From OCS155 cluster bacterium AG-349-E07 (GTDB taxonomy: Bacteria; Actinomycetota; Acidimicrobiia; Actinomarinales; Actinomarinaceae): a stretch of 64,000 nt of DNA. Made by a program: the position numbers and the translations under genes. Of the stretch, positions 1 to 64,000 are shown one piece after another. Below the pieces are notes generated by a model. It made no database searches and was not told the DNA's origin. It saw only the letters and a program-made list of their open reading frames with translations. Numbering within the stretch: the first letter of the stretch is position 1; each line of letters begins with the position of its first letter. The stretch is from assembly GCA_003281085.1 (NCBI GenBank), contig QCCZ01000001.1, positions 99,452 through 163,451 of the forward strand, written 5' to 3'.

Positions 1-23
1 ATGGTTATATTTTTGCTATATTA

Positions 24-662
24 ATGGCTATTTCGCTAAGAAATTTAGCAAAAAGAAAAAGTATTAATCTAAACATTGCTCTGCTTGCTGTCATAACTTT
101 TTTTAAATTGCAATACTTAATTGTTATATTTTTATTCCTATTGTTGCAAAAAGTAAGCTTTAAAAATCTGCTTTCTTTCTTACTAAAAATTTCTGTATTT
201 TATACAGTCTATTTTGGAATACAAGCTATATTTTTTAGAAATTCATTAATTGACTATCTTTATCTGATGTTTAATGGATATCTTACTAATGAATTAACAT
301 TTGAAGCTGGTATTACAAATCCTGTGGTTTCACAGTTTATTTCAAGATTTTTTCAAGTTGAATTAAATATAAGTCTATTTTTTATTTTTGGAATTGTTTT
401 ATATGGTTTTTATTCCTTTAATAATAGAAATTCAAAATTTTTAATTGGAACTAGTCTATTTAATAGAAATAAAAGTTACGATTCAAACTACTTACTAACA
501 GCAGTAGAAAAAAAATTTGTAACGGAGTTTATTTTTGCATTTTGCTTCGTACCAAATATTTTATTTGTAATTGGAAGCAGTTTTAGTTTAGGTCCTTTAA
601 GTGAATTGTTATATGTACCTAGCCTTTTATATGTCGTAATGTTGTCTAACAAAAGAAGCTAG
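24..662 (+). CDS. hypothetical polytopic membrane protein, possibly 5'-truncated at the window edge (frame is open upstream to position 3)
   Basis: long hydrophobic ORF; no recognisable motif; in-frame sequence upstream of the ATG has no stop. Confidence 0.3.
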   Translation: MAISLRNLAKRKSINLNIALLAVITFFKLQYLIVIFLFLLLQKVSFKNLLSFLLKISVFYTVYFGIQAIFFRNSLIDYLYLMFNGYLTNELTFEAGITNPVVSQFISRFFQVELNISLFFIFGIVLYGFYSFNNRNSKFLIGTSLFNRNKSYDSNYLLTAVEKKFVTEFIFAFCFVPNILFVIGSSFSLGPLSELLYVPSLLYVVMLSNKRS

Positions 663-675
663 TATATAAATTACA

Positions 676-2307
676 ATGATTGAAGAAATTTTAGACTTGA
701 AAACAATTAACAAAGGTTCTGAAATTAGCTATATATTTAATTTTTCAAAAATTGATAAAGTACACTTACAATCACCTTCATTAATAAAAATAAAAAAAAG
801 AGAAGATCGTCTGAAGCATTTTAGAAATTTGAACAAAATTTTTGAAAAAAATAAATATATTAATCAAGTGGAACTAACAGAAAGTGGATTTATTAATTTA
901 ACACTTCATTTATCTGAAGTGTTAATTTACCTACAAAAATCCGAAGATGAAGTATTAGAAACAATAAAAGACACTGAGCCTAAAAAATATATTCTTGATT
1001 ATGGTGGACCAAATATTGGAAAAAGCATGCATGTAGGTCATTTAAGACCATTGAATATCGGTAGAGCTTTATATAATATTTATAAAATTTCAGGAAATAC
1101 CTGTATATCAGATATACATCTTGGTGATTGGGGTATACCAATTTCTCAAATATTAACTTACTGCTACGAAAATAAAATTGAAATTAACAATTTAAGCGAT
1201 AAAGATCTTCAAGAAATCTATCCAAAAGCGAGTAAATTAGCATCTGAAAATCTTGAGTTTAAAAAAAAAGTTGCTGAAAATTTATCAAAATTAAATAAAA
1301 AAAATCAGAATCTATATAATGATTGGCAAATTGTCTCTAATACAACTATTCAAAGTATAAAAAATTTACTTTTAAAACTTAATCATAAATTTGATTTGTT
1401 TTATGGAGAAAGTACAGTTGTAGATTTAATTCCTGAAATGATTGATAATCTTAAAAATAATAATTTAGTTACGTTAGATAATGGTGCATTAATTTCAAAG
1501 CAAAAAGCCGACCCTCCAGTTTTAATTCTAAAAAGTGATTCTACATATTTATATATGACAACAGACTTGGCTACCGTATTAGACAGAGAGCAAAATATAT
1601 CTCCAGATGAATACTTTTACATCGTAGACAGTAGGCAAAGTGAACATTTTAAACAACTGTTTTTAAGTGTTAAGTACTTTAATTTCTCGAAATCAAATTT
1701 TACGCATATAGGATTTGGAACTATAAATGACACTGAAGGGAAGCCTTTCAAAACTAGACAAGGTGACGTTTACCCTCTTGAAGATTTATGGAATGATATT
1801 TATCAAATACTTATAAAGAAAAATAACAAAACTAATGCTCATGTGCTTACCAATTCGGTCTTAGTCTTTTCAGACTTATTAATTGATAGAAGCTCAAATT
1901 ATAAATTTGATATCGAAAAATTTACGAATACCGAGGGTAAAACTGCAATTTACATTCAGTACACAAGAGTAAGAATTAAAAGTATATTAAAAAACTTAAA
2001 CAAAATAGAATATTTTGATAAATTTGACAAAACGAAATTAACTGACGCAGAGATAAACTTAATCTTATCAATTTTAAAGTTTTCTGATACTTTTAAAAGA
2101 TCAAAAAAAAACAATGAGCCACATCATCTTGCAGAGTATCTGTATGAACTTTGCCAAAGATTTAATTCGTTTTACAAAGAATCAAGAATTTTAGATGAAG
2201 CAAATATATACCTGCAAAATAGAAGACTTAATATCTTGATTGTATGTTTAAAAATAATTGAAATTATTTTTAATATCCTTGGAATTGAAACAGTTGAAGA
2301 AATGTAA
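676..2307 (+). CDS. argS: arginine--tRNA ligase
   Basis: class I HIGH motif (HVGHLRP), DLATVLDRE and YIQYTRVRIKSI motifs typical of ArgS; about 540 aa. Confidence 0.85.
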   Translation: MIEEILDLKTINKGSEISYIFNFSKIDKVHLQSPSLIKIKKREDRLKHFRNLNKIFEKNKYINQVELTESGFINLTLHLSEVLIYLQKSEDEVLETIKDTEPKKYILDYGGPNIGKSMHVGHLRPLNIGRALYNIYKISGNTCISDIHLGDWGIPISQILTYCYENKIEINNLSDKDLQEIYPKASKLASENLEFKKKVAENLSKLNKKNQNLYNDWQIVSNTTIQSIKNLLLKLNHKFDLFYGESTVVDLIPEMIDNLKNNNLVTLDNGALISKQKADPPVLILKSDSTYLYMTTDLATVLDREQNISPDEYFYIVDSRQSEHFKQLFLSVKYFNFSKSNFTHIGFGTINDTEGKPFKTRQGDVYPLEDLWNDIYQILIKKNNKTNAHVLTNSVLVFSDLLIDRSSNYKFDIEKFTNTEGKTAIYIQYTRVRIKSILKNLNKIEYFDKFDKTKLTDAEINLILSILKFSDTFKRSKKNNEPHHLAEYLYELCQRFNSFYKESRILDEANIYLQNRRLNILIVCLKIIEIIFNILGIETVEEM

Positions 2308-2309
2308 AC

Positions 2310-2843
2310 TTAGACAAAGAACAAAGTACCGAATATCCAAATAATTAATATCAAACTAAAACCGAAGTTATCAAAAAAGTTATATCTCGAAGCTAAGTAA
2401 TTTAAAATAAATAAAGAAATAGGAACAATAATAAATCCGGCAAAAGAAGTTGCTTTAAATAAATCTCCAACTTCTTGGAAAATACTTAGAGAGTTTGGAA
2501 TAGAAATTTGGAATAGGATAAGGAATATTATAGAAATTAAAATTGTAAATAAAATATTTGATATGAGTTCAATAAAAGTTTTATTTACCAATTTAAAAAA
2601 ATTAAGAAATTCAATAGGAAAAAATAATACAAATAATGAGGCAAAGAATAAGATTAAAGCCCAGAAAAGTCCTTGACCAGACCAAGATGATAAACTATTC
2701 GAGGAATATCCAAAGCTTTCTAACATTAAATAAACTGAGAACCCTAGCAAACATGTTCCAATAGTAAATAAATATAGAGAAAGTATCGACCTAATTTGAC
2801 TCAAATTAACAAAATTGAAATTTAAAGATTTTTGATTTTGCAT
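2310..2843 (-). CDS. hypothetical membrane protein
   Basis: multiple hydrophobic segments; no motif recognised. Confidence 0.3.
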   Translation of the reverse strand: MQNQKSLNFNFVNLSQIRSILSLYLFTIGTCLLGFSVYLMLESFGYSSNSLSSWSGQGLFWALILFFASLFVLFFPIEFLNFFKLVNKTFIELISNILFTILISIIFLILFQISIPNSLSIFQEVGDLFKATSFAGFIIVPISLFILNYLASRYNFFDNFGFSLILIIWIFGTLFFV

Positions 2844-2888
2844 ACAGACATATAATAACGTTTATTTTCTATTAAAATAATTTTAACT

Positions 2889-3131
2889 ATGGAATTTTTA
2901 GATACTCCAAATCCAAATGCAAAAAAAATATTAATAGATCATGATTTAGAAACTTCTGTATATTTAAATGATAGTAGCTCGACTACATCTTCAGAGATTT
3001 CTATCTTGTTAAAAACTTCGGGTATAAAAAATATATTCACTGGCCCCGGATTTGTCACAATTACAAAAAATGATTCCATTACTTGGGATGACATAATCCA
3101 AGACTTTAATAGCAAGTTTGATAGTATATAG
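2889..3131 (+). CDS. Nfu/NifU N-terminal-domain-like small protein
   Basis: N-terminus MEFLDTPNPNAKKI resembles the TPNPN motif of the Nfu_N scaffold domain. Confidence 0.45.
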   Translation: MEFLDTPNPNAKKILIDHDLETSVYLNDSSSTTSSEISILLKTSGIKNIFTGPGFVTITKNDSITWDDIIQDFNSKFDSI

Positions 3132-3133
3132 TT

Positions 3134-3745
3134 ATGCAAAACTTTAATCCTGACCCAAAACCTGGGAGATTAATACTTCCTCTTGTTTTAATTGGTATGA
3201 TAGCCACAACTTACACATTTATAAATAGAGTTGCTACTCAAAATGATTTGGAACTATTGGAGTCTGAGGAAGTTGCAGAGACAGTTTCCACAGAACCAGA
3301 TGAAGAAACAACAACCTCTACTTCAACCACAACTACAATTCCTGAAGATGTTGTTAAGTATCTTGAAGAAATTACGGGAGAAAAAATTCAAGCAATTGAA
3401 TTAGGTAAAAAAGTCTTAGAAACTAATCAACGTTGGGATGATAAAACTACTACATATCAAGAAGCTCAGCAAGAGTTTCAAGAATTTATTGATGATTTTG
3501 CAGATTTTGTTAATGTTTTTACAGAACCTGGACCACCAGTTGTTCAGTCTAATTTGAGCTCAAGCCATGATGAATTAGTAATACTCGTAAATCTGTTGTA
3601 TGACGATACTCAAGAATTGCTCGAGGGTTTGACCGCTCCCGATACAGGCGAAAGAAGAAACGCAGCATTAGAGTCTTTTAATAGTAATTTAGATTTATTT
3701 ATTGAAAGAATTGAGCAAGTTGTTGCCTCAGCAACTTCTAGCTAG
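3134..3745 (+). CDS. membrane-anchored Thr/Glu-rich hypothetical protein
   Basis: single N-terminal TM helix, then an acidic Thr-rich low-complexity stretch. Confidence 0.35.
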   Translation: MQNFNPDPKPGRLILPLVLIGMIATTYTFINRVATQNDLELLESEEVAETVSTEPDEETTTSTSTTTTIPEDVVKYLEEITGEKIQAIELGKKVLETNQRWDDKTTTYQEAQQEFQEFIDDFADFVNVFTEPGPPVVQSNLSSSHDELVILVNLLYDDTQELLEGLTAPDTGERRNAALESFNSNLDLFIERIEQVVASATSS

Positions 3746-4790
3746 AAGCTGCTGAACAAACTGTGTCAATCATCAACATTGCAATAACGTAAGGGTCTCC
3801 ATTAGCATTGGGTCTTCTGTCCTCTAGATAGCCTTTTTTATCTACTTCAACTTGCCAAGGAATCCTTATTGAAGCACCTCTATCACTGACTCCATAAGAA
3901 AAAGTATCAAAACTTTGAGTTTCATGATCTCCAGTAAGTCGATCTTCAATATTTGCACCATAGTTTTTTACATGCAAATCTGCATTTTTACCCAGAGCTT
4001 CGCATCCTGCAATAATGGCTTCATAGCCTCCATCTTCTCTCATCTGTTTTGTTGAGAAGTTTGTGTGCATACCCGCACCATTCCAATCACCCTTTACAGG
4101 TTTTGGATTTAAAGTTGCAGAAATATTCCAATCTTCAGCAATTCTATAAAGTAACCATCTTGCAACCCATATGTGATCACCAATATCTGGTGCTCCGACT
4201 GGACCTATTTGAAACTCCCACTGTCCTGGCATAACTTCTGCATTTGTTCCAGAAATTCCTAAGCCTGCTTCTATACAAGCTGTTGCGTGTGCTTCTGAAA
4301 TTTCACGTCCATACACTTCGTCTGCTCCAACTCCACAATAATAACCTCCTTGAGGAGCCGGATAACCTGATGGAGGGAAACCAAGAGGTTGTCCATATTT
4401 AAGAGAATCATAAGACTGCTCATAAAATGTGTACTCTTGTTCCATACCGAACCAAGGCTCAAATTCACTAAAATTTGAAGCTGATTCTACTAAAGCTGCC
4501 CTTGTATTTGAAGCATGTGGAGTCATGTCTACATTCATAACTTCACACATTACTAATATATTGTCTCCACCTCTAACTGGGTCTGGAAATTGAGCAACTG
4601 GTTTTAATACGCAATCAGATTGGTCACCTGTAGCTTGTTGTGTACTTGAACCATCAAAGCCCCAAATTGGAGGCTCTGTTCCTTGTTCTATTATCTTTGT
4701 TTTACTCCTTAGTTTTGCGGTCGGAGTTAGACCGTCAATCCATATATATTCTGCTTTTATCTTCATGAAAATAATGTAATATGTATTCAA
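3738..4790 (-). CDS. glnII: glutamine synthetase type II (eukaryote-like GSII)
   Basis: N-terminal KAEYIWIDG motif and about 350-aa length typical of GSII; GS catalytic-domain motifs. Confidence 0.8.
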   Translation of the reverse strand: MNTYYIIFMKIKAEYIWIDGLTPTAKLRSKTKIIEQGTEPPIWGFDGSSTQQATGDQSDCVLKPVAQFPDPVRGGDNILVMCEVMNVDMTPHASNTRAALVESASNFSEFEPWFGMEQEYTFYEQSYDSLKYGQPLGFPPSGYPAPQGGYYCGVGADEVYGREISEAHATACIEAGLGISGTNAEVMPGQWEFQIGPVGAPDIGDHIWVARWLLYRIAEDWNISATLNPKPVKGDWNGAGMHTNFSTKQMREDGGYEAIIAGCEALGKNADLHVKNYGANIEDRLTGDHETQSFDTFSYGVSDRGASIRIPWQVEVDKKGYLEDRRPNANGDPYVIAMLMIDTVCSAASS

Positions 4791-4830
4791 AGAAATGTTG
4801 TTACAGAAATATTAAATAATTGTTTCCAAA

Positions 4831-5460
4831 ATGATAGATAGTTACATAAATATAGATAAAAGCCATAAAAGCTTTGATAAAACCTTTGTAGATCTTGGGC
4901 TTAATAAACTCGTGCTAAAAAATATAACTAAATCAAATCAAATTAACTTAGTAGTTACATCGCTAGCTAAATATGGTGAAACAAAAAAGAATCTATCAGA
5001 CTTTGAATCTACGAACAAATCTTTCCCAACATTAATTATTGTTGACGACAAAGATTTTGAACAAACAATAGATTTAATTCAAAACCCTCTAATTGAGCTT
5101 ATGTCTAGTAAAAGTGAGATTGAAGAAGTAGGTGCTAGAATTCATGCTTTAGTAGGTGACAGTGAATCAGAAATACTTGAGTTCAAAGATCTCTTAATAA
5201 ACTTGAAAACTTATGATGCAAAAGCTGGAGATAGCTTGTTGGATTTAACATTTATGGAGTACGAACTACTTAAATTTTTTGTTGAAAATCAAGATAATGT
5301 TTGGTCAAGAGAACAGCTTTTAGAAAAAGTATGGGGTTATGACTATTTTGGCGGCGCTAGGACCGTGGATGTTCACGTCAGAAGGCTAAGGGCAAAACTA
5401 GGTGATAAAAGACAAGATTGGATAAAGACTGTTCACTCAGTTGGATATAAATTTAACTAA
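4831..5460 (+). CDS. OmpR/PhoB-family winged-helix transcriptional regulator with an atypical N-terminal domain (GlnR-like orphan regulator candidate)
   Basis: C-terminal VWGYDYFGGARTVDVHVRRLRAKLG is an OmpR-type trans_reg_C motif; N-terminal half lacks the canonical receiver acidic pocket; divergent from glnII. Confidence 0.55.
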   Translation: MIDSYINIDKSHKSFDKTFVDLGLNKLVLKNITKSNQINLVVTSLAKYGETKKNLSDFESTNKSFPTLIIVDDKDFEQTIDLIQNPLIELMSSKSEIEEVGARIHALVGDSESEILEFKDLLINLKTYDAKAGDSLLDLTFMEYELLKFFVENQDNVWSREQLLEKVWGYDYFGGARTVDVHVRRLRAKLGDKRQDWIKTVHSVGYKFN

Positions 5461-5800
5461 AACTGTTACCGCAGCCACAAGTTCTGGAGACATTTGGATT
5501 ATCAATAGAGAAACCGGATTCCATCAATCCTTCTTTGTAATCTAGGGTTGCACCTTTAACATGTTCCAAGCTTTGACCATCAACTACGATGTTTACTCCA
5601 TCATATTCTTCAATAACATCGCCATCGAACTTATCAGTATCAAAGAACATTTCGTATGAAAAACCTGAGCAGCCCCCTGGTTTAACACCCATTCGAAGAA
5701 AACTATCGTCGGAAGATTCCTCAGATTTTAGTTCCTTAAGCTTTTTTACAGCACTATCTGTTGCAAGAATTGCACGAGAAGATTTTATTTGTATATCCAT
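5453..5800 (-). CDS. IscA/HesB/ErpA-family Fe-S cluster insertion protein
   Basis: C-terminal CGCGNSFS (C-x-C-G-x-S-F signature); about 115 aa. Confidence 0.75.
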   Translation of the reverse strand: MDIQIKSSRAILATDSAVKKLKELKSEESSDDSFLRMGVKPGGCSGFSYEMFFDTDKFDGDVIEEYDGVNIVVDGQSLEHVKGATLDYKEGLMESGFSIDNPNVSRTCGCGNSFS

Positions 5801-5877
5801 AAAATAATTATACCAAACATCCAGTTATTCAATAAATTTGTAATTACATCTTTTTGAAAACTCCTTAGAATACTGTT

Positions 5878-7005
5878 ATGACCCAAAGTGATATTCTTTT
5901 AAAACATCTCTCAACTGTATTTGACCCTGAATTAGGGGCGAATATCGTTGAATTAGGGATGGTTAAAGATGTTCAGCATGTAGATAAAACAGTAACAATC
6001 AAATTAGCTCTGACAATAGCTGACTGTCCAATGAGGAATCAAATAGAAACAGAAATCAATAGAAAACTAAAGCTTTTGGAAAATGTTGAAACAGTAGAGA
6101 TAGAAATCACTGCAATGGATCAAAAAGATCGAACTGCTGTTATGGAAAAAGCAAGAGAAAAAGCTAGGGAAAATGCTCAACCAACAAATGTTGATCCTAG
6201 AACTAGAGTGATTGCTATTGGAAGTGGAAAAGGTGGAGTAGGGAAATCAACTTTATCTGCAAATATTGCATTAGGTTTAGCAAAAAAAGGATTTCAAACT
6301 GGACTGTTAGATGCAGATATTTGGGGATTCTCAATACCAAGGCTGTTAGGAATAACTGGAAGAATTGAAGCAAATAGTGACAAAAAAATGATTCCTTATG
6401 AGATTGGAAATTTAAAAGTAATCTCAACTGGTCTCATAACAAGCGATGAAGATACTGCATTGATGTGGAGAGGCCTTATGTTAAGTAAAGCACTTGAACA
6501 ATTCTTAACTGACGTGGAATGGGGAGATTTAGATTATCTGATAATTGACCTACCGCCTGGTACAGGAGATATACAAATGGCTCTAAGTAGATTACTTCCA
6601 CAAGCTGAGCTAATTGTTGTTACAACTCCACAATTAATGGCACAAAAAGTTGCAACAAGAGTTGCCGATATGGCAAAGAGAAGTTTCATCCCTCTGTTGG
6701 GAGTAATTGAAAATATGTCATACTTTGAATCAGACACTGGAGAAAAATATAATATTTTTGGTGAGGGTGGAGGTGAAGCTTTGTCGGATAAATTTGGAAT
6801 ACCTCTCTTAGGAAAAGTTCCTATTAGTGAAAACACAAATAATGTAGCAGACAGTGGAACTCCATTAATTGATCAAAATAATTCTATTACGAAAGTAGAG
6901 ATAGAAAAATTAATAAACAATATTGCTATCCAACTTCCTCCAATTATTGATGAAACATGTACTGGAAGACTAGCAAAAGTTTTTGAGGAACTTTCAAATC
7001 AATGA
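5878..7005 (+). CDS. mrp: Mrp/ApbC Fe-S cluster carrier ATPase with N-terminal DUF59/MIP18 domain
   Basis: deviant Walker A GKGGVGKST, ParA-like fold, N-terminal DUF59-like segment; 4-nt ATGA overlap with selA. Confidence 0.85.
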   Translation: MTQSDILLKHLSTVFDPELGANIVELGMVKDVQHVDKTVTIKLALTIADCPMRNQIETEINRKLKLLENVETVEIEITAMDQKDRTAVMEKAREKARENAQPTNVDPRTRVIAIGSGKGGVGKSTLSANIALGLAKKGFQTGLLDADIWGFSIPRLLGITGRIEANSDKKMIPYEIGNLKVISTGLITSDEDTALMWRGLMLSKALEQFLTDVEWGDLDYLIIDLPPGTGDIQMALSRLLPQAELIVVTTPQLMAQKVATRVADMAKRSFIPLLGVIENMSYFESDTGEKYNIFGEGGGEALSDKFGIPLLGKVPISENTNNVADSGTPLIDQNNSITKVEIEKLINNIAIQLPPIIDETCTGRLAKVFEELSNQ

Positions 7006-8297
7006 ACCCTATTTCTGTTAATGAATTAACTGAATCAGTAAACTCTAATTTACCAAGAGATATAAAATCTACGATTGCAAAAAATATACTTTCAGAGGAA
7101 AAAGACTCTGATGTTGCAAAAAATATATTCTCTGAAATTATAAATGATTTAAGTTCAAAAACTCAAAGAGAAGTTGTAAATGCAACTGGTACTGTACTAC
7201 ATACAAACTTAGGTCGTTCTCCAAATAACATAAGCTTTCCTGGAAGTTATACAAATATTGAATACGATTTAAAGACTTTATCTAGAGGAAAAAGAAATGA
7301 ATACCTATCTGTACTTATGAATAACCTTATAGAATCTCAGGATATTGCTTTTGTAAACAACAATGCCTCTTCTCTTTTTCTCTCATTAAAAGCCATTTCT
7401 AAGTCACATAATATTCAAAATGTAATTATTTCTAGAGGTGAAATTATAGAAATTGGAGGCTCATATAGGCTTCCTGAAATAATCAATGAGACTGGTTTAG
7501 ACCTTGTAGAGATAGGCACAACAAACAAGACTAAATTGAGTGATTACAGAAAAGCATTAGAAAAGTACCCAAATTCTTTGATATTAAAAGTTCACAGGTC
7601 AAATTTCTCAATCAAGGGTTTTACAGAGGATGTTTCAATTGAAGAACTCGCTGAATTAAAAAATAAATTTGACGTTTTTCTTTTTCATGACTTGGGGAGT
7701 GGTTTAGTAATTGATAAGAAATTTTTAGAAATTAATAATATAAGTATCTTCAAAGATGAACCATTTGTGCAAGATTCACTTTCTGATGGTGCAAATTTAG
7801 TTATGTTTTCTGGAGACAAATTATTTGGGTCAGTTCAATCTGGAATGATTGCAGGAGATGACGACTTGGTTAATGAAATTAAAAACTACAGTTTGTTTAG
7901 AACTTATCGTTGCTCACCTATGACCTTATTTGAACTTCAAGAGACTGTACTTAAATATATAAATAAACAAGAAAAAGAGATACCTTTTTGGAATCTTATT
8001 ACACAACCTTATTCCTCCTTAGAAGATAGGTGTAAAAATTTGGCTAAATCTATTTCTTTTTCTACAAGCATAGAAAAAGGTGAAAGTGTAATTGGTGGAG
8101 GAACACTACCAGATGTCACTTTAGAATCACCTATCTTACTTATAAATAATGAAAAAACAGTAGATACTGTCAATCAGTTAATTAAAAACGATATCCCCAT
8201 AATTCCAAGAATTATTAAGGATCAAGTTTGTCTTGATTTAAGAAGTGTATTTCATAATCAAGATAACATAATTGTACAAGCATTAAATAATTCATGA
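7002..8297 (+). CDS. selA: L-seryl-tRNA(Sec) selenium transferase (selenocysteine synthase)
   Basis: blocks match E. coli SelA: ATGTVLHTNLGR, EYDL..RGKR, FVNNNA, SRGEIIEIGGSYRLPE, EIGTTNKT, FSGDKLFG..Q.G; overlaps selB start (ATGA). Confidence 0.85.
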   Translation: MNPISVNELTESVNSNLPRDIKSTIAKNILSEEKDSDVAKNIFSEIINDLSSKTQREVVNATGTVLHTNLGRSPNNISFPGSYTNIEYDLKTLSRGKRNEYLSVLMNNLIESQDIAFVNNNASSLFLSLKAISKSHNIQNVIISRGEIIEIGGSYRLPEIINETGLDLVEIGTTNKTKLSDYRKALEKYPNSLILKVHRSNFSIKGFTEDVSIEELAELKNKFDVFLFHDLGSGLVIDKKFLEINNISIFKDEPFVQDSLSDGANLVMFSGDKLFGSVQSGMIAGDDDLVNEIKNYSLFRTYRCSPMTLFELQETVLKYINKQEKEIPFWNLITQPYSSLEDRCKNLAKSISFSTSIEKGESVIGGGTLPDVTLESPILLINNEKTVDTVNQLIKNDIPIIPRIIKDQVCLDLRSVFHNQDNIIVQALNNS

Positions 8298-9967
8298 CCG
8301 TACTTGCAACTGCAGGCCATGTAGATCATGGAAAATCAACTTTTGTAAATTTTTTAACAGGTCAAGAAACTGACAGATTAAAAGAAGAAAAAATCCGCGG
8401 ATTAACTATAAATCTTGGATATACCTATTTTGAATTTAAAAATAGAAGAATATCTATTGTTGATGTCCCTGGTCATGTTGACTACTTTAAAAACACCATT
8501 GCAGGATTTGCAAATGTCGACGGTATAATTTTTTGTATCGACTCTGTTCAGGGGTGGTCTAGACAATCAGAGGAACATTTTCAAGCAATTAGAAATCTGC
8601 AGATTAATAATATTTTTTTTGTACTAACAAAAACAGATTTACTAGATTCTCCAGTTGATAAAAGTTATCTTGAAAAAAAATTAAAAGATGAAAAAGAAAT
8701 AAATTACACAATTGATGAATTTACTTATAAAACTAGCGATCTTAAACTATTTCAAGAAAAAATAGTAAACTTCTTTAAGTCTGACTCATTTGAAAACCCA
8801 AATTCATTATGGATTGATCGTAGTTTTACCAAGGATGGAATTGGTAAAGTTATAACTGGTACTGCTTCTATGGCTTTTGATTTAGAAAATATGTATCTTG
8901 CTAGGACAAACAAATTATTAGAAGTAAAAGAAATACGAAATAGTGAAGATAAAGTTAAAAATATTACATCCACATCAAGAATTGCTATCTCTCTCAAGAA
9001 GGGTACTCAAGACGATATTAGTCGAGGCGATTTGTTAACGAATGGAGTTGTTTCTTCAGGTAAATATATTTTTGCAATTTTAAATGGAAATGATAATGGG
9101 TTTAAGAACAAAGGAAGCAATAGATTGTTTGTTGGGACAATAAATCAAATTGTCAAAAGATTAGAGATTATAAATGCTTCAGAAAAAATTTTAATATATA
9201 TAGAGCTACCAAATAAATTACCAATATTAGAAAACCAGAAAATATTAATTCAAAACATGGTGTCTAATGATTTCATAGGTGGAAAAATTGCATTTGTTTC
9301 GAATAATAATAATTTAGTTAAAACATTTTTCAGACAAGTTCGAAAAACTGAATTTATTGATGTAGAAAAAGCATTTACTCTTCTTTCAGAAAATCTAAAG
9401 GAAAATTCCAAAGATTATATAGATATAAGCAACAAATACATATCAAAAGATTATTTGGAACGTATGACCCAAAAAATTAAGGAAAATATAAAAACTATAA
9501 ATTCGGTTGGTGTTAAAAATTATTTCCATGATCAATTTTTCATAGAGGATAATTATATTGATGAATTAATAGATAAAATCGATGGGTTAAATATTATAAA
9601 TGACCAGTTATTTGTTGATAAAGAAACAGTTGTTGATTTAGAGGTTTACCAGAACGTTATCAAGGAGATGTCGACCGATCTATCAGTTAAACGTGTTGAT
9701 ATAGATAAGTTCAATAAAGAATCTATAAAAGAACTCTTTATGAACGAGTATCTATTTAGAGTTAATAAAAATATAATTATTGGAAAAGAGCATAAATCAG
9801 AGCTTGTTGAAATTCTGGAAAAATTACCTGATATTTTTGATGTATCCGAATTTAAAGAAGCTTCTAATTTATCCAGAAAGTATGCGATACCTTATTTGGA
9901 GTTTTTAGATAAATGTTTATATACTTCAAAAATTAATAGTTCAGGAAAAAGAAAAAAATTAGTTTGA
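8294..9967 (+). CDS. selB: selenocysteine-specific translation elongation factor
   Basis: N-terminal ATAGHVDHGKST, DVPGH GTPase motifs matching SelB; long C-terminal extension ending in a winged-helix-like segment (RKYAIPYLEFLDK). Confidence 0.85.
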   Translation: MTVLATAGHVDHGKSTFVNFLTGQETDRLKEEKIRGLTINLGYTYFEFKNRRISIVDVPGHVDYFKNTIAGFANVDGIIFCIDSVQGWSRQSEEHFQAIRNLQINNIFFVLTKTDLLDSPVDKSYLEKKLKDEKEINYTIDEFTYKTSDLKLFQEKIVNFFKSDSFENPNSLWIDRSFTKDGIGKVITGTASMAFDLENMYLARTNKLLEVKEIRNSEDKVKNITSTSRIAISLKKGTQDDISRGDLLTNGVVSSGKYIFAILNGNDNGFKNKGSNRLFVGTINQIVKRLEIINASEKILIYIELPNKLPILENQKILIQNMVSNDFIGGKIAFVSNNNNLVKTFFRQVRKTEFIDVEKAFTLLSENLKENSKDYIDISNKYISKDYLERMTQKIKENIKTINSVGVKNYFHDQFFIEDNYIDELIDKIDGLNIINDQLFVDKETVVDLEVYQNVIKEMSTDLSVKRVDIDKFNKESIKELFMNEYLFRVNKNIIIGKEHKSELVEILEKLPDIFDVSEFKEASNLSRKYAIPYLEFLDKCLYTSKINSSGKRKKLV

Positions 9968-10219
9968 TACGTAGAGGTTCTCTCGTTTTCTTTCAACTTC
10001 ATTTAAGCCACCCCATACACCAAATGGTTCTGAAATTTCATTTGCTTCATCCAAACATTCAATCTTTACAGGACAACCACTACAGACTGCTTTGGCTTTG
10101 GCTTCCCTTTTTTCTCTATCTTCTTTCTTTTCAAATGTAGCTGGCGGAAAAAAAAGATTGCTACTATGTTGTCTGCAAAGTGCATCGTATTGCCATGTAG
10201 AAACTTTTATTTGAAGCAT
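9959..10219 (-). CDS. whiB: WhiB-family Fe-S transcriptional regulator
   Basis: four Cys (C..CSGCPVKIEC) plus GVWGG motif; 86 aa. Confidence 0.8.
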   Translation of the reverse strand: MLQIKVSTWQYDALCRQHSSNLFFPPATFEKKEDREKREAKAKAVCSGCPVKIECLDEANEISEPFGVWGGLNEVERKRENLYVSN

Positions 10220-10278
10220 ATGTAAACAGTAATTAAAGATTCTATTGTGTAAAAAGATTTTTTTCGCGAAGTAATTAA

Positions 10279-11415
10279 CTAAATTGACAGTTTTCCATCT
10301 ATTTCGGTAATTTCTACTTCTTGATTAACTTCTAAAGATTGTTTATTTTCTATTTCTACAACAAAATTATTGCTTTCTAATTGGACAAGTGCTCTGTTAT
10401 CACTTAACAATTCAACAATTTTGACCTTTGAGCCCTTAAACGATGACATTGCACTTGTGTCTGTAGTAAGCCTGGATCTAATAACTGTAGGTATTGCAAC
10501 AAAATAAAAGAAAGAGATTATTGAAGAAGCAAATATCATCAAGAAATTATTTATTTCTAATTGGTAATTTGAAAACATTACAATTGATGAAATATGCAAG
10601 ATGGAAAAAGCAGCTATTCCTAGAGGACCAAAATATCCCCTTGCTAATATTTTTATAAAAATCAGAAAAGAAATGAGAAATAGAATTAAACCATAATAAT
10701 TTAAACCGAACTCAGTAAACGTTATAGAGGAGAAGCCGATAAGCAGAGCTCCTATAAATGCCATCAATCCAGGCCCAATTGCAAATAGCTCTAAACCTAG
10801 TAGTGCAAAACCTAGAGCAAAAAATAAATAAGTAAAGAATGGGTTTGATATTGAAATATAAAATCTTTCATACAGAGACGGTTTTACAAATTTGATTTCA
10901 TTAATATCATCAGAGTTAATATCGAAACTTACAATGCCAGATGTTCCTGATTCTTCTGAAATTATATTTGATATTATTTTTTCATTTCCTAAGTTTTCAA
11001 TAAATGCTCCGATTGAACCTACGACCATATAACCTTCATAGATTCCTTCTTGATTTATAAATTCGAACTCATTATTAGAAAGTTTATTAATAATTGTTGT
11101 ACCAGGTGATATACCAACGTAGTCAAATGACTTCAAAAGTCTTGCATCAACTGTTGTCTCGTTTGGCCCGACCCAGATGGCTTTTGGTGTTTTAATGCCC
11201 TTGAGTAATTCTTGTAATTCAACGACACTATTTTCACTTGTGTCAGAAGCGTTGTATTGAATAACAAATAAGCTTGTTTCTCTTAAATCATTCTCGCCTA
11301 TATATCTTTGAATGGCATTGATATGACTATTTGAAAATATACCATCAATTTCGAATATGCTAATTTGTGTTATATTTACAGCTGCAAAAAATAATATAGG
11401 TAATAGTTTTAACAT
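10279..11415 (-). CDS. NfeD-like membrane protein (signal peptide, soluble domain, 4-5 TM, C-terminal OB-fold-like tail)
   Basis: architecture and the C-terminal VKIVEL..ALVQLE..VEIENK..EVEITEIDG beta-rich tail resemble the NfeD C-terminal domain. Confidence 0.35.
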   Translation of the reverse strand: MLKLLPILFFAAVNITQISIFEIDGIFSNSHINAIQRYIGENDLRETSLFVIQYNASDTSENSVVELQELLKGIKTPKAIWVGPNETTVDARLLKSFDYVGISPGTTIINKLSNNEFEFINQEGIYEGYMVVGSIGAFIENLGNEKIISNIISEESGTSGIVSFDINSDDINEIKFVKPSLYERFYISISNPFFTYLFFALGFALLGLELFAIGPGLMAFIGALLIGFSSITFTEFGLNYYGLILFLISFLIFIKILARGYFGPLGIAAFSILHISSIVMFSNYQLEINNFLMIFASSIISFFYFVAIPTVIRSRLTTDTSAMSSFKGSKVKIVELLSDNRALVQLESNNFVVEIENKQSLEVNQEVEITEIDGKLSI

Positions 11416-11456
11416 TTTATATACTTAAATATATACAATAGTAGTCTTTTAAAACT

Positions 11457-11780
11457 GTGAAAATTTGCTTGATAACAGATAACGAATGGGTAAAGGATTC
11501 TTTACTAAAGTATCTTGATTTTGATTACAATTTTACTCATCTTATTGGTAGTGATGATATCAAATTGTCGTACGATTATATTTTTGTTGATATGCAAGTA
11601 AATAACAATGGCGGTCCTTCAATCATCAGAGAAATTGGGCGCAACAATAAATTTGCAAATTCAAAAAAAATTCTATTAATTGACAGAGAAGCAGATGTTT
11701 TTCAGGCTAAGAGGGTTGGAGCTGATGGACATCTTTTAAAACCAATTGATAAAACAAATTTAAAAAAAGTATTTACTTAA
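11457..11780 (+). CDS. stand-alone CheY-like receiver-domain protein (degenerate), GTG start
   Basis: IFVDMQ (phospho-Asp position), ILLID, GADGHLLKPID pattern typical of REC domains. Confidence 0.4.
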   Translation: MKICLITDNEWVKDSLLKYLDFDYNFTHLIGSDDIKLSYDYIFVDMQVNNNGGPSIIREIGRNNKFANSKKILLIDREADVFQAKRVGADGHLLKPIDKTNLKKVFT

Positions 11781-11811
11781 AACATAAATTATCTAAAATC
11801 AATGATACAAA

Positions 11812-13062
11812 TTGAGTATTAACTTTGACATCGTTTTATACATAGTATTTTTTCTTTGCCTAATCTTGTCTGGCATGCTTTCAGGCTCTGAAACAGCTAT
11901 AACTTCTATTCCAATACAAAAAATACATCAATTGGATGAAAACAAAAAGAATAAAAGAATTAAAAGAGCTAAAGAAAATATTGAAAAAACTATTGGTGGA
12001 ATATTAGTTGGTAACAACTTTGTTAATATATTGATGGCATCAGTTGCAACACTTATTTTTGTAAGGCGTTTTGGGGAAAGTGCAGGTAGTGCGATAGCAA
12101 CGGTGTTTACTACAGTTATAGTTCTAATTTTTGGAGATATTACTCCAAAAACTTTGGCAACGAAGTTGCCGATATCATTTTTATCAAGAACTACGTTTTT
12201 AGTTGAAATTCTTTCAAAAGTATTTGCTCCATTTACTGAAGGTATAACAAAGATGATAATGAAATTTGTTAAAACACCTGATGAAGATGATGCAGAGGTT
12301 ACAGAAGCTGACATACAAGCTTTAACCGCACTTGGTGAAATTGAAGGGCAAATTTTACCAGCTGAAAGAGAGATTATTGATTCACTTCTAGATTTTTCTG
12401 ATAGACCTATTAAAGAAATTATGACTCCAAGGGTAGATGTTTTGTTTCTATCAATTCCTGTAGTTATGGAGGATGTAAGAAAAATTGTTGATGAAAAAAG
12501 AATATCGAGAATGCCAATTTCAAGAACAGAATCATTAGATGATACTTTTGGAATTGTATACGTAAAAGATTTATTCAATCTTGAAAATGAAGCTACATCA
12601 GTAGAAGTAGAAAATCTTGTTAAAGATGCAATTTACCTACCAGAATACACAACTGTACTGTCTGCTTTAAATATTCTTAGAGAAAATCAGGCAAGCTTTG
12701 CATGTGTAATAGATGAGAATGGTGGAATAGAAGGTGTAATTACTATCAAAGACGTTCTTTCTGAATTCGTTGGCGATCTGCCAGATGAACATGATGAAAG
12801 ATTCAAAGGAATTAAAAGACTAGGTCCTGGTCAATGGGTTGTAGAGGGAAAAACAGACATTGATGATTTTGAAGAATTTTTTGGCCTTGAGTCACAAGAG
12901 TCTGATGTGGCTACAGTAGGAGGGCTGTATTTAAGCTATTCAGAAAAACTGCCAAGTATAAATGAAAAAATTACAGTCCATGGTCTTGAGCTTACTGTTT
13001 CAGCAATCGACAACAGAAGAATCGATTCGTTGATTGTTAAGAAGATTGCAAAAATTACCTGA
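11812..13062 (+). CDS. CNNM/CorC-HlyC family transporter (DUF21 + CBS pair + CorC_HlyC domain), TTG start
   Basis: N-terminal SGSETA DUF21 signature, tandem CBS-like segments, C-terminal transporter-associated domain. Confidence 0.75.
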   Translation: MSINFDIVLYIVFFLCLILSGMLSGSETAITSIPIQKIHQLDENKKNKRIKRAKENIEKTIGGILVGNNFVNILMASVATLIFVRRFGESAGSAIATVFTTVIVLIFGDITPKTLATKLPISFLSRTTFLVEILSKVFAPFTEGITKMIMKFVKTPDEDDAEVTEADIQALTALGEIEGQILPAEREIIDSLLDFSDRPIKEIMTPRVDVLFLSIPVVMEDVRKIVDEKRISRMPISRTESLDDTFGIVYVKDLFNLENEATSVEVENLVKDAIYLPEYTTVLSALNILRENQASFACVIDENGGIEGVITIKDVLSEFVGDLPDEHDERFKGIKRLGPGQWVVEGKTDIDDFEEFFGLESQESDVATVGGLYLSYSEKLPSINEKITVHGLELTVSAIDNRRIDSLIVKKIAKIT

Positions 13063-13389
13063 TCAAATTACTTCAAAAGCTTTAAGTAGCTCATGTTTGT
13101 TTGGTGAATTATCAAAATCTTCTTTTGACTTATGAGCCTCGACATGCCAATCTGTTAATTCATTAATTAATAATTCTTCATCAACGCCGTTAACTTTTAT
13201 GGTTATTTCCCCATTTTGTGGTGCAGCCATGGTCATTATATTGATAATACTTTTTCCATTTGCAACCTTATCATCAAAAAAGATTTCAATGTCGCTTTCA
13301 AACTTGTTACATAATTCCACAAATTTAGCACCTGGGCGAGTATGCAAACCAGGATATATCAGTATTTTAAATTTTTTTTCTACTGCCAT
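13063..13389 (-). CDS. ptsH: phosphocarrier protein HPr
   Basis: GLHTRPGAKFV active-site His motif and KSIINIM segment typical of HPr. Confidence 0.8.
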   Translation of the reverse strand: MAVEKKFKILIYPGLHTRPGAKFVELCNKFESDIEIFFDDKVANGKSIINIMTMAAPQNGEITIKVNGVDEELLINELTDWHVEAHKSKEDFDNSPNKHELLKAFEVI

Positions 13390-13482
13390 TATTTATAATA
13401 TTAGTCATTTTTCGAAAAATTCTTAATCGCTATTTGTCAGAATATGGAGTTATGAACAATTAAGACCTTTTATAATTCACTT

Positions 13483-13866
13483 ATGAAAAATTTAATTTAC
13501 ATCCTTCTGGGAGCAGGTTTTTTAGCAATTATTTCCTCAAGTGCATCAGGGTTTTTAACTACTGAAACAAGTAATACTCTTGATAACCTATATGAAGAAA
13601 CTTTCTACATTGATCCAGAAAATATTGAAATCACAAATAACAACATCGTGATTACACTATCACAACAAAATAAAAATAACGCCGAGAAGAAAATTAATGA
13701 TTGTTTAAATTATTACAAAAAAGTTTATGAAAATTTAAATATAAATTGTGATTTAGTAGTAAAAGAAAGTGTTGCGCTTAATTCTTCTTGTGTGCACAAA
13801 TCAGGCGTTTTTGTTAAAGAAGAAAATCAGGAATATATAAAGATTACTACCTACAGCAACTGCTGA
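13483..13866 (+). CDS. small secreted Cys-containing hypothetical protein
   Basis: N-terminal signal-peptide-like segment; four Cys; no homolog recognised. Confidence 0.3.
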   Translation: MKNLIYILLGAGFLAIISSSASGFLTTETSNTLDNLYEETFYIDPENIEITNNNIVITLSQQNKNNAEKKINDCLNYYKKVYENLNINCDLVVKESVALNSSCVHKSGVFVKEENQEYIKITTYSNC

Positions 13867-14139
13867 TTAGTCGAATATTGAACCTAAAAGACTATCTTCT
13901 TCAGTTTCTATTTCAGCTATTGTGTCACCAACATTTACTATGTCGCCCTCTTCACAAGCTAAGTCTGTAATTTCTCCGGAGTAAGGTGATTCTAGATCCA
14001 TATCAACTTTGTCAGTGGAAATTTCACATATAGTGGCACCCTTCTCAATCTTTGAACCAACTTCAACTTTCCAACTTAAAATTTCAGCTTCGGTCATTTG
14101 ATCAGACATTGCCGGTAATTGAATTTTTTCTTTTGCCAT
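13867..14139 (-). CDS. free-standing lipoyl-attachment domain protein (no E2 catalytic domain)
   Basis: EILSWKVEVGSKIEKGATICEISTDKVDMDLESPYSGEI matches the E2 lipoyl-domain consensus with lipoyl-Lys in TDKV; ORF ends after about 90 aa. Confidence 0.65.
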   Translation of the reverse strand: MAKEKIQLPAMSDQMTEAEILSWKVEVGSKIEKGATICEISTDKVDMDLESPYSGEITDLACEEGDIVNVGDTIAEIETEEDSLLGSIFD

Positions 14140-14147
14140 ATATTTAT

Positions 14148-15131
14148 TTATAACATACTTTTGACTGCATTCGTAATGTCTTCAGCTTGAGGAATAACGT
14201 TTAATTCGAGGTGTTTTGCAGAAGGCATGGGTGAATGTAATCCTGAGACCAGCTTTGGAGCAACTTCAAGTTCATGAAATAACTCGCTTTCAACAATTTT
14301 TGAAATTACTGTCGTTCCCACAGAACTATTGGAAGGAGCTTCTTGACAAACTAAGAGTCTTTTTGTTTTTTTAAGTGAATTTTTAATAGTATCGTAATCT
14401 ATTGGTGAAACTGTCTGAAGGTCAATTAGTTCAATCGAGCAATTTTGTAATTCATCAGCGGCTATTGCTTCTTTTGCAACATTTACCATATTTGAATAGG
14501 CAACTATTGTTATATCGCTTCCTTCTTTAATGAGATTTGCTTTACCCAACATGCTTGATTCCTTGGGAATATCATTAAGTTCTACATTGTCTTTAATTTT
14601 ATATATTAATTTATGTTCCATGAAAATGATTGGGTTAGGATCTACAAAAGAATGGAGCAATAGATCATAGGCATTCTGAGGATTTGAAGGAGTAACTACT
14701 TTTAATCCTGGAACATGACAAAACCATGATTCAAGTGACTGGCTATGTTGTGCTGCCGCCCCTGTTCCAGCTCCACTAGCACCTCTGACAATTATTGGTA
14801 CGTTTACCGTTCCGCCATACATAAAATGAAGTTTTGCAGCTTGATTAACAATTGGATCCATAGCATTAACAATAAAATCACTAAACTGCATTTCGACAAT
14901 GGGTTTTCCGCCAGTCATTGATGCTCCAACAGCTAACCCTGCGATGACATCTTCAGCAATTGGTGTATCTTTAATTCTCTCCTCTCCAAATTGAGCTAGG
15001 AGTCCATCTGTAACTCCAAAGGCACCTCCGTAAATTCCAATATCTTCTCCAGCAATAAACGCTGTGGGGGTTTTTTCTAATATCAAACTAAGGGCTTTAT
15101 TTAATGCCTGTCCAGTTGTTAACTCAGGCAT
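14148..15131 (-). CDS. TPP-dependent 2-oxoacid/acetoin dehydrogenase E1 component beta subunit
   Basis: transketolase-like pyrimidine-binding and C-terminal domains; about 327 aa; overlaps the alpha subunit gene. Confidence 0.85.
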   Translation of the reverse strand: MPELTTGQALNKALSLILEKTPTAFIAGEDIGIYGGAFGVTDGLLAQFGEERIKDTPIAEDVIAGLAVGASMTGGKPIVEMQFSDFIVNAMDPIVNQAAKLHFMYGGTVNVPIIVRGASGAGTGAAAQHSQSLESWFCHVPGLKVVTPSNPQNAYDLLLHSFVDPNPIIFMEHKLIYKIKDNVELNDIPKESSMLGKANLIKEGSDITIVAYSNMVNVAKEAIAADELQNCSIELIDLQTVSPIDYDTIKNSLKKTKRLLVCQEAPSNSSVGTTVISKIVESELFHELEVAPKLVSGLHSPMPSAKHLELNVIPQAEDITNAVKSML

Positions 15132-16083
15132 ACGAATCCTCTTCTAAATTTGTTATTGGGCTGAGTGGGGAATCTAATGCCTGCTTAACCGATTTTCTGA
15201 TTAAATCCTTAATATCTGTATCAATGTCTTTAAGTTGATCTTCACTAATTCCAGACTCAATTAATTTTCCAATGTATCTTTTTATAGGGTCTTTTTCTTC
15301 TTTCCAATATTCAATTTCATCACTTGTTCTGTACAAGTTCCTATCAGATTTTGAGTGTCCCCTGTAGCGATATGTAACTGCTTCAATGAATTTTGGGCCC
15401 CCAGACGATAAAATTTTATTCTTAAAATTTAATACGTTTTCATAGACAGCCTCAACATCATTACCGTCAATTTGAATACTCTCTATTCCATAAGAATTTC
15501 CTCTCGATGCAATTGAGTCGCCTGCAACTGCTTTATCAGTTGCCATTGACATTCCATACTGATTATTCTCACATAAAAATAACACTGGAAGACTCCATAG
15601 CGATGCTAGGTTTAGAGCCTCATGGAATGAGCCTTCATTAACCGCTCCGTCTCCAAAAAAACAAAGTATAATATTGTCTTTTTTCTGCATCTGGAATGAT
15701 AAAGCTGCCCCAACAGAAATTGTTAAACTGCCAGCGACAATTCCATTGGCACCAAGATTACCATTTGATAAATCAGCAATATGCATTGACCCACCACGGC
15801 CTCTACAGTATCCATCTTCTCTACCAAGTAACTCTGCAAACATCTTATAAGGTTCGGCTCCTTTTGCAAGACAATGTCCATGTCCTCTGTGTGTTGAAGT
15901 AATCAAGTCATCTTTTTGAAGAGCTAAACATGCCCCAGCTGCTGTAGCTTCTTGACCGATAGATAAATGCATGGTCCCATGGAGCAAGCCTCTTGAAAAC
16001 ATTTCTTCTAGTGCTTCTTCAAACAACCTGATCAGCATCATCATGCGATGAAGTTCTAATTGAGTGGTTGTACTAAGTGTCAT
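15124..16083 (-). CDS. TPP-dependent 2-oxoacid/acetoin dehydrogenase E1 component alpha subunit
   Basis: TPP-binding motif GDGAVNEG...NN; about 319 aa, in the AcoA/PdhA size range. Confidence 0.85.
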   Translation of the reverse strand: MTLSTTTQLELHRMMMLIRLFEEALEEMFSRGLLHGTMHLSIGQEATAAGACLALQKDDLITSTHRGHGHCLAKGAEPYKMFAELLGREDGYCRGRGGSMHIADLSNGNLGANGIVAGSLTISVGAALSFQMQKKDNIILCFFGDGAVNEGSFHEALNLASLWSLPVLFLCENNQYGMSMATDKAVAGDSIASRGNSYGIESIQIDGNDVEAVYENVLNFKNKILSSGGPKFIEAVTYRYRGHSKSDRNLYRTSDEIEYWKEEKDPIKRYIGKLIESGISEDQLKDIDTDIKDLIRKSVKQALDSPLSPITNLEEDSYA

Positions 16084-16093
16084 TAAAGACTAT

Positions 16094-17347
16094 TTAACTA
16101 GCTTCTTGAAGTTTTCTTAAACTATTAATTAAATTTTCAGGAAGTTCAACTGAGTCTTTTGTAATTGGTTCACCTTTTTTTAGTTCTTTAATAACAGTTG
16201 CGCCTTCTAATAAGCCAAGTGGAATTAAATTGTCTGTATTTGCAACAGGATAAGTTACACCGTATGTGGCAAATCCCCCAATTCCATCAATCTTTTCACC
16301 TTTTTTTAGGTCTTTTTTTGCATGGCCAATAACTTCTGCAATCCATGACTTTGGTTGTAGCCCGGGTTCATTATTTATGATGGCCATCCCAATACTTCTA
16401 GGTGCTTCAATTGAAGCGAGGTGATAAGGCCTATAAAGAGTGTAATATGGACCTTCTCCCATAGATAAATACTCCATTTCTTCAATAACAGTTGGGTTGT
16501 CCGATTTCACAATAGAAAACACTCCTGGTGCTGGTCCAAATGCATAGTCAACTCTTCCAGATTCACTTAAAACACCCCCATCAGCTTTAGGGATAAGGAC
16601 TTTGTTTAATTCCTCTACTGAACTTACTGGTCCGTTCATGCCAATTTGATCTGGTGGTAAATTAATTGCATTTGCTAAAGCCGTCATTTCAATCATAGTT
16701 TTTGAACCATCTTCAAAACTTGCTAGCATTTTTGGATTCATATTCTTCTTAGTAGCTTTTTCTAAACAGGTATCAGGATTTGCAGTTTGGTCTAGTGGGT
16801 TGTTTTTTCCTTTTCCGACACACACTATCTCAAAACCTAAATCCACTGAGAAGTCATATAGCTCTTTACATGCAACTGGTTCATCACCATTCGCAACACT
16901 ATAAACTACATTATTTTTATTTGCTTTATTGGCTAAATACATCCCTATTGTGACATCTGTCTCTACATTCAACATGAGTATATGTTTTTGTGCCTCAATA
17001 CAGGCATCGGCAACCTCCGCACCAACCCATGGCACTCCAGTTGCTTCGAATACAATATCTATTGGTAGTTCTGCAAGAGCAGCTGCATTATCTACTACAC
17101 CACCTTGTCCGCTTTGGATAGACTTTGACGCCTCCTTGTTGTGTTTTACATACTCAACTCCAGCAAGATGTAATGCATTCTCAGCTCTTCCAATATCTAT
17201 ATCAGCACAAGCAACGAGGTTCATTCCTGGTATTTTCCCAATTTGTGCAGCAAGGCCGGAACCCATTTGGCCAGCACCAGCCAACCCAACTCTTACTGGT
17301 CTACCTAAATCTTTTTCACGAGCAATTAATAATTCTGTATAGTTCAA
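16094..17347 (-). CDS. NAD(P)-binding oxidoreductase with C-terminal SAF-like domain (COG4091 / homoserine-dehydrogenase-like family)
   Basis: N-terminal Rossmann GLAGAGQMG; C-terminal GEKIDGIGGFATYG SAF-like segment; about 417 aa. Confidence 0.5.
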   Translation of the reverse strand: MNYTELLIAREKDLGRPVRVGLAGAGQMGSGLAAQIGKIPGMNLVACADIDIGRAENALHLAGVEYVKHNKEASKSIQSGQGGVVDNAAALAELPIDIVFEATGVPWVGAEVADACIEAQKHILMLNVETDVTIGMYLANKANKNNVVYSVANGDEPVACKELYDFSVDLGFEIVCVGKGKNNPLDQTANPDTCLEKATKKNMNPKMLASFEDGSKTMIEMTALANAINLPPDQIGMNGPVSSVEELNKVLIPKADGGVLSESGRVDYAFGPAPGVFSIVKSDNPTVIEEMEYLSMGEGPYYTLYRPYHLASIEAPRSIGMAIINNEPGLQPKSWIAEVIGHAKKDLKKGEKIDGIGGFATYGVTYPVANTDNLIPLGLLEGATVIKELKKGEPITKDSVELPENLINSLRKLQEAS

Positions 17348-17703
17348 TTGTTTATCCTTAAATTATCCCCAATGCTTATATTAGGTTTATTATCAAATGT
17401 ACACCTGACATCTCCAAGCTGTGCTTCCTCAGTTGAAGAGTCAAGTTTTAAAACTAAATGACCTAAATTTTTAAAGTTTTCATTGGCTACAGGCCCTACA
17501 GAGACAACTTCTAAATTAGAATCTGAAAGACTTATTTTTGTTCCAACTACTATTTCACCAGAGATTTGCTCTAGTTTATGTATTACCGCAAAATCTTGAA
17601 GTTCCTCTGGTGCATTGTCACCAAAAAAAACTACAATTCCTTCATCTAAAAATAAATTAGCTTGTTCGCCTATTCTTACTATTTCTGAAGAATAAATTTG
17701 CAT
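17344..17703 (-). CDS. srlB: PTS glucitol/sorbitol-family EIIA component
   Basis: aligns by eye to E. coli SrlB (EIVRIGEQA vs TITRIGASA; LGHLVLKLDS vs LGHVTLRFDG); about 119 aa. Confidence 0.7.
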   Translation of the reverse strand: MQIYSSEIVRIGEQANLFLDEGIVVFFGDNAPEELQDFAVIHKLEQISGEIVVGTKISLSDSNLEVVSVGPVANENFKNLGHLVLKLDSSTEEAQLGDVRCTFDNKPNISIGDNLRINN

Positions 17704-18080
17704 TAAGCTTCAGTAACTTGATCCTCAGAAACTCCAGAAACAAAGTTCTCTTCTTTAATAAATTGAGCAAGTGGACCTGCTGGTGTAGTGTCATGAATAT
17801 CAATCGTTGGTACGCCCTTCATAGGATATACACCGATTCTCGCAGTTCCTCCACAATCAATTACTGCACAAGCCATGGCTTTAAAGCTTCCCTCTGGTGA
17901 TGATTTAAAGCCATCAAAGGCTTCCGCCCCAGTTAAATCAGCAATTTTTTGAGCAACTGGATGAATTCCTCCACCAGTAACGCAAACAATGTATTTTTTT
18001 TCATCAGTTGGTTGTATTTCTAAAGGGCCTCCCCAACCACTTGGCCCTGCTTCTACTTTTACTTTTTTATAATCTGCCAT
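17703..18080 (-). CDS. PTS glucitol/sorbitol-family EIIB domain protein (homolog of the SrlE N-terminal domain)
   Basis: GWGGPLEI, AVIDCGGT, PTIDIHDT, GPLAQFI blocks match the SrlE EIIB domain. Confidence 0.7.
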   Translation of the reverse strand: MADYKKVKVEAGPSGWGGPLEIQPTDEKKYIVCVTGGGIHPVAQKIADLTGAEAFDGFKSSPEGSFKAMACAVIDCGGTARIGVYPMKGVPTIDIHDTTPAGPLAQFIKEENFVSGVSEDQVTEA

Positions 18081-18100
18081 AGTTTCTCCTTTAAAAATAT

Positions 18101-18130
18101 GTAACGCTCTGATTTTAGTCAGAGCGTTAC
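18101..18130 (-). terminator. intra-operon perfect 12-bp-stem hairpin (GTAACGCTCTGA-TTTTAG-TCAGAGCGTTAC) followed on the transcript by AUAUUUUUAA, then the RBS of the EIIB gene; partial terminator or attenuator candidate
   Basis: palindrome read directly from the sequence, placed between the EIIC-domain and EIIB genes. Confidence 0.4.
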
Positions 18131-18157
18131 AAATTTAAAAATTGTTAAGTTATGTCT

Positions 18158-18682
18158 TTACAAACCTAGTGCAAATAAATAACCAACAACGACTGAGATT
18201 GGTCCAGTAATCATTCTACTTGTTAGAACTGCTGGAACACCAACCGTAACTGTCTCCGGTTCTGCTTCACCAAGAGCCAGACCAACTGGTACGAAATCAC
18301 AACCAACCTGTGGGTTAATTGCAAATAAAGCTGGAAGCGCCATTGAAACATCAATGTTTCCACGTCCAATTTCAGTACCAATTAGAACACCAACGATCTG
18401 AGCAATTACTGCACCAGGTCCTAGTAGTGGTGATAAAACAGGTATTGCGCATATGATACAAACTATCATTAATCCGCCTAAACTACTTGCAAAACCTTTT
18501 ATACCATTTGCAATAGCGTCACCAACACCGGTTTCTAAAATTAAACCAATGACAAAAGTAACGAATGCCATAAATGGAATTATTGTTTTTAAACATAGGT
18601 CAACAGCATCTCGACCTGCTTGGAACAATGTTCCAACCACGCCACCAACTGATCGACCAATTCTCTCTATTAAAGCTTGCAT
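18158..18682 (-). CDS. PTS glucitol/sorbitol-family EIIC domain protein (homolog of the SrlE C-terminal membrane domain)
   Basis: SPLLGPGAVIAQIVG, LPALFAINPQVGCDFVPVGLALGEAEPETV blocks resemble the SrlE membrane domain as I recall it; about 174 aa, several TM. Confidence 0.6.
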   Translation of the reverse strand: MQALIERIGRSVGGVVGTLFQAGRDAVDLCLKTIIPFMAFVTFVIGLILETGVGDAIANGIKGFASSLGGLMIVCIICAIPVLSPLLGPGAVIAQIVGVLIGTEIGRGNIDVSMALPALFAINPQVGCDFVPVGLALGEAEPETVTVGVPAVLTSRMITGPISVVVGYLFALGL

Positions 18683-19224
18683 TATTCAACACCTGCCCTT
18701 CTTGACGTCATAATGTTATAGATAATATCAGTTACGATACCTCTAATTAATATGACTACAAGGCCAGCAAGAAGATATCTAACTGCTAAAGCAGTTACCA
18801 TATCTGGTGCAACTATTTCTACACCTGCTGCAATCCCTAACCATACAAACAACTCTCCACCATTCGCATGTGGAAAAATTCCTGTAATGGGATGAACAAA
18901 GCTTACTGCTGAATCATAAAATGCTGGTTTATGTTTTTCAGGCAAAAAGGTACCGAATGTATAGCAAACTGGGTTAGTAAGCATAAATACAGCTACAAAC
19001 GGTAAAAGAGTATAACGAACAGGCATGTAAATTGCCCCTTCTTGAGAAGCCCATTTTGCAAAGCCCTCAACTCTTTCCTCACCGATGAACTTGACTAAAG
19101 CATTAACTGCAGTCAAGAACACAACCACAATTGGAATAATTCCAGTTGTGAAACCAACAAATACATCAGCAGCGGTTCTAAATACTTGGATAAAGGCTTC
19201 TGCGCCTGCTACCAAAGCATCCAT
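18682..19224 (-). CDS. srlA: PTS glucitol/sorbitol-family EIIC2 component
   Basis: close match to E. coli SrlA (FLPEKHKPAFY vs FMPEKYKPSYY; GIFPHANGGELFVWLGIA vs GLFPHINPGELFVYLGIA). Confidence 0.75.
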   Translation of the reverse strand: MDALVAGAEAFIQVFRTAADVFVGFTTGIIPIVVVFLTAVNALVKFIGEERVEGFAKWASQEGAIYMPVRYTLLPFVAVFMLTNPVCYTFGTFLPEKHKPAFYDSAVSFVHPITGIFPHANGGELFVWLGIAAGVEIVAPDMVTALAVRYLLAGLVVILIRGIVTDIIYNIMTSRRAGVE

Positions 19225-19242
19225 ATCTCCCCCTCCTTATAA

Positions 19243-19656
19243 TTAATTTGTCGAATTACTATCTGCTTTACTTTGAAGTTTTTTTATCAAAGTGTCAGCT
19301 GCCATTTTGGCAGCATCCCAGATAGGTTCTTTGTTTTCTGAGTTAGCAATTTCATTTAATGTTTTGCCATTAAATAACGAAACTTTTTTACTTTTTGCAA
19401 AAGTAGTTACCCCCTCCAGAGTAAGACCGTTAACAATGGTTGAATTTACATCAGCAGAGATTGCTAGATAGATTTTTTTTCTCCCCCATTTAGGTTGATT
19501 TACACCTATAGCGACTTCCAAGCCAGGTCCTTTAATGCTGTTTACTGCATCTAAGAAACCAGTAGCCTGTTTTTTAGCAAGATACATCTGTAAAACCCAC
19601 ATAAGTGCGAGTGTTACAAATATGACACCAAGTGCATATGGTGAACTAGATAACAA
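19243..19656 (-). CDS. gutM: GutM-like glucitol-operon activator
   Basis: single N-terminal TM segment plus GRKKIYLAISADVNSTIVNGLTLEGVTTFAKSKK resembling GutM. Confidence 0.55.
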   Translation of the reverse strand: MLSSSPYALGVIFVTLALMWVLQMYLAKKQATGFLDAVNSIKGPGLEVAIGVNQPKWGRKKIYLAISADVNSTIVNGLTLEGVTTFAKSKKVSLFNGKTLNEIANSENKEPIWDAAKMAADTLIKKLQSKADSNSTN

Positions 19657-19785
19657 CTTCCATCCTTCAACTTAAATAGTTAATTTAATTCTACATAAAT
19701 GATTCTTCGAATTTTGGTAAAAACCCGAAATCTTAAAAATAATGTAACCATTTTTGATTAAGAAAGGCCTGTTTTTAGGATTTTT

Positions 19786-20466
19786 TTAAATCATTTCCTC
19801 AAGTTTAAAGATATCTTCTATAAAAGTTACCTTCATGTTTCTTGGATCGCCAGGAATTACTACTGCCTCAAGCTCAGAATATTTTGATACGCATTCTGTT
19901 GTGTCTACTGCTTGCCATTTATCTAATTTTGCTAATTCATAGGATTTCCAAAGTTCTGAAGCTGGAAATATCTGTGGAGTTTGTATCTCTACAATTGTTT
20001 CTTGGATTTCTTCTTTGTTAAATTCCTGTTTTTTCATAAGATTATCTGAGTTATACCCAGGAGCTGAAGCTCCATATTTTTTTGCAACATCAATAAGCTC
20101 GTCTAACAAATAACTAGGTAACAGAGGTCTTGCGCCATCATGAATTAAAATTAGGTCTTCTTCATTTATATCTGGTCTTTCTTTTAAATAAAGAAGTCCT
20201 TGATATTCACTTTCATGTCTTGTGTTCCCACCAATTGTTACACCAGATAATTTTTTGGGATTAACTAGCTGAATTACATTATTAGTTTTTTCCCAGTCTT
20301 CATCCCTTACAACCAAAATTATTGAGTCAACTTTATCGGAATTATCTAGTGTCTCTAGTGGCCAGGAAAGTGCTGGCTTACCGCCAATTGGAAAGTAAAC
20401 TTTGTTTTCTTCATTATTAAACCTGTCGCTAGAACCACCAGCTAGAAGAATAGAATGTACTTTCAA
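19786..20466 (-). CDS. IspD/TarI-family polyol-phosphate cytidylyltransferase
   Basis: N-terminal ILLAGGSSDRF and GGKP nucleotide-binding motifs; about 226 aa; 4-nt overlap with ptsI. Confidence 0.65.
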   Translation of the reverse strand: MKVHSILLAGGSSDRFNNEENKVYFPIGGKPALSWPLETLDNSDKVDSIILVVRDEDWEKTNNVIQLVNPKKLSGVTIGGNTRHESEYQGLLYLKERPDINEEDLILIHDGARPLLPSYLLDELIDVAKKYGASAPGYNSDNLMKKQEFNKEEIQETIVEIQTPQIFPASELWKSYELAKLDKWQAVDTTECVSKYSELEAVVIPGDPRNMKVTFIEDIFKLEEMI

Positions 20467-22094
20467 TTTATAATTTCTTGAATAATCGTTCTAACCTCAT
20501 CAGCATTATTCTGTTGTAAAATCTGATCTTTTATCTTTTGTTTGTTAATTTTTGAGTGTGTATCTAAAGCATCAAATACAAAAGGAGCTGCTGAAGGTGC
20601 CATACTAAATATCTTTAAACCTAAAATGTATAAAACAAATGCTGAGACGGGATCTGATGACATTTCACCACATACTGACACCTCGGTATTATTTGCATTA
20701 CAACAATCAATTACATTAGAAATTGCCCTAAGTACCGCTGGATGAAGTGGGTCTTGGTACGGGCTTAAATTATTGTTGCCACGGTCTGCAGCCATAATGT
20801 ACTGCGTCAAATCGTTGGTGCCAATAGATATGAAATCAACAATTTCTGAAAACTTATCAGCAATCAATGCTGACGAGGGTGTCTCTACCATGATACCGAG
20901 TGGGGGAACTTCAACATTTAAGTTATTCGCTATTTTAGCAACAAACTCTTTTGCTTTTATAAAATCTTCTATAGTAGAAATCATTGGAAACATAATTTTT
21001 AATCTTCCTAATGATTTAGAATTTAAGATTGATTTTATTTGTGTGTCAAATAATTCAATATCATCCAACAATAATCTAATACCCCTTACGCCAAGAAAGG
21101 GGTTTTCTTCTGAAGGTAAATTCAGATAATCTACTTGTTTGTCACCTCCAATATCAAGAGTTCTATAGACAATTATTCCAGTGAATTTTTGAGTTATTTG
21201 TTCTAGAACCCTTGTTTGTTCCTCAAGTGTTGGAATGGTTGTGTTGTCTAAATATATAAACTCGGACCTAAATAAGCCAATGGAGTTTAAAAAGGGATGA
21301 TTAAATGAAATAATCTCCTCTAAAGAACCAATATTAACTCTGAATTCTACTCCTAATTCTTCGTACTTTTTTTTAGTAAAATTATCAATCAACTTTGTTA
21401 TATTGCCTTGTTTTTCTTTGAATTCAGATATCTGATTCTCACTTGGAGAAATAACAATATTCCCCGTATCACCGTCAATTGTCATTAACTCGCCATCTGC
21501 AATATTGTCGAGCAAACTTTTTACGCCGATCACGCAAGGGATACCCAAATTCTTTGCAACGATAACAGCATGCGAAGTAAACCCTCCTTCTTTTAATATA
21601 ATTCCATTAACTTTACTCAAATCCATTGATGATGTATCTGCAGGTGTTAAGTCTTCAGCGATTAAAATAGTGTTTTCGTTTAAAGTAATTTCTCTTTCAA
21701 TGTTTTGCATATTGAAAACAAGGTGTTTTCCTACAGAGAGTATGTCTTCAGCTCGTTGCTTAAAATAAACATCTTCCATTGATTCAAATACACTTGCAGT
21801 GGACGTAAAAATACTATAAACCTCTTCGACTGAAGAATCTGAATTTTGATTTAGTTGAGCCACTATTTCAGGATCTTGAAGGATCAATATGTATGCATCT
21901 AAAATGTCAGCTTCATCATTTCTTTCTTTTGAGCGGAAATCAAGGATTTGAGAACTAAATTTTTCAATCAGTTGTTTGCTAGCCTCAACATGAGTGAGGA
22001 TTGCTTCTTTATCAAAATCTATCTCATTTTCATAAACAAATGATGAACCTATTGCAACACCTAATGAAGCACCTAGTCCCTTAACACTTGTCAT
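20463..22094 (-). CDS. ptsI: phosphoenolpyruvate--protein phosphotransferase (PTS enzyme I)
   Basis: phospho-His region GGFTSHAVIVAKNLGIPCVIG; GTNDLTQY; CGEM motifs. Confidence 0.85.
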   Translation of the reverse strand: MTSVKGLGASLGVAIGSSFVYENEIDFDKEAILTHVEASKQLIEKFSSQILDFRSKERNDEADILDAYILILQDPEIVAQLNQNSDSSVEEVYSIFTSTASVFESMEDVYFKQRAEDILSVGKHLVFNMQNIEREITLNENTILIAEDLTPADTSSMDLSKVNGIILKEGGFTSHAVIVAKNLGIPCVIGVKSLLDNIADGELMTIDGDTGNIVISPSENQISEFKEKQGNITKLIDNFTKKKYEELGVEFRVNIGSLEEIISFNHPFLNSIGLFRSEFIYLDNTTIPTLEEQTRVLEQITQKFTGIIVYRTLDIGGDKQVDYLNLPSEENPFLGVRGIRLLLDDIELFDTQIKSILNSKSLGRLKIMFPMISTIEDFIKAKEFVAKIANNLNVEVPPLGIMVETPSSALIADKFSEIVDFISIGTNDLTQYIMAADRGNNNLSPYQDPLHPAVLRAISNVIDCCNANNTEVSVCGEMSSDPVSAFVLYILGLKIFSMAPSAAPFVFDALDTHSKINKQKIKDQILQQNNADEVRTIIQEIIN

Positions 22095-22169
22095 ATATAC
22101 ATCAAACCTTATTTAAAAATTTACTTTTATAGTTTCTTATTACTCAAAAATATTATTACTTTAACTTAT

Positions 22170-22628
22170 ATGCAAATTTTAGTGCTTGAGATTAATACTT
22201 CTATTACTTTGTTTAATTTAAGTGACAAAAATGGGTCACTTAAATTCGAGAATTTAGGAGAAATACAAGACTCAAATCAATTAAATTTTAGTGACGAAAC
22301 AAAGTGCTTGATTATAGATTCAACAGCACCTGAAGAGCCAAAGCTTTCAATGTTACTTACAAATTTTATTAATTCGGAATACAAGATAACTACCAATAAT
22401 GTAACTAATGCTATTAAGAAAATAAACACAGATGGTCAGATAATTGAGCACCTTGATCGTGAAGAATACACAAGGTTGTCAACACCTTCAAAAGCAACTA
22501 TTGGAATGGTCAAGTCATACTTTAATAAATACGCATCATGGAGCTTTAATAAATTTATAGCTTTGCATAGTTCTTACTATGACCAATACCAGACTCTCGA
22601 GCCTGAAGTCTATTTAGAATCTAAATAG
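22170..22628 (+). CDS. hypothetical protein
   Basis: ORF only. Confidence 0.25.
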   Translation: MQILVLEINTSITLFNLSDKNGSLKFENLGEIQDSNQLNFSDETKCLIIDSTAPEEPKLSMLLTNFINSEYKITTNNVTNAIKKINTDGQIIEHLDREEYTRLSTPSKATIGMVKSYFNKYASWSFNKFIALHSSYYDQYQTLEPEVYLESK

Positions 22629-23440
22629 ACCTGGGTTACTCCAGCAATAATAACCAATCCAAAACCAAAATATTGAAAACCCTTTATTGTTTCATTTAAA
22701 ATCAAAGCTCCTATTACCACACCGGTTACAGGCTCTAAATATGTTATTGTTCCAATTGCTAATGGTGTAACAATTTTTACAACATACCAATAGGTAGCTA
22801 AACCTACTCCTGTTAGAAAGAACCCCAAAAATAAACTTACTAATAAATTATCAAGCATCCAATCAAATCCCGAAGCTGTAAATGGAGATAAACAAATAGC
22901 AGCAAAAATTACCTGTATAAATGCAACATTCAAGCCACCGTATTCTTTTGACTTTTCAGAACCGTAGATTATTAAAAATGCAAGTGTTATTGCACTTATG
23001 ATTCCATAAACAACACCGATTGGTGAGGCAATACTTGTTATATCTAGAAGAAAAAACAAACCCAAAAATCCAGATAAAATAATTAGGATTTGATATTTTG
23101 CAACCTTCTGACCTCTCAACATTTCGATGAATATTACAAAAATTGGATAAGAAAATACTAGCCCAATACCGACGGCAACACTATTTAGCTCAATAGACTT
23201 AAACATAGTTGACCAGTGAATTGCTAGTAAAGGCCCCAATATAAATCCAGAATTAACTAATTTTTTTGTTATACCTTTTTTCTTGAGAACGAATATTAGT
23301 AAAAAAATTGATCCTAAAAATGTTCTTATACCTACAAGCGATAGCGGGCTTATGTTTGATGTTCTAATAATTAATGGAATAGTGCCCCAAGAAATGGCTA
23401 AAAAACTTATTAAAAAATAGGCTCTAAGTTTGAGGTTCAA
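22610..23440 (-). CDS. EamA/DMT-superfamily transporter (10 TM)
   Basis: two-fold repeated 5-TM hydrophobic pattern; about 276 aa. Confidence 0.5.
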   Translation of the reverse strand: MNLKLRAYFLISFLAISWGTIPLIIRTSNISPLSLVGIRTFLGSIFLLIFVLKKKGITKKLVNSGFILGPLLAIHWSTMFKSIELNSVAVGIGLVFSYPIFVIFIEMLRGQKVAKYQILIILSGFLGLFFLLDITSIASPIGVVYGIISAITLAFLIIYGSEKSKEYGGLNVAFIQVIFAAICLSPFTASGFDWMLDNLLVSLFLGFFLTGVGLATYWYVVKIVTPLAIGTITYLEPVTGVVIGALILNETIKGFQYFGFGLVIIAGVTQVYLDSK

Positions 23441-23442
23441 AC

Positions 23443-24804
23443 TTACTGCTGTTCTTGTTTTGAGTAATTGCTAAATTGTGTAAATTCTTTACTAAAGAAA
23501 AGCTCTACTTTGCCGGTCTGTCCTGACCTATTCTTAACAATATTGACTTCAGCGACGCCTGGTATTTCAGTTCCAGGATTGTAATAATCATCCCTGTAGA
23601 GCATCATCACAATATCTGCATCTTGCTCTATTGCGCCTGATTCACGCAAGTCTCCCAATCTAGGTCTTTTATCTTCTCTAGCTTCCGCTGCTCTATTTAA
23701 CTGTGAAAGAGCAAGTATTGGAACTCTTAATTCACGTGCTAAGTTTTTCAAATTTCTACTGATTTCAGCAATTTCTTGTTGCCTATTATCTCCAGAAGAA
23801 CTCTGCATGAGCTGAAGATAGTCAACAACAATTAAATCTAAACCTTTTGATGATTTGAGTCTTCTCGACTTAGCTCTAATATCGGTAACTGTAATTACTG
23901 GAGCATCATCAAAATACAGTGGGAGACTGTTGACTTTTGATGCAGCTTCTACAACTCTTGACCATTTTTCTGGTCCCAGCTGTCCTTTTCTTGCATCTCC
24001 TGAAGTAACTTTTGCTTCAGAAAATAAAACTCTTTGTACCAGTTCCTCTTTTGTCATTTCAAGAGAGAAAAATGCAACAACCTTACCTTCTTTTGAAGCA
24101 TTTGTACTAATATTTAATCCGAGTGAGGATTTACCCATGCTGGGTCTAGATGCAAGAACTATTAGATTACCTTCTTGAAGCCCAGATAGGTAATAATCAA
24201 GATCGGAAAAATAAGTAGGAAGACCCGACAAGCCAGTACCACGATTTTCAATCTCTTCGATTCTCTCGATAGCACCCTCTAAAACATCATTAACTCCTAC
24301 TAATCCGTCTCCAATAGCATCATCAGAAGCAGTAAAAATAGTTTGTTCAGCTTCATCAAGAACACTGTGAATTTCTTTGTCCATAGCCATTGCTAGGAGT
24401 TCGATTCTTCCACTGGCTTTAAGTAACTTCCTTCTATGCGAATGCTCTAAAACTATTTCAATGTATCTTTCAAAGTTTGCTGAACTTGGAACATTGTCTA
24501 CTAGTCGTGCAATATATGATGCATTGATTGATTTAGAGTTTTTTGAATCTTTAAATATCAATTCAGAAACAGTAACTGTATCAATGGGTTTTCCTGTATC
24601 AAACAAACCCTTCATAGCTTCATAAACAGTTTGGTTTGAAGGGCTATAAAAGTCAGCTGGTCTGACTTCTTCCATTAATCTAGAGACTGCGTCTCTGGAT
24701 AGTAAAGCGCTTCCTAAAAGTGCCTCTTCGGCTTCAAGGCTGTGTGGTGGAACTTTGCCTAATGACTGAGTGTCTCTTGATGAAAGTGCTTCAGGACCAA
24801 CCAT
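23443..24804 (-). CDS. dnaB: replicative DNA helicase
   Basis: DnaB N-terminal domain plus RecA-like core with Walker A (SRPSMGKSSLGLN). Confidence 0.85.
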   Translation of the reverse strand: MVGPEALSSRDTQSLGKVPPHSLEAEEALLGSALLSRDAVSRLMEEVRPADFYSPSNQTVYEAMKGLFDTGKPIDTVTVSELIFKDSKNSKSINASYIARLVDNVPSSANFERYIEIVLEHSHRRKLLKASGRIELLAMAMDKEIHSVLDEAEQTIFTASDDAIGDGLVGVNDVLEGAIERIEEIENRGTGLSGLPTYFSDLDYYLSGLQEGNLIVLASRPSMGKSSLGLNISTNASKEGKVVAFFSLEMTKEELVQRVLFSEAKVTSGDARKGQLGPEKWSRVVEAASKVNSLPLYFDDAPVITVTDIRAKSRRLKSSKGLDLIVVDYLQLMQSSSGDNRQQEIAEISRNLKNLARELRVPILALSQLNRAAEAREDKRPRLGDLRESGAIEQDADIVMMLYRDDYYNPGTEIPGVAEVNIVKNRSGQTGKVELFFSKEFTQFSNYSKQEQQ

Positions 24805-25256
24805 TATTTTGTTTCAGGTATGATTTCTAGTGTTGTTTCAAATTTTGTATCTGGGCCTAAGACAATAAAAATCGAATGAAGACCTATTTCTTTGACTTGG
24901 TTTTCAACATCGATTTGTTCAGCCTCTAACCTAAATCCTGAGAATGTTTCTATTGCATCAACAATTTGTTCATTACTCACTGCTGCGTATAGCGTTCCCT
25001 CATCTGTTGTATTTTGAGATATTACGATTTTTGCATCAGCAAGGGCTGTTTTGATTGATTCAGCTAATTCATTGTTGGCTACTGCTTGTATTTCTCTTTT
25101 TTCTCTTAATGCTTCAGCGAACTTAAGGTTACTTGAATTAGCAACAACTGCCAGCTTTTTAGGCAAAAGATAATTTCTGGCATATCCTTTAGCTACATCG
25201 ACTACATCGCCCTTTCTTCCTAGAGACTTTACATCAGAGTTAAGAATAAGTTTCAT
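24804..25256 (-). CDS. rplI: 50S ribosomal protein L9
   Basis: MKLIL..V..LG..GDVV.V..GYARNYL N-terminal signature. Confidence 0.8.
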
Positions 25257-25540
25257 CTTCTGTTGTAGCTTTGCTTGTATGAACTTGTGGTCACATAGGG
25301 AAGTAAAGCTAGCTCTCTTGCAACTTTAATTAAACGGGCAACTTTTGCTTGTTCTTGTTTTGTAATTCCTGTTATCAAACTGGATCTAATTTTTCCTCTA
25401 TCAGAAATAAATTTTTCAAGTAACTTAACGTCTTTGTAAGTTGCGTTTTCTATTTGCTGCTTTGTAATTCTTCTTTGTTTAGGAGCCTCGTATTTTGAGG
25501 ATCTTCTTGTACCACTCTTTTTTCCGTTTGCCATAATCAA
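25253..25540 (-). CDS. rpsR: 30S ribosomal protein S18
   Basis: size, basic composition, conserved gene order. Confidence 0.8.
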
Positions 25541-25545
25541 TCTCC

Positions 25546-25971
25546 TTAAAACGGTGCTTCGTCTTCTTCGTAGTTTTCTCTAGCAACTGGTTCCTGTGAA
25601 GTTCCCATACCGCCTGATACCCTCTCAATATTTGCTTTTGCCCATCGTAAGCTAGGAGCTATTTCATCAATAGAGAGGTCAACAATTGAACGGTTTTGGC
25701 CATCTTGTGTTTCCCAAGACCTGTAATTTAATCTTCCGACTACAACTACTCTCATTCCTTTTTGTAATGAAGCAGCCGCGTTTTCTGCCATATCGTTCCA
25801 AACTGTTCCTTGAAAAAACATCGGATCTCCCTCTTCCCAAGATCCATCAGAGTTTCTTTTTCTTTTATTTTGTGCGATTCTAATTTCTGCAAGAGTTGCA
25901 CCACCGTCAGTAACCCTAATTTCAGGGTCTGCGGTTAAATTTCCTACTATTGTTACTGTGTTATCTACCAT
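25546..25971 (-). CDS. ssb: single-stranded DNA-binding protein
   Basis: OB-fold N-terminus ([14 protein letters not shown]) and acidic C-terminal tail DEAPF. Confidence 0.85.
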
Positions 25972-25983
25972 TTTTATATACCT

Positions 25984-26271
25984 CTAGCTTTCCATCTTTA
26001 AGACTTTGTGTCTAATGACATCATCAGATATTTTTAGCACTCTATCGAGTTCTGCGGGAACATTTGAAGGGCTTTCAAAGCTTGTTATCGTGTATATTCC
26101 CTCTTTGAATGTATCTATTTCGTAAGCTAGCTTTCTTCTTTGCCAAACTCCTTGTTCTGACACATTTCCACCACCATTTGAGATAACTTCTGAAATGGAT
26201 TTGTGAACTGATTCGACGATTGATTCGTCTGCTGTGGGTCTCACGATTGAGACCAAATCGTATTTATTCAT
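25984..26271 (-). CDS. rpsF: 30S ribosomal protein S6
   Basis: size and position in the rpsF-ssb-rpsR-rplI block. Confidence 0.75.
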   Translation of the reverse strand: MNKYDLVSIVRPTADESIVESVHKSISEVISNGGGNVSEQGVWQRRKLAYEIDTFKEGIYTITSFESPSNVPAELDRVLKISDDVIRHKVLKMES

Positions 26272-26342
26272 TTTTCTCCTATGGACACTTGTACGTGGCT
26301 TCTTTAGAAGCAGGTACTAATAAATTTAATACTAAATATGTA

Positions 26343-27206
26343 CTATGACAGAATTTTTTTAATTTCTTTTTTCCACTCTTTAAGTGAATCTTGAATATCA
26401 GAACCCATATCGTAGGAATGTTCTTCAGTTGGAAAGTTAAGGCTTTCTATGTCTTTTTTATATTCAAGTAGGGCTTTAACTGTTGCATCATACTGCTCAC
26501 CGTATCTTTTAACGAACTTAGCATCTATGTATTCTTTTGATTTCATGCCTATGAGATCATGGATCACAAGGACTTGCCCATCTGTATACTTTCCAGCACC
26601 TATGCCAATTGTTGGTATTGTTAAATTTTCTGAGATGGATTGAGCAACAACAGTAGGAACACCTTCTAGGACCATTGCAAAACATCCTGTTTCTTGCAAA
26701 AGAAGAGCTTCTTCGAAAAGTTTTTTAGCTAAATCTAGAGTTTTGCCTTGAATTTTGTAACCCCCCATTAAGTTTTTTGATTGTGGTGTTAAACCCAAAT
26801 GTCCCATCACTGGGATTTCAGCATCTATTAATGCCTTTATAACTTCTTTTCTTTTTTCTCCACCTTCTACTTTTACAGCATCTGCTTTGCCTTCTTGTAT
26901 GAATCTACCGGCATTTTTTAATGAATCAGAAATATTTATGTGATATGACAAATATGGCATATCGGCAACAACTAATGATGAGGGGTTGGCATTCGTGACC
27001 GCTTTTACATGATGCAACATTTCATCGACAGTGACAGAAAGTGTATCATCATGACCAAGAACAACCTGTGCTAGAGAGTCACCAACTAAAACGATATCAA
27101 TTTCTGCCTCTGAAACTGCTTTTGCTGTTGGATAATCGTAAGCAGTCATCATAGATATAACTCGATTGCCTTTTAAATTATTAATATAAGGTACTGTTTT
27201 TTTCAT
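26343..27206 (-). CDS. panB: 3-methyl-2-oxobutanoate hydroxymethyltransferase
   Basis: ISMMTAYDYPTAK..VLVGDSLAQVVLGHDDTLSVTVDEM matches the PanB consensus. Confidence 0.85.
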   Translation of the reverse strand: MKKTVPYINNLKGNRVISMMTAYDYPTAKAVSEAEIDIVLVGDSLAQVVLGHDDTLSVTVDEMLHHVKAVTNANPSSLVVADMPYLSYHINISDSLKNAGRFIQEGKADAVKVEGGEKRKEVIKALIDAEIPVMGHLGLTPQSKNLMGGYKIQGKTLDLAKKLFEEALLLQETGCFAMVLEGVPTVVAQSISENLTIPTIGIGAGKYTDGQVLVIHDLIGMKSKEYIDAKFVKRYGEQYDATVKALLEYKKDIESLNFPTEEHSYDMGSDIQDSLKEWKKEIKKILS

Positions 27207-27326
27207 TTTCCTCTCTCCGCTATATAAGTCGAAGGATTCATCACTATTCTATTAATATTTTATTATTAAACAAGATACTTATTGATATGATTTATTATTT
27301 CTAGCCATTGCCAATAACATCAATAT

Positions 27327-27932
27327 GTGAGTTATTTAAAATATTTAACCTTATTAATATTTATATCATGCTCAGTAACTAGCTCGGGAGTTGTAATGAA
27401 TGACAATGGATACGAAAAAGCTTATTTTGCCGGTGGTTGTTTTTGGTGTATGGAGCCTCCATTTGAGGCAATGGAAGGTGTAATAGAAGCTACATCAGGA
27501 TATATGGGTGGTTCTATAGAAAATCCTACATACGAAGAAGTCACTACAGGTGAAACTGGACATGCCGAAGTTGTAGAAGTCTTGTTTGACCCAACAATTG
27601 TTACATATGAAGAATTACTAGAAGTGTTCTGGAGAAATATTGACCCAACAGCTTTAAATTACCAATTTGCAGATGTTGGGTCGCAATATAGGACAGAGAT
27701 TTTTACAGTTGGAAGTGAACAGAAAGATTTAGCTGAACAGTCAAAAGTCGAATTAGAAAATTCTGGTAAATTTGATAAGCCAATTGTTACTGCAATTTCA
27801 GAAGCGCCTGCATTTTATATTGCTGAAGAATATCACCAGGATTTTTATAAAAAACAAAGTATGCGCTATCAAATGTACGCAAAAGCAAGTGGAAGAAAAG
27901 GGTTTCTCGAAGACACTTGGGGAGAAGACTAA
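27327..27932 (+). CDS. msrA: peptide methionine sulfoxide reductase A with N-terminal signal peptide
   Basis: GGCFWCMEP active-site motif; hydrophobic N-terminus. Confidence 0.85.
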   Translation: MSYLKYLTLLIFISCSVTSSGVVMNDNGYEKAYFAGGCFWCMEPPFEAMEGVIEATSGYMGGSIENPTYEEVTTGETGHAEVVEVLFDPTIVTYEELLEVFWRNIDPTALNYQFADVGSQYRTEIFTVGSEQKDLAEQSKVELENSGKFDKPIVTAISEAPAFYIAEEYHQDFYKKQSMRYQMYAKASGRKGFLEDTWGED

Positions 27933-28894
27933 TACATAATTGTTTTAGTTAAGTGATGAGGTCTCTCATCGGCATGAAAGTCGGTCCAAATTTTGAAATC
28001 TAATTGTGGAATGATAATTTTTTCTTCCTCTTTTTTATAATTATTTATAAGTTCTGTCAATTTTGCTGTTGCATATATTGAAGTAGATCTGATTTCAATT
28101 TCCTCGGTAGAATCTTTATCAATAAGAATTCCGGAATCTATTTTTTCCTTTAGTTCAGATGAATATTTAACAATTCCAAAACTCTCTAATGCAACTGGAA
28201 TAATATAATCAGCAAATGCTGTCATATTCTCCATATCCTCTATATAAAAATATCTTTTTGAAAGCTCTCTGTGAATTCCCCAGAATGCTAGTTGCGCCAA
28301 CTTAAGAAAATATACTTTTTCATTTTCAAAAATCGAATGGTCATCAAACCTTTTAAAATCTCTTACTAGTCTTTCAACTAACCCTTTTCCATTGTCATAA
28401 AGTTTTTTGGGTCCATCGTCTATGAAATTTATCCAATCACCACCATATTTTGTAACTAAAATATCTCCAACATTATTAAGTATTTTTACTTTTTCATCAG
28501 CCATAGGCATTACAATATTCCCAGTAAAAAGTGTCTTGAATTCTTTTAAATTCATATCCCTCATAAAGCGACCTTGGGTAAGAGGAATTCCTTGGTCTAA
28601 AGCCTTATCTATTTGATAAACCATTGCATCCGTATCTGAATAATTTTCAATTTTATATTTCACAGAAGTCAAAAAATCAGTAAAGACAAAATTGAGAGTG
28701 TTTATTAACATTGTTTTTCTTATATATTCTTTTGGAACAGTATTTGTATTTCCTTCATAATTAATTGAAAAACTATCTTCACTTAATTCAGCTGCTACTT
28801 CGTGTAATTTATCTATATCTATTTCTAGACAAGAAAGCTTTGGAATGACTTTTGAAACTGATGATAAAACCTGAGATTCCCAATTAATTTCCAT
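27929..28894 (-). CDS. hypothetical protein, possibly queuosine-salvage family (DUF2419/Qng1-like)
   Basis: size about 320 aa and C-terminal W.DFH..ERPHHLTKT segment reminiscent of that family; weak. Confidence 0.3.
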   Translation of the reverse strand: MEINWESQVLSSVSKVIPKLSCLEIDIDKLHEVAAELSEDSFSINYEGNTNTVPKEYIRKTMLINTLNFVFTDFLTSVKYKIENYSDTDAMVYQIDKALDQGIPLTQGRFMRDMNLKEFKTLFTGNIVMPMADEKVKILNNVGDILVTKYGGDWINFIDDGPKKLYDNGKGLVERLVRDFKRFDDHSIFENEKVYFLKLAQLAFWGIHRELSKRYFYIEDMENMTAFADYIIPVALESFGIVKYSSELKEKIDSGILIDKDSTEEIEIRSTSIYATAKLTELINNYKKEEEKIIIPQLDFKIWTDFHADERPHHLTKTIMY

Positions 28895-28944
28895 GTAAAA
28901 ATCCTAATAGATTTTAAGAAAATAATTTTTTATACTTTTAGATT

Positions 28945-29814
28945 ATGAAACCAAAAGTCTGTGTAGTTGGAAGTGCAAATATTGATCAAGTTTCCTATGT
29001 AAAAAGAACACCTAATGATGGAGAGACAGTTTTTGGCGACTCTTATCAAATGGGTTTTGGTGGAAAAGGAGCGAACCAAGCGGTGATGGCTGGAATCTTA
29101 GGTGCAGAAGTTTATGTTATTACATGTCTTGGTAGTGACGTCTATAGAGATATGACGATTGAGAATTTTAAAAACAATGATGTAATAACTGATTATATTC
29201 AGACAGTTGATGGATCTAGTGGTGTTGCTCCTATTTGGGTCGATGAATCTGGACAAAACAGAATTATTGTAATACCTGGAGCAAATGATTTAATAGATGG
29301 TTCTTTGGCTATAGAAGCATTAGAAAAAATTGGTAAACCCGATGTCCTGGTTGGACAGTTTGAAATACCAATGAATGTAAATGAACAAGTTTTTTCATAT
29401 GCATACAAAAATGGTGTCAAGACTGTACTTAACCCAGCTCCAGCAAATAAGCCCTCTGACATTCTGCTCCAAAACACGTCTTGGTTTATACCTAACGAAA
29501 TTGAATTTGAGGAAATTTATGGTGATATATTTAATGAAAATAATTTACTTTTATTTGCAAAAAATGTTGATACTAATGTTGTGGTAACTTTAGGTGAAAA
29601 AGGTTGCGCTTACATAGAAAATAATTCCGTAAAAATAATAAAAGCTGATTCAGTCAAAGCAATAGATACAACCGGTGCAGGTGACGCTTTTGTAGGTGCT
29701 TTCTCATTTGCATTAGCAAGTAAATTAGACATTGAAGAATGTCTCAAGTTAGCATTGAAAAAAGCAACTGACTCGGTTACAAAAAAAGGTACTCAAAGTT
29801 CTTATAAAAACTAA
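28945..29814 (+). CDS. rbsK: ribokinase-family sugar/nucleoside kinase
   Basis: GSANIDQ, GGKGANQA and DTTGAGDAFVGAF motifs. Confidence 0.8.
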   Translation: MKPKVCVVGSANIDQVSYVKRTPNDGETVFGDSYQMGFGGKGANQAVMAGILGAEVYVITCLGSDVYRDMTIENFKNNDVITDYIQTVDGSSGVAPIWVDESGQNRIIVIPGANDLIDGSLAIEALEKIGKPDVLVGQFEIPMNVNEQVFSYAYKNGVKTVLNPAPANKPSDILLQNTSWFIPNEIEFEEIYGDIFNENNLLLFAKNVDTNVVVTLGEKGCAYIENNSVKIIKADSVKAIDTTGAGDAFVGAFSFALASKLDIEECLKLALKKATDSVTKKGTQSSYKN

Positions 29815-30581
29815 TAAGGGATTTTTAAGCTTGCTTCAAGAATTATATTTGTAGCAATATTTACAGACTCTAAATACTCGTCTTTGCCAAGAGCTTCTTG
29901 TCTATTTTGATCACCATAAACTACAAGCAAAGCACCCGTTCTAAGTTTCCTATAACTACCAACAACAAAAAGAGTTGATGCTTCCATTTCTGAACATAAG
30001 ACACCACCCTTTACCCAAGCATCCCATTTTTGATTAAGCTCATGAGAAACTGGCATGGAGTTAGGGTCGTGTTGTCCATAAAAAGAATCTTTGGACTGAA
30101 CTACGCCGATGTGATAATTTACATCCTTTTCTTTTGCTACCTCTTCTAGGGCAAAAACCATGTCTGCAGAGGGTACAGCAGGAAACTCCATTGGCATATA
30201 CTGTGGAGAAGTTCCTTCTTGTCTGACAGCTCCATTTGCAATTACAAAATCGCCAACTCTTGTATGTTCTTGCATTGCACCTGAAGTACCAATCCTGACT
30301 AAAGTCTTTGCGCCAATATTAGCTAATTCTTCAATTGCAATTGCTGCAGAAGGGCAACCAATACCTGTGGAAGTAACACTCACTGGCCGTCCTTTATATG
30401 TGCCAGTCACAGTTTTGTACTCTCTGTTAAATGCAATTTCTTTGGGGCTATCAAAATGCTGTGCAATAAAATCAACTCTTCCCGGGTCTCCAGGAAGAAT
30501 AACAAAATCAGCAATATCACCCTCTTTTAATTGGATGTGATACTGCTTTTCACCATCTAACATAGACTTTTTTTCTGACAT
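29811..30581 (-). CDS. udp: uridine phosphorylase (PNP/UDP family 1)
   Basis: long collinear similarity to E. coli Udp (VILPGDPGRVD, STGIGCPSAAIAIEELA, RIGTSGAMQEH, YEMEASTLF). Confidence 0.75.
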   Translation of the reverse strand: MSEKKSMLDGEKQYHIQLKEGDIADFVILPGDPGRVDFIAQHFDSPKEIAFNREYKTVTGTYKGRPVSVTSTGIGCPSAAIAIEELANIGAKTLVRIGTSGAMQEHTRVGDFVIANGAVRQEGTSPQYMPMEFPAVPSADMVFALEEVAKEKDVNYHIGVVQSKDSFYGQHDPNSMPVSHELNQKWDAWVKGGVLCSEMEASTLFVVGSYRKLRTGALLVVYGDQNRQEALGKDEYLESVNIATNIILEASLKIPY

Positions 30582-30668
30582 AAAAAAATGTTATCAACAA
30601 GTAACAAATTGTCACTAATTTTTTATAAAATCTATAGAAATTTCTTTGTAAACTGATACTTTAGAACT

Positions 30669-31868
30669 ATGACGATTCCAGAAATAGATTTTCCAAGCAG
30701 TGATTCAGATTTTATTAAAGACCCGTACCCCTTAATGAAAGATTTGAGAGAAATGTCACCAGTAGTACTAGATAAAACAACTGACTTACAACTTGTGACA
30801 AGATTTGATGGTGTTAAGAATATTCAAACAAGTAAGAATTTTTCATCTAGTCCACCCAATGATTTAGAAGGTTCGGAATCTTCAATTATCGATCCTAAGG
30901 AATATGAATACTTTTGGAAAACTGAGGAATTCTCCCTACTTAACCTAGAAGGTCAGTTGCATGGTGATTTAAGAAATCTCGTTGCAAAAGCTTTTTCGAA
31001 TAGGCAAGTACAGGAACTGAGGCCTTTCATGGAAAATAAGTCTTCAAGTTTATTGGAGGGTTTAAAAGGTGAAGAATTTGACCTACTCAAAGATTATGCA
31101 CAGCCGTATTCAATTTCTGTAATTGGAAAATTACTAGGTGTTCCAGAAGACATGTATGAAAGATTTTTAGATTGGTCTAACAAAATTGTAAAAATGTATG
31201 ACTTAAAAGTAAGTGACGAGGACTCTGCTGATGCAGAAAATGCAGCTAAAGAATTCTATGAATATACATTGTCGCTTATAGACCAGAAAGTGAACACTCC
31301 TGGAGATGATATGATTACAAGACTTGCTAATGTAACTGAAAATGATCAGAAGTTAACTAAGGATCAGATAATCTGTACAGTTATTTTGTTGCTCAATGCT
31401 GGTCATGAGGCAACAGTAAATACTATTGGCAACTCTATTGTGACGCTTGCAAATAATAATATTGATACATTGAATCTTGATAAAAAATATAATATCAAAA
31501 ACATTATCGAAGAGCTTATAAGATTTGATAGTCCCCTTCAGTTCTTCCAGAGATGGGTTTTAGACGATGATTATGTCGGAGGTGTAGAAGTAAAAAAACA
31601 CTCTAAAGTGGCCATATTATTAGGGTCTGCAAATAGAGATGCGGATAGTTTTATGGAGCCAGACCAAATAAACTTTGAAAGATCGAATCTTAGTCATACT
31701 AGTTTTGGAGGTGGAGTACATTTTTGTTTAGGAGCCCATCTAGCAAGATTGGAACTGGAGGTTTCTTTTCACAACCTATTTTCAAATTCTATTTTGTTAG
31801 AAAGCCAACCTGAAAGAACTGGTGCATTTGGAATACGTGGCTACAAGGAAATAAAAGTAAAAATCTAA
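30669..31868 (+). CDS. cytochrome P450
   Basis: heme-binding loop FGGGVHFCLGAHLAR; about 400 aa. Confidence 0.85.
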   Translation: MTIPEIDFPSSDSDFIKDPYPLMKDLREMSPVVLDKTTDLQLVTRFDGVKNIQTSKNFSSSPPNDLEGSESSIIDPKEYEYFWKTEEFSLLNLEGQLHGDLRNLVAKAFSNRQVQELRPFMENKSSSLLEGLKGEEFDLLKDYAQPYSISVIGKLLGVPEDMYERFLDWSNKIVKMYDLKVSDEDSADAENAAKEFYEYTLSLIDQKVNTPGDDMITRLANVTENDQKLTKDQIICTVILLLNAGHEATVNTIGNSIVTLANNNIDTLNLDKKYNIKNIIEELIRFDSPLQFFQRWVLDDDYVGGVEVKKHSKVAILLGSANRDADSFMEPDQINFERSNLSHTSFGGGVHFCLGAHLARLELEVSFHNLFSNSILLESQPERTGAFGIRGYKEIKVKI

Positions 31869-31912
31869 ACTTTTTTAGTGTTTAATAAGTATGTTCGCCC
31901 TAATATTCACAT

Positions 31913-33079
31913 ATGGGGAAATCTAAAAAATACGGCATGAATACTAAAGCACTTCATGCAAACAAAAGGTTCGAACCTATCTCAGGCGATGTCATGCCTC
32001 CTCTTCATTTATCCACTACATATATAAATGATGTGCCGGGTGAGTCAGAATATTTTTACGGGAGAGTAAATAATCCAACTAGAGAGTTGTTTGAACGAAC
32101 TCTTGCCTCGCTAGAAGGTATTGAAAATTACGAAGAACAGCATGCATTTGCTATGGCTTCAGGTATGTCTGCCATTAGCTTGATAGCGGAACTGGCAAAA
32201 CCCGGTGACAATGTGGTAATAACAAAAGATGTCTATGGAGGAACAACCAATTATTTTTCAAAAATTATTAGAGAACGCGGTGTAGAGGTTAATTTTTGTG
32301 ATTTTGCAGATACAGAAAAGCTGGACAGTCTACTTAATGAGAAAACAAAACTGGCATGGATTGAATCTCCTTCAAACCCGTCTATGAATTTATATGATTT
32401 ACAAAAAATATCTGAAATTGTTCACAGCTACCCAACACTTCTAGTTGCTGACGGCACATTCTCAACACCATTTATAACAAGACCTTTTGAACATGGTGTA
32501 GACATCATAATGCACTCCACGACAAAGTATATTGGCGGGCACAGCGACACATTAGGTGGTGCCGTGGTTTGTAAAGATCCCGAACTTCATGAGACTTTAA
32601 TGCTATATCAAAGACAAGGCGGAGCGATAATGTCTCCTTTTGATTCTTATCTTGTCCAGAGAGGACTCTACTCACTTGGTCCTAGAATTAAATTACATTC
32701 TGAAAATGCTCATAAATTAGCAGAATATTTAGAAAACTCAGAACACATCAGGGAAGTAAGATATCCAGGCCTTAAAGGATTTGAAAATCATGAAATTGCT
32801 ATAAAACAAATGAATTATTTTGGAGGTATGCTTAGTTTTTATCTCGAGGAGAATATTAACCAAGAGAAATTTTGGAAATCTCTTGAGCTTTACAAGTTGG
32901 CAGTGAGTCTTGGAGGGGTTGAAACATTGATTGAGCTTCCATATCTGATGACTCACGATAACGCTCAAGAAACAGAGGCTAGTGCTCCAATAGACTTAAT
33001 TAGAGTTTCCACAGGGCTTGAAAACATTGAAGACTTAATTGAAGATATGGACACAGCCTTAAATGCAGCAAAAAAATAA
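31913..33079 (+). CDS. Cys/Met-metabolism PLP-dependent enzyme (cystathionine gamma-lyase/synthase family)
   Basis: STTKYIGGHSD PLP-lysine motif; about 388 aa. Confidence 0.8.
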   Translation: MGKSKKYGMNTKALHANKRFEPISGDVMPPLHLSTTYINDVPGESEYFYGRVNNPTRELFERTLASLEGIENYEEQHAFAMASGMSAISLIAELAKPGDNVVITKDVYGGTTNYFSKIIRERGVEVNFCDFADTEKLDSLLNEKTKLAWIESPSNPSMNLYDLQKISEIVHSYPTLLVADGTFSTPFITRPFEHGVDIIMHSTTKYIGGHSDTLGGAVVCKDPELHETLMLYQRQGGAIMSPFDSYLVQRGLYSLGPRIKLHSENAHKLAEYLENSEHIREVRYPGLKGFENHEIAIKQMNYFGGMLSFYLEENINQEKFWKSLELYKLAVSLGGVETLIELPYLMTHDNAQETEASAPIDLIRVSTGLENIEDLIEDMDTALNAAKK

Positions 33080-34022
33080 TTTAAACTCCAATTATTTTTC
33101 TTACGCAATATATTCAGTATTTTTAACGGCTTTACTCTTTATTGTCTTTGGTGCAAATGGTTGGGGAGCCGCAGCAGAAAATGAACAAGCTATTGGGGAA
33201 ATTTCTAGATGGTGTGAAAGGGTAAGTGGAGGTTTTTTTAGAGAACCATCTAACACACTTGGTAATCTCGGTTTTGTGGTAGTTGGCCTTTATATGTTTT
33301 ACAAGTTGTCAGATGATGCGACCAACAACAAGTCACCTATGTTTGGTTCTTACAAAATTGCTTTGTTATATGCTACAGCATCTACATTTTTGGGTCCAGG
33401 CTCCATGGCAATGCATGGAACTCACACACGATTTGGTGCTTGGTTAGATAATGTTTCTATGATTGCTTACATTCTGCTTCTCTGGATATACAACTTAAAA
33501 AAATTAACTCATTTCTCAAATAGGGTTTATTTTTCATCCTATACAATATTGCTTGTTTACTATGCATACAGCTATTGGTATTTAGATTCTGGACTTGGAA
33601 TAGGAGTAAATTTATTTGAATTAAGCATAGGACTTTGGATAGCAACTGAGGTATTAGTAAAGTTTCCAAATCTATTTGGAAGGATAGTGTCAGGATTAAC
33701 CGTCTTGTTAATTCAGCAGCTTTTTGGTAGCCCTGTAGTTGAGTCTTTACTAGATTTTCAAAATAATTGGGAGATGCTCCTATATTTTGCTCCAGCGTTA
33801 TTGCCAAATATAAAACCAAACATTAAAAGGACATACACTCCGTGGTTATTTATTGGATTTGCCTCGTTTTTTGGCGCTGTATTGATATGGGGAACTGGTG
33901 TTCCTGATCATCCATGGTGTAACCCTGATTCATGGCTTCAAGCTCATATGATATGGCATCTTTTGTGCGCACTTGCAACATTAAGCTTTTTCAACTTTTA
34001 TAGACAAGAGACTAAAAAGTAA
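33063..34022 (+). CDS. 7-TM membrane protein (possibly ceramidase/hydrolase-like)
   Basis: hydrophobicity pattern; conserved His in TM segments; weak. Confidence 0.3.
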   Translation: MQQKNNLNSNYFSYAIYSVFLTALLFIVFGANGWGAAAENEQAIGEISRWCERVSGGFFREPSNTLGNLGFVVVGLYMFYKLSDDATNNKSPMFGSYKIALLYATASTFLGPGSMAMHGTHTRFGAWLDNVSMIAYILLLWIYNLKKLTHFSNRVYFSSYTILLVYYAYSYWYLDSGLGIGVNLFELSIGLWIATEVLVKFPNLFGRIVSGLTVLLIQQLFGSPVVESLLDFQNNWEMLLYFAPALLPNIKPNIKRTYTPWLFIGFASFFGAVLIWGTGVPDHPWCNPDSWLQAHMIWHLLCALATLSFFNFYRQETKK

Positions 34023-34416
34023 TGGTCTCTATCCAGTCTGATATTTCTTGAACTGTTTGCGTATAAATTTTTAGGGCATGTTCTTCTGAATCATAATGAT
34101 CTCTTTTTGGGTCAACAAAAGATTTATGTATTCTATTTTTTGCATTAGGAAAAACTGGACAAAGTTCATTTGCTGAATCACAAACAGTTAAAACATAATC
34201 AAATTCAGTATCAAGGAAGTCATCTACTAATTTTGGATAGTGACTGCTAATATCAATTTCTTTTTCTTGCATAACTCTTACAGCGTAAGGATTAACATTT
34301 GATTCGGGGTGTGTTCCTGCCGAAAAAACTTCAAAATCTGGAAATCTATTCTTGATTAAGCCTTCTGCTATTTGAGAACGACATGAATTCCCAGTACACA
34401 CAACAAGTATCTTCAT
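34012..34416 (-). CDS. arsC: LMW-PTP-family arsenate reductase / protein-tyrosine phosphatase
   Basis: N-terminal CTGNSCRS P-loop. Confidence 0.75.
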   Translation of the reverse strand: MKILVVCTGNSCRSQIAEGLIKNRFPDFEVFSAGTHPESNVNPYAVRVMQEKEIDISSHYPKLVDDFLDTEFDYVLTVCDSANELCPVFPNAKNRIHKSFVDPKRDHYDSEEHALKIYTQTVQEISDWIETITF

Positions 34417-34450
34417 AGAACTATTTTAAATCATACTGTATTGTTTAAGT

Positions 34451-34747
34451 ATGAGTTCAACAGAAAGTACCGAAAGAAAAACCACCCGAACCATAGAAAA
34501 AGTTGTTATGTCTTTTATGTATCTTTTATTTGGTGTCATGTTATTAGCTGTGGCTTTTAGTGGTGAACCTACCGGATTATTTGTAGTATTGCCGATTGCT
34601 ATTTTTAGTATTGGTTTAACTAAATGGGGATTGAAGTGGCAAAACGATAGGTATATCCGCTCTGCAAAAAATGTAGATGCTATTGAAGTACTTTCTGTAG
34701 AAATAAGGGAATTAAAGAAAAGAGTAGAAGATTTGGAGAAAAAATGA
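34451..34747 (+). CDS. small membrane protein
   Basis: two TM helices; 4-nt overlap with the next gene. Confidence 0.3.
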   Translation: MSSTESTERKTTRTIEKVVMSFMYLLFGVMLLAVAFSGEPTGLFVVLPIAIFSIGLTKWGLKWQNDRYIRSAKNVDAIEVLSVEIRELKKRVEDLEKK

Positions 34748-35226
34748 TATCTGTTGAACTTTTAGCAAAACATATGGCCTGGGCAAACCAAGAGATTTTT
34801 AAAGAAGTGAAAAAACTTGGTCCAGACGTACTTGATTACTATGTTGTCGATGAAGAATGGACAGTTAAAACAATAATGGTACATATCGTTGCTGCTTCAT
34901 ACTTATATAGTCAAAGATTACAAGAAAAACCCTTTTCTAAGATTGAATTTGATATGGACAGCCCTGATTTAATTGATGACTTGCTTTCGGCTCTTGAGAA
35001 TATTGATAAAGATTTAATAGAACAAGCTTATAAAGATGATAAAGAGATTGAATATGAAACATCAAAAGGTATGAGATCGAACAAAATCTCATTTATATTG
35101 TCTATGATGATTTTTCATGCCACAGAACATAGAGCTCAAATTGTTGCAGCTTTAGACAAAAATAATGAGAGAAGCATAAATTTAGACGAATATAGTATTT
35201 ATGGTTATGTTCAACAACAACGCTAA
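34744..35226 (+). CDS. DinB/YfiT-like (DinB_2) metal-dependent four-helix protein
   Basis: helical pattern and His positions (HIVAAS...HATEH). Confidence 0.4.
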   Translation: MISVELLAKHMAWANQEIFKEVKKLGPDVLDYYVVDEEWTVKTIMVHIVAASYLYSQRLQEKPFSKIEFDMDSPDLIDDLLSALENIDKDLIEQAYKDDKEIEYETSKGMRSNKISFILSMMIFHATEHRAQIVAALDKNNERSINLDEYSIYGYVQQQR

Positions 35227-35528
35227 GAGGTTTGTTTTTTTACCCAATCATCATATTCAGGAAGTGTATAGGTAGGTTCTAAAACTGTAATTTTTGGAAG
35301 TTCGTATGGATGTCTTTGCGTTATGTTTTCTACAACTTCTCGCATAAGAGATTCTTTTGTGTACATAGATATTTCAAATTCTTGCTCTTCTACTAGTTCT
35401 TCTTTCCATTTATAAGAAGATTGGATTTTATGAAAAGTTCCACATGCAATTTTGTTTGTTTCAACTAACAATTTAATCAATTCTTTGGCTTTTTTATCAT
35501 CATCAACTGTGGTTTGAATTATTATCAT
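35223..35528 (-). CDS. cutA: divalent-cation tolerance protein CutA
   Basis: about 100 aa; C..Y.W.GE...E.E......T.......+....HPYE.P pattern. Confidence 0.6.
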   Translation of the reverse strand: MIIIQTTVDDDKKAKELIKLLVETNKIACGTFHKIQSSYKWKEELVEEQEFEISMYTKESLMREVVENITQRHPYELPKITVLEPTYTLPEYDDWVKKQTS

Positions 35529-36364
35529 AAATCTAAATTAAGTTCATTCGCCGTAAAAGTCCAGAGTTTATTTCTGAGCTCCTCGTTATAAACAAGTTTA
35601 TTATGTTGCATGGTTGCTGGTTGACCATAGAAGCCAAAGATTTTTGGGGCATAAACATGTTCTGCAGAAACATTATCTGCTTCAATCGCCTGAATAATAG
35701 GGGCTATCCCTGTTTGAATGTTTGTAGAAAAGTATGTGTAAAAAGATTTCTTAATTTTTTTGACTTCATAAGGTCTTGATTGCCTTGACTTTGTTACCCC
35801 TGGATGTGCAGTAGCAACCGAGATAGAAGTTTTTTTAAGTTTATTCTCTAACTCAAGTGAAAACATTGACCTAAATAAATTTGTAAGGTTGTACCTACTG
35901 CTTGGAGAAAATCCCATTTTTGAATGAAGAAAGTCCAAATTAAACTCTCTAGCAAGATACATCGAAAGACTCGTTACCTGAACAATTCTTCCTGAGCTTC
36001 TATGTAAGTTTTCTAAAAGCATTAAAGCTAATCTATAAGCACCGAAATAATTAACTGCAATCATTGACTCATAGCTTTCTTCGGTAAGTTCAAAATCCCT
36101 ATAAATTAAACCTGCATTATTGTATAAAACGTCAATCTCTGAGAAATGAGTATTAATTTGTTTTACAAACTGTAAGACACTTGCTGGTTTTGATAAATCT
36201 AATTCTAAAAAGTGCGCATTGTTGCCAAGATACTCCTCAGCCATCTTTCCTTTTACATTATCTCTACAGCCAATTATGACTTTGTAGTTTTTAGAAATTA
36301 AATCTTTTGCAACTGCTAGACCTATGCCTTTGTTGCCACCTGTGATTATTGCTGTTTTTGACAT
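35525..36364 (-). CDS. SDR-family oxidoreductase
   Basis: TGGNKGIG Rossmann motif, NNAG; 4-nt overlap with cutA. Confidence 0.8.
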   Translation of the reverse strand: MSKTAIITGGNKGIGLAVAKDLISKNYKVIIGCRDNVKGKMAEEYLGNNAHFLELDLSKPASVLQFVKQINTHFSEIDVLYNNAGLIYRDFELTEESYESMIAVNYFGAYRLALMLLENLHRSSGRIVQVTSLSMYLAREFNLDFLHSKMGFSPSSRYNLTNLFRSMFSLELENKLKKTSISVATAHPGVTKSRQSRPYEVKKIKKSFYTYFSTNIQTGIAPIIQAIEADNVSAEHVYAPKIFGFYGQPATMQHNKLVYNEELRNKLWTFTANELNLDL

Positions 36365-36400
36365 TTTTTATTTAGTTTATTAATACCTACAATTAAAGAA

Positions 36401-36622
36401 ATGTATTATTTATTAACTGGAATTGTTATAGTTTCGATACTCAGATACTTTAATTTAATTCCAAAAATGACAAGCAAGTTTTGGACATATGTTGATTATG
36501 CTTTAGTTCTTATAGCTTTTGTATTACTTTTATCGAGAATACCTCCTTTTTTCTCAGGAATTTTACTGACCGTTGTAGCTGGATATGCATGGCGAAAAGG
36601 TTTTTTTGATAAATTTCGTTAA
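36401..36622 (+). CDS. small membrane protein
   Basis: two hydrophobic helices. Confidence 0.3.
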   Translation: MYYLLTGIVIVSILRYFNLIPKMTSKFWTYVDYALVLIAFVLLLSRIPPFFSGILLTVVAGYAWRKGFFDKFR

Positions 36623-36626
36623 CTGA

Positions 36627-37202
36627 TTGCTTCGTTGTTATGCTTGGATAATGATAAGAATATTCGACTTTTTATTTTCTTTTTTTGGATTGTTGGTACT
36701 ATCTCCAGTTCTTTTAATTTTATTTGTAATTACTTATTTTGATACTGGCTCACCATTGTTTCGCCAAGAAAGAATTGGTAGGTTTGAGGAGCCTTTTACT
36801 CTAATAAAATTTCGTACGATGCAGTTTGATACAGCATCAGTTGCAAGCCACTTGGTCGATAAATCAGCAATAACACCTATTGGTTCATTCTTGCGTAAAT
36901 CACACCTAGATGAACTTCCACAACTTTGGAATGTATTAAAAGGTAATATGAGTTTAGTCGGTCCTCGTCCAGCTTTGTTTAGCCAGGAAAAATTAAGAGA
37001 CGCAAGAAAAAAATACGATGTTTATAGAGTACGCCCAGGTATTACTGGGCTTTCACAAGTTAGTGGTCTTGACACTTCTACCCCCGAGCTTCTTGCTGAG
37101 ACTGATGCAAAGATGATACAAAATTTATCTTTAATCGATTACTTTAAATTTATTATCGCAACTGCTAGTGGAAAAGGTGGGGGTGATGCAGCTCAGCGAT
37201 AA
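36627..37202 (+). CDS. bacterial sugar transferase (WbaP/PglC-like phosphoglycosyl transferase)
   Basis: PLFRQERIG, KFRTM, DELPQLWNVLKGNMSLVGPRP signature. Confidence 0.8.
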   Translation: MLRCYAWIMIRIFDFLFSFFGLLVLSPVLLILFVITYFDTGSPLFRQERIGRFEEPFTLIKFRTMQFDTASVASHLVDKSAITPIGSFLRKSHLDELPQLWNVLKGNMSLVGPRPALFSQEKLRDARKKYDVYRVRPGITGLSQVSGLDTSTPELLAETDAKMIQNLSLIDYFKFIIATASGKGGGDAAQR

Positions 37203-37206
37203 TTTT

Positions 37207-38670
37207 TTATTCATTAGGAAGTATTGACATAAGCTCATCTTCAGAACTGTTCATAATAAAATTTCTAAATTCTTTTTCATATGAAATATAGTCCTTTCCA
37301 AATGTATTTTGGAAATTTTCAGGAAATAAAATACCTGACTGTGAATTGATCCAAAAGTCATACATTGTTTGTTCTCCATGAGTATTTGTTAAGTAAGCTA
37401 TAAACCATGCACCAACTTGATAACCTACAGCCCAATCACTTTCCCATGTAACGTTATATAATTCAGGTCCATCTAAATATCGTTCTTTTATTGTTGGTTG
37501 ATTATCTCCACAATAACAACTGAACAATCCACCATACATTTCATTTTCTAAATGAGAGAAATCATTTATGTCTCGGGAGTAATAAAGATGTGAAAAATAT
37601 GTGGCATATCCCTCCATCCAGAACGGTTTGTCCCTTTTGTCATCTCCTATTCTCTTGCCAGTAATTTTTTGTTGTAATTCATAGTCAAAATCTATAACAT
37701 TCGAAATCTGGAAGATATGATACATTTCATGAATAGTTACATATGCTTGTGATCTACTATCCCAGGATAAATCAAATGAACCACTTATAAAAAGATAACA
37801 ACATTCTCTATTGCTAGGTGCTCCGCTAATAGAAGAGCCTGAGACTCTTCCACCATCTGTAAACAATCCGATACTTCCGTCGGCTTTCCTGTCATGATTC
37901 TGCGGATTACATCGAGAATTATTAAATGTTGTGGGATATTCGTCATTTATGTATTGGCAATATTCTTCCTCTAAGGTGATTGCGGATTGATAATTTTCAG
38001 AGTCTAGTTGTACAACCAGTATTGGATATAAGTTTTCTCTTTTTACACGTATATCTGTAAACAAAATCTGTTCTGTATATTCAATATATTTTGTGAGAAT
38101 ATCAATGTGTTGATCTGAGATAGTTGATGCTTTAAAAACTTTTACATCTCTATAATCAAGATAGTTCTCAGATGATGGGATTGTTGTTCTTGGTGTAGAA
38201 CTAGATTGGTCAGTATTGCCAAATCTCTCTTGGTATTTCATTCCAACGGTTCCATACATCTGTGGTACATTTGCGTACTCATTGTTTATAAATGCAAATA
38301 GATTTCTGTACTCTTCTGTGAAAGCTTCTGGATAATTCTGAAAGTAACTATTTAAATCGTTCATATATTGTTCAAGTTCATTGGCATAGCTAAAAACGAA
38401 TTCTAAATTATCTCTATATTGACGAAGACATTCTTCTGATGTTGAGTCTATATCTTGAGCATCACTACATAATTCATTAACAAGTTTTGAATTATAGATA
38501 TCAATAATATCAAAATTAACCGATGGTATAGGTGGTATAGATTCCTCTTGACTAACTTCAGGTGTCGTATTTTGATTTTCATTTATGGTTGGTTGTAAAG
38601 ATTCTTCTGGTGTCGATGATGTTCCGCCACACATAAAAAATATCAATAACAAAGACAGGTGTCTTTTCAT
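37207..38670 (-). CDS. secreted Cys-rich lipoprotein with HExxH motif (putative zinc metallopeptidase)
   Basis: N-terminal LLIFFMCGGTSS lipobox-like signal; HEMYH; about 16 Cys. Confidence 0.4.
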   Translation of the reverse strand: MKRHLSLLLIFFMCGGTSSTPEESLQPTINENQNTTPEVSQEESIPPIPSVNFDIIDIYNSKLVNELCSDAQDIDSTSEECLRQYRDNLEFVFSYANELEQYMNDLNSYFQNYPEAFTEEYRNLFAFINNEYANVPQMYGTVGMKYQERFGNTDQSSSTPRTTIPSSENYLDYRDVKVFKASTISDQHIDILTKYIEYTEQILFTDIRVKRENLYPILVVQLDSENYQSAITLEEEYCQYINDEYPTTFNNSRCNPQNHDRKADGSIGLFTDGGRVSGSSISGAPSNRECCYLFISGSFDLSWDSRSQAYVTIHEMYHIFQISNVIDFDYELQQKITGKRIGDDKRDKPFWMEGYATYFSHLYYSRDINDFSHLENEMYGGLFSCYCGDNQPTIKERYLDGPELYNVTWESDWAVGYQVGAWFIAYLTNTHGEQTMYDFWINSQSGILFPENFQNTFGKDYISYEKEFRNFIMNSSEDELMSILPNE

Positions 38671-38712
38671 TCGTAATACCTATTGTTGTATAACAGCCAC
38701 CTCACACAAAAT

Positions 38713-38744
38713 ATTACAATGACAATCGAAAATAGCATTGTAAT
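38713..38744. promoter_or_regulatory. palindrome ATTACAATG-N14-CATTGTAAT in the upstream region of the 37207..38670 gene
   Basis: read directly from the sequence. Confidence 0.3.
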
Positions 38745-38805
38745 GTTTGGAAATAAGTACAGAAGTGTTATAGATCCAATAATCGTTAAAAAAATTACCA
38801 ACATT

Positions 38806-39471
38806 TTATGTTGTTCCTGGTTTATAAAATACTTTATTCTTACCTTTAACTAAATGATACTTTTCCATCAAAGCTTCTTTATCTTGCTCTACAGAATTAG
38901 TTAAGGACATTGCTTCCATCAATTCAAATCTTCTATTCTCATAATCAATCTTTGTAGGTACCACGGTAGCATCCAAGGCTTTTCCAATATAGTGAAAACC
39001 ACTTTTAATTGTCTGATTGGTTTTCATCTCTCCCTCAACTGTGAGATACAGGATAAACTTCTCTTTTGACTCAAGCTGTTCAATTACTTGTTTAGTAACT
39101 CCGGTTGATTTAGCCCGCCAAACCGGAATTCCACCAAATTCATGAAGGACTCTATTTTGAAATTTTCCAAAAGGATGTGGGATACCTAACTTATCTGGAT
39201 TTTTTTTAAATGGTAGCGGTACGACAATTCGTGTGAACATTGAGACGGAACCAAGAAAATGAAATTTTAAATCTGTTGCCAAACATACAAAATAGGCATA
39301 TATAGCATCGAAGGTAGATGAGTGAGGAGCCGAAGCAATTATGATTCTTTTTTTATCAGGAAGATATCCGACTACATCCCAATTAATAACTTTTAAAACG
39401 AATCTTCCAAATGGCCCAAGAAATTTTCTTACTCTAATTGGATGATTTTCTGTCTTAATAATCTGATCCAT
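38806..39471 (-). CDS. PlsC-like acyltransferase
   Basis: HX4D motif (APHSSTFDAI). Confidence 0.5.
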   Translation of the reverse strand: MDQIIKTENHPIRVRKFLGPFGRFVLKVINWDVVGYLPDKKRIIIASAPHSSTFDAIYAYFVCLATDLKFHFLGSVSMFTRIVVPLPFKKNPDKLGIPHPFGKFQNRVLHEFGGIPVWRAKSTGVTKQVIEQLESKEKFILYLTVEGEMKTNQTIKSGFHYIGKALDATVVPTKIDYENRRFELMEAMSLTNSVEQDKEALMEKYHLVKGKNKVFYKPGTT

Positions 39472-39480
39472 GTACTTATG

Positions 39481-40770
39481 CTAATTATTTGTTATCTCTT
39501 TTACCTGCCTTGAGAGATTTCTTAAATTTTTGTTATTGAAATTTAAAATCCATATTCCTACATACAATATTCCTACAATAAAAAATAGAAAAGCATAGCC
39601 TCTTCCGTGACCTAAACCAACAAACGGAGAGAGTAATTCAATATTGTTTGGATAAAAATCAAACTCTAGATAATCTCCCAGAGGACCTGCAATAATAACA
39701 CCTAGTGGTCTTAGCATCTGGGCAATGGTACCTCTTAATGCTAAAGCTCTTCCTCTGATATCTTCTGTAGTTATAGCTAGCCATGCGCCTGAAGAAACCG
39801 TATATTGGACTGTCCCACTAACACCGTTAATAATCCCATGTATGCATAGAAGAATTATGCTTGGTCTAAGAGAACCTAAGATTAAGCTTATTCCACCTAA
39901 AAGACCCATATAAATCGCTACCTTTAAATTTCCTTGAAGCTTGTCTGCGAATCGTAGGGAAATTATCGAACCTAGTAGAAAAGCTAGACCAATGCTTGAT
40001 TCAACAATGCCTAGGCCTCTTGCGTCTGTGAAACTAAGTATCATCGGAGGGAGTAAAACCTGAGTAAAGCCCCAGAGAAAGTTACAAACACCCAGAATAA
40101 GTACTAAAGAAAGTAGGCCTTTCTGTTTCTTCAGCCAATTGTATGCTTCAGTTAAATCAAAATAAACATTTTTAATACTTAAATCACTTTTTACCTCAGT
40201 TTTGCTGCTTTTGAAAAAGGTAATGGTTGCAATTCCAAAAAAACAGGTAACTATATCTACAATTATTACACCTGTTAATCCAAAAAATGAATAAATAAAA
40301 GCTCCGCCAATAGGGCCAATAAGAACTGATATCGCTTCGGCACTTTCAAATAATGCTGAGACTTTTGTTACTTCATTTTTTTTGACGACGTCACCCAAAA
40401 AAGCACTCCAAGTTGTCCAGTGAGCTATTTCAAAAACACCAAATGCTAATGCAAATGGAATCAAAAGAGTTAATGTCAACATATCATTTAATGCTAAATA
40501 ACCAATAAGGCACATCAGTGCAGCAATAATCAAATCAAAACTAATTATCAATTTTTTCCGTGGAAACCTATCTGCTAATACTCCTCCAAACGGCCCAGTA
40601 ATTACGCCAACTATTGCAACAATAAATAATATTGATGAAAGTGCGCTTGCTTTGCCTGTTGTTTCATATATCCAAACACCAATTGCAAAAAAAGACATCG
40701 CAGAACCTGTCCAAGAAACAGTTTGTCCAAACCACAGAAAATATACTTTTTTGCTCATAATGACTTTCAA
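39481..40770 (-). CDS. MFS transporter
   Basis: 12 TM pattern; about 429 aa. Confidence 0.7.
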   Translation of the reverse strand: MKVIMSKKVYFLWFGQTVSWTGSAMSFFAIGVWIYETTGKASALSSILFIVAIVGVITGPFGGVLADRFPRKKLIISFDLIIAALMCLIGYLALNDMLTLTLLIPFALAFGVFEIAHWTTWSAFLGDVVKKNEVTKVSALFESAEAISVLIGPIGGAFIYSFFGLTGVIIVDIVTCFFGIATITFFKSSKTEVKSDLSIKNVYFDLTEAYNWLKKQKGLLSLVLILGVCNFLWGFTQVLLPPMILSFTDARGLGIVESSIGLAFLLGSIISLRFADKLQGNLKVAIYMGLLGGISLILGSLRPSIILLCIHGIINGVSGTVQYTVSSGAWLAITTEDIRGRALALRGTIAQMLRPLGVIIAGPLGDYLEFDFYPNNIELLSPFVGLGHGRGYAFLFFIVGILYVGIWILNFNNKNLRNLSRQVKEITNN

Positions 40771-40828
40771 GTAGAGATAATAGTTGTATTTGAATGCTAC
40801 GTAAGTTGTCTTATTTTTTAAGGTTGAA

Positions 40829-41191
40829 TTAGTAAATTAACACTCTATCTGCCTCAAAAGTAAGTTCAACAAGTTTATTTGGAGTAGCAGGAGTAAAGCC
40901 TAAAGATTCTAATTGGTCTTTAGTTATTCCCCTTGCTTGCGCAGATTTACCGGAGGCATAAAGAACGGCACCTTTTAGTTTTAATTCTTCTAAATGATCT
41001 GAAAGAGTCCCGAGTCCAACACCTTGCATTTCTTTTGTTGTGATGTCATGAAGAGAAGTTACTCCGTCCCCTGCACAGAATATGGTGACTTCATTACCAT
41101 CTTCTATTGCTGATTTGGCAACCAGAAATCCCAATACTGAACGACTAGGATTTTCAACTCCCGTAATAATATGCACTAATAATTTACCCAT
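40829..41191 (-). CDS. DsrE/DsrF-like family protein
   Basis: about 120 aa; MGKLLVHIITG..NP and conserved Cys (FCAGDGV) pattern. Confidence 0.4.
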   Translation of the reverse strand: MGKLLVHIITGVENPSRSVLGFLVAKSAIEDGNEVTIFCAGDGVTSLHDITTKEMQGVGLGTLSDHLEELKLKGAVLYASGKSAQARGITKDQLESLGFTPATPNKLVELTFEADRVLIY

Positions 41192-41217
41192 GTAATGAAT
41201 AATAAAAGATTATATTT

Positions 41218-42234
41218 TTGAATATGTTGTTTTTTAAAATTAAGCTGAAAGATACAAAGATTAATTACAAAAAAATGATTAGCAAAGAAGCACAAAAAAG
41301 TATTAAAAGGTTTAAAAGAGCATCATCATTTATCGGGCTACTTTACAAATCTCCAAAAGAAATGACCTCAGGAAGAATGAAGATTGGTAGATGGTTTAAT
41401 AACTTACAAGGAACTGTATTTCCTAAAGTAAAAGGGACAAAAAAAGAAGTAATTTACCTAGACAATATAAGATCGTTTAAAATTTCTACCCCTAATTCAG
41501 ATCCAGAGAGGATTCTTCTTTACTTTCATGGTGGTGGTTATTCACTAGGAAGTCCTGAGTCTCACTATGCTTTAGCTAGTTATTTAGCTGATATTACCAA
41601 AACTGTTGTTTATGTTCCAGACTATAGACTTGGTCCAGAACATAAATTTCCAGCACAACTAGAAGACGGTATAAAAAGTTATAAATTTTTGATAGATGAA
41701 TTAGGTTACTCTCCTGAACAAGTAGCAATTTCAGGAGATTCCGCTGGAGGTCATCTCGCTTTAATTACACTGTTAAAACTAAAAGAAGACGACATCCAAC
41801 TTCCATCTGCATTAGCACTATTATCACCTTGGACTGACCCAAGTGCTTCTGGTGATACCTACACATATGAAATGGCAGATAGAGACATAATGCTTGGGCC
41901 TTTATTTAAAAAAATTTGGGAAAACGGTGATCAACTTTATGAATATTACCTAAATCAAGAAGATTATGATGAAAAAGATAAGTATGTTATCCCACTTAAG
42001 GGAAATTATGAGAACTGCCCTCCAATAATGATTCAGGTGGGGACTGAAGAGCTTTTGTTATCTGACTCACAGAGATTAAGAGATGTACTAAAAGAAGACA
42101 ATTGTGAGCATGAATACTATGAATGGGAAGATATGTATCATGTGTTTCACGTAGATGTAAGAATGCCTGAAACAATTGAGGCATTTAACCAAATTGGTAA
42201 TTTTTTAAGAAAACATATTGGTATTAAATTATAA
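41218..42234 (+). CDS. alpha/beta-hydrolase esterase/lipase (HSL family)
   Basis: HGGGY oxyanion motif and GDSAGG nucleophile elbow. Confidence 0.8.
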   Translation: MNMLFFKIKLKDTKINYKKMISKEAQKSIKRFKRASSFIGLLYKSPKEMTSGRMKIGRWFNNLQGTVFPKVKGTKKEVIYLDNIRSFKISTPNSDPERILLYFHGGGYSLGSPESHYALASYLADITKTVVYVPDYRLGPEHKFPAQLEDGIKSYKFLIDELGYSPEQVAISGDSAGGHLALITLLKLKEDDIQLPSALALLSPWTDPSASGDTYTYEMADRDIMLGPLFKKIWENGDQLYEYYLNQEDYDEKDKYVIPLKGNYENCPPIMIQVGTEELLLSDSQRLRDVLKEDNCEHEYYEWEDMYHVFHVDVRMPETIEAFNQIGNFLRKHIGIKL

Positions 42235-42240
42235 AGTTTT

Positions 42241-43230
42241 ATGAAGACTGCTCTTATAACGGGAGGCTCTGGGCATGTTGGGGCAAATTTAGTAAGAGAG
42301 CTAACAAAGCAAGATTTTAAGGTTAGATGTATAGATTTTGACGGAGATCATCGAGCATTTGAAGGACACGCTGTAGAACTTATCAGGGGAAACATTACAG
42401 ACATCGAATCTGTGGACTTAGCATTTAAAGATGTAGATGTAGTATTTCATACAGCTGCTCTAATTAGCTTGGTACGCAAAGATAGGGACATAATTCGTTC
42501 TGTAAATGTTTTGGGAACAAAGAATGTATGTGAATTATCTTTAAGACATGGTGTTAAAAAATTAATACATTTTTCGTCTGTAGATGCATTTATAAGAGAA
42601 CCTTTAGATGAAGCGCTTTTGGAAGATAGACCTCTTGTAACAAATCCTAATTCTGTTCCGTATGATCTATCAAAAGCAGATGCACAGAGAATTGTTTATG
42701 ATTATTGTGAAAAAGGTCTTGATGCTTCAATTATTCATCCTTCAGGGATTTTTGGACCAAATGATTTTAAACCTAGTTTGTTCGGTCAAGAGATTATAAA
42801 TATTGCTAATGGAAAAAGACCTTTTACAGTAAATGTTGGTTATGACTATGTTGATGTTCGTGATCTTTGCCTCACTGCAATAAACTGTGTAGAAAAAGGC
42901 GAGTCAAGACAAAATTATATTGTTGGAGGAAACTATATAGATTTTGTTGGAATCGGTGAAGTAATGTCTAAGAAGTTAAATACACAATTAATAAGAGGCA
43001 CACTTCCGTTTTTCTTTGCTTATCTATCAATTCCTTCGTCCTATTTAAAGGCACTTTTTTTTAACAAACCAAGAAGTGCTACTGTTGATTCAATTCATAC
43101 TGTAAAAGTCCAAAACAAAATTATTCCAAGTACTCTCGCAAAAGAAATACTTGATCATAAACCAAGGCCTGTAGCTGAAACAATAAACGACACTGTGGAT
43201 TTTTTTCAAAAAAGAGGTCTTATAAAATAA
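42241..43230 (+). CDS. NAD-dependent epimerase/dehydratase (3-beta-HSD-like)
   Basis: ITGGSGHVGANLV Rossmann motif; YDLSK catalytic pair. Confidence 0.75.
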   Translation: MKTALITGGSGHVGANLVRELTKQDFKVRCIDFDGDHRAFEGHAVELIRGNITDIESVDLAFKDVDVVFHTAALISLVRKDRDIIRSVNVLGTKNVCELSLRHGVKKLIHFSSVDAFIREPLDEALLEDRPLVTNPNSVPYDLSKADAQRIVYDYCEKGLDASIIHPSGIFGPNDFKPSLFGQEIINIANGKRPFTVNVGYDYVDVRDLCLTAINCVEKGESRQNYIVGGNYIDFVGIGEVMSKKLNTQLIRGTLPFFFAYLSIPSSYLKALFFNKPRSATVDSIHTVKVQNKIIPSTLAKEILDHKPRPVAETINDTVDFFQKRGLIK

Positions 43231-43247
43231 GGATTGGGATTTACAAT

Positions 43248-44084
43248 ATGTCTGTGAATAATTTAGATGTACTTAATATTGCGGGATATAAATTTGAACC
43301 ATTAGATGACTTTGAAGATTTGGTTCCTCAGTTTCAATCAATTTGTGTCGAACTTGAATTAAAGGGCTCAGTATATTTAAGTCCAAAAGGAGTTAACTTT
43401 TCTCTTGCTGGAAGCAAAGAAGCTATAGAAATCTATCTTCATTTTTTGGAACAAGATGAAAGATTTTTAGATATCCCTTTAAAAAAAACATACAGCGAGA
43501 CTCAGCCTTTTAGAAGAATGAAAGTGCGTCCAAAAAAAGAAATCATCTCATTAGGCAGAGATGATATTAATCCAAGAGAACTAACAGGAGATTATATCAC
43601 TCCACAAGAACTCTATGCAATGTACGAAAACAATGAAGATATCATTGTCTTGGATACTCGCAATGAATATGAGACTCGTGTTGGACTGTTTGAAAATGCT
43701 GTTGACCTCCAACTTGATACATTTAGAGATTTTCCAGATGCAATAGAACAACTACCAGAAGAGTACAAAGATAAACAAATTGTTATGTATTGCACTGGTG
43801 GAATTAGATGTGAGAAAGCATCTGCAGTAATGATGAAAGCAGGGTTTTCTGATGTAAAACAACTAGAGGGTGGAGTACTTGACTACTTCAAAAAGACAGA
43901 TGGAAAATACTGGAATGGTGACTGTTTTGTTTTTGATGAACGTGTTGCGTTAGACACAGACCTCAACGAAACAGAATATATTTACTGTTATATATGTAGA
44001 GAGCCAATTTCAGTAGAAGAGAAAGCTTCTCCAGATTTTAAGATTAACGAGTACTGTCCGTATTGCGTCGATAAAAATGTCTAA
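43248..44084 (+). CDS. trhO: rhodanese-domain tRNA uridine(34) hydroxylase-like protein (YceA/TrhO family)
   Basis: CTGGIRCEKAS rhodanese active-site loop characteristic of UPF0176/TrhO; C-terminal Cys pairs. Confidence 0.65.
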   Translation: MSVNNLDVLNIAGYKFEPLDDFEDLVPQFQSICVELELKGSVYLSPKGVNFSLAGSKEAIEIYLHFLEQDERFLDIPLKKTYSETQPFRRMKVRPKKEIISLGRDDINPRELTGDYITPQELYAMYENNEDIIVLDTRNEYETRVGLFENAVDLQLDTFRDFPDAIEQLPEEYKDKQIVMYCTGGIRCEKASAVMMKAGFSDVKQLEGGVLDYFKKTDGKYWNGDCFVFDERVALDTDLNETEYIYCYICREPISVEEKASPDFKINEYCPYCVDKNV

Positions 44085-44141
44085 ATTGTCCTTTTTACAA
44101 ATTTGATTGAATTATTAAAAAAATTTCATTAGGTTGTAATT

Positions 44142-45254
44142 ATGAAGGGGAAAACGCTAATTTTTGCCTTAACCTTCATTATTTGTGGAGGTACTAGTAG
44201 TTCGCCAAGTACGACTCAACAAGAAACTACAACTACGACTCAACAAGAAACTACAACTACGACTCAACAAGAAACTACAACTACGACTCAACAAGAAACT
44301 ACAACTACGACTCAACAAGAAACTACAACTACGACTCATACGGTAAATGTTGACCCAGTAAAATTTTGTGAAGAAAATCCTGATCATCCACAATGTCAAG
44401 GTTTTGACGCTGCAAAATTTTGTGAAGAAAATCCTGATCATCCACAATGTCAAGGTTTTGACCAAGCAAATCAAGGTAGTGGCGGAATGGGAAGTAGTGG
44501 ATCACCGGCTAGTGATGACCCTCCTTTTTTATATAATCTCTTAATTACAAATTGGGGACCATACGAACCTTCTACAGGTGTCTCTGGTGATTTTGAGTTT
44601 AAGTCAGAACTACAACTAGTATTCTTTGATGAATTTGGAAGAGTCCACTCAGCAGGAACACCTGGCGCATATGATAATCCAACTTTTGAATACAAAGTTC
44701 CTAGAGATACACTTGTTCATATTCCTATTAATGGAGTAATTGACTTTTTCCAATTCCAACCTACATCAAGCTATATTCAGGACGACTGGGAGTTGATGAT
44801 AAAACCAGCAAGAAACAGTGACTGGGCAGTCGTCATAGACCATGTAGTGAGCCTAAGTTGTGATAGGACGAGTAGAGCGGTTTGCCAGAATCCTCTTACA
44901 GTAAATGGAGAGGAGATTTACAGCGGAATGCAGGTTCAAGCTGGTGATGTTTTAGGGTATGTAGGCAACTATGAAGATGGGGAGGGTGGAAGTGTATTTG
45001 GTCGAACTGAAATTTCAATTGGAAAATATGTAAGAGTAGGAAACCAACAGCAGGATTTTAATAATTTTTGCCCTACTAATTATCTCCATCCAAGTGTCAA
45101 AGATTCAATTCAAAATTCCGTGAATCAAATTATGGCTTCTTATGAGTCTTGGAGTGGAAATAGTAATTTTTATGATGAATCCAATATGGTAGCTCCAGGT
45201 TGTTGGTATTCAGAAATTTATGAGTCAAAGGGAAAAACTACACCTAAAAAATAG
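44142..45254 (+). CDS. repeat-containing lipoprotein of unknown function
   Basis: signal/lipobox FIICGGTSS; 5x TTTTQQET; 2x KFCEENPDHPQCQGFD. Confidence 0.5.
   Translation: MKGKTLIFALTFIICGGTSSSPSTTQQETTTTTQQETTTTTQQETTTTTQQETTTTTQQETTTTTHTVNVDPVKFCEENPDHPQCQGFDAAKFCEENPDHPQCQGFDQANQGSGGMGSSGSPASDDPPFLYNLLITNWGPYEPSTGVSGDFEFKSELQLVFFDEFGRVHSAGTPGAYDNPTFEYKVPRDTLVHIPINGVIDFFQFQPTSSYIQDDWELMIKPARNSDWAVVIDHVVSLSCDRTSRAVCQNPLTVNGEEIYSGMQVQAGDVLGYVGNYEDGEGGSVFGRTEISIGKYVRVGNQQQDFNNFCPTNYLHPSVKDSIQNSVNQIMASYESWSGNSNFYDESNMVAPGCWYSEIYESKGKTTPKK
44211..44337 (+). repeat. perfect 24-nt tandem repeat x5 (acgactcaacaagaaactacaact) encoding (TTTTQQET)n
   Basis: read directly. Confidence 0.85.
44353..44461 (+). 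repeat. two copies of a 48-nt unit (aaattttgtgaagaaaatcctgatcatccacaatgtcaaggttttgac) with 54-nt period
   Basis: read directly. Confidence 0.85.
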
Positions 45255-45266
45255 TTATAAAATTAT

Positions 45267-45518
45267 TTAGTCGTCACCAAAGAACATTTGATTTCCACCA
45301 TATGGAATTTCTTCGTCTTTGGCATAAATTTCTACAAATCTAGTCTTTATCTCTTTAACCTTATCAATGATTCCTTTTTCTTTGAGAAAGTTGTACGGAG
45401 CTCGAAATACTCTGTCCTCGACTTCTAAAAATTTATTTATCTTGTCTTTCATATTGTTATAAAAGTAATGGAATTTTAAATTTATCGGTAATTTTATATA
45501 GTAAATTTTTGTTAACAA
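45267..45518 (-). CDS. hypothetical protein
   Basis: ORF only. Confidence 0.25.
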   Translation of the reverse strand: MLTKIYYIKLPINLKFHYFYNNMKDKINKFLEVEDRVFRAPYNFLKEKGIIDKVKEIKTRFVEIYAKDEEIPYGGNQMFFGDD

Positions 45519-45583
45519 AGGTTTAACAACTAAATATGCAAGGTTTTAAGGGTTTTGATATTCTAAAAAAAAGGAGGTAAATT

Positions 45584-45934
45584 ATGGAATCAATAAGCGT
45601 TGTTGTTAGGAAATTTCCAGAACACAATGAAGAATTTATGCAGGCATGGAAAGATTCTTGGACAGAAGCAGATACGTCAGCTTTTACTGAATCTGGAGCT
45701 GTGAATTACTGGGCATATGATGAGACAGATGATGGAGTTACTTACATTATTGTCAATAAATGGCCATCACAGGAAGCAAGAGAAGGATTTGTTAATTCAG
45801 ATGCTGCAAAAACAATGGAGTCAGAAATAAACTCTCTTTTTGAAGAAAAAACTGGAGTTAGCACAGATGAAGCAGACAAAGATGTCATCTCAGAATCTAT
45901 GTTTCTTGGTCTAGATGTGCAATTTAGTTTGTAA
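45584..45934 (+). CDS. ABM/Dabb-like small alpha+beta protein
   Basis: secondary-structure-like pattern similar to a single domain of the 56.7-60.1 kb paralogs; weak. Confidence 0.3.
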   Translation: MESISVVVRKFPEHNEEFMQAWKDSWTEADTSAFTESGAVNYWAYDETDDGVTYIIVNKWPSQEAREGFVNSDAAKTMESEINSLFEEKTGVSTDEADKDVISESMFLGLDVQFSL

Positions 45935-45936
45935 AA

Positions 45937-46479
45937 ATGAAAAAAATAATTTCGATTTTTACAGTATTTGTTTTATTTTCATTCTGCTCAAGTGGTCCGG
46001 AGGCAAGTGTTAATATTTTTGAGGCGGCTAAAACGGGTAATGTTGACGAAATAAACTTACACATTGAAGGCGGTAGTAATCTCAATGAGAGAGCTGAGCT
46101 TAACAGTGACACACCTTTAATTTTTGCAACAATTTATGGGCAAAACGAGATAGTTGAACTTTTATCTCAACAGGAAAGTGTTAATCTTGATTCTCAAAAC
46201 ATTCAGGGTTTTACAGCTCTTTGTGTTGCTACTGTATGGGGGCAGATCGAGATTATTGAAACGCTGCTTGCTGCGGGTGCAGATAAAAACATTAAATGTT
46301 TTGGAGATGAAAATAATAATGGTCCAAAAGTTGGTACCGCATTGATGGCAGCTCAAGCGTCTGTCAATCCTAGTATCGAAAAACAATACATCGATACTGC
46401 GGAGCAGTATGGACTTGAGTTTGATTTAGATAAAATTATTGAAGGTAGAGCTAAAGCAGCAGAAGCCCTTCAAAAATAA
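45937..46479 (+). CDS. secreted ankyrin-repeat protein
   Basis: signal peptide; 3-4 ANK repeats (TPLIFATIYGQNEIVELL; FTALCVATVWGQIEIIETLLAAGADKN). Confidence 0.6.
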   Translation: MKKIISIFTVFVLFSFCSSGPEASVNIFEAAKTGNVDEINLHIEGGSNLNERAELNSDTPLIFATIYGQNEIVELLSQQESVNLDSQNIQGFTALCVATVWGQIEIIETLLAAGADKNIKCFGDENNNGPKVGTALMAAQASVNPSIEKQYIDTAEQYGLEFDLDKIIEGRAKAAEALQK

Positions 46480-46510
46480 CTTATACTGGAACTAATAGAA
46501 AGGATAAAGT

Positions 46511-46795
46511 ATGCCATTATTTCATATAGAGCGAATTGCTCCTGGTTTGGGAAGTACTCCACCAGAGGAGCTTGAAAAAGGAGTTCAAAACTCAGAGTCT
46601 GTTTTGGTAGAGATGCGAAGTGAAGGAAAAAATATCAGACAGGTGCGTAGTTTTGCCAACATGGATGGTATTTTCTGTATTTATGAAGCTGACTCAGAAG
46701 ATCTCATTAGAGAACATGCGGAGAGATCTGGTGGTACAGCAGATAAAATTACCGTAATAACTGGCGAAATTCAGCACGATACATCTGAGCAGTAA
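46511..46795 (+). CDS. DUF4242-like small protein
   Basis: N-terminal MPLF...; size. Confidence 0.3.
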   Translation: MPLFHIERIAPGLGSTPPEELEKGVQNSESVLVEMRSEGKNIRQVRSFANMDGIFCIYEADSEDLIREHAERSGGTADKITVITGEIQHDTSEQ

Positions 46796-46798
46796 AAT

Positions 46799-47188
46799 AT
46801 GAAGCTATTTATACGCTTTGGTGTAATTAATATTTCAGTATTAGGATTTACTGTTGCAGTTGCATTGCTCGTATTTAATAATCAATTTTTTGACTTTCTT
46901 GGAGTCACAATCTCTGAAAATTATGTATTGAATCAAATTAAAGCGGACATTGGTGGCCTTTGGATTCTATTAGGTGTTGCCCCACTTCTTTGGTTTAGAA
47001 CAAAAGATAATTTCTGGATAAGACTTGTTTTTGTGACTCTAGGGTTTGTAATGGTTGCAAGGGTTATTAGTTTTGTGCAAGAAGGAGTTCATCCAGTTTC
47101 AATTGTTCTGTTTGTTGGTGAGATAAATCTGTTTTTATTTACACGATATATCTTAAAAAAATTCCCTGATGGATCATTTTTTTATTAA
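46799..47188 (+). CDS. small membrane protein
   Basis: 4 TM pattern. Confidence 0.3.
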   Translation: MKLFIRFGVINISVLGFTVAVALLVFNNQFFDFLGVTISENYVLNQIKADIGGLWILLGVAPLLWFRTKDNFWIRLVFVTLGFVMVARVISFVQEGVHPVSIVLFVGEINLFLFTRYILKKFPDGSFFY

Positions 47189-47495
47189 ATAAAATAATTT
47201 TGACTAAAATTAAATAGTTATGAACGCTACAAGAATACTAATAGGTGCATTTATACTTCTAATACCTTTATTTTGTGGTTTTCTCTTACTCTCCCAATAG
47301 ATTTGTAAGAATTAATTAGTTAGGGAACGTTGGGGCTCTGGTCAAAAGGCTCGTCGTATCTGCTCTCATAAAAATCTTCAGCTGTTCTGTATATTTTTTT
47401 TGAAGTAACAAGAATCGTGACAATACCTTTTTTAACAAGCCACCTATATGGTGCAGAAAATAGTCTTTTTTCTAGTTCTAAAAGCTTCTTAAACA

Positions 47496-47903
47496 TTAGC
47501 TCAAGCTTAGCAGGTACAATGTTCTGCTGTTTACTTCAGAAATTTCTTCTAAGATATTTTCAATATCATCAAATGAGTTTGATTCGTTTAATTCTGCTAC
47601 AAACCCTGATAACTGAGTTACTTGATTTTTGAATTCATTAATTTTATTTTTAGTTTCTTCTTTAGAAAAATAATTTTCTAAAGAATAAGGGCCTTCGCTA
47701 AATTTGAGTCTGGTATTTTGATTTCCCTGCCATGACTCAACTAGCTTATCATTTAAGTCTGTGAGGCTTTCATAATATTCGCCTAATGCCTCATGTTCTG
47801 CATAAGATTGTGTCTGCCAATGAAATACTTGAATGTTGTTCAAGAAACTCATTGTGTAGGACACAAATTCGTCTATTTTTACATTTAATGTTTTTACGTT
47901 CAT
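47496..47903 (-). CDS. Dps/ferritin-like protein
   Basis: LNNIQVFHWQTQSYAEHEALGEYYE resembles the Dps helix A/B metal-site region. Confidence 0.4.
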   Translation of the reverse strand: MNVKTLNVKIDEFVSYTMSFLNNIQVFHWQTQSYAEHEALGEYYESLTDLNDKLVESWQGNQNTRLKFSEGPYSLENYFSKEETKNKINEFKNQVTQLSGFVAELNESNSFDDIENILEEISEVNSRTLYLLSLS

Positions 47904-47966
47904 ATTTTTATTAAAACAATTTTGTAATTTTATGAGAAATTTAAATTCTATAAATTAACCAGTTGC

Positions 47967-49235
47967 TTATAGATCGTTTATATACGTATCTTGAAAACTT
48001 TGTCTATTGACTAACTCAACTACACCACTACTTGTAACTGCAACTACTCCGGATTTAGGTACTCGGTTATAGTTACTGGCCATAGCAAAGGTATACGCAC
48101 CAGTAGAAGTAGACATTAAAATGTCTCCTGACACGGTATCCCTTGGCAACATTGCATCTTTTACTAATAAATCTCCACTTTCACAGTGTCTACCAGAGAC
48201 TGCATAGACTACGTCCTCTCTAGCTTTTCTACCAGAAATGTTAAAAAGCTTGTGTTCGCTTCCATATAATGCAGGCCTTGGATTGTCTGACATACCACCA
48301 TCCACTAAGATATATGGTTTCTCACCTCGGTCATCTTTAATAGCCCCGGCAGTATATAAAATGACTCCTGGATTGTTTACTAAGGCTCTTCCTGGCTCAA
48401 TCATGACTTTGTAGGATCCACTCCAGTGTTCTAAAATACCTTGATGAATTGCATCAGCATACACTTTTAATTCATGGTCAACTTCATCGCCTGCATAAGG
48501 TGAAAAGAATCCACCACCAGCATCAAAAACAATTTCCCTCTCCACACTTGCAGGATGAGCGTTGAGAAAATCTGCACATTCACTCATTGCTTTTTTATAA
48601 CGGTCTGGTTCTTTAATCTGGCTTCCAATATGAACATGGACTCCAGAAAACAGTAAATGCTTAGATTTATATATCTGTTGAAGTGCCTCTTCAGCAAAAC
48701 CAATAGAGATCCCGAACTGTTGGTCATTTCCTGAGGTCAACACCATTGGATGGGTCTCTGCTCCAACATCTAAATTTATACGCATAATGACTGGTTGTTT
48801 TCTATCTAATTTATTTGCAACCTCTTCTAACATCGGGATCTCAAAACGATTATCAACTGAGATGTGGCCACCATTATGTTGCATAAAGAACTCAATCTCA
48901 TCTTTATTCTTAAAAGTTCCGTTAAACAATGAGTTTTCTAAGGTTCCAGTAACAGCTTGGACAGTTGCCATCTCTCCACCTGAGACAACATCTACTCCCC
49001 AACCTTTGTCATCTAGTTCTTTGACTAAGGCTTTGCAGATAAATGCTTTTGCTGCATATCTAAAATAGGTATCTTCTCCAAAAGCATTCGTAAAATAATC
49101 TATATTATCTAGTAGATGTTCCCAGTCATAGACATAGAGAGGAGTCCCATACTCTTTAGCGACATCAAGCAGTGAAGTCTCTCCGATAAAAGCGACTCCG
49201 TCTTTAAATTCAAGGTTAGATGGTAAATAGTTCAT
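47967..49235 (-). CDS. lysA: diaminopimelate decarboxylase (fold-III PLP decarboxylase)
   Basis: YAAKAF PLP-Lys region; GGG and CESGD-like motifs; about 422 aa. Confidence 0.7.
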   Translation of the reverse strand: MNYLPSNLEFKDGVAFIGETSLLDVAKEYGTPLYVYDWEHLLDNIDYFTNAFGEDTYFRYAAKAFICKALVKELDDKGWGVDVVSGGEMATVQAVTGTLENSLFNGTFKNKDEIEFFMQHNGGHISVDNRFEIPMLEEVANKLDRKQPVIMRINLDVGAETHPMVLTSGNDQQFGISIGFAEEALQQIYKSKHLLFSGVHVHIGSQIKEPDRYKKAMSECADFLNAHPASVEREIVFDAGGGFFSPYAGDEVDHELKVYADAIHQGILEHWSGSYKVMIEPGRALVNNPGVILYTAGAIKDDRGEKPYILVDGGMSDNPRPALYGSEHKLFNISGRKAREDVVYAVSGRHCESGDLLVKDAMLPRDTVSGDILMSTSTGAYTFAMASNYNRVPKSGVVAVTSSGVVELVNRQSFQDTYINDL

Positions 49236-49999
49236 TTCTTTAAGCGACGTTTAATCCACGCAATGTCTTTCTTTTGCGCTTCTAGTCCTCCAGGAGTTTC
49301 TACAACAATATCTGTTTTACAGTTTTTAATGACATATTCAAGTTCAGCTTTTGGAATCTGTCCTTTGCCCAAGTTCTCGTGGCGATCTCTCGAGCTTTCA
49401 AAACCATCTTTTGAGTCATTGAAATGAACAAGGTCTATCTTTTTAACAAGTTTTTTAAATCCTTTTACTGCTTTTTCTGTAGGAATTCCTCCTGCCCATG
49501 TATGGCATGTATCGAGACAGAGCCCAACGTTTAAATGGCCAATTACTTCCCATAGTCTTTCAATGGAGTCCATGTATCTGGCAACTGAGTTTTTTCCACC
49601 AGCTGTATTTTCTACCAGTACTCGCATTCCGGTGTCTTCAACATGTTCTATAGCTTTTTTCCAGTTGTCATAACCAACACCAATGTCTCCACCTTCTCCA
49701 ACAGACCCTCCGTGAACAATGACTCCTTTGGCGCCAAAACTTGCGGCGACTTTACATGTGTCTTTTAATAATTTTCTACTGGGATGACGTACTTTATTGT
49801 TTGGAGTGGCAACATTTATTAAGTATGGTGCGTGGACATATATTGGTCCGTCATAATCTTGTAAAATATCGACGTCTTCTCGAGGTTTTGGGCTTTTCCA
49901 CATTTGAGGACTGGATATAAATATTTGAAAAGTGTCACCTTTTCGCATTTTTATCTCTTCAATTGCGTTTTTTGAGGGTATATGAGCACCAATATTCAT
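49232..49999 (-). CDS. nfo: endonuclease IV-like AP endonuclease (xylose-isomerase-like TIM barrel)
   Basis: GAH, HAPYLINVA, VHGGS blocks. Confidence 0.65.
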   Translation of the reverse strand: MNIGAHIPSKNAIEEIKMRKGDTFQIFISSPQMWKSPKPREDVDILQDYDGPIYVHAPYLINVATPNNKVRHPSRKLLKDTCKVAASFGAKGVIVHGGSVGEGGDIGVGYDNWKKAIEHVEDTGMRVLVENTAGGKNSVARYMDSIERLWEVIGHLNVGLCLDTCHTWAGGIPTEKAVKGFKKLVKKIDLVHFNDSKDGFESSRDRHENLGKGQIPKAELEYVIKNCKTDIVVETPGGLEAQKKDIAWIKRRLKK

Positions 50000-50149
50000 G
50001 AATTTAAGTATAAATCATCCTAATTTTTGCCCAAATGATAAAAATAAACGATACAACACTAAAATAAGAGTAAGACTTCCTTTCGTACTTTGAGCCACTT
50101 CAAAAGGGCGATAAAACAAAAATTACAGCCACAGGGAGTCTTTTTGCCT

Positions 50150-50420
50150 TTTTTCAGAAAAAACATTGTATAAAGTGAAAATCCCGATTGATCTTGCGAC
50201 CCTCCGGGATTTTCGAACTATCTTCTATTAGGTCTTGCGACTTCATTTCTGATAGTTATATAAAAATAGTGTAGATTTGCTATTTTGGCAAGAAATTTGA
50301 GTTTGTTTTTTTCGCGAACTTTTATACATAAATTCTATAAATATTTCAATGTGGAAAGCAAAAATCCCGATTGATCTTCCGACCCTTCGGGATTTTCTGT
50401 TCTATCTTCTTTTCTATCTT
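50150..50420 (+). repeat. diverged tandem duplication of an approximately 180-bp intergenic unit, each copy with a conserved hairpin AAAATCCCG-N18-CGGGATTTT (50178..50213 and 50361..50396)
   Basis: read directly; the two copies align over about 120 bp, ending ...ggcaag / ...tgcaag. Confidence 0.55.
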
Positions 50421-50506
50421 TCGATTTCTTTTCCGATAGTGTTCTATAAATATACGTTATTTTTTATTCTTATGCAAGATATTTACTAATCTATTTTTCG
50501 CGAGGT

Positions 50507-50734
50507 TCATTCCTCTTCTAGAGTGTTATCAGGTCTAAAGGCTTCTTTCACAGAAACAATAATTTGAGAAAGTCCAAGAAAAAGAAGTAGATAATACAAA
50601 TACTCTTCTCTAGTGTTTGTACCAAACTCTTTTAGATCAAAGTAGGTTTTGAGAAATTCTCTAAACGGACCATCAAGAATATTATCTAAGGCTAGATAGA
50701 TTAATGTCACTCCAAAAAGAAAAGGTCTTATCAA
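50507..50734 (-). CDS. small membrane protein
   Basis: two hydrophobic segments; ORF only. Confidence 0.25.
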   Translation of the reverse strand: MIRPFLFGVTLIYLALDNILDGPFREFLKTYFDLKEFGTNTREEYLYYLLLFLGLSQIIVSVKEAFRPDNTLEEE

Positions 50735-50800
50735 TTTTTTCTCTCTTTATATTTTTTATCTTTAGGTATCAGAATAACCTAATTTAGCTATTGTTTTGGT

Positions 50801-51496
50801 ATGGAAATTGTACTTATACGCCATGGACAGCCTGCATGGATGCTAAACGATGAATATACAAGAAATCCTGGCCTCACTGAACTTGGAGTTATTCAGGCTA
50901 AAAAATCTGCTGACCAGTTTCCAGAGAATAGCATCGATCAGCTCTGGGTTTCACCTTTAAACAGAACCGCACAAACACTTGTACCCTTTGAAGAAAATGA
51001 AGTTGCTAAAGAGATAAAGACTTTCGAGTGGCTGAAAGAAATGGAAGATAAAGACGAGGTTGCATTGTATGGAAAAAGCACCGATGAGATAATGAGTTTT
51101 TTTGAAAAAAGGAATAGTCAAACGTTTGAAGAGTGGTCTGCTAGTAACCATGGAGTATATATGCAGGATTTTGCTAAGAACATAATCACCAATCTTGAAA
51201 AGGAATTAAAAAGCCTAGGGATTGTATGCACAGATGATACCTTTGATAAGAAATTTGAAATAAAAAATGATTCTATAAAAAATTTAATGATAATTTCGCA
51301 TGCAGGAACAATGTCTGTTTTGCTTTCATATTTTTTAAATATGCCACTTTATGCATGGACATGGAAAAAATTCCTACCAAGACACACCGGTCATACAAGG
51401 TTGAAATCTACCGCAATATCAGACGGTCACTTTTTTAGGCTTAAAGAGTTTAATAATGTGTCTTTTATAGAAAATCCAGAGGAGCAAACCTACTAA
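50801..51496 (+). CDS. histidine phosphatase family protein (PGM/SixA-like)
   Basis: N-terminal LIRHGQ catalytic RHG motif. Confidence 0.7.
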   Translation: MEIVLIRHGQPAWMLNDEYTRNPGLTELGVIQAKKSADQFPENSIDQLWVSPLNRTAQTLVPFEENEVAKEIKTFEWLKEMEDKDEVALYGKSTDEIMSFFEKRNSQTFEEWSASNHGVYMQDFAKNIITNLEKELKSLGIVCTDDTFDKKFEIKNDSIKNLMIISHAGTMSVLLSYFLNMPLYAWTWKKFLPRHTGHTRLKSTAISDGHFFRLKEFNNVSFIENPEEQTY

Positions 51497-51515
51497 AATA
51501 TTAACTTAGAGGAAA

Positions 51516-52184
51516 ATGACATATACTAAAATTCTTCCAGATATAACTGTTAGCTCTCTTACCCCTCGAAAAAAAAGATTTTTCTTGAAATATCTTGCTA
51601 GATTTCTCCTACTCTTTGAAAATATACGACCTGTTGGTAGTTTTTTAGACAATAAAAGAGTTGTTCTTGTCGCAGCACCCCATCAATCAGGTAAAGATGA
51701 GTACTTAATGATTTTAATAATTCTCGCCTTAGATGTTGATGTTTGTTATCTGTCTGCCAAATGGACTATGAGAAGAATACCTAATCCATTTGAGAAATCG
51801 AAAGATATTGATAATCAAGGGATTAGATGGCCACTTGGATGGCTACAGGAAATAATCTTTAGAAAGTTTGGAGCAATTCCAGTTGATAGAAAAGGAAATA
51901 GTGGACAGTACAATTCTGTAATTGAGGAATTGAAAAAGAGAGATTCTTTTTTACTAATCGTTACACCAGAAGGAAGATTTGACGCGACAAGATTTAGAAC
52001 AAGCTTTTTATTTATCGCAAAACAACTCAATGCAGAAGTAATGCCAGTCCAGATAGATTATGAGAATGAAATATTTAATATCTTAGAATCTTTCAATATT
52101 GAAGGAGATACAGAAAGTGTTGTTAAAAATCTAAGACTTAAATTTGATGGAGTTAAAGGAAAGAAAAGTAGATTTAAAGCGTAA
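51516..52184 (+). CDS. PlsC-like acyltransferase
   Basis: HX4D (APHQSGKDE) and PEGR motifs. Confidence 0.5.
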   Translation: MTYTKILPDITVSSLTPRKKRFFLKYLARFLLLFENIRPVGSFLDNKRVVLVAAPHQSGKDEYLMILIILALDVDVCYLSAKWTMRRIPNPFEKSKDIDNQGIRWPLGWLQEIIFRKFGAIPVDRKGNSGQYNSVIEELKKRDSFLLIVTPEGRFDATRFRTSFLFIAKQLNAEVMPVQIDYENEIFNILESFNIEGDTESVVKNLRLKFDGVKGKKSRFKA

Positions 52185-53044
52185 TGGAAGAAAAGATTAA
52201 TCATCTTATCAAAGAGCGAGCTCCTTGGTTGGCTAAGAAAAATTTTATATCTTTATTGATTCTTAACTTCCTTAAAAAACTTTTGAGGTTTGATGAAACA
52301 ATTTACGCAGGAGATTATATACAAGACTTATCTGGTGCTGAAGCATTTAATTGGTTAGGAGATCAATACACTAATAACTGCTCTGTTGAGGGTTTGGAAA
52401 ATATACCTAGTGATGGAAGTTGTCTTCTGGTGGCTAACCATCCTATGGGTGCGGCAGACGCAATAGCTTTATATAGGCAGCTATATAAAGTGAGGAAAGA
52501 TGCATTTTTCTTTGCAAATGAACTCTTTGTTTACTTGCTTGGTTCATTCCATAACGTAATGGCACCAGTTGTGTGGAATAAAGAAAAAGAGACACACTCT
52601 GCAACCAAGGTTACTCTCGAAAGACTTCATACTTTTTTTAATGATAAGAGACCTGGAATAATTTTCCCTTCTGGAAGACTCTCTAAACTTACATTATTTG
52701 GATTATGGGATAGAGAATGGGAGAAAACTCCAATACTGCTTGCTAAAAAGAATAATTTTCCACTAATTCCTGTACATGTAGAAGGTAAAAATTCCTGGTT
52801 CTTTTATTTTGCTTCTTATACAAACAAACAATTAAGAGATGTTTCACAACTCAATGAATTATTTAATAAGAGAGACAAACACATCTCAATCAAAATAGGA
52901 AAGCCAGTAAAAGTTTCTGAGCTTAGTAGTAATAATGATATTGCTATTCAACAGTTGAGATATAAGGTTGAGAGCTTAGGAAAAAAAGGCTTGTTTAAAA
53001 TAAATAGGTTTATTCATTTAAGAAAGTTTAAAAAAATTACCTAA
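52184..53044 (+). CDS. putative acyltransferase
   Basis: VANHPMGAADA motif and FPSGRLS resembling acyltransferase motifs I and III. Confidence 0.4.
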   Translation: MEEKINHLIKERAPWLAKKNFISLLILNFLKKLLRFDETIYAGDYIQDLSGAEAFNWLGDQYTNNCSVEGLENIPSDGSCLLVANHPMGAADAIALYRQLYKVRKDAFFFANELFVYLLGSFHNVMAPVVWNKEKETHSATKVTLERLHTFFNDKRPGIIFPSGRLSKLTLFGLWDREWEKTPILLAKKNNFPLIPVHVEGKNSWFFYFASYTNKQLRDVSQLNELFNKRDKHISIKIGKPVKVSELSSNNDIAIQQLRYKVESLGKKGLFKINRFIHLRKFKKIT

Positions 53045-54014
53045 CTACTTCACCAGACGTAGGGCTCACACCTAAGTTTCCTAACATGTACCCAAATAGA
53101 AGTGGTGTTGTAACCAGGCCGCCAAGGCCATAAAAACGCCATGAGAGATCGACTCCATTAAGTACAGAAAAAGCCAATAAATGTATAACAAATATTAGAC
53201 CGTAAGAGCCAGCAACTAAGGCCGTACTTATTTGAATTTTTCTATCATGATTTGTTGTTTGATACCATTTAGTGATTTGATATATAAGTGCAGACATTAA
53301 TAAACCAGAGACACAAATTAGAATTGTTCGATTAAATTCACCAAGGCTTGGATTTATTGAGATATACAAAAAAGAAATTAAATAAACAAGTGACATCTGT
53401 TTTGGTGAAACTTTAAAACGCACTACATAAACAAATATAAAACTGGCAAGCATTGCCTGCAGTATTACACCGCCAGCAGCAAGTTCATCTTCTCTTTCGA
53501 CAAAAGACCAAATATTTAAAAATGGATTTATAAATAGTGTTATAAACATAACTAACCCATAACTTGTCGCTGCAGAAAATATTGATGCATTATCCAAACT
53601 CTCTTTTGATGGCCTTGTAGTAAAAACATAATCTAACATGAGAAATGAACCAAGAAATAACATGAGATGAGATGGAGTAATAAGAGGCTCTACTCCAGTT
53701 TCTATTCCAAGTAGTGTGTGCCATATAGCATCTGATGCTCCACCTATTCCAAAAATAACTGCTCCTAAAACACCTATATCAAATTTATAATCCTTCATTT
53801 TATTTTTTATATACATAACTACCAAAACTGAAAAAGCATACCCTGAATAAAGTACACCATGCCAAGGTGTAAAGAATGTCTCAATATCATCTATGAGATA
53901 GGTATGTGCGCTTGAATCAATCCATGCTCCTGAAAAGAACCAGATCATAGAAAATATTAATAGTCTCCTATGTGTTTGATTTGTAATAGATGTTGGTGAC
54001 AATTTATTAAACAT
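53037..54014 (-). CDS. polytopic membrane protein
   Basis: about 9 TM; no motif. Confidence 0.3.
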   Translation of the reverse strand: MFNKLSPTSITNQTHRRLLIFSMIWFFSGAWIDSSAHTYLIDDIETFFTPWHGVLYSGYAFSVLVVMYIKNKMKDYKFDIGVLGAVIFGIGGASDAIWHTLLGIETGVEPLITPSHLMLFLGSFLMLDYVFTTRPSKESLDNASIFSAATSYGLVMFITLFINPFLNIWSFVEREDELAAGGVILQAMLASFIFVYVVRFKVSPKQMSLVYLISFLYISINPSLGEFNRTILICVSGLLMSALIYQITKWYQTTNHDRKIQISTALVAGSYGLIFVIHLLAFSVLNGVDLSWRFYGLGGLVTTPLLFGYMLGNLGVSPTSGEVVR

Positions 54015-54092
54015 TTTTTATCTATAACTTATTTTAAACAATTGTTTTATTTCTTATTCTTGAAATTACTAAAACTAAATTAAAATTCACCC

Positions 54093-55259
54093 ATGAAAGA
54101 AAATAATTTTTCAAGAACATTAACTAAGAGAAATTCTTTATATCTAGGTTTGAGTTCAATGATTGGTGCGGGATTATTTTATAATTTAGCTCCTACTTCA
54201 AAAATTAGTTCTTACTCATCCATTTTAGGATTATTGCTTGCAAGCACTCTTGCATTTGCAAATGCCTCATCATCTGCTCAGCTCGCATCGTTATATCCAC
54301 AAACTGGTGGAACCTACTTATATGCAAACAAAGTGTTGGGGAAGCTGCCTGGAAATATTGCTGGAATTGTATTTATATTAGGAAAGACAGTTAGTTGTGT
54401 TGCTATTGCTATAACTCTTGGAAATTACATATCTCCAATTTATGGCAAAGAACTTGGTGTGGGTTTATCTTTAGTTGTCTTTTTAGTTGGATACAAAGGA
54501 ATTACAAAAACTGCAGCTTTAGCAAGGTGGTTTGTTCTTATAGTGATATCAATTTTAGCTTTTTTCTGTATTGCAATACTTATGACACCTTCAACAAATA
54601 CTGCTATTCCTTTGCTTGAAGGATTTAGTACTAGTAATTTGTTTTTATCAGCAGCTTTATGGTTTTTTGCTTTTACAGGTTATTCAAGACTTGCAACATA
54701 CGGAGAAGAAGTAAAAAATCCTGAAAAAATAATCCCTAGTTCAATACTTACTGGCTTGGGTGTTACGGTTATAATTTATCTTTTGGTAAATTGGCTAGCG
54801 CTATCAATCATAGGGCCCGAAGTTGTTGCAAACTCATACACTCCCTTGCTTATTGCAATGGATGTATCAGTAATGTCTGATTTTTCATTTCTAATAGTTT
54901 TTGCATCTACAATTGCTACTGCTTCGGTGTTTCTTGCTTTACTTCCAGCGATAAGCAGAATATATGTTGCAATGTCAAGAGATGGTATTCTTCCAAATGT
55001 GTTTTCAAAAATACATAATAAAAATAACTCGGCATATGTTTCAGAATTGTTTGTTTTACTAACAGTGGTTGTAGGAATTTATACCATAAATATTACAAAC
55101 GCAATAAAGCTCAGTGCATTCTTTATTCTCATTTATTATTCACTCACTAATTTAAGTGTGATCAACTTACACAAAAACCAAAGACTCTACTCAGTCTCCA
55201 TAGCGTATTACGGTCTTTTGATGTGCATGGTTCTCGGGTTTTCCCTAGTTCTCATATAA
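54093..55259 (+). CDS. APC-superfamily amino acid/polyamine permease
   Basis: 12 TM; size; Gly-rich TM1 region. Confidence 0.55.
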   Translation: MKENNFSRTLTKRNSLYLGLSSMIGAGLFYNLAPTSKISSYSSILGLLLASTLAFANASSSAQLASLYPQTGGTYLYANKVLGKLPGNIAGIVFILGKTVSCVAIAITLGNYISPIYGKELGVGLSLVVFLVGYKGITKTAALARWFVLIVISILAFFCIAILMTPSTNTAIPLLEGFSTSNLFLSAALWFFAFTGYSRLATYGEEVKNPEKIIPSSILTGLGVTVIIYLLVNWLALSIIGPEVVANSYTPLLIAMDVSVMSDFSFLIVFASTIATASVFLALLPAISRIYVAMSRDGILPNVFSKIHNKNNSAYVSELFVLLTVVVGIYTINITNAIKLSAFFILIYYSLTNLSVINLHKNQRLYSVSIAYYGLLMCMVLGFSLVLI

Positions 55260-55260
55260 A

Positions 55261-55288
55261 AAACAAACCGGATTTAAATCCGGTTTGT
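55261..55288. terminator. bidirectional intrinsic terminator hairpin ACAAACCGGATTT/AAATCCGGTTTGT
   Basis: perfect 13-bp palindrome immediately after the permease stop. Confidence 0.55.
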
Positions 55289-55398
55289 CAAAATAACCTG
55301 TGAAGTCTTCCCCCAAAGTTCTCACTAATTATTTGAAGATATGATCTCCCCGTAATCATTGTACAAATCAGTATTTTGGAATGCATTAAAAAAACTAT

Positions 55399-55456
55399 AT
55401 TTTCACAAACTGAGATCTTTTGTGAAAATAAAATCACAATCTTGCAAGGTTGTGAA
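55399..55456. promoter_or_regulatory. two inverted repeats with TCACA/TGTGA half-sites (ATTTTCACAAA-N8-TTTGTGAAAAT; TCACAA-N11-TTGTGA with internal CTTGCAAG palindrome) upstream of the 55571 gene
   Basis: read directly. Confidence 0.35.
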
Positions 55457-55570
55457 GAAGAAATTATAATGTATTAAAGGGTCAATCACGTGTATGCGTT
55501 GAAAATCACTCAAACACACTTCCATAGGTGGTTGACCTATGCCCAAAGTAGTAGCTTCTAAATTTTATTT

Positions 55571-56107
55571 GTGACATATTTTTTTATTTTTATAAAGATG
55601 ATTTATATTTATAAAATGAAAGGTTTTAACTCATCTAGTAGTCAGGTATTTTCTCAAAAACCTGACGAGTTATGGAATGCTATTTCAAAAGAAAATAATC
55701 TAAACGATACACATCCATTTTGTAAAGAAAATGAAATATTAGTTTGGAACGAAGAAAACCATATAGATAAACTCGTATACTTAAATGGCCTCACATTTAT
55801 CAGAGAGTTTTCAGAATGGTTTGAGGGTATTGGTTATAATTTGTGGATTGGAACAAAACGTGGTCCAAAGTCTTATGTTGAATGGAGAATTGCAGAGCAT
55901 TCTCTAGGATCCGAGTTAAGAATAACTGTATACCCTTTCTTCTTTAGAAAATGGCCTAAGTTTATTGCTTTTTTACCATATTATTTATACATAAACCCTA
56001 AATTAACATCTTATTTAAATTCTGTTGTAGGAGGTTTTAAATGGTACCTAGATGAAGGAACAGCAGTACCTAGAAACCATTTTGGAAAACATCGCTGGTT
56101 TTCATAA
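55571..56107 (+). CDS. SRPBCC-like hypothetical protein
   Basis: weak fold-level pattern only. Confidence 0.25.
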   Translation: MTYFFIFIKMIYIYKMKGFNSSSSQVFSQKPDELWNAISKENNLNDTHPFCKENEILVWNEENHIDKLVYLNGLTFIREFSEWFEGIGYNLWIGTKRGPKSYVEWRIAEHSLGSELRITVYPFFFRKWPKFIAFLPYYLYINPKLTSYLNSVVGGFKWYLDEGTAVPRNHFGKHRWFS

Positions 56108-56146
56108 ATTAATTTTCATCTTCACATCCGCATTCTGGACAAAACA

Positions 56147-56518
56147 TTACCCTCTCCTTTCTTCTAGTTTTATAATCGCCCGATTCTTATCAGGTCCTTT
56201 CATAATCATTTTTGCCATCATGCCATATTTTTTCCTGATTATATCTGCAGCATGCTTTTTCATATCCGCATCCTCTATAAGAGATGCTTTTAGATCGAGG
56301 CTTTCTGATAACTTTTTTGAGCCGTTTTGGTTAGTAATATAAATTGTTGCTTTACCGTTGTTTCTAACCCTCTTTACTTTTCCAGCGTTAAGGCTTGTTG
56401 TTACAACTAATGAGTTTGAAAAATCTGCAACCCATACCGGTGTTGTGATAGGCGTTTTGTCTTTTTTGTATGTGATTAGATTTATGTATTCGACATCTGA
56501 AAAATCTTTTAAATTCAT
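56147..56518 (-). CDS. PPOX-class (pyridoxamine 5'-phosphate oxidase-like) F420/FMN-binding split-barrel protein
   Basis: TPVWVADF..SLVVTT..GKVKRVRNNGKATI pattern typical of PPOX-class F420-dependent enzymes. Confidence 0.5.
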   Translation of the reverse strand: MNLKDFSDVEYINLITYKKDKTPITTPVWVADFSNSLVVTTSLNAGKVKRVRNNGKATIYITNQNGSKKLSESLDLKASLIEDADMKKHAADIIRKKYGMMAKMIMKGPDKNRAIIKLEERRG

Positions 56519-56680
56519 AAATTCAGTTTAAAGATAGTTTAATAAAAGTTCAGGAAGTTGTTTTAATCTTCTTGCTGTGTCGTCTTCAGAAAAAAGTATA
56601 TAGAGAAGCAACAAAATAAGTATTACTCTTGTAAGTGTTATTTTTCTGAACATAGAAATATGCTAAATATTTTCAATATA

Positions 56681-56714
56681 AAAAAAAGGGATTTTATAAA
56701 AAATCCCTTTTTTT
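56681..56714. terminator. bidirectional intrinsic terminator A8-GGGATTTT-ataa-AAAATCCC-T7
   Basis: read directly; closes the minus-strand operon ending at 56740. Confidence 0.65.
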
Positions 56715-56739
56715 CTATGCGTTATCTGTCCACTTAGAT

Positions 56740-57375
56740 TTATGTTGGAGTATCTCCCTCATTAAAATCAATAAACAACTTACCTGCATACACAGGTCCC
56801 ATATAAGCTACAGTGCTTCCATCAAACATTTCAGACTCTGATTCACTATCTAGTGCTGCCTGTAATTTTTCAACAGCTACATTCATTTCTTCCTCAGAAT
56901 CCCAGAAGTTCCAACTAATAGCGCTACTTCCGTCAAAAACTGCACCTGTTACTTGAAGGCCTTCAGACTCTTCATAAATTGGTTCTACTTTTTCTTTGAG
57001 GAAGCTCAATACTGCGTCTGTGTCTTTTGCAACACCAACAACCAACCTTAAATAGCTTGGTCTTGTACTGTCCTTAGCCATAGTCTTATATACCTTGCCA
57101 TAAACTGCATCTCCTTGATAAATTACAGGAGGTGCCGACATCATTCCAGCTGCTTCTGATAATACGCCTTGTATTTTTTCTTCTACAGCATCTACAGCTT
57201 CCTTACTTTCATAAGCAGCCAAATTAACGCCAGAAGTCTCCCCTGTAATAGCAGCCATCATCGTTAGAAGTCCAGGTGTGCCATCAAACTCTGGCATAAC
57301 TTTTTCTTTAACAAAAGATATGGCTTCGTCTTTTTTTCCATCCTGAAGAGATGGAATCGTTATTCTAAAGTACAT
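56740..57375 (-). CDS. paralog 4 of a tandem double ABM/Dabb-like domain protein family
   Basis: MYFR... N-terminus; internal two-fold repeat; paralogous to 57391, 58739 and 59416. Confidence 0.45.
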   Translation of the reverse strand: MYFRITIPSLQDGKKDEAISFVKEKVMPEFDGTPGLLTMMAAITGETSGVNLAAYESKEAVDAVEEKIQGVLSEAAGMMSAPPVIYQGDAVYGKVYKTMAKDSTRPSYLRLVVGVAKDTDAVLSFLKEKVEPIYEESEGLQVTGAVFDGSSAISWNFWDSEEEMNVAVEKLQAALDSESESEMFDGSTVAYMGPVYAGKLFIDFNEGDTPT

Positions 57376-57390
57376 AATTTCCTTTCTTTT

Positions 57391-58035
57391 TTAATTAATT
57401 GAGTTCCCTGCTTTAAAGTCGGTAAATTGCCTCATAGCAAACGGTTCACCATAATAATCTGTAAATCCATCCATTAGTGGCATGAATTTTTCGTATACAT
57501 TTTCATCAGCATTAAGTTTTTCATCAAAACTGTGCTTTGCATCATGAGAAGTCCAAAACTCAAACAAAACAAGTGAGTTATCATCGATTTTAATTGATCC
57601 GTAAGAAATAATTCCCTCATCGTTTTCAAGTTTTGGTAGATAAATTTCTTTTTGAAGATTCATATATTCGTCAGCATTTTTTACATCCAACTTTGCGAAT
57701 GCCAAAAAGAAAGAATCTCTTGGTTCTTCAACTAGAGAGTCCTTTAGGGTCTTGCCAGTAAATAGTTCACCTTCATAAACCCTTGGAAAACTAGCAAGCA
57801 GATCTTGAATTTGCATCAAGTTTTCGTTTCTAATTTGTGCAAATTTATCTGCAGTCTCTTTGTCCTTCATGAATGCAATACCTAGGTTTACATTATCTTT
57901 TGGATTAAAAAAGGCTATTGAATACAAGTCTCCTTTAAGGATCTCTAAAGCTGGGAAGCCTGTGTTTTCAAAAAACTCTTTTAGTTCATCAAGCTTCCCA
58001 TCTTGAAATAAAATACTGACTGCTACTGCATACAT
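57391..58035 (-). CDS. paralog 3 of the double ABM/Dabb-like domain family
   Basis: shares the FEFWTSHDAKH block with the 59416 paralog (FNFWTSHDAAH). Confidence 0.45.
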   Translation of the reverse strand: MYAVAVSILFQDGKLDELKEFFENTGFPALEILKGDLYSIAFFNPKDNVNLGIAFMKDKETADKFAQIRNENLMQIQDLLASFPRVYEGELFTGKTLKDSLVEEPRDSFFLAFAKLDVKNADEYMNLQKEIYLPKLENDEGIISYGSIKIDDNSLVLFEFWTSHDAKHSFDEKLNADENVYEKFMPLMDGFTDYYGEPFAMRQFTDFKAGNSIN

Positions 58036-58099
58036 TTGTTTTATTTTTTACTCTACGGAATAATTTCCTATTTAAATGTTTCCATTACTTACCTCAGAA

Positions 58100-58726
58100 T
58101 TATTCTGCTGTGTTTAAAGATGCTCTAAACGAAACACCTAGAGCCCAAACTGTAGCAGGGTAAAGTATCACTCCGCCTAATATCAAGATAATCAAATTTG
58201 CAGCATCAGGAATTAAACCAAAGGCTGAACCTAAACCATTAGTCATTACTAAAATGGCTGCTCCATATCCTGCAATAACACCCCAGCTTGGTAAGAGATC
58301 TACCTTACTGCTTCGCAAAACAGTAATTGTAAATATTCCAAGAAAAAGAGCCCAAACAGGACCATTGGTTCCTGTTGTTTGCAAAACTTGATTAGTTGTC
58401 AAAAAAGCATTGTCGCTATTTGAAGCTAAGGGTCCTGCAAATGCATCTTGAACAAAAATGCACTGAGTAACAAAAGCTATTGTTCCAGTAATTCTTACAT
58501 ATGGATTATTGTCGTCTCCAAACAACTTAGTTGTTAGAGCAAAAACAAATAACAATGCAAACCCAGTAATCACATTTAGTGTCGAGATAACTGGTCCCCA
58601 TGTTTCGTTGTAACCAACGACTGTTGGATCAAGAGCAAATGCCTGAATTAAGAAATTAGGAATTATTCCAATAACAAAAATTCTAGCCATGCTTGAGCCA
58701 ATTGCTACTTCCTTAGTACTTAACAT
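58100..58726 (-). CDS. membrane protein (5-6 TM), distinct from the NIWRY family
   Basis: hydrophobicity; embedded in the operon. Confidence 0.35.
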   Translation of the reverse strand: MLSTKEVAIGSSMARIFVIGIIPNFLIQAFALDPTVVGYNETWGPVISTLNVITGFALLFVFALTTKLFGDDNNPYVRITGTIAFVTQCIFVQDAFAGPLASNSDNAFLTTNQVLQTTGTNGPVWALFLGIFTITVLRSSKVDLLPSWGVIAGYGAAILVMTNGLGSAFGLIPDAANLIILILGGVILYPATVWALGVSFRASLNTAE

Positions 58727-58738
58727 ATATTTCCTTTC

Positions 58739-59389
58739 TTATTTGTTCCACTGTGATAATTTTCCAGCTGGAAAACTCACGTTATTTCTCCAAAGGTTGC
58801 AAACACCAGTCACAACGGTTGGAGGATTTTTTACATATTGCATGGCATCTGCCATGATTTCTTGAAACTTTTCTTGTGATGCATCCAAAGATTCCTGGTC
58901 CTCCCAGGTACTCATTGTTACCACAGAACCACCAACATCAGCAGCTGATGCACCCATTAGTCCTGGGGTTCCTTCATAACCAGCAAACACAGTATTCTGT
59001 ATCCAATCAGTTGCTTCCTCTATTTTGCCATCTTGGTATTCGGCTCCAAATCCAAGTCGAGCGACAAAAGGCTCCCCGTCTCTATCGCCCTTCATTAAGT
59101 TTTGGTAAATTTGCCCAGCATTCATTGGACCGTGTGAAATAGTTGGTGGGCCAGCAATATAATCTGCCAATCCTCCCAAAGCTTCTTGAATTTGAGGGCC
59201 TGCAGCATTCATTGCATCTTCGCTTGCCCATGTTGTCCAAGAAGTCATTTGGCCATTACTCATTTCAGCTATACAAATCTGATATAGTCCTGGTGTATCA
59301 ACAAATGAATCCATGACACCTGATGCGTAAGCAATGGTTTCATCCATTTTTCCTTCTTGTACATCTACTTGAGTTAATCTAAAATACAT
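58739..59389 (-). CDS. paralog 2 of the double ABM/Dabb-like domain family
   Basis: MYFRLTQVDVQEGKMDE...SWTTWASEDAMNAA parallels MYVRLGLANPKEGMAED...AWTTWANNEAKEAA. Confidence 0.45.
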   Translation of the reverse strand: MYFRLTQVDVQEGKMDETIAYASGVMDSFVDTPGLYQICIAEMSNGQMTSWTTWASEDAMNAAGPQIQEALGGLADYIAGPPTISHGPMNAGQIYQNLMKGDRDGEPFVARLGFGAEYQDGKIEEATDWIQNTVFAGYEGTPGLMGASAADVGGSVVTMSTWEDQESLDASQEKFQEIMADAMQYVKNPPTVVTGVCNLWRNNVSFPAGKLSQWNK

Positions 59390-59415
59390 TTTCCTCCTTT
59401 AACAAATCAATAGTA

Positions 59416-60057
59416 TTAAATTTTTCCTACTGGAAAATCAACATAATTTTTCCAAACGTTGCATTCACCGGTAAGTTCTTTGGGGGCTTCTTTTATCAAG
59501 CTTGCGACTGCATCTGAAACAACAGATGAAATTACTTCTGAAGCCGCGTGCGCGGCATCATGGCTTGTCCAAAAGTTAAAACTAAACCCACTATTTTCAT
59601 CTACTTTGCAAGCTCCAGTAGCATAAATACCCTCTACATTTTCATATGCTGTATAAACAGTATTTGTCATAAAATCAGCAATGTCATCGTAAGTTTTTCC
59701 TTCTTGTGTGCCTCCACCCATTACAAATCTTGCAAAAAATGGCTCTTCACCATCTTTAGGTACCATAATGTATTGTTGTCCAGCTACCATTGGGCCCTCA
59801 AGAATAGTTGGAGGTTCATTCAACAGTTCAGCAAGCCCAGCAAGGTTCTGTTGGAATTCAGCCATAGCTGCTTCTTTAGCTTCATTATTAGCCCATGTTG
59901 TCCAAGCCATAAGCTGTCCTTCATTATTAATGCATGCAGCAGCTCCTAATAGTCCGCTTACCTGATCGTATACTGGTATTGCTACGTCCCTAAAGTAATT
60001 TAAAGCGTCTTCTGCCATACCTTCTTTGGGGTTCGCTAATCCTAGTCTTACATACAT
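59416..60057 (-). CDS. paralog 1 of the double ABM/Dabb-like domain family
   Basis: as above; two ferredoxin-like alpha+beta half-domains. Confidence 0.45.
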   Translation of the reverse strand: MYVRLGLANPKEGMAEDALNYFRDVAIPVYDQVSGLLGAAACINNEGQLMAWTTWANNEAKEAAMAEFQQNLAGLAELLNEPPTILEGPMVAGQQYIMVPKDGEEPFFARFVMGGGTQEGKTYDDIADFMTNTVYTAYENVEGIYATGACKVDENSGFSFNFWTSHDAAHAASEVISSVVSDAVASLIKEAPKELTGECNVWKNYVDFPVGKI

Positions 60058-60060
60058 AAA

Positions 60061-60594
60061 CTATTCTTTCTTATTCCAAGCAAGTAGTGGGCCTATTCCG
60101 ACACCTGCAATAAATGCTAAGAAAAAAACAAACTGGAAAGGAGTATCTGCAATGATATTAGTTCCAGTAATAAATTCACTACCAGCTCCTACAATTCCAG
60201 ACAATCCAGCGATAATCGCTGCATATCTCCAGATATTATCGATTACACCTTCTGAGGTTACACCTAGGCCTAATATTACAAATCCAAATAATGTCCAAAC
60301 ACCAGAAGTGTTTAGATCTTCATTAATACCAAGAAGTGATGCAACAAACACTGCCGCAGCAATCATTGTGTATCCCTGTCTCCAATCTTCAGGAACTGTA
60401 TCTCCTTGAAGATCTTTCAATCCCAAAAGTATTCCTACAAGTGAAAAGGACCAGAATAATTGAAGTACATTTTCAAAAACTCCATAATCTAGTTCAGCTA
60501 TGCCTCCAACAAACCAAACAACATTTATAGCTATAAACATGTAGGCTGCTTGTTGTGATCCTTCTTTAACGTCCTGTATAAAGAACTTTTTCAT
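60061..60594 (-). CDS. small membrane protein, NIWRY-motif family paralog C
   Basis: shares NIWRY.AI..GL and C-terminal AWNK.E with 60634 and 61213. Confidence 0.4.
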   Translation of the reverse strand: MKKFFIQDVKEGSQQAAYMFIAINVVWFVGGIAELDYGVFENVLQLFWSFSLVGILLGLKDLQGDTVPEDWRQGYTMIAAAVFVASLLGINEDLNTSGVWTLFGFVILGLGVTSEGVIDNIWRYAAIIAGLSGIVGAGSEFITGTNIIADTPFQFVFFLAFIAGVGIGPLLAWNKKE

Positions 60595-60633
60595 TTTATT
60601 TTCTTTCTCCTTTTTCTAATATTCTCTTTCTTT

Positions 60634-61191
60634 TTAATCTTCTCTCTTGTTCCAAGCTGTATATGTTCCAACCCCTATTCCAAGAAGCCATGAAACATAA
60701 AAAACTAAACCAATAGGAAATACCCATTCAGGCAAACTATCAAAGAATGAGCCATCAAAGAAATAATCATATCCTATAAAAAAAAGCAGACCTAATGAGC
60801 CAGTTATTGCCATGTACCTCCATATGTTTGAGACAACGCCTTCAGCAACAACATTGAATCCAATTATCGTTATCAATATAAACAAATAAATTCCATCAGT
60901 ATTTATAGGAGCTTCTGTTCCAATGTAAGCTGTATCAAAGATTCCAAAACCTAAAGCCACAGCTGCGATCATTGCTGTTCCGGTTTCCCAACTTTTTGGA
61001 ACATTATTGTTTTCGACTAATTGGTAACTTAACAAAATCACATTAGCAAAAGCGACTGCCCCAAAAAATGCAATTAGTTTATCTAAACCATTTATTCCTA
61101 GCTCAAGAAAGCCATAGACTTCTGAAAAGATAAACATAATCGCAGATCCTTTAGCTTGTTGTTTATCTGGTTGTACAAAAAATGATCTCAT
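60634..61191 (-). CDS. small membrane protein, NIWRY-motif family paralog B
   Basis: see above. Confidence 0.4.
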   Translation of the reverse strand: MRSFFVQPDKQQAKGSAIMFIFSEVYGFLELGINGLDKLIAFFGAVAFANVILLSYQLVENNNVPKSWETGTAMIAAVALGFGIFDTAYIGTEAPINTDGIYLFILITIIGFNVVAEGVVSNIWRYMAITGSLGLLFFIGYDYFFDGSFFDSLPEWVFPIGLVFYVSWLLGIGVGTYTAWNKRED

Positions 61192-61212
61192 CGATTAAAC
61201 TCCTGTTCTTTT

Positions 61213-61842
61213 TTATTCAACTTCATTGCTTGTGGTTGATTTATCACCCCAGGCAAAATAATTTCCTAAACTAAAACCAATTATCAAAACAAGCCATCCA
61301 ATAAATCCAAATTGTTGAAAGGAATCTGTAGGCTCAAAGCCAAAAAATAGAGTTGCTGAGCTTCCAATAAGTAGAAACAGTGCTCCAAGAATTGTCATGT
61401 TCTCATAAATTGGACGAAATACTCCATTACCTCTGAGAGTAACGCTATAAATTAATGAATTAAATGCCCAAAAAAAGTACATTGGTAGAAATCCATCTTC
61501 TAATTCAGTAATTTCAAGAAATGTTCCGAATATTATGACTGTAGCTAAAATGCTGTGTGCTGATCTCCAATAATCTGGAACATGATCTTCAGCAAGATAA
61601 TATGCAGTAATAACTATTGTGGCGAGAGAGAAACCCCAGATGAAGTTTATCAAATCTTCAAGCGCATCAAGTGCTGTTATGCCTGATAGCTCTAATGCTA
61701 CAAATAAAAGATTCAAGACCAAAAATGTAATAGCATTTTGTCTTGCTAAATTGCCGATTGGTTGCGTAAAAAATGTTTTCATAAGATAACCTACCTTCCA
61801 TAAGCTCCGTTTATTAATTTTTTGGCGTAATTTAACTTCCAT
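61213..61842 (-). CDS. small membrane protein, NIWRY-family-related paralog A (more diverged)
   Basis: PDYWRSAHSILATVIIFG parallels P(K/E)SW..G.AMIAA; C-terminal YFAWGDK. Confidence 0.35.
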   Translation of the reverse strand: MEVKLRQKINKRSLWKVGYLMKTFFTQPIGNLARQNAITFLVLNLLFVALELSGITALDALEDLINFIWGFSLATIVITAYYLAEDHVPDYWRSAHSILATVIIFGTFLEITELEDGFLPMYFFWAFNSLIYSVTLRGNGVFRPIYENMTILGALFLLIGSSATLFFGFEPTDSFQQFGFIGWLVLIIGFSLGNYFAWGDKSTTSNEVE

Positions 61843-61898
61843 AAATTACATGGCCATTCTACAAAATTTTTATTGGGCTTGTGTTGGATTTTGTTAAA

Positions 61899-61920
61899 TT
61901 TGTGTAAAGTTTGTGTAAAT
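61899..61920. promoter_or_regulatory. tandem 11-bp direct repeat TTTGTGTAAAG / TTTGTGTAAAT (preceded by the degenerate ttgtgttggatt / ttgttaaatt) about 57-78 nt upstream of the 61842 start codon
   Basis: read directly. Confidence 0.4.
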
Positions 61921-62952
61921 CTAGGACTTTTCGAGAACTAATGGTTTTACTTCTTGCCCGATGAGGTTAAATGTCTGAAGAAGGTCATCATGAGACAGAC
62001 CAGCATTATCTATTTGAAAAGTAAAGCGTGAAATGCCTCCCAAAGCCTTGCTATGTCTGACTAATTTATCAGCAACTTCTTCTGGACCTCCAATAACATA
62101 AGCTCCTAAGTCACCAATTTGTTGTTCAAATCTCTCCATAGTAACTGGTGGCCAGCCACGCTCTTTGCCAATTTGGTTAAACCAAACTCTATAGCCCGGA
62201 TAGTATTTTTCCACTGCTTCTTCTTTTGTGTTTGCCACGAAACCAAGTGAGTGAAGTCCTATTTTCAAGGAAGATTTTTCATGGCCTGCCTCTTCAGCAG
62301 CTTTATAGTAAAGATCAACTAACGGCTTAAACCTATGTGTCTCACCTCCAATTACAGCAATCATAAGAGGTAGGCCTAAGGAACCTGCTCGAACAAATGA
62401 TGCGGGAGTTCCTCCAACACCTACCCATATTGGTAATTTTTTTTGAACAGGCCTTGGATAAACAATCTGATTTTCTAGAGGTGGTCTAAATCTTCCGGAC
62501 CAAGTAACTTGTTGTTCATCTCTGATTTTCAAAAGAAGATCAAGTTTCTCAGCATAGAGGTCATCGTAATCACTAAAGTCAAGTCCAAATAAAGGAAAAG
62601 CCTCCGTAAAAGATCCTCTGCCTGCAACTATTTCTGCTCTGCCATTGGAAATCAAATCTAACGTTGAGTAATTTTGAAATAATCTTACTGGATCCATTGC
62701 ACTAATTACTGCGACTGCACTGGTTAAACGAATGTTATCTGTTTTTGATGCTGCAGCAGAAAGTATATTATGAGCTGCAGAATCTAGAAACTCTTCTCTA
62801 TGGTGCTCCCCAAGACCAAAAACATCAATACCAACTTTATCGGCATGTACAATTCGTTCAATGAGCTCAAACATAGCCTTTGCGTCATCATCAACAGTGC
62901 CTCCTTCATTTGTTAAAGTCTTCTTAGCAAAGGAGTCTATTCCTATTTCCAT
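61921..62952 (-). CDS. LLM-class (luciferase-like) flavin/F420-dependent oxidoreductase
   Basis: TIM-barrel LLM pattern (MEIGIDSF.., GRAEIVAGRGSF.., IVYPRPVQ). Confidence 0.7.
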   Translation of the reverse strand: MEIGIDSFAKKTLTNEGGTVDDDAKAMFELIERIVHADKVGIDVFGLGEHHREEFLDSAAHNILSAAASKTDNIRLTSAVAVISAMDPVRLFQNYSTLDLISNGRAEIVAGRGSFTEAFPLFGLDFSDYDDLYAEKLDLLLKIRDEQQVTWSGRFRPPLENQIVYPRPVQKKLPIWVGVGGTPASFVRAGSLGLPLMIAVIGGETHRFKPLVDLYYKAAEEAGHEKSSLKIGLHSLGFVANTKEEAVEKYYPGYRVWFNQIGKERGWPPVTMERFEQQIGDLGAYVIGGPEEVADKLVRHSKALGGISRFTFQIDNAGLSHDDLLQTFNLIGQEVKPLVLEKS

Positions 62953-62969
62953 TTGTGTAGTTTTAGGAT

Positions 62970-64000
62970 CTAAATATTCTTCAAAGTCTTAACAAGACTT
63001 TCGATTAGCATCTCAATATGGTCGATTTGTACGCTCTCATTTGGAGCATGAGCATTTCCTAGTTCTTCATCAGCAGCCCCAATTAAAACAAGTTCTGCAT
63101 TTGGAAACTCTCTGACAAAATCATTAGCAAAAGGAATTGATCCACCTACTCCTATATATGCAGTTTCGTTTTCCCAGGTAGAGTTAAAACTATTTACTAA
63201 TTCTGTAGTGAAAGGTTTGTTTGGATCTGCCACAACTCCCGAACCTTTAGAGTTTGGAATAAACTTAACGGATGCATCCCAAGGAATATTTTTCATTATG
63301 TGGTCCTCGAGCATTTTCATTGCATGGTCTGGGTCTTCTGTTGGCGGAAGTCTTAAACTGACTTTTGCCCTAGCTTTTGGAATAACTAAGTTAACAGCTT
63401 CTTTTACTGGCGGGGCGTCGATTGCAAGTACATCTAGCGCTGGTTCTAACCAGAGCCTCTTTGAAATACTTTCAGTATCAAAAAGGGCAATGTCATCTGA
63501 GCCAAGCATTTTTTTAAGAAAGGACTCCTCAAGTTCGGTAACTTTCATATCTGTAGAAGTTAAACCTTCTATCATGAGATTTCCTTTGTCATCGTGAAAC
63601 GAGGAAATGATTCTACTGAGTACCATAAAAGCATCTGGTACAACACCTCCTCCAACACCTGAATGAATTGGCCTCATTGGTTGATCAACTTCAATAATTC
63701 CATCAACTAAACCTCTAAGTGTTGTTGTAATAGTTGGTACTCCTATTTTTACATTTCCAGAATCGGCAATAATTATTACATCTGCCTCAAGCGCTTCTCT
63801 GTTTTGCTCTATGAATAAAGCCATTGTTGGAGACCCAATTTCTTCTTCACCTTCAATAAACACTTTTATGTTTACAGGCAGTTCATCAATTAATTGTTTT
63901 ATGACGTTGTAATGTACCACTACTCCAGATTTATTATCTCCAGATCCTCTGCCAAATAGTCTTCCATCAATCATTTCTGGTTGAAAAGGGTCAGTGTTCC
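62970..64000 (-). CDS. M20-family metallopeptidase/deacylase (ArgE/DapE/CPG2-like), 5'-partial: frame stays open to the window end
   Basis: GRGSGDNKSG, EGEEE, and C-terminal GxxDExxGxAHxPNE motifs; the first Met at 63974 lies in the middle of the M20 fold. Confidence 0.7.
   Translation of the reverse strand, partial: NTDPFQPEMIDGRLFGRGSGDNKSGVVVHYNVIKQLIDELPVNIKVFIEGEEEIGSPTMALFIEQNREALEADVIIIADSGNVKIGVPTITTTLRGLVDGIIEVDQPMRPIHSGVGGGVVPDAFMVLSRIISSFHDDKGNLMIEGLTSTDMKVTELEESFLKKMLGSDDIALFDTESISKRLWLEPALDVLAIDAPPVKEAVNLVIPKARAKVSLRLPPTEDPDHAMKMLEDHIMKNIPWDASVKFIPNSKGSGVVADPNKPFTTELVNSFNSTWENETAYIGVGGSIPFANDFVREFPNAELVLIGAADEELGNAHAPNESVQIDHIEMLIESLVKTLKNI

Follow-up and report, generated by a model that had tools for sequence, protein, structure and literature searches.

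A conserved gene cassette joins a Gut-family phosphotransferase system, DXR-II and an IspD-like cytidylyltransferase in a marine actinobacterium and other bacteria

Introduction

The gut/srl operons of Escherichia coli and Salmonella (TC 4.A.4) encode the IIC (SrlA), IIBC (SrlE) and IIA (SrlB) components of a phosphotransferase system (PTS) and GutM, alongside SrlD, SrlR and GutQ. The sorbitol PTS of Salmonella is reported to transport methylerythritol in addition to sorbitol, and a dxr mutant is rescued by this compound. The reductoisomerase DXR-II, also called DRL, was described from Brucella abortus (Sangari 2010, Perez-Gil 2012, Carretero-Paulet 2013), and active forms are known in organisms that have no methylerythritol phosphate (MEP) pathway or only the mevalonate pathway. 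The 2013 survey of DXR-II (Carretero-Paulet 2013) listed no actinobacterial member, and its text does not contain the words PTS, phosphotransferase, sorbitol or genomic context.

The IspD cytidylyltransferases of E. coli (YgbP), B. subtilis and M. tuberculosis are homodimers in which a β-meander forms the dimer interface; presumably, T140 and R157 of the E. coli enzyme are contributed by the other subunit. T140 forms hydrogen bonds with the C1 and C3 hydroxyls of methylerythritol, and R157 with MEP (PMC3111433, PMC11770629). In the TarI/TarJ (Bcs1) systems, the gene for an IspD-family cytidylyltransferase lies beside that for a polyol-phosphate-making NAD(P)H reductase. The acetoin dehydrogenase AcoABCL consists of a heteromeric TPP-dependent E1α/β, a lipoyl-bearing E2 and an E3.

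The locus described here lies in a 64-kb stretch of DNA (the window; GC content ~33%) from a marine, Candidatus Actinomarina-like actinobacterium, and it has features of each of these systems. It encodes homologs of SrlA, SrlE, SrlB and GutM but lacks SrlD, SrlR and GutQ; its SrlE is split with the membrane half first, a DXR-II gene follows srlB, E1/lipoyl and IspD-like genes are added, and enzyme I (EI) and HPr belong to the same string. The DXR-II protein shares with its Brucella counterpart the domain architecture and the fosmidomycin/substrate-anchoring and dimer residues, whereas its setting in a PTS/dehydrogenase operon suggests a scavenging or catabolic role instead of, or besides, a biosynthetic one. 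The IspD-like protein has the fold and catalytic residue set of canonical IspD but lacks T140 and R157 and is not encoded beside ispF, and members of its subfamily mostly occur together with another IspD homolog, one without a nucleotide-binding loop. As in TarI/TarJ, a reductase gene accompanies a cytidylyltransferase gene, but the reductase is DXR-II and not a TarJ-type medium-chain dehydrogenase. The dehydrogenase resembles AcoABCL in its E1α/β and lipoyl components and differs in the missing acyltransferase and E3-binding domains of its E2 and in the lack of a nearby E3 gene. DXP, a methyl ketol like acetoin, would by this analogy be its substrate.

We propose, with a probability of about one half, that the cassette joins a Gut-type PTS, DXR-II, an IspD-like unit and a dehydrogenase for the salvage and use of methylerythritol or deoxyxylulose, and that the overlap of the IspD-like gene with ptsI reflects compaction.

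Results

Organization of the locus

Eleven minus-strand genes form a string that encodes, in order, EI, the IspD-like protein, GutM, the Gut-family IIC, IIC2, IIB and IIA proteins, DXR-II, E1α, E1β and a lipoyl protein (Table 1). The HPr gene lies beyond this string, separated from it by one opposite-strand ORF whose membership in the cassette is uncertain.

Table 1. Features of the cassette region, in window coordinates
Feature	Position	Strand	Evidence and remarks
152-aa ORF, probable truncated "arm-donor" IspD homolog (D type)	22170..22628	+	head-to-head with ptsI, 75-bp gap
ptsI, PTS enzyme I, 543 aa	20463..22094	-	TIGR01417 427.4 vs 341.7; three PEP-utiliser Pfam domains
IspD-like cytidylyltransferase, 226 aa, TTG start, catalytic "clade A"	19786..20466	-	Pfam IspD 112.5 bits
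GutM-like protein, 137 aa	19243..19656	-	Pfam GutM 57.7 bits
Gut-family PTS IIC, SrlA-like, 180 aa	18682..19224	-	NF049923 206.2 vs cut-off 150
Gut-family PTS IIC2, membrane half of SrlE, 174 aa	18158..18682	-	SrlE model 158-329; EIIBC-GUT_C 151 bits
Putative 13-bp hairpin with T-rich tail	18100..18131	-	terminator-like consensus scan; in 77-nt gap between srlE halves
Gut-family PTS IIB, N-terminal half of SrlE, 125 aa	17703..18080	-	SrlE model 1-118; EIIBC-GUT_N 176.9 bits
Gut-family PTS IIA, SrlB-like, 119 aa	17344..17703	-	Pfam PTSIIA_gutA 100.3 bits
DXR-II / DRL-type oxidoreductase, 417 aa	16094..17347	-	347 bits full-length vs Brucella DRL; DRL_cat 211 bits
TPP-dependent dehydrogenase E1α, 319 aa	15124..16083	-	TIGR03182 350 bits, below cut-off 393.85
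E1β, 327 aa	14148..15131	-	NF006667 323.3 bits vs cut-off 321
Lipoyl-domain protein, 90 aa, E2 remnant	13867..14139	-	best NCBIfam match is acetoin dehydrogenase E2 lipoyl domain
127-aa ORF, hydrophobic N-terminus	13483..13866	+	no family match; position conserved across Actinomarinales
HPr, 108 aa	13063..13389	-	TIGR01003 74.7 bits vs cut-off 47.9

The Gut-family PTS set is complete (IIC, IIC2/IIB and IIA, with GutM). The split of srlE into two genes places the IIB domain after the membrane half, and the two halves together cover the SrlE model; IIA and GutM pass their Pfam thresholds and score below the NCBI equivalog cut-offs. No SDR-type SrlD (sorbitol-6-phosphate dehydrogenase) is encoded in the cluster; srlB is followed instead by the DXR-II gene, with which it shares a 4-nt overlap (TTGA). 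The parts of an acetoin/pyruvate dehydrogenase found in the window are an E1β above and an E1α below the respective cut-off, and the lipoyl domain of an E2. E1α scores 199 bits against human pyruvate dehydrogenase E1α, and the 90-aa lipoyl protein scores 115 bits on a profile of the full-length (~445 aa) E2 proteins that occupy the same position in other lineages. The cluster in the window contains no E3 gene. Rfam and tRNA scans of the window gave no matches, and a promoter scan gave fewer sites than shuffled controls. A WhiB protein is encoded near the cluster, and database sources list the IspD-like protein under Acidimicrobiaceae/Actinomycetota; both make the assignment to the actinobacteria plausible.

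Genes for ispF, ispE, ispG, ispH, dxs and canonical dxr are absent from the 64-kb window and from ~10 kb beyond each of its ends, the left flank holding envelope-sugar genes only and the right flank no MEP genes. Papers on the Actinomarinales with their supplements, and a paper on the sister order, yielded no other MEP genes of Actinomarina; the only ispD entry in the Actinomarinales supplement refers to a glycotype island.

The ptsI junction

A preliminary description of this DNA had presented ptsI as coupled through an ATGA overlap to an IspD/TarI-like gene, with ptsI taking the place of the usual partner ispF. Both protein identifications hold (Table 1), and ispF is indeed missing from the window, as judged by domain annotation and by a six-frame search with an IspF profile that returned no match. 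The two ORFs share 4 nt (20463-20466), as claimed, but the junction is TTGA and not ATGA: on the coding strand it reads AAATTGAAAG, with a TTG start and a TGA stop. In two more divergent relatives (L095 and L096) the junction is ATGA and the N-terminus is M-K-V-H, as in the window protein, which supports the TTG start site. No Shine-Dalgarno-like motif was seen upstream of the IspD-like gene. Overlaps occur in 14 of the 50 same-strand adjacent ORF pairs of the window, eight of them by 4 nt; that between ptsI and the IspD-like gene is real but routine.

The idea of ptsI as a meaningful partner did not survive comparison with other genomes. EI is no more than a lineage-specific neighbour, EI and HPr bracketing the PTS modules in Actinomarinales; the conserved partners of the IspD-like gene are the genes for the DXR-II reductoisomerase, for E1/E2 of the dehydrogenase and for another, degenerate IspD homolog. 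Because the IspD-like gene is a component of a conserved cassette, its overlap with ptsI is best read as operon compaction with no specific functional pairing.

The DXR-II protein

The match of the window oxidoreductase to Brucella DRL (3UPL/3UPY) extends over the full length, and G121, E174, F178, K191, K193, T229, R320 and Y322 (Brucella numbering) are all retained. In an alignment of 60 sequences (58 homologs, the Brucella enzyme and the window protein), K191, K193 and R320 are invariant, while T229 is present in 55 and G121 in 54. Position 250, which is Asn in the window protein, is variable (His in 33, Tyr in 11, Asn in 7, Ile in 6 and Thr in 3), and Val351 is replaced by Ile in the window protein. 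Among proteins listed as DXR-II, that of S. fredii NGR234 is 44.3% identical (348 bits) and that of Listeria 41%; the DLO2 protein of C. necator N-1 is 32.5% identical (201 bits). Judged by pairwise identity and score, the predicted oxidoreductase thus falls in the DXR-II tier and not in the DLO tier.

A. prevotii, which has both a DXR-II and an IspD-like protein of solved structure (4KT7), was at one point considered as support and then dropped, since 4KT7 groups with TarI/ISPD in the tree. This organism is reportedly without the MEP pathway.

Distribution of the cassette

Homologs were located by a genome scan with a DRL alignment and an exhaustive search of representatives, and neighbours within 10 kb were counted at the best 80 of at least 587 confirmed DXR-II loci from species-representative genomes. 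No Actinomarinales genome was among the scan matches listed; conservation in that order was checked by exact-protein look-ups. Word-indexed searches with the IspD-like and DRL-like queries returned near-identical marine variants only and no distant relatives.

Among these best 80 loci, homologs of the Gut-type PTS are frequent neighbours (SrlA in 58, the two SrlE halves in 59 each, SrlB in 57), followed by the dehydrogenase components (E1α in 46, E1β in 47, lipoyl/E2 protein in 45), an IspD homolog (41) and PtsI (24). A SorC regulator is encoded at 48 loci and a full-length E2 at 36, with E3 at some. The PTS-bearing loci in this set belong to Actinomycetota, Chloroflexota, Spirochaetota and Bacillota. 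Independent RefSeq annotation gives, for Listeria, the order regulator, DXR-II, GutM and PTS Gut IIC-IIB-IIA, and for Ligilactobacillus the same core.

The core of the cassette is composed of a SorC-type regulator, GutM, a Gut-family PTS (IIC/IIB/IIA) and the DXR-II reductoisomerase. Two accessory modules accompany it: an acetoin/pyruvate-dehydrogenase-like E1α/β-E2(-E3) complex, and a cytidylyltransferase unit. This unit pairs a catalytic IspD-like protein (A) with a degenerate IspD homolog (D) and often includes a small Zn-ribbon protein (Z). The version in the window is streamlined: it has neither regulator nor Z, its E2 is reduced to a lipoyl domain and its D to 152 aa, and ptsI and the HPr gene lie at its ends. 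Nanopelagicales-type genomes have the cassette placed between carD with D on one side and ispF-cysS on the other; Microbacteriaceae have, immediately upstream of it, a canonical bifunctional ispDF that stands in for the A/D unit. In L095 and L096, a mannitol PTS with its own mannitol-1-phosphate dehydrogenase occupies the same frame between EI and HPr, which places DXR-II as the dehydrogenase of the Gut module. The gene content, synteny and residue patterns reported here are direct observations. The component families (PTS, DXR-II, IspD, E1/E2) are each already known; in the literature searched we found no description of their conserved association in a cassette or of a complementary pair of IspD homologs.

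These data bear on the simplest reading of the locus as an ordinary sorbitol/glucitol operon, in which the DRL-like protein would stand in for sorbitol-6-phosphate dehydrogenase, E1 would belong to the cell's pyruvate dehydrogenase and ispD would have landed by compaction. All PTS subunits do match glucitol/sorbitol family models, the Actinomarinales genome paper lists a sorbitol PTS, the DRL-like gene directly follows srlB, gene overlaps are common in this genome, and NCBI and JGI both name the cytidylyltransferase IspD. We nevertheless consider this reading unlikely. The linkage of DXR-II, E1/E2 and IspD with a Gut PTS recurs in four phyla, including large genomes with no call for compaction; the oxidoreductase retains the substrate-anchoring residues of DXR-II and its tier of similarity; oxidation of glucitol 6-phosphate gives fructose 6-phosphate and requires no TPP/lipoyl cleavage; E1α falls under the pyruvate dehydrogenase equivalog cut-off; and the IspD protein comes from a cassette-specific, non-canonical subfamily, described below.

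Another arrangement of the same genes would be an alternative, biosynthetic upper MEP pathway, in which E1 would produce DXP as a substitute for DXS, DXR-II would form MEP and the IspD-like protein CDP-methylerythritol, with the PTS unrelated or regulatory. The tightest adjacency in the cassette is DXR-II followed by the IspD-like gene, an order also found without PTS or E1 (L013, L062 and L075); in some actinobacteria the cassette genes lie inside the ispF-cysS/carD locus; the E1 subunits score weakly on DXS models; and mutant E. coli pyruvate dehydrogenase E1 is reported to rescue the loss of DXS (PMC3424233). In other lineages, however, E1 is accompanied by an E2 of full length (lipoyl, E3-binding and acyltransferase domains) and in some cases by E3, which argues for oxidative acyl transfer and not carboligation. 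A transporter with a sugar-phosphate-type SorC regulator is moreover the pattern of a substrate-induced uptake operon, and a canonical MEP pathway is presumably already in place in Streptomyces, Nocardia and Mycolicibacterium. A biosynthetic cassette is therefore, in our estimate, improbable.

The IspD-like protein

The window IspD-like protein scores 138.5 on TIGR00453, below the equivalog cut-off of 181.3, and 112.5 on PF01128 against a threshold of 27; one member of the same subfamily (L045) passes TIGR00453 at 187.9. In an alignment anchored on E. coli IspD (b2747), the window protein retains R20, K27, D106, R109, T165 and K213. G18 is replaced by Ser, position 140 is Leu, position 157 is Gln, and position 191 is Thr instead of Asp/Glu. 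R157 is present in all six reference enzymes compared and T140 in five of them; both are absent from 85 of the 142 nearest representatives of the window protein. Compared with the window protein, IspD homologs encoded next to DRL reach 100-183 bits, but with E. coli IspD 37-73 bits, and the window protein groups with them. By these sequence criteria, it is a member of a large IspD subfamily that has kept the catalytic residues and lost Thr140/Arg157.

The preliminary description offered two alternatives, recruitment of a housekeeping IspD to a PTS operon or a paralog that uses what the PTS produces. The second comes closer, since a distinct subfamily is associated with the Gut-type PTS in many phyla; the subfamily and its cassette are also found in organisms with canonical ispD or ispDF, and the window protein clusters outside the canonical IspD group. 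The dichotomy itself did not hold up: DXR-II makes or uses methylerythritol phosphate, so what the PTS delivers may already be the usual substrate of IspD, and the two options are not exclusive.

The IspD-like enzyme could still be of the TarI or CDP-glucitol kind, a cytidylyltransferase that would turn the PTS product, in this case some polyol phosphate different from MEP, into a CDP-polyol for a polymer of the cell envelope. The window protein matches solved structures of IspD and TarI about equally well (76 bits for T. maritima IspD, 72 for B. subtilis TarI and 72 for B. subtilis IspD), the pocket is altered across the subfamily at T140, R157 and position 191, a CDP-6-D-glucitol pathway is known in Campylobacter (PMC10918830), ispD- and tagD-like genes occur in Actinomarinales glycotype islands, and envelope-sugar genes are present elsewhere in the window. 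The score on the TarI model NF001183 is, however, far under the cut-off (77.8 vs 166), and TarI and human ISPD both retain T140 and R157, so their loss is not a TarI signature. No TarJ or teichoic-acid genes lie beside the IspD-like gene, and neither a glycosyltransferase nor a polyol-phosphate transferase was found to recur in the cassette; what does recur is the regulator, PTS, DXR-II and dehydrogenase complex, which gives the cassette a catabolic look. In Microbacteriaceae, it is canonical ispDF that replaces the A/D unit beside the cassette. We accordingly give a role in envelope polymer synthesis little credence.

The degenerate IspD homolog

D adjoins A in 25 of the 35 loci with A. The D-type proteins lack the P-loop and K27 in 25 of 25 cases and keep K142 and R157 in 25 of 25. 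In the window, the candidate for D is the unannotated 152-aa ORF, a conserved gene (152-153 aa down to 50% identity) that is present in all related contigs. Its best Pfam match among 24,736 families is IspD (E 0.071; residues 63-118 on profile positions 114-170). It scores 13.1 bits on the profile of degenerate homologs (DEG), against a maximum of 7.1 in 2000 shuffles, and aligns with DEG in hhalign at P 0.0011. The top four Foldseek PDB matches are IspD structures (E 0.016-0.025; AF2 pLDDT 66). The ORF contains the motif TNAIKK..DR..STP, resembling the partners at L083, L052, L013 and L015, and has equivalents of both Thr140 and Arg157. Each line of evidence is weak but all are concordant, and the 152-aa ORF is probably a D-type IspD homolog.

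Given that A lacks Thr140/Arg157 and that D lacks the CTP-binding loop but carries those residues, we propose that A and D may form a heterodimer with one composite active site. At the remaining 10 of 35 loci A has no nearby D, two of these being at contig ends, so A may be active by itself or with some other protein; the loss of Thr140/Arg157 in A could instead mean a different substrate. The view of D as merely a decaying canonical ispD was considered and rejected: D also occurs with the cassette in Nocardia and Mycolicibacterium, is divergently oriented elsewhere, and has strictly conserved arm residues.

A proposed route for methylerythritol and deoxyxylulose

The substrate, the direction of flux and the A-D heterodimer are the parts of our model that we infer. 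The PTS would import and phosphorylate a dephosphorylated MEP-pathway intermediate, the likeliest being 2-C-methyl-D-erythritol, which would yield MEP, with 1-deoxy-D-xylulose, which would yield DXP, as the alternative. DXR-II would interconvert MEP and DXP. The IspD-like enzyme would convert MEP to CDP-methylerythritol, feeding isoprenoid synthesis, while the E1/lipoyl system would cleave the acetoin-like DXP to glyceraldehyde 3-phosphate and an acetyl unit, making the imported compound a carbon source. The equilibrium of the DXR reaction lies towards MEP, and catabolic flux from MEP to DXP would therefore need a pull from the dehydrogenase. The cassette as a whole probably serves to scavenge and burn methylerythritol-like compounds.

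Several observations run counter to this mechanism. Every annotation source names the PTS subunits glucitol/sorbitol, it is not obvious why a catabolic cassette should need a cytidylyltransferase, the E2 of the window is a lipoyl domain in a cluster without E3, and position 250 of its DXR-II is Asn in place of the majority His.

A broader version of the proposal, which we hold tentatively and with more doubt than belief, would make DXR-II primarily the dehydrogenase of a widespread PTS pathway, with a split cytidylyltransferase, for free methylerythritol or deoxyxylulose. These compounds, released by other organisms, would be taken up, salvaged and burned: MEP would be converted to DXP, and a dedicated acetoin-dehydrogenase-like complex would split DXP to glyceraldehyde 3-phosphate and acetyl-CoA. 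In Ca. Actinomarina, isoprenoid precursors would enter metabolism through the streamlined operon, which may replace dxs/dxr; isoprenoid supply would then depend in part on scavenged compounds.

If correct, the proposal would provide a physiological role for DXR-II in organisms without the MEP pathway, an oddity on record since 2010-2013. It would also imply that MEP-pathway intermediates are broken down by a new catabolic route and that a complex of the acetoin dehydrogenase type has a new substrate. The cytidylyltransferase unit would be a clear case of an obligate homodimer turned into a catalytic subunit and a pseudoenzyme partner. Ca. Actinomarina is one of the most abundant bacteria of the ocean; very abundant streamlined marine and freshwater actinobacteria would be scavengers of isoprenoid precursors, which would bear on their unexplained growth requirements. 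Annotation would also be affected, the PTS being now labelled "sorbitol" and the enzyme "IspD". Phospho-AI-2, a 1-deoxy-pentose derivative, was considered as a substrate and set aside.

The ptsI–ispD junction and the operon in the window

The preliminary description had reported an ATGA overlap between ptsI and an IspD/TarI-like cytidylyltransferase gene. Both open reading frames are present and have four bases in common, which on the coding strand read TTGA, a TTG start followed by a TGA stop. The TTG start site of the IspD-like gene is sound, because more distant relatives have ATGA at this junction with the M-K-V-H N-terminus unchanged. The overlap itself is unremarkable: 14 of the 50 same-strand neighbouring pairs in the window (GC ~33%) have bases in common, and in eight pairs the shared stretch is 4 nt long. 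The observation was essentially correct but ordinary, and its interpretation, as a recruited housekeeping IspD or a paralog acting on the PTS product, holds in part; the actual gene arrangement is of greater interest than the junction as first described.

Thousands of metagenome assemblies and single-cell genomes of marine origin encode the exact IspD-like protein, with a constant gene string and a WhiB gene nearby. The organism is a marine actinobacterium of the Ca. Actinomarina type, and the ptsI–ispD adjacency is specific to the order Actinomarinales. On the minus strand, ptsI and the IspD-like gene are followed by genes for GutM, the Gut-family PTS IIC, the membrane and IIB halves of SrlE, and IIA, and then by those for a 417-aa oxidoreductase, the alpha and beta subunits of a TPP-dependent E1 and a lipoyl protein. 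Beyond the lipoyl gene lie a single opposite-strand ORF, which matched no family, and HPr. The permuted order of the SrlE halves is seen at many other loci and the fused order at others. Where Actinomarinales have the lipoyl domain, other lineages encode an E2 of ~445 aa with E3-binding and acyltransferase domains. Domain annotation and an IspF profile search revealed no further MEP-pathway gene in the remaining window.

Features of the window discussed in the text
Feature	Position	Strand	Remarks
SelA gene, then SelB-type GTPase gene	7002–9967	+	
ORF, 127 aa, hydrophobic N-terminus	13483–13866	+	site (lipoyl gene/next module) conserved in Actinomarinales
Lipoyl domain, 90 aa, reduced E2	13867–14139	-	reduced also in the Actinomarinales loci L095 and L096
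Oxidoreductase (DXR-II), 417 aa	16094–17347	-	
Split SrlE, two genes, membrane (C-terminal) half before IIB (N-terminal) half	17703–18682	-	
13-bp hairpin with T-rich tail	18100–18131	-	within the 77-nt gap separating the SrlE halves
IspD-family nucleotidyltransferase, 226 aa	19786–20466	-	Pfam IspD, 112.5 bits
ptsI, PTS enzyme I, complete, 543 aa	20463–22094	-	TIGR01417, 427 bits (cut-off 342)
Unannotated ORF, 152 aa, head-to-head with ptsI	22170–22628	+	gene conserved across the order
Envelope-sugar genes	36627–45254		also present past the left end of the window (L101)
Two runs of tandem paralogs without family annotation	56740–61842	-	

The oxidoreductase is a predicted type II DXP reductoisomerase

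The most important gene of the operon is that of the oxidoreductase. Its product matches the type II DXP reductoisomerase (DXR-II, also DRL) of Brucella abortus over the full length (347 bits) and, in Brucella numbering, retains K191, K193 and T229, which are reported as fosmidomycin/substrate anchors, the dimer residues E174, F178, R320 and Y322, and G121. It is 41–44% identical to proteins listed as DXR-II (from Sinorhizobium fredii NGR234 and Listeria), but only 32.5% identical to one protein listed as DLO2, a non-DXR relative. The predicted enzyme for the step just before IspD therefore shares the operon. Active DXR-II has been reported in bacteria that lack the MEP pathway or possess the mevalonate pathway only, and a DXR-II survey gives it as the sole MEP-pathway enzyme of Anaerococcus prevotii DSM 20548 (PMC3847144). 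A solved ‘IspD’ structure exists for this strain (PDB 4KT7); in our tree, it groups away from IspD, together with TarI and human ISPD.

A non-canonical IspD

Judged by its sequence, the cytidylyltransferase of the window stands apart from canonical IspD. Its score of 138.5 lies below the NCBI IspD equivalog cut-off of 181.3, and comparison with solved structures gave similar scores for IspD and TarI and poor ones for mycobacterial IspD. IspD homologs adjacent to DRL genes score 100–183 bits against the window protein and only 37–73 against E. coli IspD, whereas the carD-adjacent bifunctional IspDF of Microbacteriaceae shows the reverse pattern.

In an alignment anchored on the annotated E. coli ispD gene, whose numbering is used here, the cassette clade (clade A) retains R20, K27, D106, R109, T165 and K213 and is variable at positions 140 and 157, occupied by Leu and Gln in the window protein. 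Among six references (three IspDs, TarI, 4KT7 and human ISPD), all have Arg157 and five have Thr140. A TarI-like CDP-polyol synthase serving envelope polymers, for which the TarI scores might speak, accounts less well for part of the data. The residue pattern of the clade was confirmed by searching 1.8 billion representatives exhaustively: 85 of the 142 nearest representatives lack both Thr140 and Arg157, 99 have Thr191, and the canonical combination is first met at about rank 37.

According to E. coli IspD structure papers, T140 and R157 reportedly act from the partner subunit. The β-meander bearing the Thr140 and Arg157 region is the published IspD dimer interface. Thr140 forms hydrogen bonds with the methylerythritol hydroxyls at C1 and C3, and Asp or Glu at this position inactivates the enzyme; MEP also hydrogen-bonds Arg157 and Lys213 (PMC3111433; PMC11770629).

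A degenerate partner with complementary losses

A second gene of the IspD fold lies beside the clade-A gene in 25 of 35 clade-A loci, mostly convergent and after a small Zn-ribbon gene, sometimes divergent; none was found in the other ten, two of which end at contig ends. Profile comparison relates this partner family to reference IspDs with 98.9% probability. None of the 25 partners has the P-loop glycines, R20 or K27, and all of them keep K142 and R157, so that their losses are complementary to those of clade A; T140 is kept in 17 and replaced by Ser or Ala in the others.

The 152-aa ORF upstream of ptsI is quite likely a shortened member of this family, on several lines of evidence that are individually weak and mutually consistent. 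Its top match among 24,736 Pfam families is IspD (E 0.071), exactly in the arm region; against the partner profile it reaches 13.1 bits, compared with no more than 7.1 in 2000 shuffles, and hhalign comparison with the partner family gave P = 0.0011. The top four Foldseek matches of its AlphaFold model (moderate, pLDDT 66) among 350,542 PDB chains are IspD. The catalytic subunits most closely related to the window IspD-like protein come from four loci (L083, L052, L013 and L015), and the partners at these loci have the motif TNAIKK..DR..STP in common with the ORF.

The cassette is conserved across phyla

A scan with a DRL alignment, one genome per species, confirmed at least 587 loci, and in the best 80 of these, homologs of the window genes lying no more than 10 kb from the DRL homolog were collected by tblastn. 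In these 80, PTS homologs are present at 58 loci (SrlA), 59 and 59 (the two SrlE halves) and 57 (SrlB), those of the dehydrogenase at 46 (E1 alpha), 47 (E1 beta) and 45 (lipoyl/E2), those of IspD at 41 and those of PtsI at 24. A SorC-type sugar-binding regulator recurs at 48 of the best 80 loci. At 36 the E2 is full-length, comprising lipoyl, E3-binding and acyltransferase domains, and an E3 is sometimes present. The PTS-bearing loci among the best 80 belong to Actinomycetota (Nocardia, Mycolicibacterium, Streptomyces, Amycolatopsis, Cryobacterium, Cutibacterium, Planktophila and others), Chloroflexota, Spirochaetota and Bacillota. At PTS-less loci, mainly of Chloroflexota and Aerophobetes, a Zn-dependent alcohol dehydrogenase and an FGGY sugar kinase occur instead, along with a regulator of the same type.

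ORF clustering identified the small Zn-ribbon protein at 20 of the best 80 loci. This Cys-rich protein of ~105 aa, with a weak Elf1-like match (E 0.005; loci L016–L090, e.g. L071 8250–8567), is nearly always encoded immediately downstream of the cassette's IspD-like gene; cassettes without that gene may have it too (Streptomyces, Rubrobacter) and is absent from the window.

Independent RefSeq annotation of Listeria monocytogenes gives a regulator, DXR-II, GutM and PTS Gut IIC-IIB-IIA, and that of Ligilactobacillus the same DXR-II/Gut-PTS core with fsa and tkt. On a Ligilactobacillus salivarius plasmid (L100, 13913–16572), fructose-6-phosphate aldolase and transketolase replace E1/E2 after this core and may represent another way of splitting the same intermediate.

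A different lineage of Actinomarinales has a mannitol PTS (IIC, IIB, IIA) with mannitol-1-phosphate dehydrogenase (L095 14007–17230; L096 11411–14634) between the lipoyl/127-aa ORF genes and HPr; this module is absent from the window's lineage. Its insertion before HPr indicates that EI and HPr are shared general components bracketing PTS modules, and since it has its own dehydrogenase, DXR-II occupies the place expected of the dehydrogenase in the Gut module.

Genomic links to the MEP pathway and a proposed function

In genomes of the Nanopelagicales type (L037, L056, L066, L071, L080 and L090), the entire cassette is flanked by carD and the partner gene on one side and by ispF-cysS on the other, at what we take to be the canonical actinobacterial ispD-ispF locus. 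The canonical ispD position beside carD is therefore held by a protein without the nucleotide-binding loop. In Microbacteriaceae, a bona fide ispDF, above both equivalog cut-offs, lies directly upstream of cassettes from which the pair of clade-A and partner genes is absent. Both arrangements tie the cassette to methylerythritol phosphate, not to glucitol. A simple sorbitol operon to which a housekeeping ispD was relocated, despite its Gut-family PTS, agrees less well with part of the data. The Actinomarinales papers and their supplements do not mention another ispD, ispF, dxs or canonical dxr in this genome.

The best-supported reading of the gene content is a four-step methylerythritol/deoxyxylulose route. 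The PTS would import and phosphorylate a dephosphorylated intermediate of the MEP pathway, DXR-II would interconvert MEP and DXP, and the IspD-like enzyme, probably completed by the arm of the partner, would form CDP-methylerythritol for isoprenoid synthesis. DXP, which like acetoin is a methyl ketol, would be split by the E1/E2 system to give GAP plus an acetyl unit. The favoured substrate is 2-C-methyl-D-erythritol, since Gut-family systems carry polyols and transport of this compound by the Salmonella sorbitol PTS has been reported; with 1-deoxy-D-xylulose instead, all enzymes would run in the favourable direction. Such scavenging and cleavage would explain active DXR-II in bacteria without the MEP pathway or with mevalonate only. 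Weak points are the E2 of the window, a lipoyl domain alone, the ten of 35 clade-A loci at which no partner gene was found, and the oddity that an operon read as catabolic includes a cytidylyltransferase. An alternative upper MEP pathway with a purely biosynthetic role likewise agrees less well with part of the data.

The component families are already known. We did not find the conserved cassette association or the complementary IspD pair described in the searchable literature, and the words PTS, phosphotransferase, sorbitol and genomic context are all absent from the main DXR-II survey (PMC3847144).

Other features of the window

The region is bordered by envelope-sugar genes, coding for a sugar transferase, epimerases, an aminotransferase and a glycosyltransferase, which are probably part of the variable glycotype island of the order, which is reported to carry separate ispD- and tagD-like genes in some cells. 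The first of the two tandem runs comprises four soluble proteins of ~211–216 aa (25–35% identical), and the second three apparently membrane proteins of ~177–209 aa (26–30% identical). A 208-aa ORF breaks up the first run, and no similarity between it and either paralog set was detected. The SelA/SelB-type pair, whose second gene has a counterpart with SelB-type Pfam domains in related contigs, agrees with the universal selenocysteine machinery recently reported in Actinomarina.

Follow-up and report, generated by a model that had tools for sequence, protein, structure and literature searches.

No ORF-free gap in the window (the whole 64-kb stretch of DNA analysed) is larger than the one at 50000-50506 (507 nt); by crude ORF calling the next two measure 311 and 307 nt, and gaps have a median length of 35 nt. 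The first-pass annotation had rightly singled it out as a large non-coding region. It is bordered by an nfo-like gene and an ORF of 75 aa. The product of the nfo-like gene (endonuclease IV) matches PF01261 (E = 2e-36) and its homologues are named deoxyribonuclease IV; the gene overlaps lysA (47967-49235). Two direct repeats occupy the gap, with a start-to-start spacing of 183-184 nt. The units are ~185 nt long and can be aligned over ~190 nt, in agreement with the spacing of ~183 nt given in the first-pass annotation but not with its alignable length of ~120 nt. A 36-nt hairpin (AAAATCCCG-N18-CGGGATTTT) had been described correctly in both units: the pattern has exactly two matches (50178-50213 and 50361-50396) against 0.02 expected by chance, and none of 100 shuffles contained two. 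This hairpin is only the 3′ half of the predicted RNA, however, and an upstream hairpin (P1) and a promoter also belong to each unit. The parts are listed below in minus-strand order.

50507-50734, minus strand: 75-aa ORF, the other border of the gap, upstream of unit 2
50494-50504, minus strand: upstream box of unit 2 (type A), CTCGCGAAAAA, core TCGCGA plus A5, about −62 to −52 from the predicted start, read from the sequence
50472-50477, minus strand: −35-like hexamer of unit 2, TTGCAT, with TTGC conserved in relatives
50449-50454, minus strand: −10-like hexamer of unit 2, TATATT, 17 nt after the −35, with TA..TT conserved
50355-50442, minus strand: predicted type A RNA, ~87 nt, its start predicted from the −10 position and its end from the U-tract UUUUUGCUUU
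50402-50439, minus strand: type A hairpin P1, outer stem CUAUC/GAUAG, 9×9 purine-rich internal loop, tip AUC-GAAA-GAU
50360-50397, minus strand: type A hairpin P2, terminator-like, GAAAAUCCCGA / UCGGGAUUUUU, 2×2 purine loop, GGUC-GGAA-GAUC
50308-50318, minus strand: upstream box of unit 1 (type B), TTCGCGAAAAA, from sequence and conservation in relatives
50286-50291, minus strand: −35-like hexamer of unit 1, TTGCCA, from the promoter scan match TTGCCA-17-TATTTT; conserved in relatives
50263-50268, minus strand: −10-like hexamer of unit 1, TATTTT, from the promoter scan and conservation in relatives
50171-50257, minus strand: predicted type B RNA, ~87 nt, both ends predicted
50218-50255, minus strand: type B hairpin P1, CUAUC/GAUAG, internal loop, tip GUC-GCAA-GAC
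50177-50214, minus strand: type B hairpin P2, terminator-like, followed by ACUUUAU
50065-50150, minus strand: element 2, a leader that follows the type B RNA and precedes nfo, AAGACUCCC..GUGGCUGUAAUUUUUGUUUUAUC..AGUGGCUCAAAGYACGAAAGGAAGUC
49232-49999, minus strand: nfo-like gene, on the 3′ side of the gap in minus-strand reading

The box of unit 2 starts 3 nt past the stop codon of the 75-aa ORF. The layout of a unit is a TCGCGA-A5 box at about −60, a −35 element TTGCNN, 17 nt, a −10 element TAnnTT and then the ~87-nt RNA. In 107 distinct upstream segments, all from units found via P2 alone, information content peaks only at the TCGCGAAAAA box, TTGC and TA..TT; the spacing is fixed, with TTGC at a constant 16 nt past the box, and the spacers are variable. 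Each unit has its own predicted promoter of the sigma-70 type, conserved independently of the RNA. The boxes stand almost exclusively ahead of units (127 of the 128 TCGCGA boxes in 722 kb of loci do so). The lone exception, at 10260-10270 of the window and upstream of a WhiB gene, differs from the units in its spacing to promoter-like hexamers, and the box was not accepted as the signal of a wider regulon. Comparison of the WhiB box among relatives is uninformative because all 59 nt of the spacer are shared, with 100% identity, by 10 other assemblies.

At the other end of the RNA, P2 has a GC-rich stem followed by UUUUUGCUUU or UUUUCACUUU, and looks like a bidirectional intrinsic terminator: preceded by an A-tract and followed by a U-tract, it should act in both directions. 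A simple terminator scanner made no call on the minus strand, because the internal loop of P2 falls outside the scanner's model. The TTTTC taken in the first-pass annotation for a U-tract consists of the last four stem bases and one C, with no separate U-tract.

The functional strand of both units is the minus strand, the same as that of nfo: it is there that conserved promoter elements, GNRA tetraloops and G·U pairs are all found. All 118 distinct sequences have one and the same G·U pair in P2, which the plus strand would turn into an A·C mismatch; a further G·U pair at the base of P2, present in 72 sequences, would likewise be mismatched there. The minus-strand folds of the type B and type A RNAs (−29.1 and −25.3 kcal/mol) have z-scores of −5.0 and −3.8, compared with −3.0 and −2.2 for the plus strand, and a covariance model of the RNA scores 109.7 bits for type A (50353-50446) and 106.7 bits for type B (50170-50262) against 26 and 23 bits on the plus strand. 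Plus-strand transcripts, as envisaged in the first-pass annotation, are disfavoured by every one of these features. The two substitutions it had placed in the hairpin loop are both real, but these 18 nt form structure of their own on the minus strand: one substitution is position 2 of the tetraloop (GCAA versus GGAA) and the other changes an A-U pair to G·U.

The secondary structure is conserved and is backed by compensatory changes. On the minus strand, P2 consists of an 11-bp stem, a 2×2 purine internal loop, a 4-bp stem (GGUC/GAUC) and a GNRA tetraloop. The P1 stem is long and irregular, with a middle rich in purines, and ends in a GNRA tetraloop in nearly all units; the tetraloops seen across units are GCAA, GAAA, GGAA, GUAA and GAGA. 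In 118 distinct sequences the 15 pairs of P2 and the three pairs of the P1 tip are 100% paired, although conservation of P2 is partly built in, since P2 served as the anchor of the genome scan and the metagenome scan used the promoter plus ACTA; only the two combined are unbiased. The outer stem of P1 is 95% paired and its middle is only 15% Watson-Crick paired in the same set. Two-sided changes occur at nine pairs across the P1 outer stem, the P1 tip and P2 (five of them in P2), including a P1 tip pair that is G-C in 60 sequences and A-U in 58. The covariation score was reached by none of 500 shuffles, and sliding the helix register lowered pairing from 75% to 25-44%. Compensated P2 variants (GGCC-GAGA-GGUC, AGUC-GAAA-GAUU, CCCAG/CUGGG and UCUCG/CGAGA) came from units that were missed by the strict P2 pattern and recovered via the box or promoter. 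In the divergent loci L142 and L179, which belong to a lineage of 37-38% GC, the middle of P1 is fully Watson-Crick, with a perfect stem CUAGAUAAC/GUUAUCUAG replacing the purine loop. The P2 tip (RR-GGUC-GNRA-GAUC-AR) is unchanged in this lineage despite an altered lower stem.

Judged by their reading frames, the units are not protein-coding: type A has no start codon, and type B has a 30-aa ORF that is missing from type A. Small ORFs across the units were considered as genes and rejected, as they are not conserved between types or genomes and there are 1-nt indels between the types. Rfam 15 gave no match at gathering score anywhere in the 64-kb window, and at E ≤ 10 on 49900-50850 only chance-level matches overlapped the units. 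Those on the plus strand were to the rimP leader (20 bits, gathering score 47) and a CRISPR repeat. An algC match on the minus strand (50144-50169; 15.6 bits, gathering score 33.8) touches nothing but the far end of the unit 1 repeat, beyond the predicted RNA. No Rfam family matches the units, no description of the module was found in the literature searched, which also yielded no report of expression for this lineage, and the ~87-nt structured RNA family is previously undescribed.

Related copies were found in ~70 genome loci of Ca. Actinomarina (OCS155) and on more than 120 metagenome contigs. Among the fetched loci there are 274 instances, or ~3 per ~1-Mb genome, always in the same syntenic places. 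Three copies lie on a 1.01-Mb contig (two at locus L054 and one at L079), and two in the 64-kb window. These hundreds of conserved copies in relatives exclude decayed promoter DNA with no other copies, the fallback named in the first-pass annotation. Between contigs, orthologues are 92.8% identical for type A and 93% for type B, whereas types A and B are 82% identical within a contig and 81% between contigs; the window pair shows 81% identity to each other and ~93% to their orthologues. By these identities the two units in the window represent old paralogous types, A and B, and orthologues of each type are conserved throughout the genus. Concerted evolution of the two types was rejected on the same figures. 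Within-genome sharing of P2 variants through co-evolution with a partner is only partly true, with counter-examples at loci L044, L083 and L033.

In many relatives, 0.7-3 kb of cassette genes lie between type A and type B. This variable site, between His_Phos_1 and nfo, contains nothing, an acetyltransferase gene, a P450 gene or tdh-kbl, and the number of units at the nfo locus stays at two whatever the cassette content. In this genome the site has no cassette, and only for that reason do the window copies of types A and B seem tandem; the tandem duplication described in the first-pass annotation is not a recent one. Types A and B remain distinct, so deletions did not come about through recombination between the units.

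The genes that follow the module encode a lipoprotein (79 cases), P450 (47), a 5′-3′ exonuclease (32), nfo (23), tdh (5) and PNPOx-MsrA (4). Start codons lie 23-43 nt past P2 for the exonuclease, P450 and some lipoprotein genes; the module can also stand ~175 nt ahead of genes of this set. About 40 of the 274 units precede a convergent gene (acetyltransferase) or another unit, yet are fully conserved. Element 2 is highly conserved in 44 distinct sequences and is always just 5′ of nfo or of a lipoprotein gene preceding nfo; the structure predicted for it is weak, with zero compensatory changes in those sequences. A 13-bp pairing, seen by eye, between the type A linker (GAUAGAACAGAAA) and the element 2 stretch UUUUUGUUUUAUC was rejected, the complementarity being lost in the L020 clade and the duplex energy barely better than that of shuffles (p ~ 0.04).

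From what was observed of anatomy, strand, conservation, covariation, copy number and synteny, we infer a function with fair, not full, confidence: the region would consist of two paralogous small-RNA genes on the minus strand, whose terminator also gates read-through into downstream genes. The 'paired sRNA genes' of the first-pass annotation came near this reading, with a different strand, extent and history. Transcription would start a few bases from P1, and most transcripts would stop at P2, giving a stable autonomous small RNA. A partner common to the copies would be likely to recognise the near-invariant P2 tip, and P1, which differs by type, may be the part particular to each paralogue. 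Some transcripts would read past P2 and become the mRNA of the next gene, which is nfo-lysA behind unit 1 in the window, and in relatives the 5′-3′ exonuclease, P450, variable lipoprotein, tdh-kbl or PNPOx-MsrA genes. The nfo gene is probably the recipient of read-through from unit 1; from unit 1 to the nfo start codon, a simple scan gave no further promoter-like site. Because genes sit very close behind many copies, a purely cis-acting leader and a trans-acting RNA cannot be told apart by position.

Sibling sRNA genes with their own promoter and terminator, some of them in tandem, include PrrF1/PrrF2 of Pseudomonas, OmrA/OmrB of E. coli, Qrr1-5 of Vibrio and LhrC1-5 of Listeria. The module resembles these in having several paralogues per genome that are sometimes adjacent, an own promoter with a shared conserved box ahead of it, a short structured RNA with a (here predicted) intrinsic terminator at its end, and one part common to the paralogues and another divergent. 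It differs in showing no sequence or structural similarity to them, in having GNRA tetraloops where theirs are seed-bearing loops, in the copies that also stand directly ahead of genes as leaders, and in its host, a streamlined actinobacterium. The 6C RNA is widespread in the same phylum (Actinomycetota), is of similar size, and likewise has its own promoter and two hairpins, then a terminator, which in the module is a predicted one. However, the 6C loops are C-rich, whereas those of the module are GNRA and its single-stranded parts purine-rich, and Rfam gave no 6C match at E ≤ 10.

A purely cis-acting leader or attenuator, with P2 regulated via a protein or ligand at P1 or the P2 tip and controlling a small regulon, has a modest chance of being the whole explanation. 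The module stands 23-43 nt or ~175 nt ahead of a limited set of genes, several copies per genome precede different operons, as is typical of riboswitch-like leaders, and the interval from P2 to the start codon yielded no separate promoter in a simple scan. The terminator-based leaders (riboswitches, T-boxes, PyrR and RAT/LicT) share with it a promoter-proximal structured RNA plus (here predicted) terminator just 5′ of genes, and one element ahead of several operons per genome. Such leaders always lie in the 5′ UTR of the gene that they regulate, and this does not hold for the ~40 fully conserved copies that face a convergent acetyltransferase gene or another unit and have nothing to lead. In the window, type A precedes the promoter of type B and would be redundant as a leader. 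The terminator hairpin is moreover the most conserved part, no competing antiterminator pairing was evident by inspection, and no riboswitch or leader family of Rfam matches. It is improbable that the units are punctuation only, i.e., portable promoter-plus-terminator modules that end one gene and start the next, with an RNA devoid of function. Consistent with this, the unit 2 box follows the upstream stop codon by only 3 nt, and in relatives the end of P2 and the stop codon of the convergent acetyltransferase gene are ~5 nt apart. Non-homologous genes are also preceded by homologous upstream modules, as in 'mobile promoters', which are homologous promoter regions ahead of non-homologous genes; the same ~185-nt module stands before the unrelated nfo, exonuclease, P450, lipoprotein, tdh and PNPOx genes. 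Unlike mobile promoters, the module includes a structured RNA that covaries and a predicted terminator of its own, and is kept even when no gene follows. A terminator needs no second hairpin, conserved GNRA loops, invariant G·U or fixed purine loop, yet P1 is found in every copy, with compensatory changes, and the P2 tip is the same in the 37-38% GC lineage though the lower stem is altered.

Two plus-strand small RNAs ending at the hairpin and a U-tract, the model of the first-pass annotation, are very improbable. The outer arms of P2 (AAAAUCCCG / CGGGAUUUU) are identical on both strands and U's follow on the plus strand too, but that strand has no conserved promoter upstream, folds more weakly, loses the inner stem as G·U becomes A·C, and presents UUGC/UUCC loops instead of GNRA; all conserved elements, and the higher covariance model scores (107-110 against 23-26 bits), are on the minus strand. 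There is equally little to recommend a DNA-level element, whether REP- or MITE-like repeats or attC-like sites capturing cassettes between the units, although the units do border the variable cassette site, hairpins could form in single-stranded DNA as well, and a repeated intergenic sequence with a palindrome is what REP/BIME elements and MITEs have in common with the module. Those elements occur in tens to hundreds of copies, and REP/BIME elements are short palindromes that lack a promoter; the module instead has ~3 copies per genome at fixed syntenic sites across the genus, each a ~185-nt unit with its own promoter and a second hairpin, which also speaks against the REP-like option of the first-pass annotation. 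Inspection of the unit ends showed no terminal inverted repeats or target duplications, and viral contigs contained no module matches. In 17 nfo loci, no called gene matched an integrase or recombinase family; integron arrays have an adjacent integrase and one attC per cassette, whereas the unit count here does not rise with the cassette count.

The reading as paralogous small-RNA genes with a gated terminator could be taken further, in a form that we consider speculative and on the unlikely side: the module might be the RNA component of a compact regulatory system in which a factor at the near-invariant P2 tip, possibly also at the TCGCGA box, sets termination against read-through at each copy, co-ordinating damage-repair genes (endonuclease IV, 5′-3′ flap exonuclease, MsrA and P450) and releasing sibling small RNAs that carry paralogue-specific P1 arms. 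If true, these very abundant, highly streamlined marine bacteria would have a ribo-regulator of a new class, acting across a regulon.

Few free-living marine bacteria are as small or as abundant as Ca. Actinomarina, which are uncultured and have very few recognisable regulators. Coding sequence makes up ~97% of their genome and intergenic spacers have a median of 2-3 bp (PMC7771536; bioRxiv 10.64898/2026.04.03.716425); no more than two sigma factors, and no two-component system that could be identified, are reported for them (PMC7771536). The three non-coding copies take up ~0.5 kb per genome, are near-unchanged across the genus and are compensated in a more distant lineage, which implies strong selection. 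As the family is absent from Rfam and the searchable literature, it provides a concrete RNA candidate for regulation in Actinomarina. The module probably also accounts for one of the few intrachromosomal repeats in these genomes; the 2026 preprint, which has 84 complete genomes, reports two repeats in each genome.

Outside Ca. Actinomarina, six pattern matches in Streptomyces and one in Oscillospiraceae were perfect GC-rich hairpins, and one in Sericytochromatia lay in GC-rich, coding-like DNA; all were rejected as chance matches and not homologues. Most of the Streptomyces matches sit directly after tRNA genes.

A gap of 507 nt (50000-50506) separates the nfo-like gene from a 75-aa ORF, and no other ORF-free stretch in the 64-kb window (34% GC) is as long; the two that follow it in size measure 311 and 307 nt, against a median of 35 nt. 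The nfo-like gene shares a 4-nt overlap with lysA. The genes bordering the gap are:

49232-49999, minus strand: nfo-like endonuclease IV-type gene (PF01261, E = 2e-36; homologues named deoxyribonuclease IV)
50507-50734, minus strand: 75-aa ORF from ORF calling, with no match in a Pfam search

A repeat finder located two direct repeats, 183-184 nt apart, and a 36-nt palindromic hairpin occurs exactly twice (0.02 expected by chance), bearing out the claim of the first-pass annotation that the gap holds two homologous units. The extent it gave to the homology was too short, as pairwise alignment carries it to ~190 nt. The gaps next in size (55260-55570, 311 nt; 47189-47495, 307 nt; 56519-56739, 221 nt) have no match in Rfam, and 55260-55570 closes with a classic terminator hairpin, ACAAACCGGAUUUAAAUCCGGUUUGUUUUUU.

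On the minus strand, both units (predicted RNAs at ~50171-50257 and ~50355-50442) present the same elements in the same order:

Upstream box, minus strand, first part of each unit: (C/T)TCGCGAAAAA
-35-like hexamer, minus strand, 16 nt after the box: TTGCAT or TTGCCA
-10-like hexamer, minus strand, 17 nt after the -35: TATATT or TATTTT
Opening of the hairpin, minus strand, ~7 nt past the -10: ACUAUC
P1, minus strand: CUAUC...GAUAG, tip AUC-GAAA-GAU or GUC-GCAA-GAC
P2, minus strand: GAAAAUCCCG(A/G)...UCGGGAUUUU(U/C), with a 2x2 purine loop and the tip GGUC-G(G/C)AA-GAUC

In the window, the box of the unit at ~50355-50442 starts 3 nt past the stop codon of the 75-aa ORF; the predicted transcript start is the 5′ end of P1. 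The minus-strand RNAs fold into two hairpins, each capped by a GNRA tetraloop, with energies of -29.1 and -25.3 kcal/mol (z = -5.0 and -3.8). A plus-strand hairpin RNA had been proposed, but folds of that strand are weaker (z = -3.0 and -2.2) and lose the inner stem of P2. The two substitutions previously assigned to the loop fall at tetraloop position 2 and in an A-U to G·U change, and are neutral on the minus strand only. A covariance model, which finds only these two copies in the window, gives them minus-strand scores of 110 and 107 bits versus 26 and 23 bits on the plus strand. Fold energies, neutral substitutions and model scores all favour the minus strand as the functional one.

Homologues of the nfo protein (95% and 85% identity, falling thereafter to about 53%) place the window in marine Acidimicrobiia. 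The nfo loci of relatives carry the P2 sequence on the nfo strand, usually twice. A scan for the P2 pattern in one genome per species returned 79 loci, about 70 of them from Ca. Actinomarina, OCS155 or Actinomarinales SAGs and MAGs. Matches in Streptomyces and Oscillospiraceae were rejected as chance; they are perfect hairpins rich in GC, and those of Streptomyces mostly follow a tRNA gene directly (in L026, L034, L069 and L070 they read TCCCGnnnGGTCGAAAGATCnnnCGGGA and look like ordinary GNRA-capped terminators). One in Sericytochromatia, in GC-rich, coding-like DNA, was likewise set aside. A contig labelled as a Methanosarcinales MAG (CAZRZP010000018.1, locus L066) has 32% GC, a typical Actinomarina-type unit and a P450 gene, and is probably misbinned. 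To offset the fixed P2 of the first scan, metagenomes were then searched with a promoter-only pattern (box, TTG, TAnnTT, ACTA), which gave at least 120 contigs. The fetched loci contain 274 unit instances in all, with 179 distinct RNA sequences, or 118 once near-identical ones are removed. Since both searches kept some of the sequence fixed, the invariance of P2 (L018-L096) and of ACUA (L097 onward) is partly by construction, and claims about structure rest on whichever part each search left free. Genomes carry about three copies; a 1.01-Mb contig, for example, has two at one locus (L054) and one at another (L079).

The promoter is conserved where the search left it free. When 107 distinct upstream segments of units found by P2 only were aligned on the box, high information was confined to TCGCGAAAAA, TTGC and TA..TT, with a variable spacer sequence and fixed spacing. 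Across 722 kb of loci, 127 of 128 TCGCGAAAAA boxes precede a unit. The only TTCGCGAAAAA box outside units, in the window and these loci, is at 10260-10270 (minus strand), within a 59-nt spacer that precedes a WhiB-family gene (PF02467, 9959-10219). Ten other assemblies carry the whole spacer with 100% identity, which makes it uninformative about a link to the units. The adjoining SelB-type elongation factor gene (8294-9967, plus strand) is consistent with the selenocysteine machinery reported for Actinomarina (bioRxiv 10.64898/2026.04.03.716425).

In the alignment of 118 sequences, pairing is 100% across the 15 pairs of P2 and the 3 of the P1 tip and 95% in the P1 outer stem, and changes on both sides occur at nine pairs of these helices; one P1 tip pair, for instance, is G-C in 60 sequences and A-U in 58. 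None of 500 column shuffles reached the observed covariation score or compensated-cell count, and pairing, 75% in register, fell to 25-44% when the 3′ partners were slid by 1-3 columns. The pair at the base of P2 is G·U in 72 sequences, G-C in 29 and A-U in 16, and one G·U in the P2 tip is invariant (118/118). P2 variants outside the strict pattern, recovered via the box or promoter, are compensated (GGCC-GAGA-GGUC, AGUC-GAAA-GAUU, CCCAG/CUGGG, UCUCG/CGAGA). The middle of P1 in the main lineage is a 9x9, mostly purine-purine loop with only 15% Watson-Crick pairing; in two loci of a 37-38% GC lineage (L142, L179) a perfect 9-bp stem replaces it, indicating that P1 is one long hairpin. These two also differ in the lower P2 stem (AACCCAG/CUGGGUU), with the P2 tip unchanged. 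Loops are GNRA (GCAA, GAAA, GGAA, GUAA, GAGA) except for AGCA in P1 of L142 and L179. The units of this divergent lineage (L142:349-503, L179:2472-2567, L177) precede a PNPOx-like gene, behind which comes msrA. The units are thus strongly supported as a real structured-RNA family.

Three types of unit are distinguished:

Type A (unit at ~50355-50442): P1 tip AUC/GAU, tail UUUUUGCUUU
Type B (unit at ~50171-50257): P1 tip GUC/GAC, tail UUUUCACUUU, followed by a conserved leader
Type C: positioned behind a P450 gene

Identity between contigs is 92.8% for type A and 93% for type B, whereas A and B share 82% within a contig, 81% between contigs and 81% in the window. The A/B split therefore predates the genus radiation and the types do not homogenise, which contradicts a recent tandem duplication. 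The locus runs His_Phos_1, small ORF, unit A, cassette, unit B or C, an optional variable lipoprotein gene, leader, nfo and lysA, the cassette being absent, an opposite-strand acetyltransferase, a P450, or tdh-kbl plus acetyltransferase. Directly adjacent A-B pairs like that of the window, spaced 183-218 nt, recur in many genomes. The one copy left is found 26-43 nt upstream of the gene for a 277-281-aa 5′-3′ exonuclease (PF02739, PF01367).

The family is apparently undescribed. No Rfam 15 family matches the units, and full-text literature searches found no description of the element. The 6C RNA, a common actinobacterial two-hairpin sRNA, is ruled out by its defining C-rich loops. A REP-like nature had been suggested, but REP elements and MITEs are ruled out by copy number (about three per genome), synteny and the presence of a promoter, and an integron-like reading by the absence of an integrase among the genes called in the 17 nfo loci and the fixed unit number. 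The earlier alternative, paired sRNA genes, was right in spirit but had the wrong strand, extent and history. In logic the family comes nearest to sibling sRNA genes that share an upstream box (PrrF1/2, OmrA/B, Qrr, LhrC) and to terminator-based leaders; we do not assign it to any named family. Actinomarinales genomes are extremely compact with few repeats (PMC7771536; bioRxiv 10.64898/2026.04.03.716425), and neither paper mentions the element.

P2 has a GC-rich stem with a U-tract downstream and an A-tract upstream, and in relatives about 5 nt separate its end from a convergent gene's stop codon; we infer the architecture of a bidirectional intrinsic terminator. Given this architecture, the main transcript should be an RNA of ~87 nt, ended at P2. 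Behind about 40 copies, all fully conserved, comes a convergent gene or another unit (in the window, the type B promoter comes behind type A); with no gene to lead, their RNA would have to matter apart from a downstream gene. The exonuclease, P450 and some lipoprotein genes have start codons 23-43 nt behind P2, and a simple scan found no separate promoter in between, so that they presumably depend on read-through. The best reading is then a dual-use module, in which the unit would serve as a small RNA plus a terminator-gated leader. P1 is type-specific. Constraint is strongest at the P2 tip, which is kept even where the lower stem is rebuilt; this suggests a specific recognition site. The downstream genes (endonuclease IV, flap exonuclease, P450, and PNPOx-MsrA in the divergent lineage) have a damage-repair flavour, which we regard as a lead only.

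The conserved leader between the type B RNA and nfo (50065-50150, minus strand) is ~85 nt long and almost invariant, with two copies of GUGGCU and complementary ends (GACUCC/GGAAGUC). It has no Rfam match. In 44 distinct relatives its place is always directly before nfo or before the lipoprotein gene preceding nfo. Its predicted structure is weak and no compensatory changes were seen among the 44 distinct sequences; it may therefore act as a protein-binding or DNA-level site. The region from His_Phos_1 through nfo-lysA (L001-L017; 47160-50800 in the window) is a hotspot of gene-content variation, with differing cassettes between the units, and 3′ of lysA the relatives carry varying restriction-modification, McrB-like, helicase or NERD genes.

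What the first reader, a model, noticed from the sequence alone, without database searches (positions are those of the whole stretch)
56740..61842. Operon of four paralogous double-ABM/Dabb-like proteins interleaved with three paralogous NIWRY-motif membrane proteins and a fourth membrane protein
Eight consecutive minus-strand genes are separated by only 3-70 nt. Three encode membrane proteins of 177-209 aa sharing NIWRY and a C-terminal AWNKxE. Two encode soluble paralogs of 213-216 aa; then comes one unrelated membrane protein, then two more soluble paralogs of 211-214 aa. Each soluble protein starts MY(F/V)R and is an internal duplication of a roughly 105-aa ferredoxin-like alpha+beta module (blocks such as AWTTWANNEAKEAA / SWTTWASEDAMNAA and FNFWTSHDAAH / FEFWTSHDAKH). 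ABM/Dabb folds are typically cofactor-free oxygenases, heme-degrading enzymes or small-molecule binders. Fourfold paralogy alongside a paralogous membrane partner set looks like a modular, possibly substrate-diversified, system that I cannot assign to any described pathway. It is bounded by promoter direct repeats (61899..61920) and a strong bidirectional terminator (56681..56714).
Basis: partly seen in the sequence, partly recalled or inferred. Interest (0 to 1): 0.8.

Follow-up and report, generated by a model that had tools for sequence, protein, structure and literature searches.

The report
Actinomarina-only operon: fused-ABM plus membrane paralogs
One of the ocean's smallest and most abundant bacteria (Candidatus Actinomarina) keeps a conserved operon of four ancient fused ABM-barrel proteins and four six-helix membrane proteins found in no other lineage searched; the genes are real and under selection, but their function is still unknown.

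Summary
Eight tightly packed minus-strand genes (56740-61842) encode four soluble paralogs and four membrane proteins.

- **Organism:** Candidatus Actinomarina, a 1.1-Mb, paralog-poor marine actinobacterium.
- **Soluble proteins:** Each is an internally duplicated, fused pseudo-dimeric ABM / alpha+beta-barrel protein (AF2 pLDDT 90). The best PDB matches are uncharacterised tandem-ABM "putative monooxygenases". They form four orthogroups that predate the diversification of the sampled Actinomarina lineages.
- **Membrane proteins:** The "unrelated" fourth one is a remote homolog of the other three (HHalign 94% against 3% for a reversed control). All are N-in/C-in six-helix bundles with no specific solved-fold relative. 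A profile search of 1.84 billion representative proteins found 66 hits, and the 13 longest all belong to this cluster's own M and M4 families.
- **Selection and position:** All eight genes are under purifying selection (dN/dS 0.04-0.24). The cluster always sits between the same M20-peptidase and PNPOx genes.
- **Variation:** Gene content varies, with soluble copies at 1-4 and membrane copies at 1-5. Membrane genes are swapped even between near-identical strains, and an S1+membrane pair moves as a unit to a second site.
- **Exclusions:** IsdG-type haem degradation, ECF/YkoF-like uptake, defence systems and the known hypervariable island were each tested and not supported.

My best guess, held at low confidence, is modular membrane-partner/ABM-barrel pairs that handle small hydrophobic or aromatic molecules at the membrane.

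The parts
61213..61782 (-). M1, six-helix membrane protein. It is the first gene and has the most widespread membrane orthogroup.
   Evidence: It matches the M-family HMM at 8e-72. An M1 ortholog is present in 22 of the fetched loci.
60634..61191 (-). M2, six-helix membrane paralog (185 aa) with NIWRY and AWNKRE motifs. It belongs to a rare orthogroup.
   Evidence: Only 4 close homologs were found among 5.8 billion proteins.
60061..60594 (-). M3, six-helix membrane paralog (177 aa), the most conserved of the set. This is the protein that was modelled.
59416..60057 (-). S4, fused double-ABM cytoplasmic protein (213 aa). It is nearly universal in the main locus.
   Evidence: Pfam ABM scores 17.4 bits.
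58739..59389 (-). S3, fused double-ABM cytoplasmic protein (216 aa). This is the protein that was modelled.
   Evidence: Pfam ABM scores 23.5 bits. AF2 gives pLDDT 90. Foldseek matches 3f44 and 3mcs at TM 0.75.
58100..58726 (-). M4, six-helix membrane protein (208 aa). It is a remote homolog of M1-M3 and itself belongs to a multi-orthogroup family.
   Evidence: HHalign of M against M4 gives 94% probability, E 1e-7, over 178 columns. The reversed control gives 3%. It shares the N-in/C-in topology. Orthogroups are mapped.
57391..58035 (-). S2, fused double-ABM paralog (214 aa) and the most divergent of the four.
   Evidence: Pfam ABM is only weak, E 0.21.
56740..57375 (-). S1, fused double-ABM paralog (211 aa). 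In other genomes it sits with an M4-type gene at a second site.
61856..61863 (-). Extended -10-like element TGTAGAAT upstream of the operon.
   Evidence: Read from the sequence. It is conserved in the type-1 leaders of related genomes. The consensus scan did not list it, so this assignment is an inference.
61783..61849 (-). Conserved 5' leader with two small hairpins, 61849-61827 and 61806-61788. Each carries GGAAG in its loop, and the second holds the Shine-Dalgarno sequence.
   Evidence: The alignment of 13 genomes has 79% mean column identity. The fold is dG -9.8 with z -0.69, which is not exceptional. No Rfam family matches.
61900..61919 (-). Direct repeat TTTACACAA x2, 11 nt apart, upstream of the -10 element. 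It may be an operator.
   Evidence: It is exact in L010 and L029, has one mismatch in L009, and is kept only in part in more distant relatives.
56680..56715 (.). Bidirectional intrinsic terminator (A-tract, 16-bp stem, T-tract) that ends the operon.
   Evidence: dG -17.4 kcal/mol and z -5.68.

Best explanation
**What it is (shown).** This is a vertically inherited operon found so far only in Candidatus Actinomarina and its close relatives. It has its own promoter-like region, a conserved leader and a strong terminator. It encodes two families.

1. **Soluble family.** These are cytoplasmic fused-ABM proteins, each a pseudo-dimeric alpha+beta barrel built from two ferredoxin-like modules. They form four ancient orthogroups, S1 to S4.
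2. **Membrane family.** This is a single orphan superfamily of N-in/C-in six-helix bundles, with M-type and M4-type branches. It has diversified into about 14 orthogroups at 50% identity. Members are gained, lost and swapped like cassettes at one fixed chromosomal site.

**How it most likely works (inferred).**
- Each membrane protein is a specificity or partner module, and a cytoplasmic ABM barrel docks onto it.
- Every conserved M-family motif lies on the cytoplasmic face: MKxFF, D-x-VPE-x-WR, G-x-x-NIWRY and AWNKKE.
- The soluble proteins carry a conserved C-terminal F-x-x-G tail, and their C-terminal module is the better conserved one (D124, E139, W162).
- The pairs would bind, sequester or transform, without a cofactor, small hydrophobic or aromatic molecules that are taken up through the membrane or reside in it.
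- Different membrane paralogs would serve different ligands.

**Confidence split.** The descriptive part (real operon, ABM fold, orphan membrane superfamily, lineage restriction, purifying selection, copy-number variation) is well supported, at about 0.9. The mechanistic part (physical S-M coupling and small-molecule handling) is inference only. The confidence value given here refers to that mechanistic part.
For: **Genes, paralogy and duplication:**

**Organism and distribution:**
- All 33 genome loci come from Ca. Actinomarina, OCS155 or Acidimicrobiia, apart from one MAG labelled Cryomorphaceae that is probably mis-binned.
- S3 has only 44 homologs, all from marine metagenomes.
- The M profile finds 66 hits in 1.84 billion representatives. 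The 13 longest all match the cluster's own M or M4 family HMMs, and 10 of the 13 are 80-98% identical to a fetched Actinomarina locus gene.

**Fold of the soluble proteins:**

**Membrane proteins:**
- M and M4 are homologous beyond composition.
- They share the same six-TM positive-inside topology. K+R is near zero in loops 1, 3 and 5.

**Selection:** dN/dS is 0.04-0.24 for all eight genes, similar to the flanking genes.

**Evidence for functional coupling of the two families:**
- Every locus with an S gene and enough flanking sequence also has an M or M4 gene beside it.
- The S1 + M4-type pair occurs as an isolated two-gene unit at a second site. That site's flanks are present in this window at 27207-27326, and the site is empty here.
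- In the most distant genomes the cluster is reduced to exactly M4 + S1 (L030, L039).

**Evidence for modularity:**
- There are four conserved S orthogroups against about 14 membrane orthogroups.
- L009, whose M20 flanking gene is 99% identical to the window's, lacks M3 and carries an extra M4-type gene instead.

**Conserved residues:**
Against: - No direct evidence shows that S and M proteins interact. In a genome with a median intergenic spacer of about 2 bp (PMC7771536), tight packing alone is weak evidence for coupling.
- The ratio of soluble to membrane genes is not fixed. It ranges from 4:4 and 3:3 to 2:5 and 1:4.
- The S family has no conserved His, Cys or Asn that would mark a known catalytic site.
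- The AF2 models rest on shallow alignments of 10 and 16 rows.
Confidence: 0.35

Rival explanations
1. The two families share an operon but are functionally independent. The S proteins would be free cytoplasmic cofactor-independent oxygenases or isomerases, like ActVA-Orf6, YgiN or anthrone oxygenases, acting on soluble metabolites. The membrane proteins would do something unrelated, and co-location would reflect only genome compaction.
For: - The best fold matches include the anthrone-oxidase-like protein 5f9p and the monooxygenase PenE 9kdp.
- ABM is the only profile family matched.
- The S:M ratio is variable.
- The genome is extremely compact (PMC7771536).
Against: - S1 and an M4-type gene relocate together as an isolated pair, and the minimal cluster in distant genomes is M4+S1.
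- In the fetched loci that have enough flanking sequence, no S gene was seen without a neighbouring M or M4 gene.
- No polyketide or quinone-pathway genes flank the cluster. The neighbours are an M20 peptidase, an LLM oxidoreductase, a PNPOx-like protein and an amino-acid permease.
Confidence: 0.2
2. The products are subunits of one hetero-oligomeric membrane-associated complex, structural or bioenergetic. The paralogs would be non-interchangeable subunits rather than substrate-specific modules.
For: - The four S orthogroups are ancient and are co-retained in many genomes. In some, S1 sits at a second site so that all four are still present.
- Counts are equal in several genomes (4+4, 3+3).
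- ABM barrels and their relatives, such as sulfur oxygenase reductase, can build large assemblies.
Against: - Many genomes keep only two S paralogs, or one, with 3-5 membrane genes (L018-L028, L037).
- Membrane genes are exchanged between near-identical strains (L009 against L010 and the window). That is unexpected for obligate subunits.
Confidence: 0.15
3. It is a conflict or surface-variation cassette array. The variable membrane proteins would be immunity proteins or phage and toxin targets, and the ABM proteins would be accessory.
For: - Membrane gene content turns over like cassettes at a fixed hotspot between conserved flanking genes, even within about 99%-related genomes.
- In the M4 family the conserved residues lie in external loops.
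Against: - PADLOC gives no hit for any of the eight proteins.
- No toxin, nuclease or secretion domains are present.
- All genes are under purifying selection, and the orthogroups are old.
- Operon GC is 0.368 against 0.340 for the window, and the window holds no tRNA gene. This is unlike the tRNA-bounded, low-GC hypervariable island of Actinomarina.
- No relative of the soluble (S) family was found in the viral contigs. The membrane-family scan could not be run.
Confidence: 0.08
4. It handles tetrapyrroles or haem. Actinomarinales are reported among haem-auxotrophic groups. The ABM barrels would bind or degrade haem as IsdG, MhuD or HmoB do, and the Trp-rich membrane proteins would import or hold it.
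For: - Actinomarinales are listed among groups with deficient haem biosynthesis (bioRxiv 10.1101/2021.01.11.426183).
- HmoB, chlorite-dismutase-like proteins and coproheme decarboxylase appear among the lower-ranked fold matches (E about 1e-6, TM about 0.5).
- The M family's conserved residues are mainly aromatic.
Against: - The IsdG-family Asn/Trp/His triad is not conserved. No His or Asn column is conserved across the 70 S sequences.
- The top fold matches are non-haem tandem ABMs.
- The PDB matches of the M3 model are generic bundles, and no specific haem-transporter family stands out among them.
Confidence: 0.07
5. It is a vitamin or precursor uptake system of the ECF/YkoF type. The six-TM proteins would be S-component-like substrate capturers, and the double ferredoxin-like proteins would be YkoF-like cytoplasmic binders, serving the organism's thiamine and biotin auxotrophies.
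For: - The size, six-TM architecture, high sequence divergence and multiplicity of the membrane proteins resemble group-II ECF S-components, and YkoF is a tandem ferredoxin-like binder. Both comparisons come from my own knowledge and were not tested here.
- Thiamine biosynthesis is absent and biotin biosynthesis is non-functional in Actinomarina (bioRxiv 10.64898/2026.04.03.716425).
Against: - The S3 model matches ABM barrels, and no YkoF/MTH1187 entry appears in the top 50.
- No EcfA or EcfT gene lies in or next to the operon.
Confidence: 0.05

Closest known systems
Uncharacterised tandem-ABM 'putative monooxygenases' from structural genomics (PDB 3f44 from Lactobacillus acidophilus; 3mcs FN1347 from Fusobacterium nucleatum)
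   Same: They have the same length (about 210-218 aa) and the same architecture: two ABM ferredoxin-like modules fused into one pseudo-dimeric barrel. Foldseek gives E 2e-13 and 2e-11 with TM 0.75.
   Different: Sequence identity is only 10-14%. Those proteins also have no known function, so the match names a fold and not an activity. Whether they have membrane-protein partners was not examined here.
ABM family (Pfam PF03992) cofactor-independent oxygenases, including ActVA-Orf6, YgiN quinol monooxygenase, the anthrone-oxidase-like protein 5f9p and PenE 9kdp
   Same: They share the dimeric alpha+beta barrel fold, the loop after strand 1 (QEGK...) and the W-x-S-x-(D/E)-A motif at the end of strand 3.
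   Different: Only S3 reaches the Pfam gathering score, and only just (23.5 against 23.1). There is no polyketide or quinone-pathway context. No activity has been tested. The arrangement as arrays with orphan membrane proteins is not a described feature of these enzymes.
IsdG / IsdI / MhuD / HmoB haem-degrading ABM proteins
   Same: They share the ABM fold. HmoB appears among the weaker structural matches (E about 1e-6). The host lineage is reported as haem-auxotrophic.
   Different: The catalytic Asn-Trp-His triad is absent as a conserved feature. The pairing is with six-TM proteins rather than an ABC haem importer.
Pfam DUF1428 (PF07237), another family of the dimeric alpha+beta barrel clan
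   Same: 21 of 70 S-family members give weak matches, the best at E 9e-5.
   Different: The matches cover a single domain and fall below the gathering score. DUF1428 also has no known function.

Membership tests
Dimeric alpha+beta barrel / ABM superfamily (soluble proteins S1-S4) | A ferredoxin-like b-a-b-b-a-b module, with two modules packing into a barrel | tested here: met
   The AF2 model of S3 (pLDDT 90, pTM 0.84) shows two such modules. Foldseek gives 159 PDB matches at E<=1e-3, and the top 50 are all ferredoxin-like alpha+beta proteins led by tandem-ABM structures. The N- and C-halves are homologous in S1, S3 and S4 and across paralogs.
Pfam ABM (PF03992) | Whole-protein score at or above the gathering threshold of 23.1 bits | tested here: inconclusive
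   S3 scores 23.5 bits, S4 17.4, S2 12.2, and S1 gives no match. Across 70 family members, 52 match at E<=1, the best at 4.6e-7.
ABM cofactor-independent monooxygenases | O2-dependent oxidation of an aromatic or quinol substrate without a cofactor | not testable with these tools
   This needs an enzyme assay. No pathway context suggests a substrate.
IsdG-family haem oxygenases | A conserved Asn / Trp / His catalytic triad with His as the haem ligand | tested here: not met
   The conserved columns of the 70-sequence alignment are L71, P82, G87, E139, G143, W162 and G195, plus G13, G34, G92, D124, F206 and G209. No His or Asn is among them.
ECF-transporter S-components (membrane proteins) | The S-component six-helix fold, and dependence on an EcfT/EcfA module | tested here: not met
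YkoF / MTH1187-like tandem ferredoxin-like binding proteins | The YkoF-type fold and its ligand site | tested here: not met
   No such entry appears in the top 50 Foldseek matches, which are other ferredoxin-like alpha+beta proteins led by tandem ABM barrels.
Known anti-phage defence systems | A match to a PADLOC model | tested here: not met
   None of the eight proteins gives a hit at E<=0.1.
Actinomarina hypervariable region / flexible genomic island fGI1 | tRNA-bounded, low GC (about 28-29%), envelope-glycosylation genes | tested here: not met
   The 64-kb window holds no tRNA gene. Operon GC is 0.368 against 0.340 for the window. The flanks are conserved M20 and PNPOx genes. The island itself is described in PMC7771536 and in bioRxiv 10.64898/2026.04.03.716425.
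Any curated RNA family for the conserved leader | An Rfam covariance-model match | tested here: not met
   The window gives no hit at gathering threshold. The permissive scan of 61740-61960 returns only chance-level matches.

The most novel reading that the evidence does not exclude
The cluster is a previously undescribed kind of membrane-coupled small-molecule system that arose within the Actinomarina lineage. An orphan superfamily of six-helix membrane proteins acts as interchangeable specificity modules. Each recruits a fused ABM barrel through cytoplasmic docking motifs. Swapping membrane cassettes then re-tunes which dissolved organic molecules, or which membrane-borne molecules, this extremely streamlined and abundant ocean bacterium captures or detoxifies.
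Probability: 0.3. Interest if true: 0.8.

Novelty: new variant of a known kind. Interest (0 to 1): 0.55.

Why it matters
**Why the cluster stands out.** Candidatus Actinomarina is among the smallest free-living cells and among the most abundant surface-ocean photoheterotrophs. Its 1.1-Mb genome is reported to hold only about 40 paralogs (PMC7771536). An eight-gene operon made entirely of two paralogous families is therefore conspicuous. It takes about 5 kb, is under purifying selection, and is kept at the same chromosomal position in every fetched locus with enough flanking sequence. Something the cell cannot afford to lose is being done there.

**What is new.**
- The membrane family has no detectable relative outside the lineage in a library that represents 15 billion proteins.
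- It has no specific match among solved folds.
- The two Actinomarina genome papers I searched (PMC7771536 and the 2026 preprint) do not mention the cluster.

**What it could lead to.**
- If the membrane and ABM proteins work as pairs, this would be a new way of coupling ABM barrels to the membrane.
- It could also serve as a marker of niche differences between Actinomarina strains.
- The proteins are small and could be expressed heterologously, so the question can be addressed even though the organism is uncultured.

Tried and rejected
**Searches that found nothing specific.**
- NCBIfam returned nothing for any of the eight proteins, and Pfam returned nothing for the membrane proteins.
- PDB sequence searches with the M+M4 profile gave only a chance-level SemiSWEET hit (E 0.015). 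With the S profiles the top hits were spurious designed-TPR proteins sharing a QEGKxEEAIxY-like motif, followed by ABM entries at E about 0.1.
- The afdb50 fold library was not available.
- PADLOC gave nothing.
- The viral-contig scan with the S family found no relative. The M+M4 alignment was too variable to build a search pattern.
- Rfam gave nothing for the window or for the leader.
- The leader's predicted structure is not thermodynamically unusual, with z -0.69.
- Literature searches for tandem or double ABM proteins, for Actinomarina with ABM, and for Actinomarina metaproteomics turned up no paper on this cluster.

**Hypotheses tested and rejected.**
- An internal 3+3 repeat in the membrane proteins (SemiSWEET-like) was not found.
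- Pseudogene remnants in the gaps of related clusters were not found. The gaps hold further genes instead: a 180-aa membrane ORF and a 116-aa single ABM-like ORF.

**A search that under-delivered.** The profile search with 90 M+M4 sequences listed only M3 orthologs among its top 120 hits. It therefore did not deepen the alignment used for structure prediction.

**Readings rejected.**
- Recent assembly duplication.
- Membership of the known hypervariable island.
- IsdG-type haem oxygenase.

Full report

The ORF list shows eight consecutive minus-strand ORFs from 56740 to 61842, with gaps of 15, 64, 12, 26, 3, 39 and 21 nt. I name them in transcription order:

| Gene | Coordinates | Type |
|---|---|---|
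| M1 | 61213-61842 | membrane |
| M2 | 60634-61191 | membrane |
| M3 | 60061-60594 | membrane |
| S4 | 59416-60057 | soluble |
| S3 | 58739-59389 | soluble |
| M4 | 58100-58726 | membrane |
| S2 | 57391-58035 | soluble |
| S1 | 56740-57375 | soluble |

- The four soluble proteins are full-length paralogs. Five of the six pairs are 25-35% identical (E 5e-39 to 5e-15). S2 against S3 is only 20% (E 0.11), and that pair is linked through S4 and S1.
- The N- and C-halves match each other in S1, S3 and S4 (E 7e-10, 3e-9, 1e-7) and across paralogs, so the internal duplication is real. S2's halves do not match each other directly.
- M1-M3 are 26-30% identical (E 5e-12 to 2e-25).
- The soluble proteins have no hydrophobic segment, and each membrane protein has several.
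Its dG is -17.4 kcal/mol and z is -5.7.

Some details need correction.
- NIWRY and AWNKxE occur in M2 and M3 but not in M1.
- MY(F/V)R starts S1, S3 and S4 but not S2.
- M1 aligns to M2 and M3 only from its residue 21. Its orthologs are 187-194 aa. The upstream ATG at 61842 is replaced by a non-start codon in the two closest genomes. M1 therefore starts at 61782, behind a GGAAGG ribosome-binding site.

**2. Organism and distribution.**

The window has 34% GC. A degenerate-pattern scan of one genome per species found the soluble family at 33 loci. All are labelled Candidatus Actinomarina, OCS155, Acidimicrobiia or a related Actinomycetota MAG, apart from one MAG labelled Cryomorphaceae that is probably mis-binned. 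Two single-cell genomes are 96% identical to S3.

- S3 has only 44 homologs among 5.8 billion proteins. All come from marine metagenomes and none carries a curated name.
- M2 has four homologs.
- A profile of the membrane family was read against all 1.84 billion cluster representatives, which stand for 15 billion proteins. It found 66 proteins at E<=1e-3, most of them fragments.
- I checked the 13 longest of these. All match the cluster's own M or M4 family HMMs, and 10 of the 13 are 80-98% identical to a gene in a fetched Actinomarina locus.
- Sources that name these proteins call them "hypothetical protein".
- No viral relative of the soluble family was found.

The membrane family is therefore lineage-restricted as far as HMMER can see. 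For the soluble family the same is likely, but that search was not exhaustive.

**3. What the proteins are.**

*Soluble proteins.*
- S3 reaches the Pfam ABM threshold by a hair (23.5 against 23.1 bits), and S4 and S2 score below it.
- Of 70 family members, 52 match ABM at E<=1 and 21 match DUF1428, which belongs to the same clan.
- The AF2 model of S3 (pLDDT 90, pTM 0.84) has two b-a-b-b-a-a-b modules.
- Foldseek against the PDB puts it with fused tandem-ABM "putative monooxygenases" 3f44 and 3mcs (E 2e-13 and 2e-11, TM 0.75).
- The next matches are an anthrone-oxidase-like protein, PenE, sulfur oxygenase reductase and a marine-metagenome protein, 2pgc. HmoB and chlorite-dismutase/ChdC-type proteins rank lower.
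- The fold assignment is secure, but it names no activity.
- Across all four orthogroups the conserved columns are mostly Gly and Pro, plus D124, E139, W162 and a C-terminal F206-x-x-G209. No His, Cys or Asn is conserved.
- This excludes the IsdG-type triad and points to the C-terminal module as the functional half.

*Membrane proteins.*
- The AF2 model of M3 (pLDDT 83, pTM 0.78) is a six-helix up-down bundle.
- Foldseek finds nothing at E<=1e-3, and the PDB sequence profile search finds nothing.
- The "unrelated" M4 aligns to the M family with HHalign probability 94% (E 1e-7) over 178 columns. A control with the M4 alignment reversed gives 3%.
- Both families show the same strong positive-inside pattern. 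K+R is near zero in loops 1, 3 and 5, so both are N-in/C-in with six TM helices.
- I conclude that the operon encodes four members of one orphan superfamily.
- In the M branch all conserved motifs face the cytoplasm: N-terminal MKxFF, D-x-VPE-x-WR after TM2, G-x-x-NIWRY before TM5, and the C-terminal AWNKKE.
- In the M4 branch several conserved residues lie in external loops.
- Neither branch has a conserved charged residue inside its helices.

**4. Comparative anatomy.**

I annotated all fetched loci with family HMMs and clustered the proteins at 50% identity.

- The soluble proteins fall into four orthogroups, S1-S4, plus one divergent singleton. Each is 58-98% identical to the window's copy. 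The paralogs therefore predate the diversification of the sampled Actinomarina lineages.
- The membrane proteins fall into about 14 groups.
- The usual order is M1, then 0-2 further M-type genes or an M4-type gene, then S4, (S3), 1-2 M4-type genes, (S2), (S1).
- Soluble copies range from 1 to 4 per locus and membrane copies from 1 to 5.
- Wherever enough flanking sequence is held, the cluster lies between the same M20-peptidase gene and the same PNPOx-like gene, even where those flanks have diverged to 57-70% identity.
- A luciferase-like oxidoreductase gene is variably present upstream, and it is present in this window.
- An acyltransferase-3 gene follows the cluster in L001.
- Turnover is recent as well as ancient. 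L009, whose M20 flanking gene is 99% identical to the window's, lacks M3 and carries an extra M4-type gene.
- In several genomes S1 is missing from the main cluster. It sits with an M4-type gene as an isolated pair about 25-30 kb away.
- That second site's flanking genes are present in this window (73-83% identity), with an empty 120-nt gap at 27207-27326.
- In the most distant genomes, L030 and L039, the main site holds only M4+S1.
- All eight window genes have dN/dS of 0.04-0.24 against L010 and L009, like the flanking genes.
- Operon GC (0.368) is slightly above the window mean (0.340), and the window holds no tRNA gene.
- This is therefore not the tRNA-bounded, low-GC glycosylation island described for the order (PMC7771536; bioRxiv 10.64898/2026.04.03.716425).

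**5. Regulation.**

The 5' region of the operon is conserved.
- An extended -10-like TGTAGAAT lies at 61863-61856.
- A leader follows, with two small hairpins at 61849-61827 and 61806-61788. Each presents GGAAG in its loop, and the second holds the Shine-Dalgarno sequence.
- Thirteen genomes share this "type 1" leader at 79% mean column identity. Other genera carry a second type with the same 3' hairpin.
- The leader matches no Rfam family and is not unusually stable (z -0.69).
It has one mismatch in L009 and is kept only in part further out.

**6. How it most likely works.**

*Shown:* two co-located families, one a cytoplasmic ABM barrel and the other an orphan six-TM bundle. Both are under selection, both are lineage-specific, and gene content is modular.

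*Inferred:* the families work together. Three observations support this.
- S and M or M4 genes were never found apart in loci with enough flanking sequence.
- S1 and an M4-type gene move together as a pair.
- The minimal cluster is M4+S1.

The conserved soluble set, set against the diversified and swappable membrane set, suggests that the membrane proteins carry specificity. The cytoplasmic position of the M-branch motifs and the conserved C-terminal tail of the S proteins suggest docking. ABM barrels typically enclose a hydrophobic pocket for aromatic, quinone-like or polyketide-like ligands (established knowledge of the family). I therefore propose membrane-partner/ABM pairs that bind or transform, without a cofactor, small hydrophobic or aromatic molecules at the membrane. 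I put this at about 0.35.

The rivals are listed separately with evidence on both sides:
- independent functions sharing a compact operon (0.2);
- one hetero-oligomeric complex (0.15);
- a conflict or surface-variation array (0.08);
- haem or tetrapyrrole handling (0.07);
- ECF/YkoF-like vitamin uptake (0.05).

**7. Comparison with what is known, and novelty.**

The soluble proteins belong to the dimeric alpha+beta barrel / ABM superfamily by fold. By sequence they are marginal members of Pfam ABM. Their closest structural relatives are themselves uncharacterised.

- They fail the IsdG-family test.
- The membrane proteins belong to no described family and fail the ECF S-component test.
- No defence-system model matches.
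- I found no paper describing the cluster. The main genome paper on the order stresses how few paralogs these genomes have and does not mention it. The 2026 complete-genome preprint does not mention it either.

I file the finding as a new variant of a known kind: divergent fused ABM proteins in an undescribed arrangement with an orphan membrane superfamily. The more novel reading, a new kind of membrane-coupled system, is not excluded, and I give it a probability of about 0.3.

**8. Verdict.**

The feature is real, conserved and unexplained. Its interest is moderate to good (0.55). It is conspicuous in an extremely streamlined and globally abundant organism, and the membrane family is a true orphan. 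Against that, lineage-specific operons of unknown function are common, no mechanism is demonstrated, and no long-standing question becomes directly testable yet.

Noticed in passing
window 61783-61863 (minus strand); also L009, L010, L018, L021-L023, L025-L029 and L037 upstream of M1: The 5' leader of the operon is conserved, at 79% mean column identity across 13 genomes. It has an extended -10-like TGTAGAAT and two small hairpins that each present GGAAG, the second holding the Shine-Dalgarno sequence. A second leader type with the same 3' hairpin occurs in other genera. A minimal ATG-TAA (or TTG-TAA) sits at the start of hairpin 1. No Rfam family matches, and the fold is not unusually stable.
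   Followed up: partly
window 45584-45934 (+): This 116-aa single-domain ABM-like ORF has homologs at 36-54% identity to one another that lie inside the cluster, between S3 or S4 and the M4-type gene, in L012, L018 and L020. In this window it sits about 11 kb away, next to an ankyrin-repeat lipoprotein-like ORF (45937-46479).
   Followed up: partly
L015 8654-9196 and L016 7778-8320: A 180-aa multi-helix membrane ORF lies between S3 and S2. Neither the M nor the M4 HMM recognises it (E 0.03 and 0.003 when only these two extra ORFs were scored). It may be a further, more divergent branch of the membrane superfamily.
   Followed up: partly
window 27207-27326: This is the empty counterpart of the second site that holds an S1 + M4-type gene pair in other Actinomarina genomes (L031-L034, L036, L038, L040, L041). 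The flanking genes 26343-27206(-) and 27327-27932(+) are 73-75% identical to those of L041.
   Followed up: yes
P0042 and P0043 (metagenome proteins): These proteins have an S3-like N-terminal half joined to an S4-like C-terminal half. They are either recombinants between adjacent paralogs or assembly chimeras.
   Followed up: no
window 61921-62952 (-): This luciferase-like (LLM) oxidoreductase gene is present between the M20 peptidase gene and the cluster in only some genomes: L009, L010, L025-L027, L029, L030 and L039. The insertion point upstream of the operon is therefore also variable. Separately, an acyltransferase-3 gene follows the cluster in L001.
   Followed up: partly
L026 (BOWN01000001.1, labelled MAG: Cryomorphaceae bacterium): This contig carries M20, LLM, M3 and S4 genes at 80-88% identity to the window's Actinomarina copies. 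The contig, or the whole MAG, is probably mislabelled or mis-binned.
   Followed up: no
L001 8669-9282: An M4-type gene appears split into two called genes of 87 and 111 aa in the 1.08-Mb long-read contig. This is either a frameshift or an assembly error.
   Followed up: no
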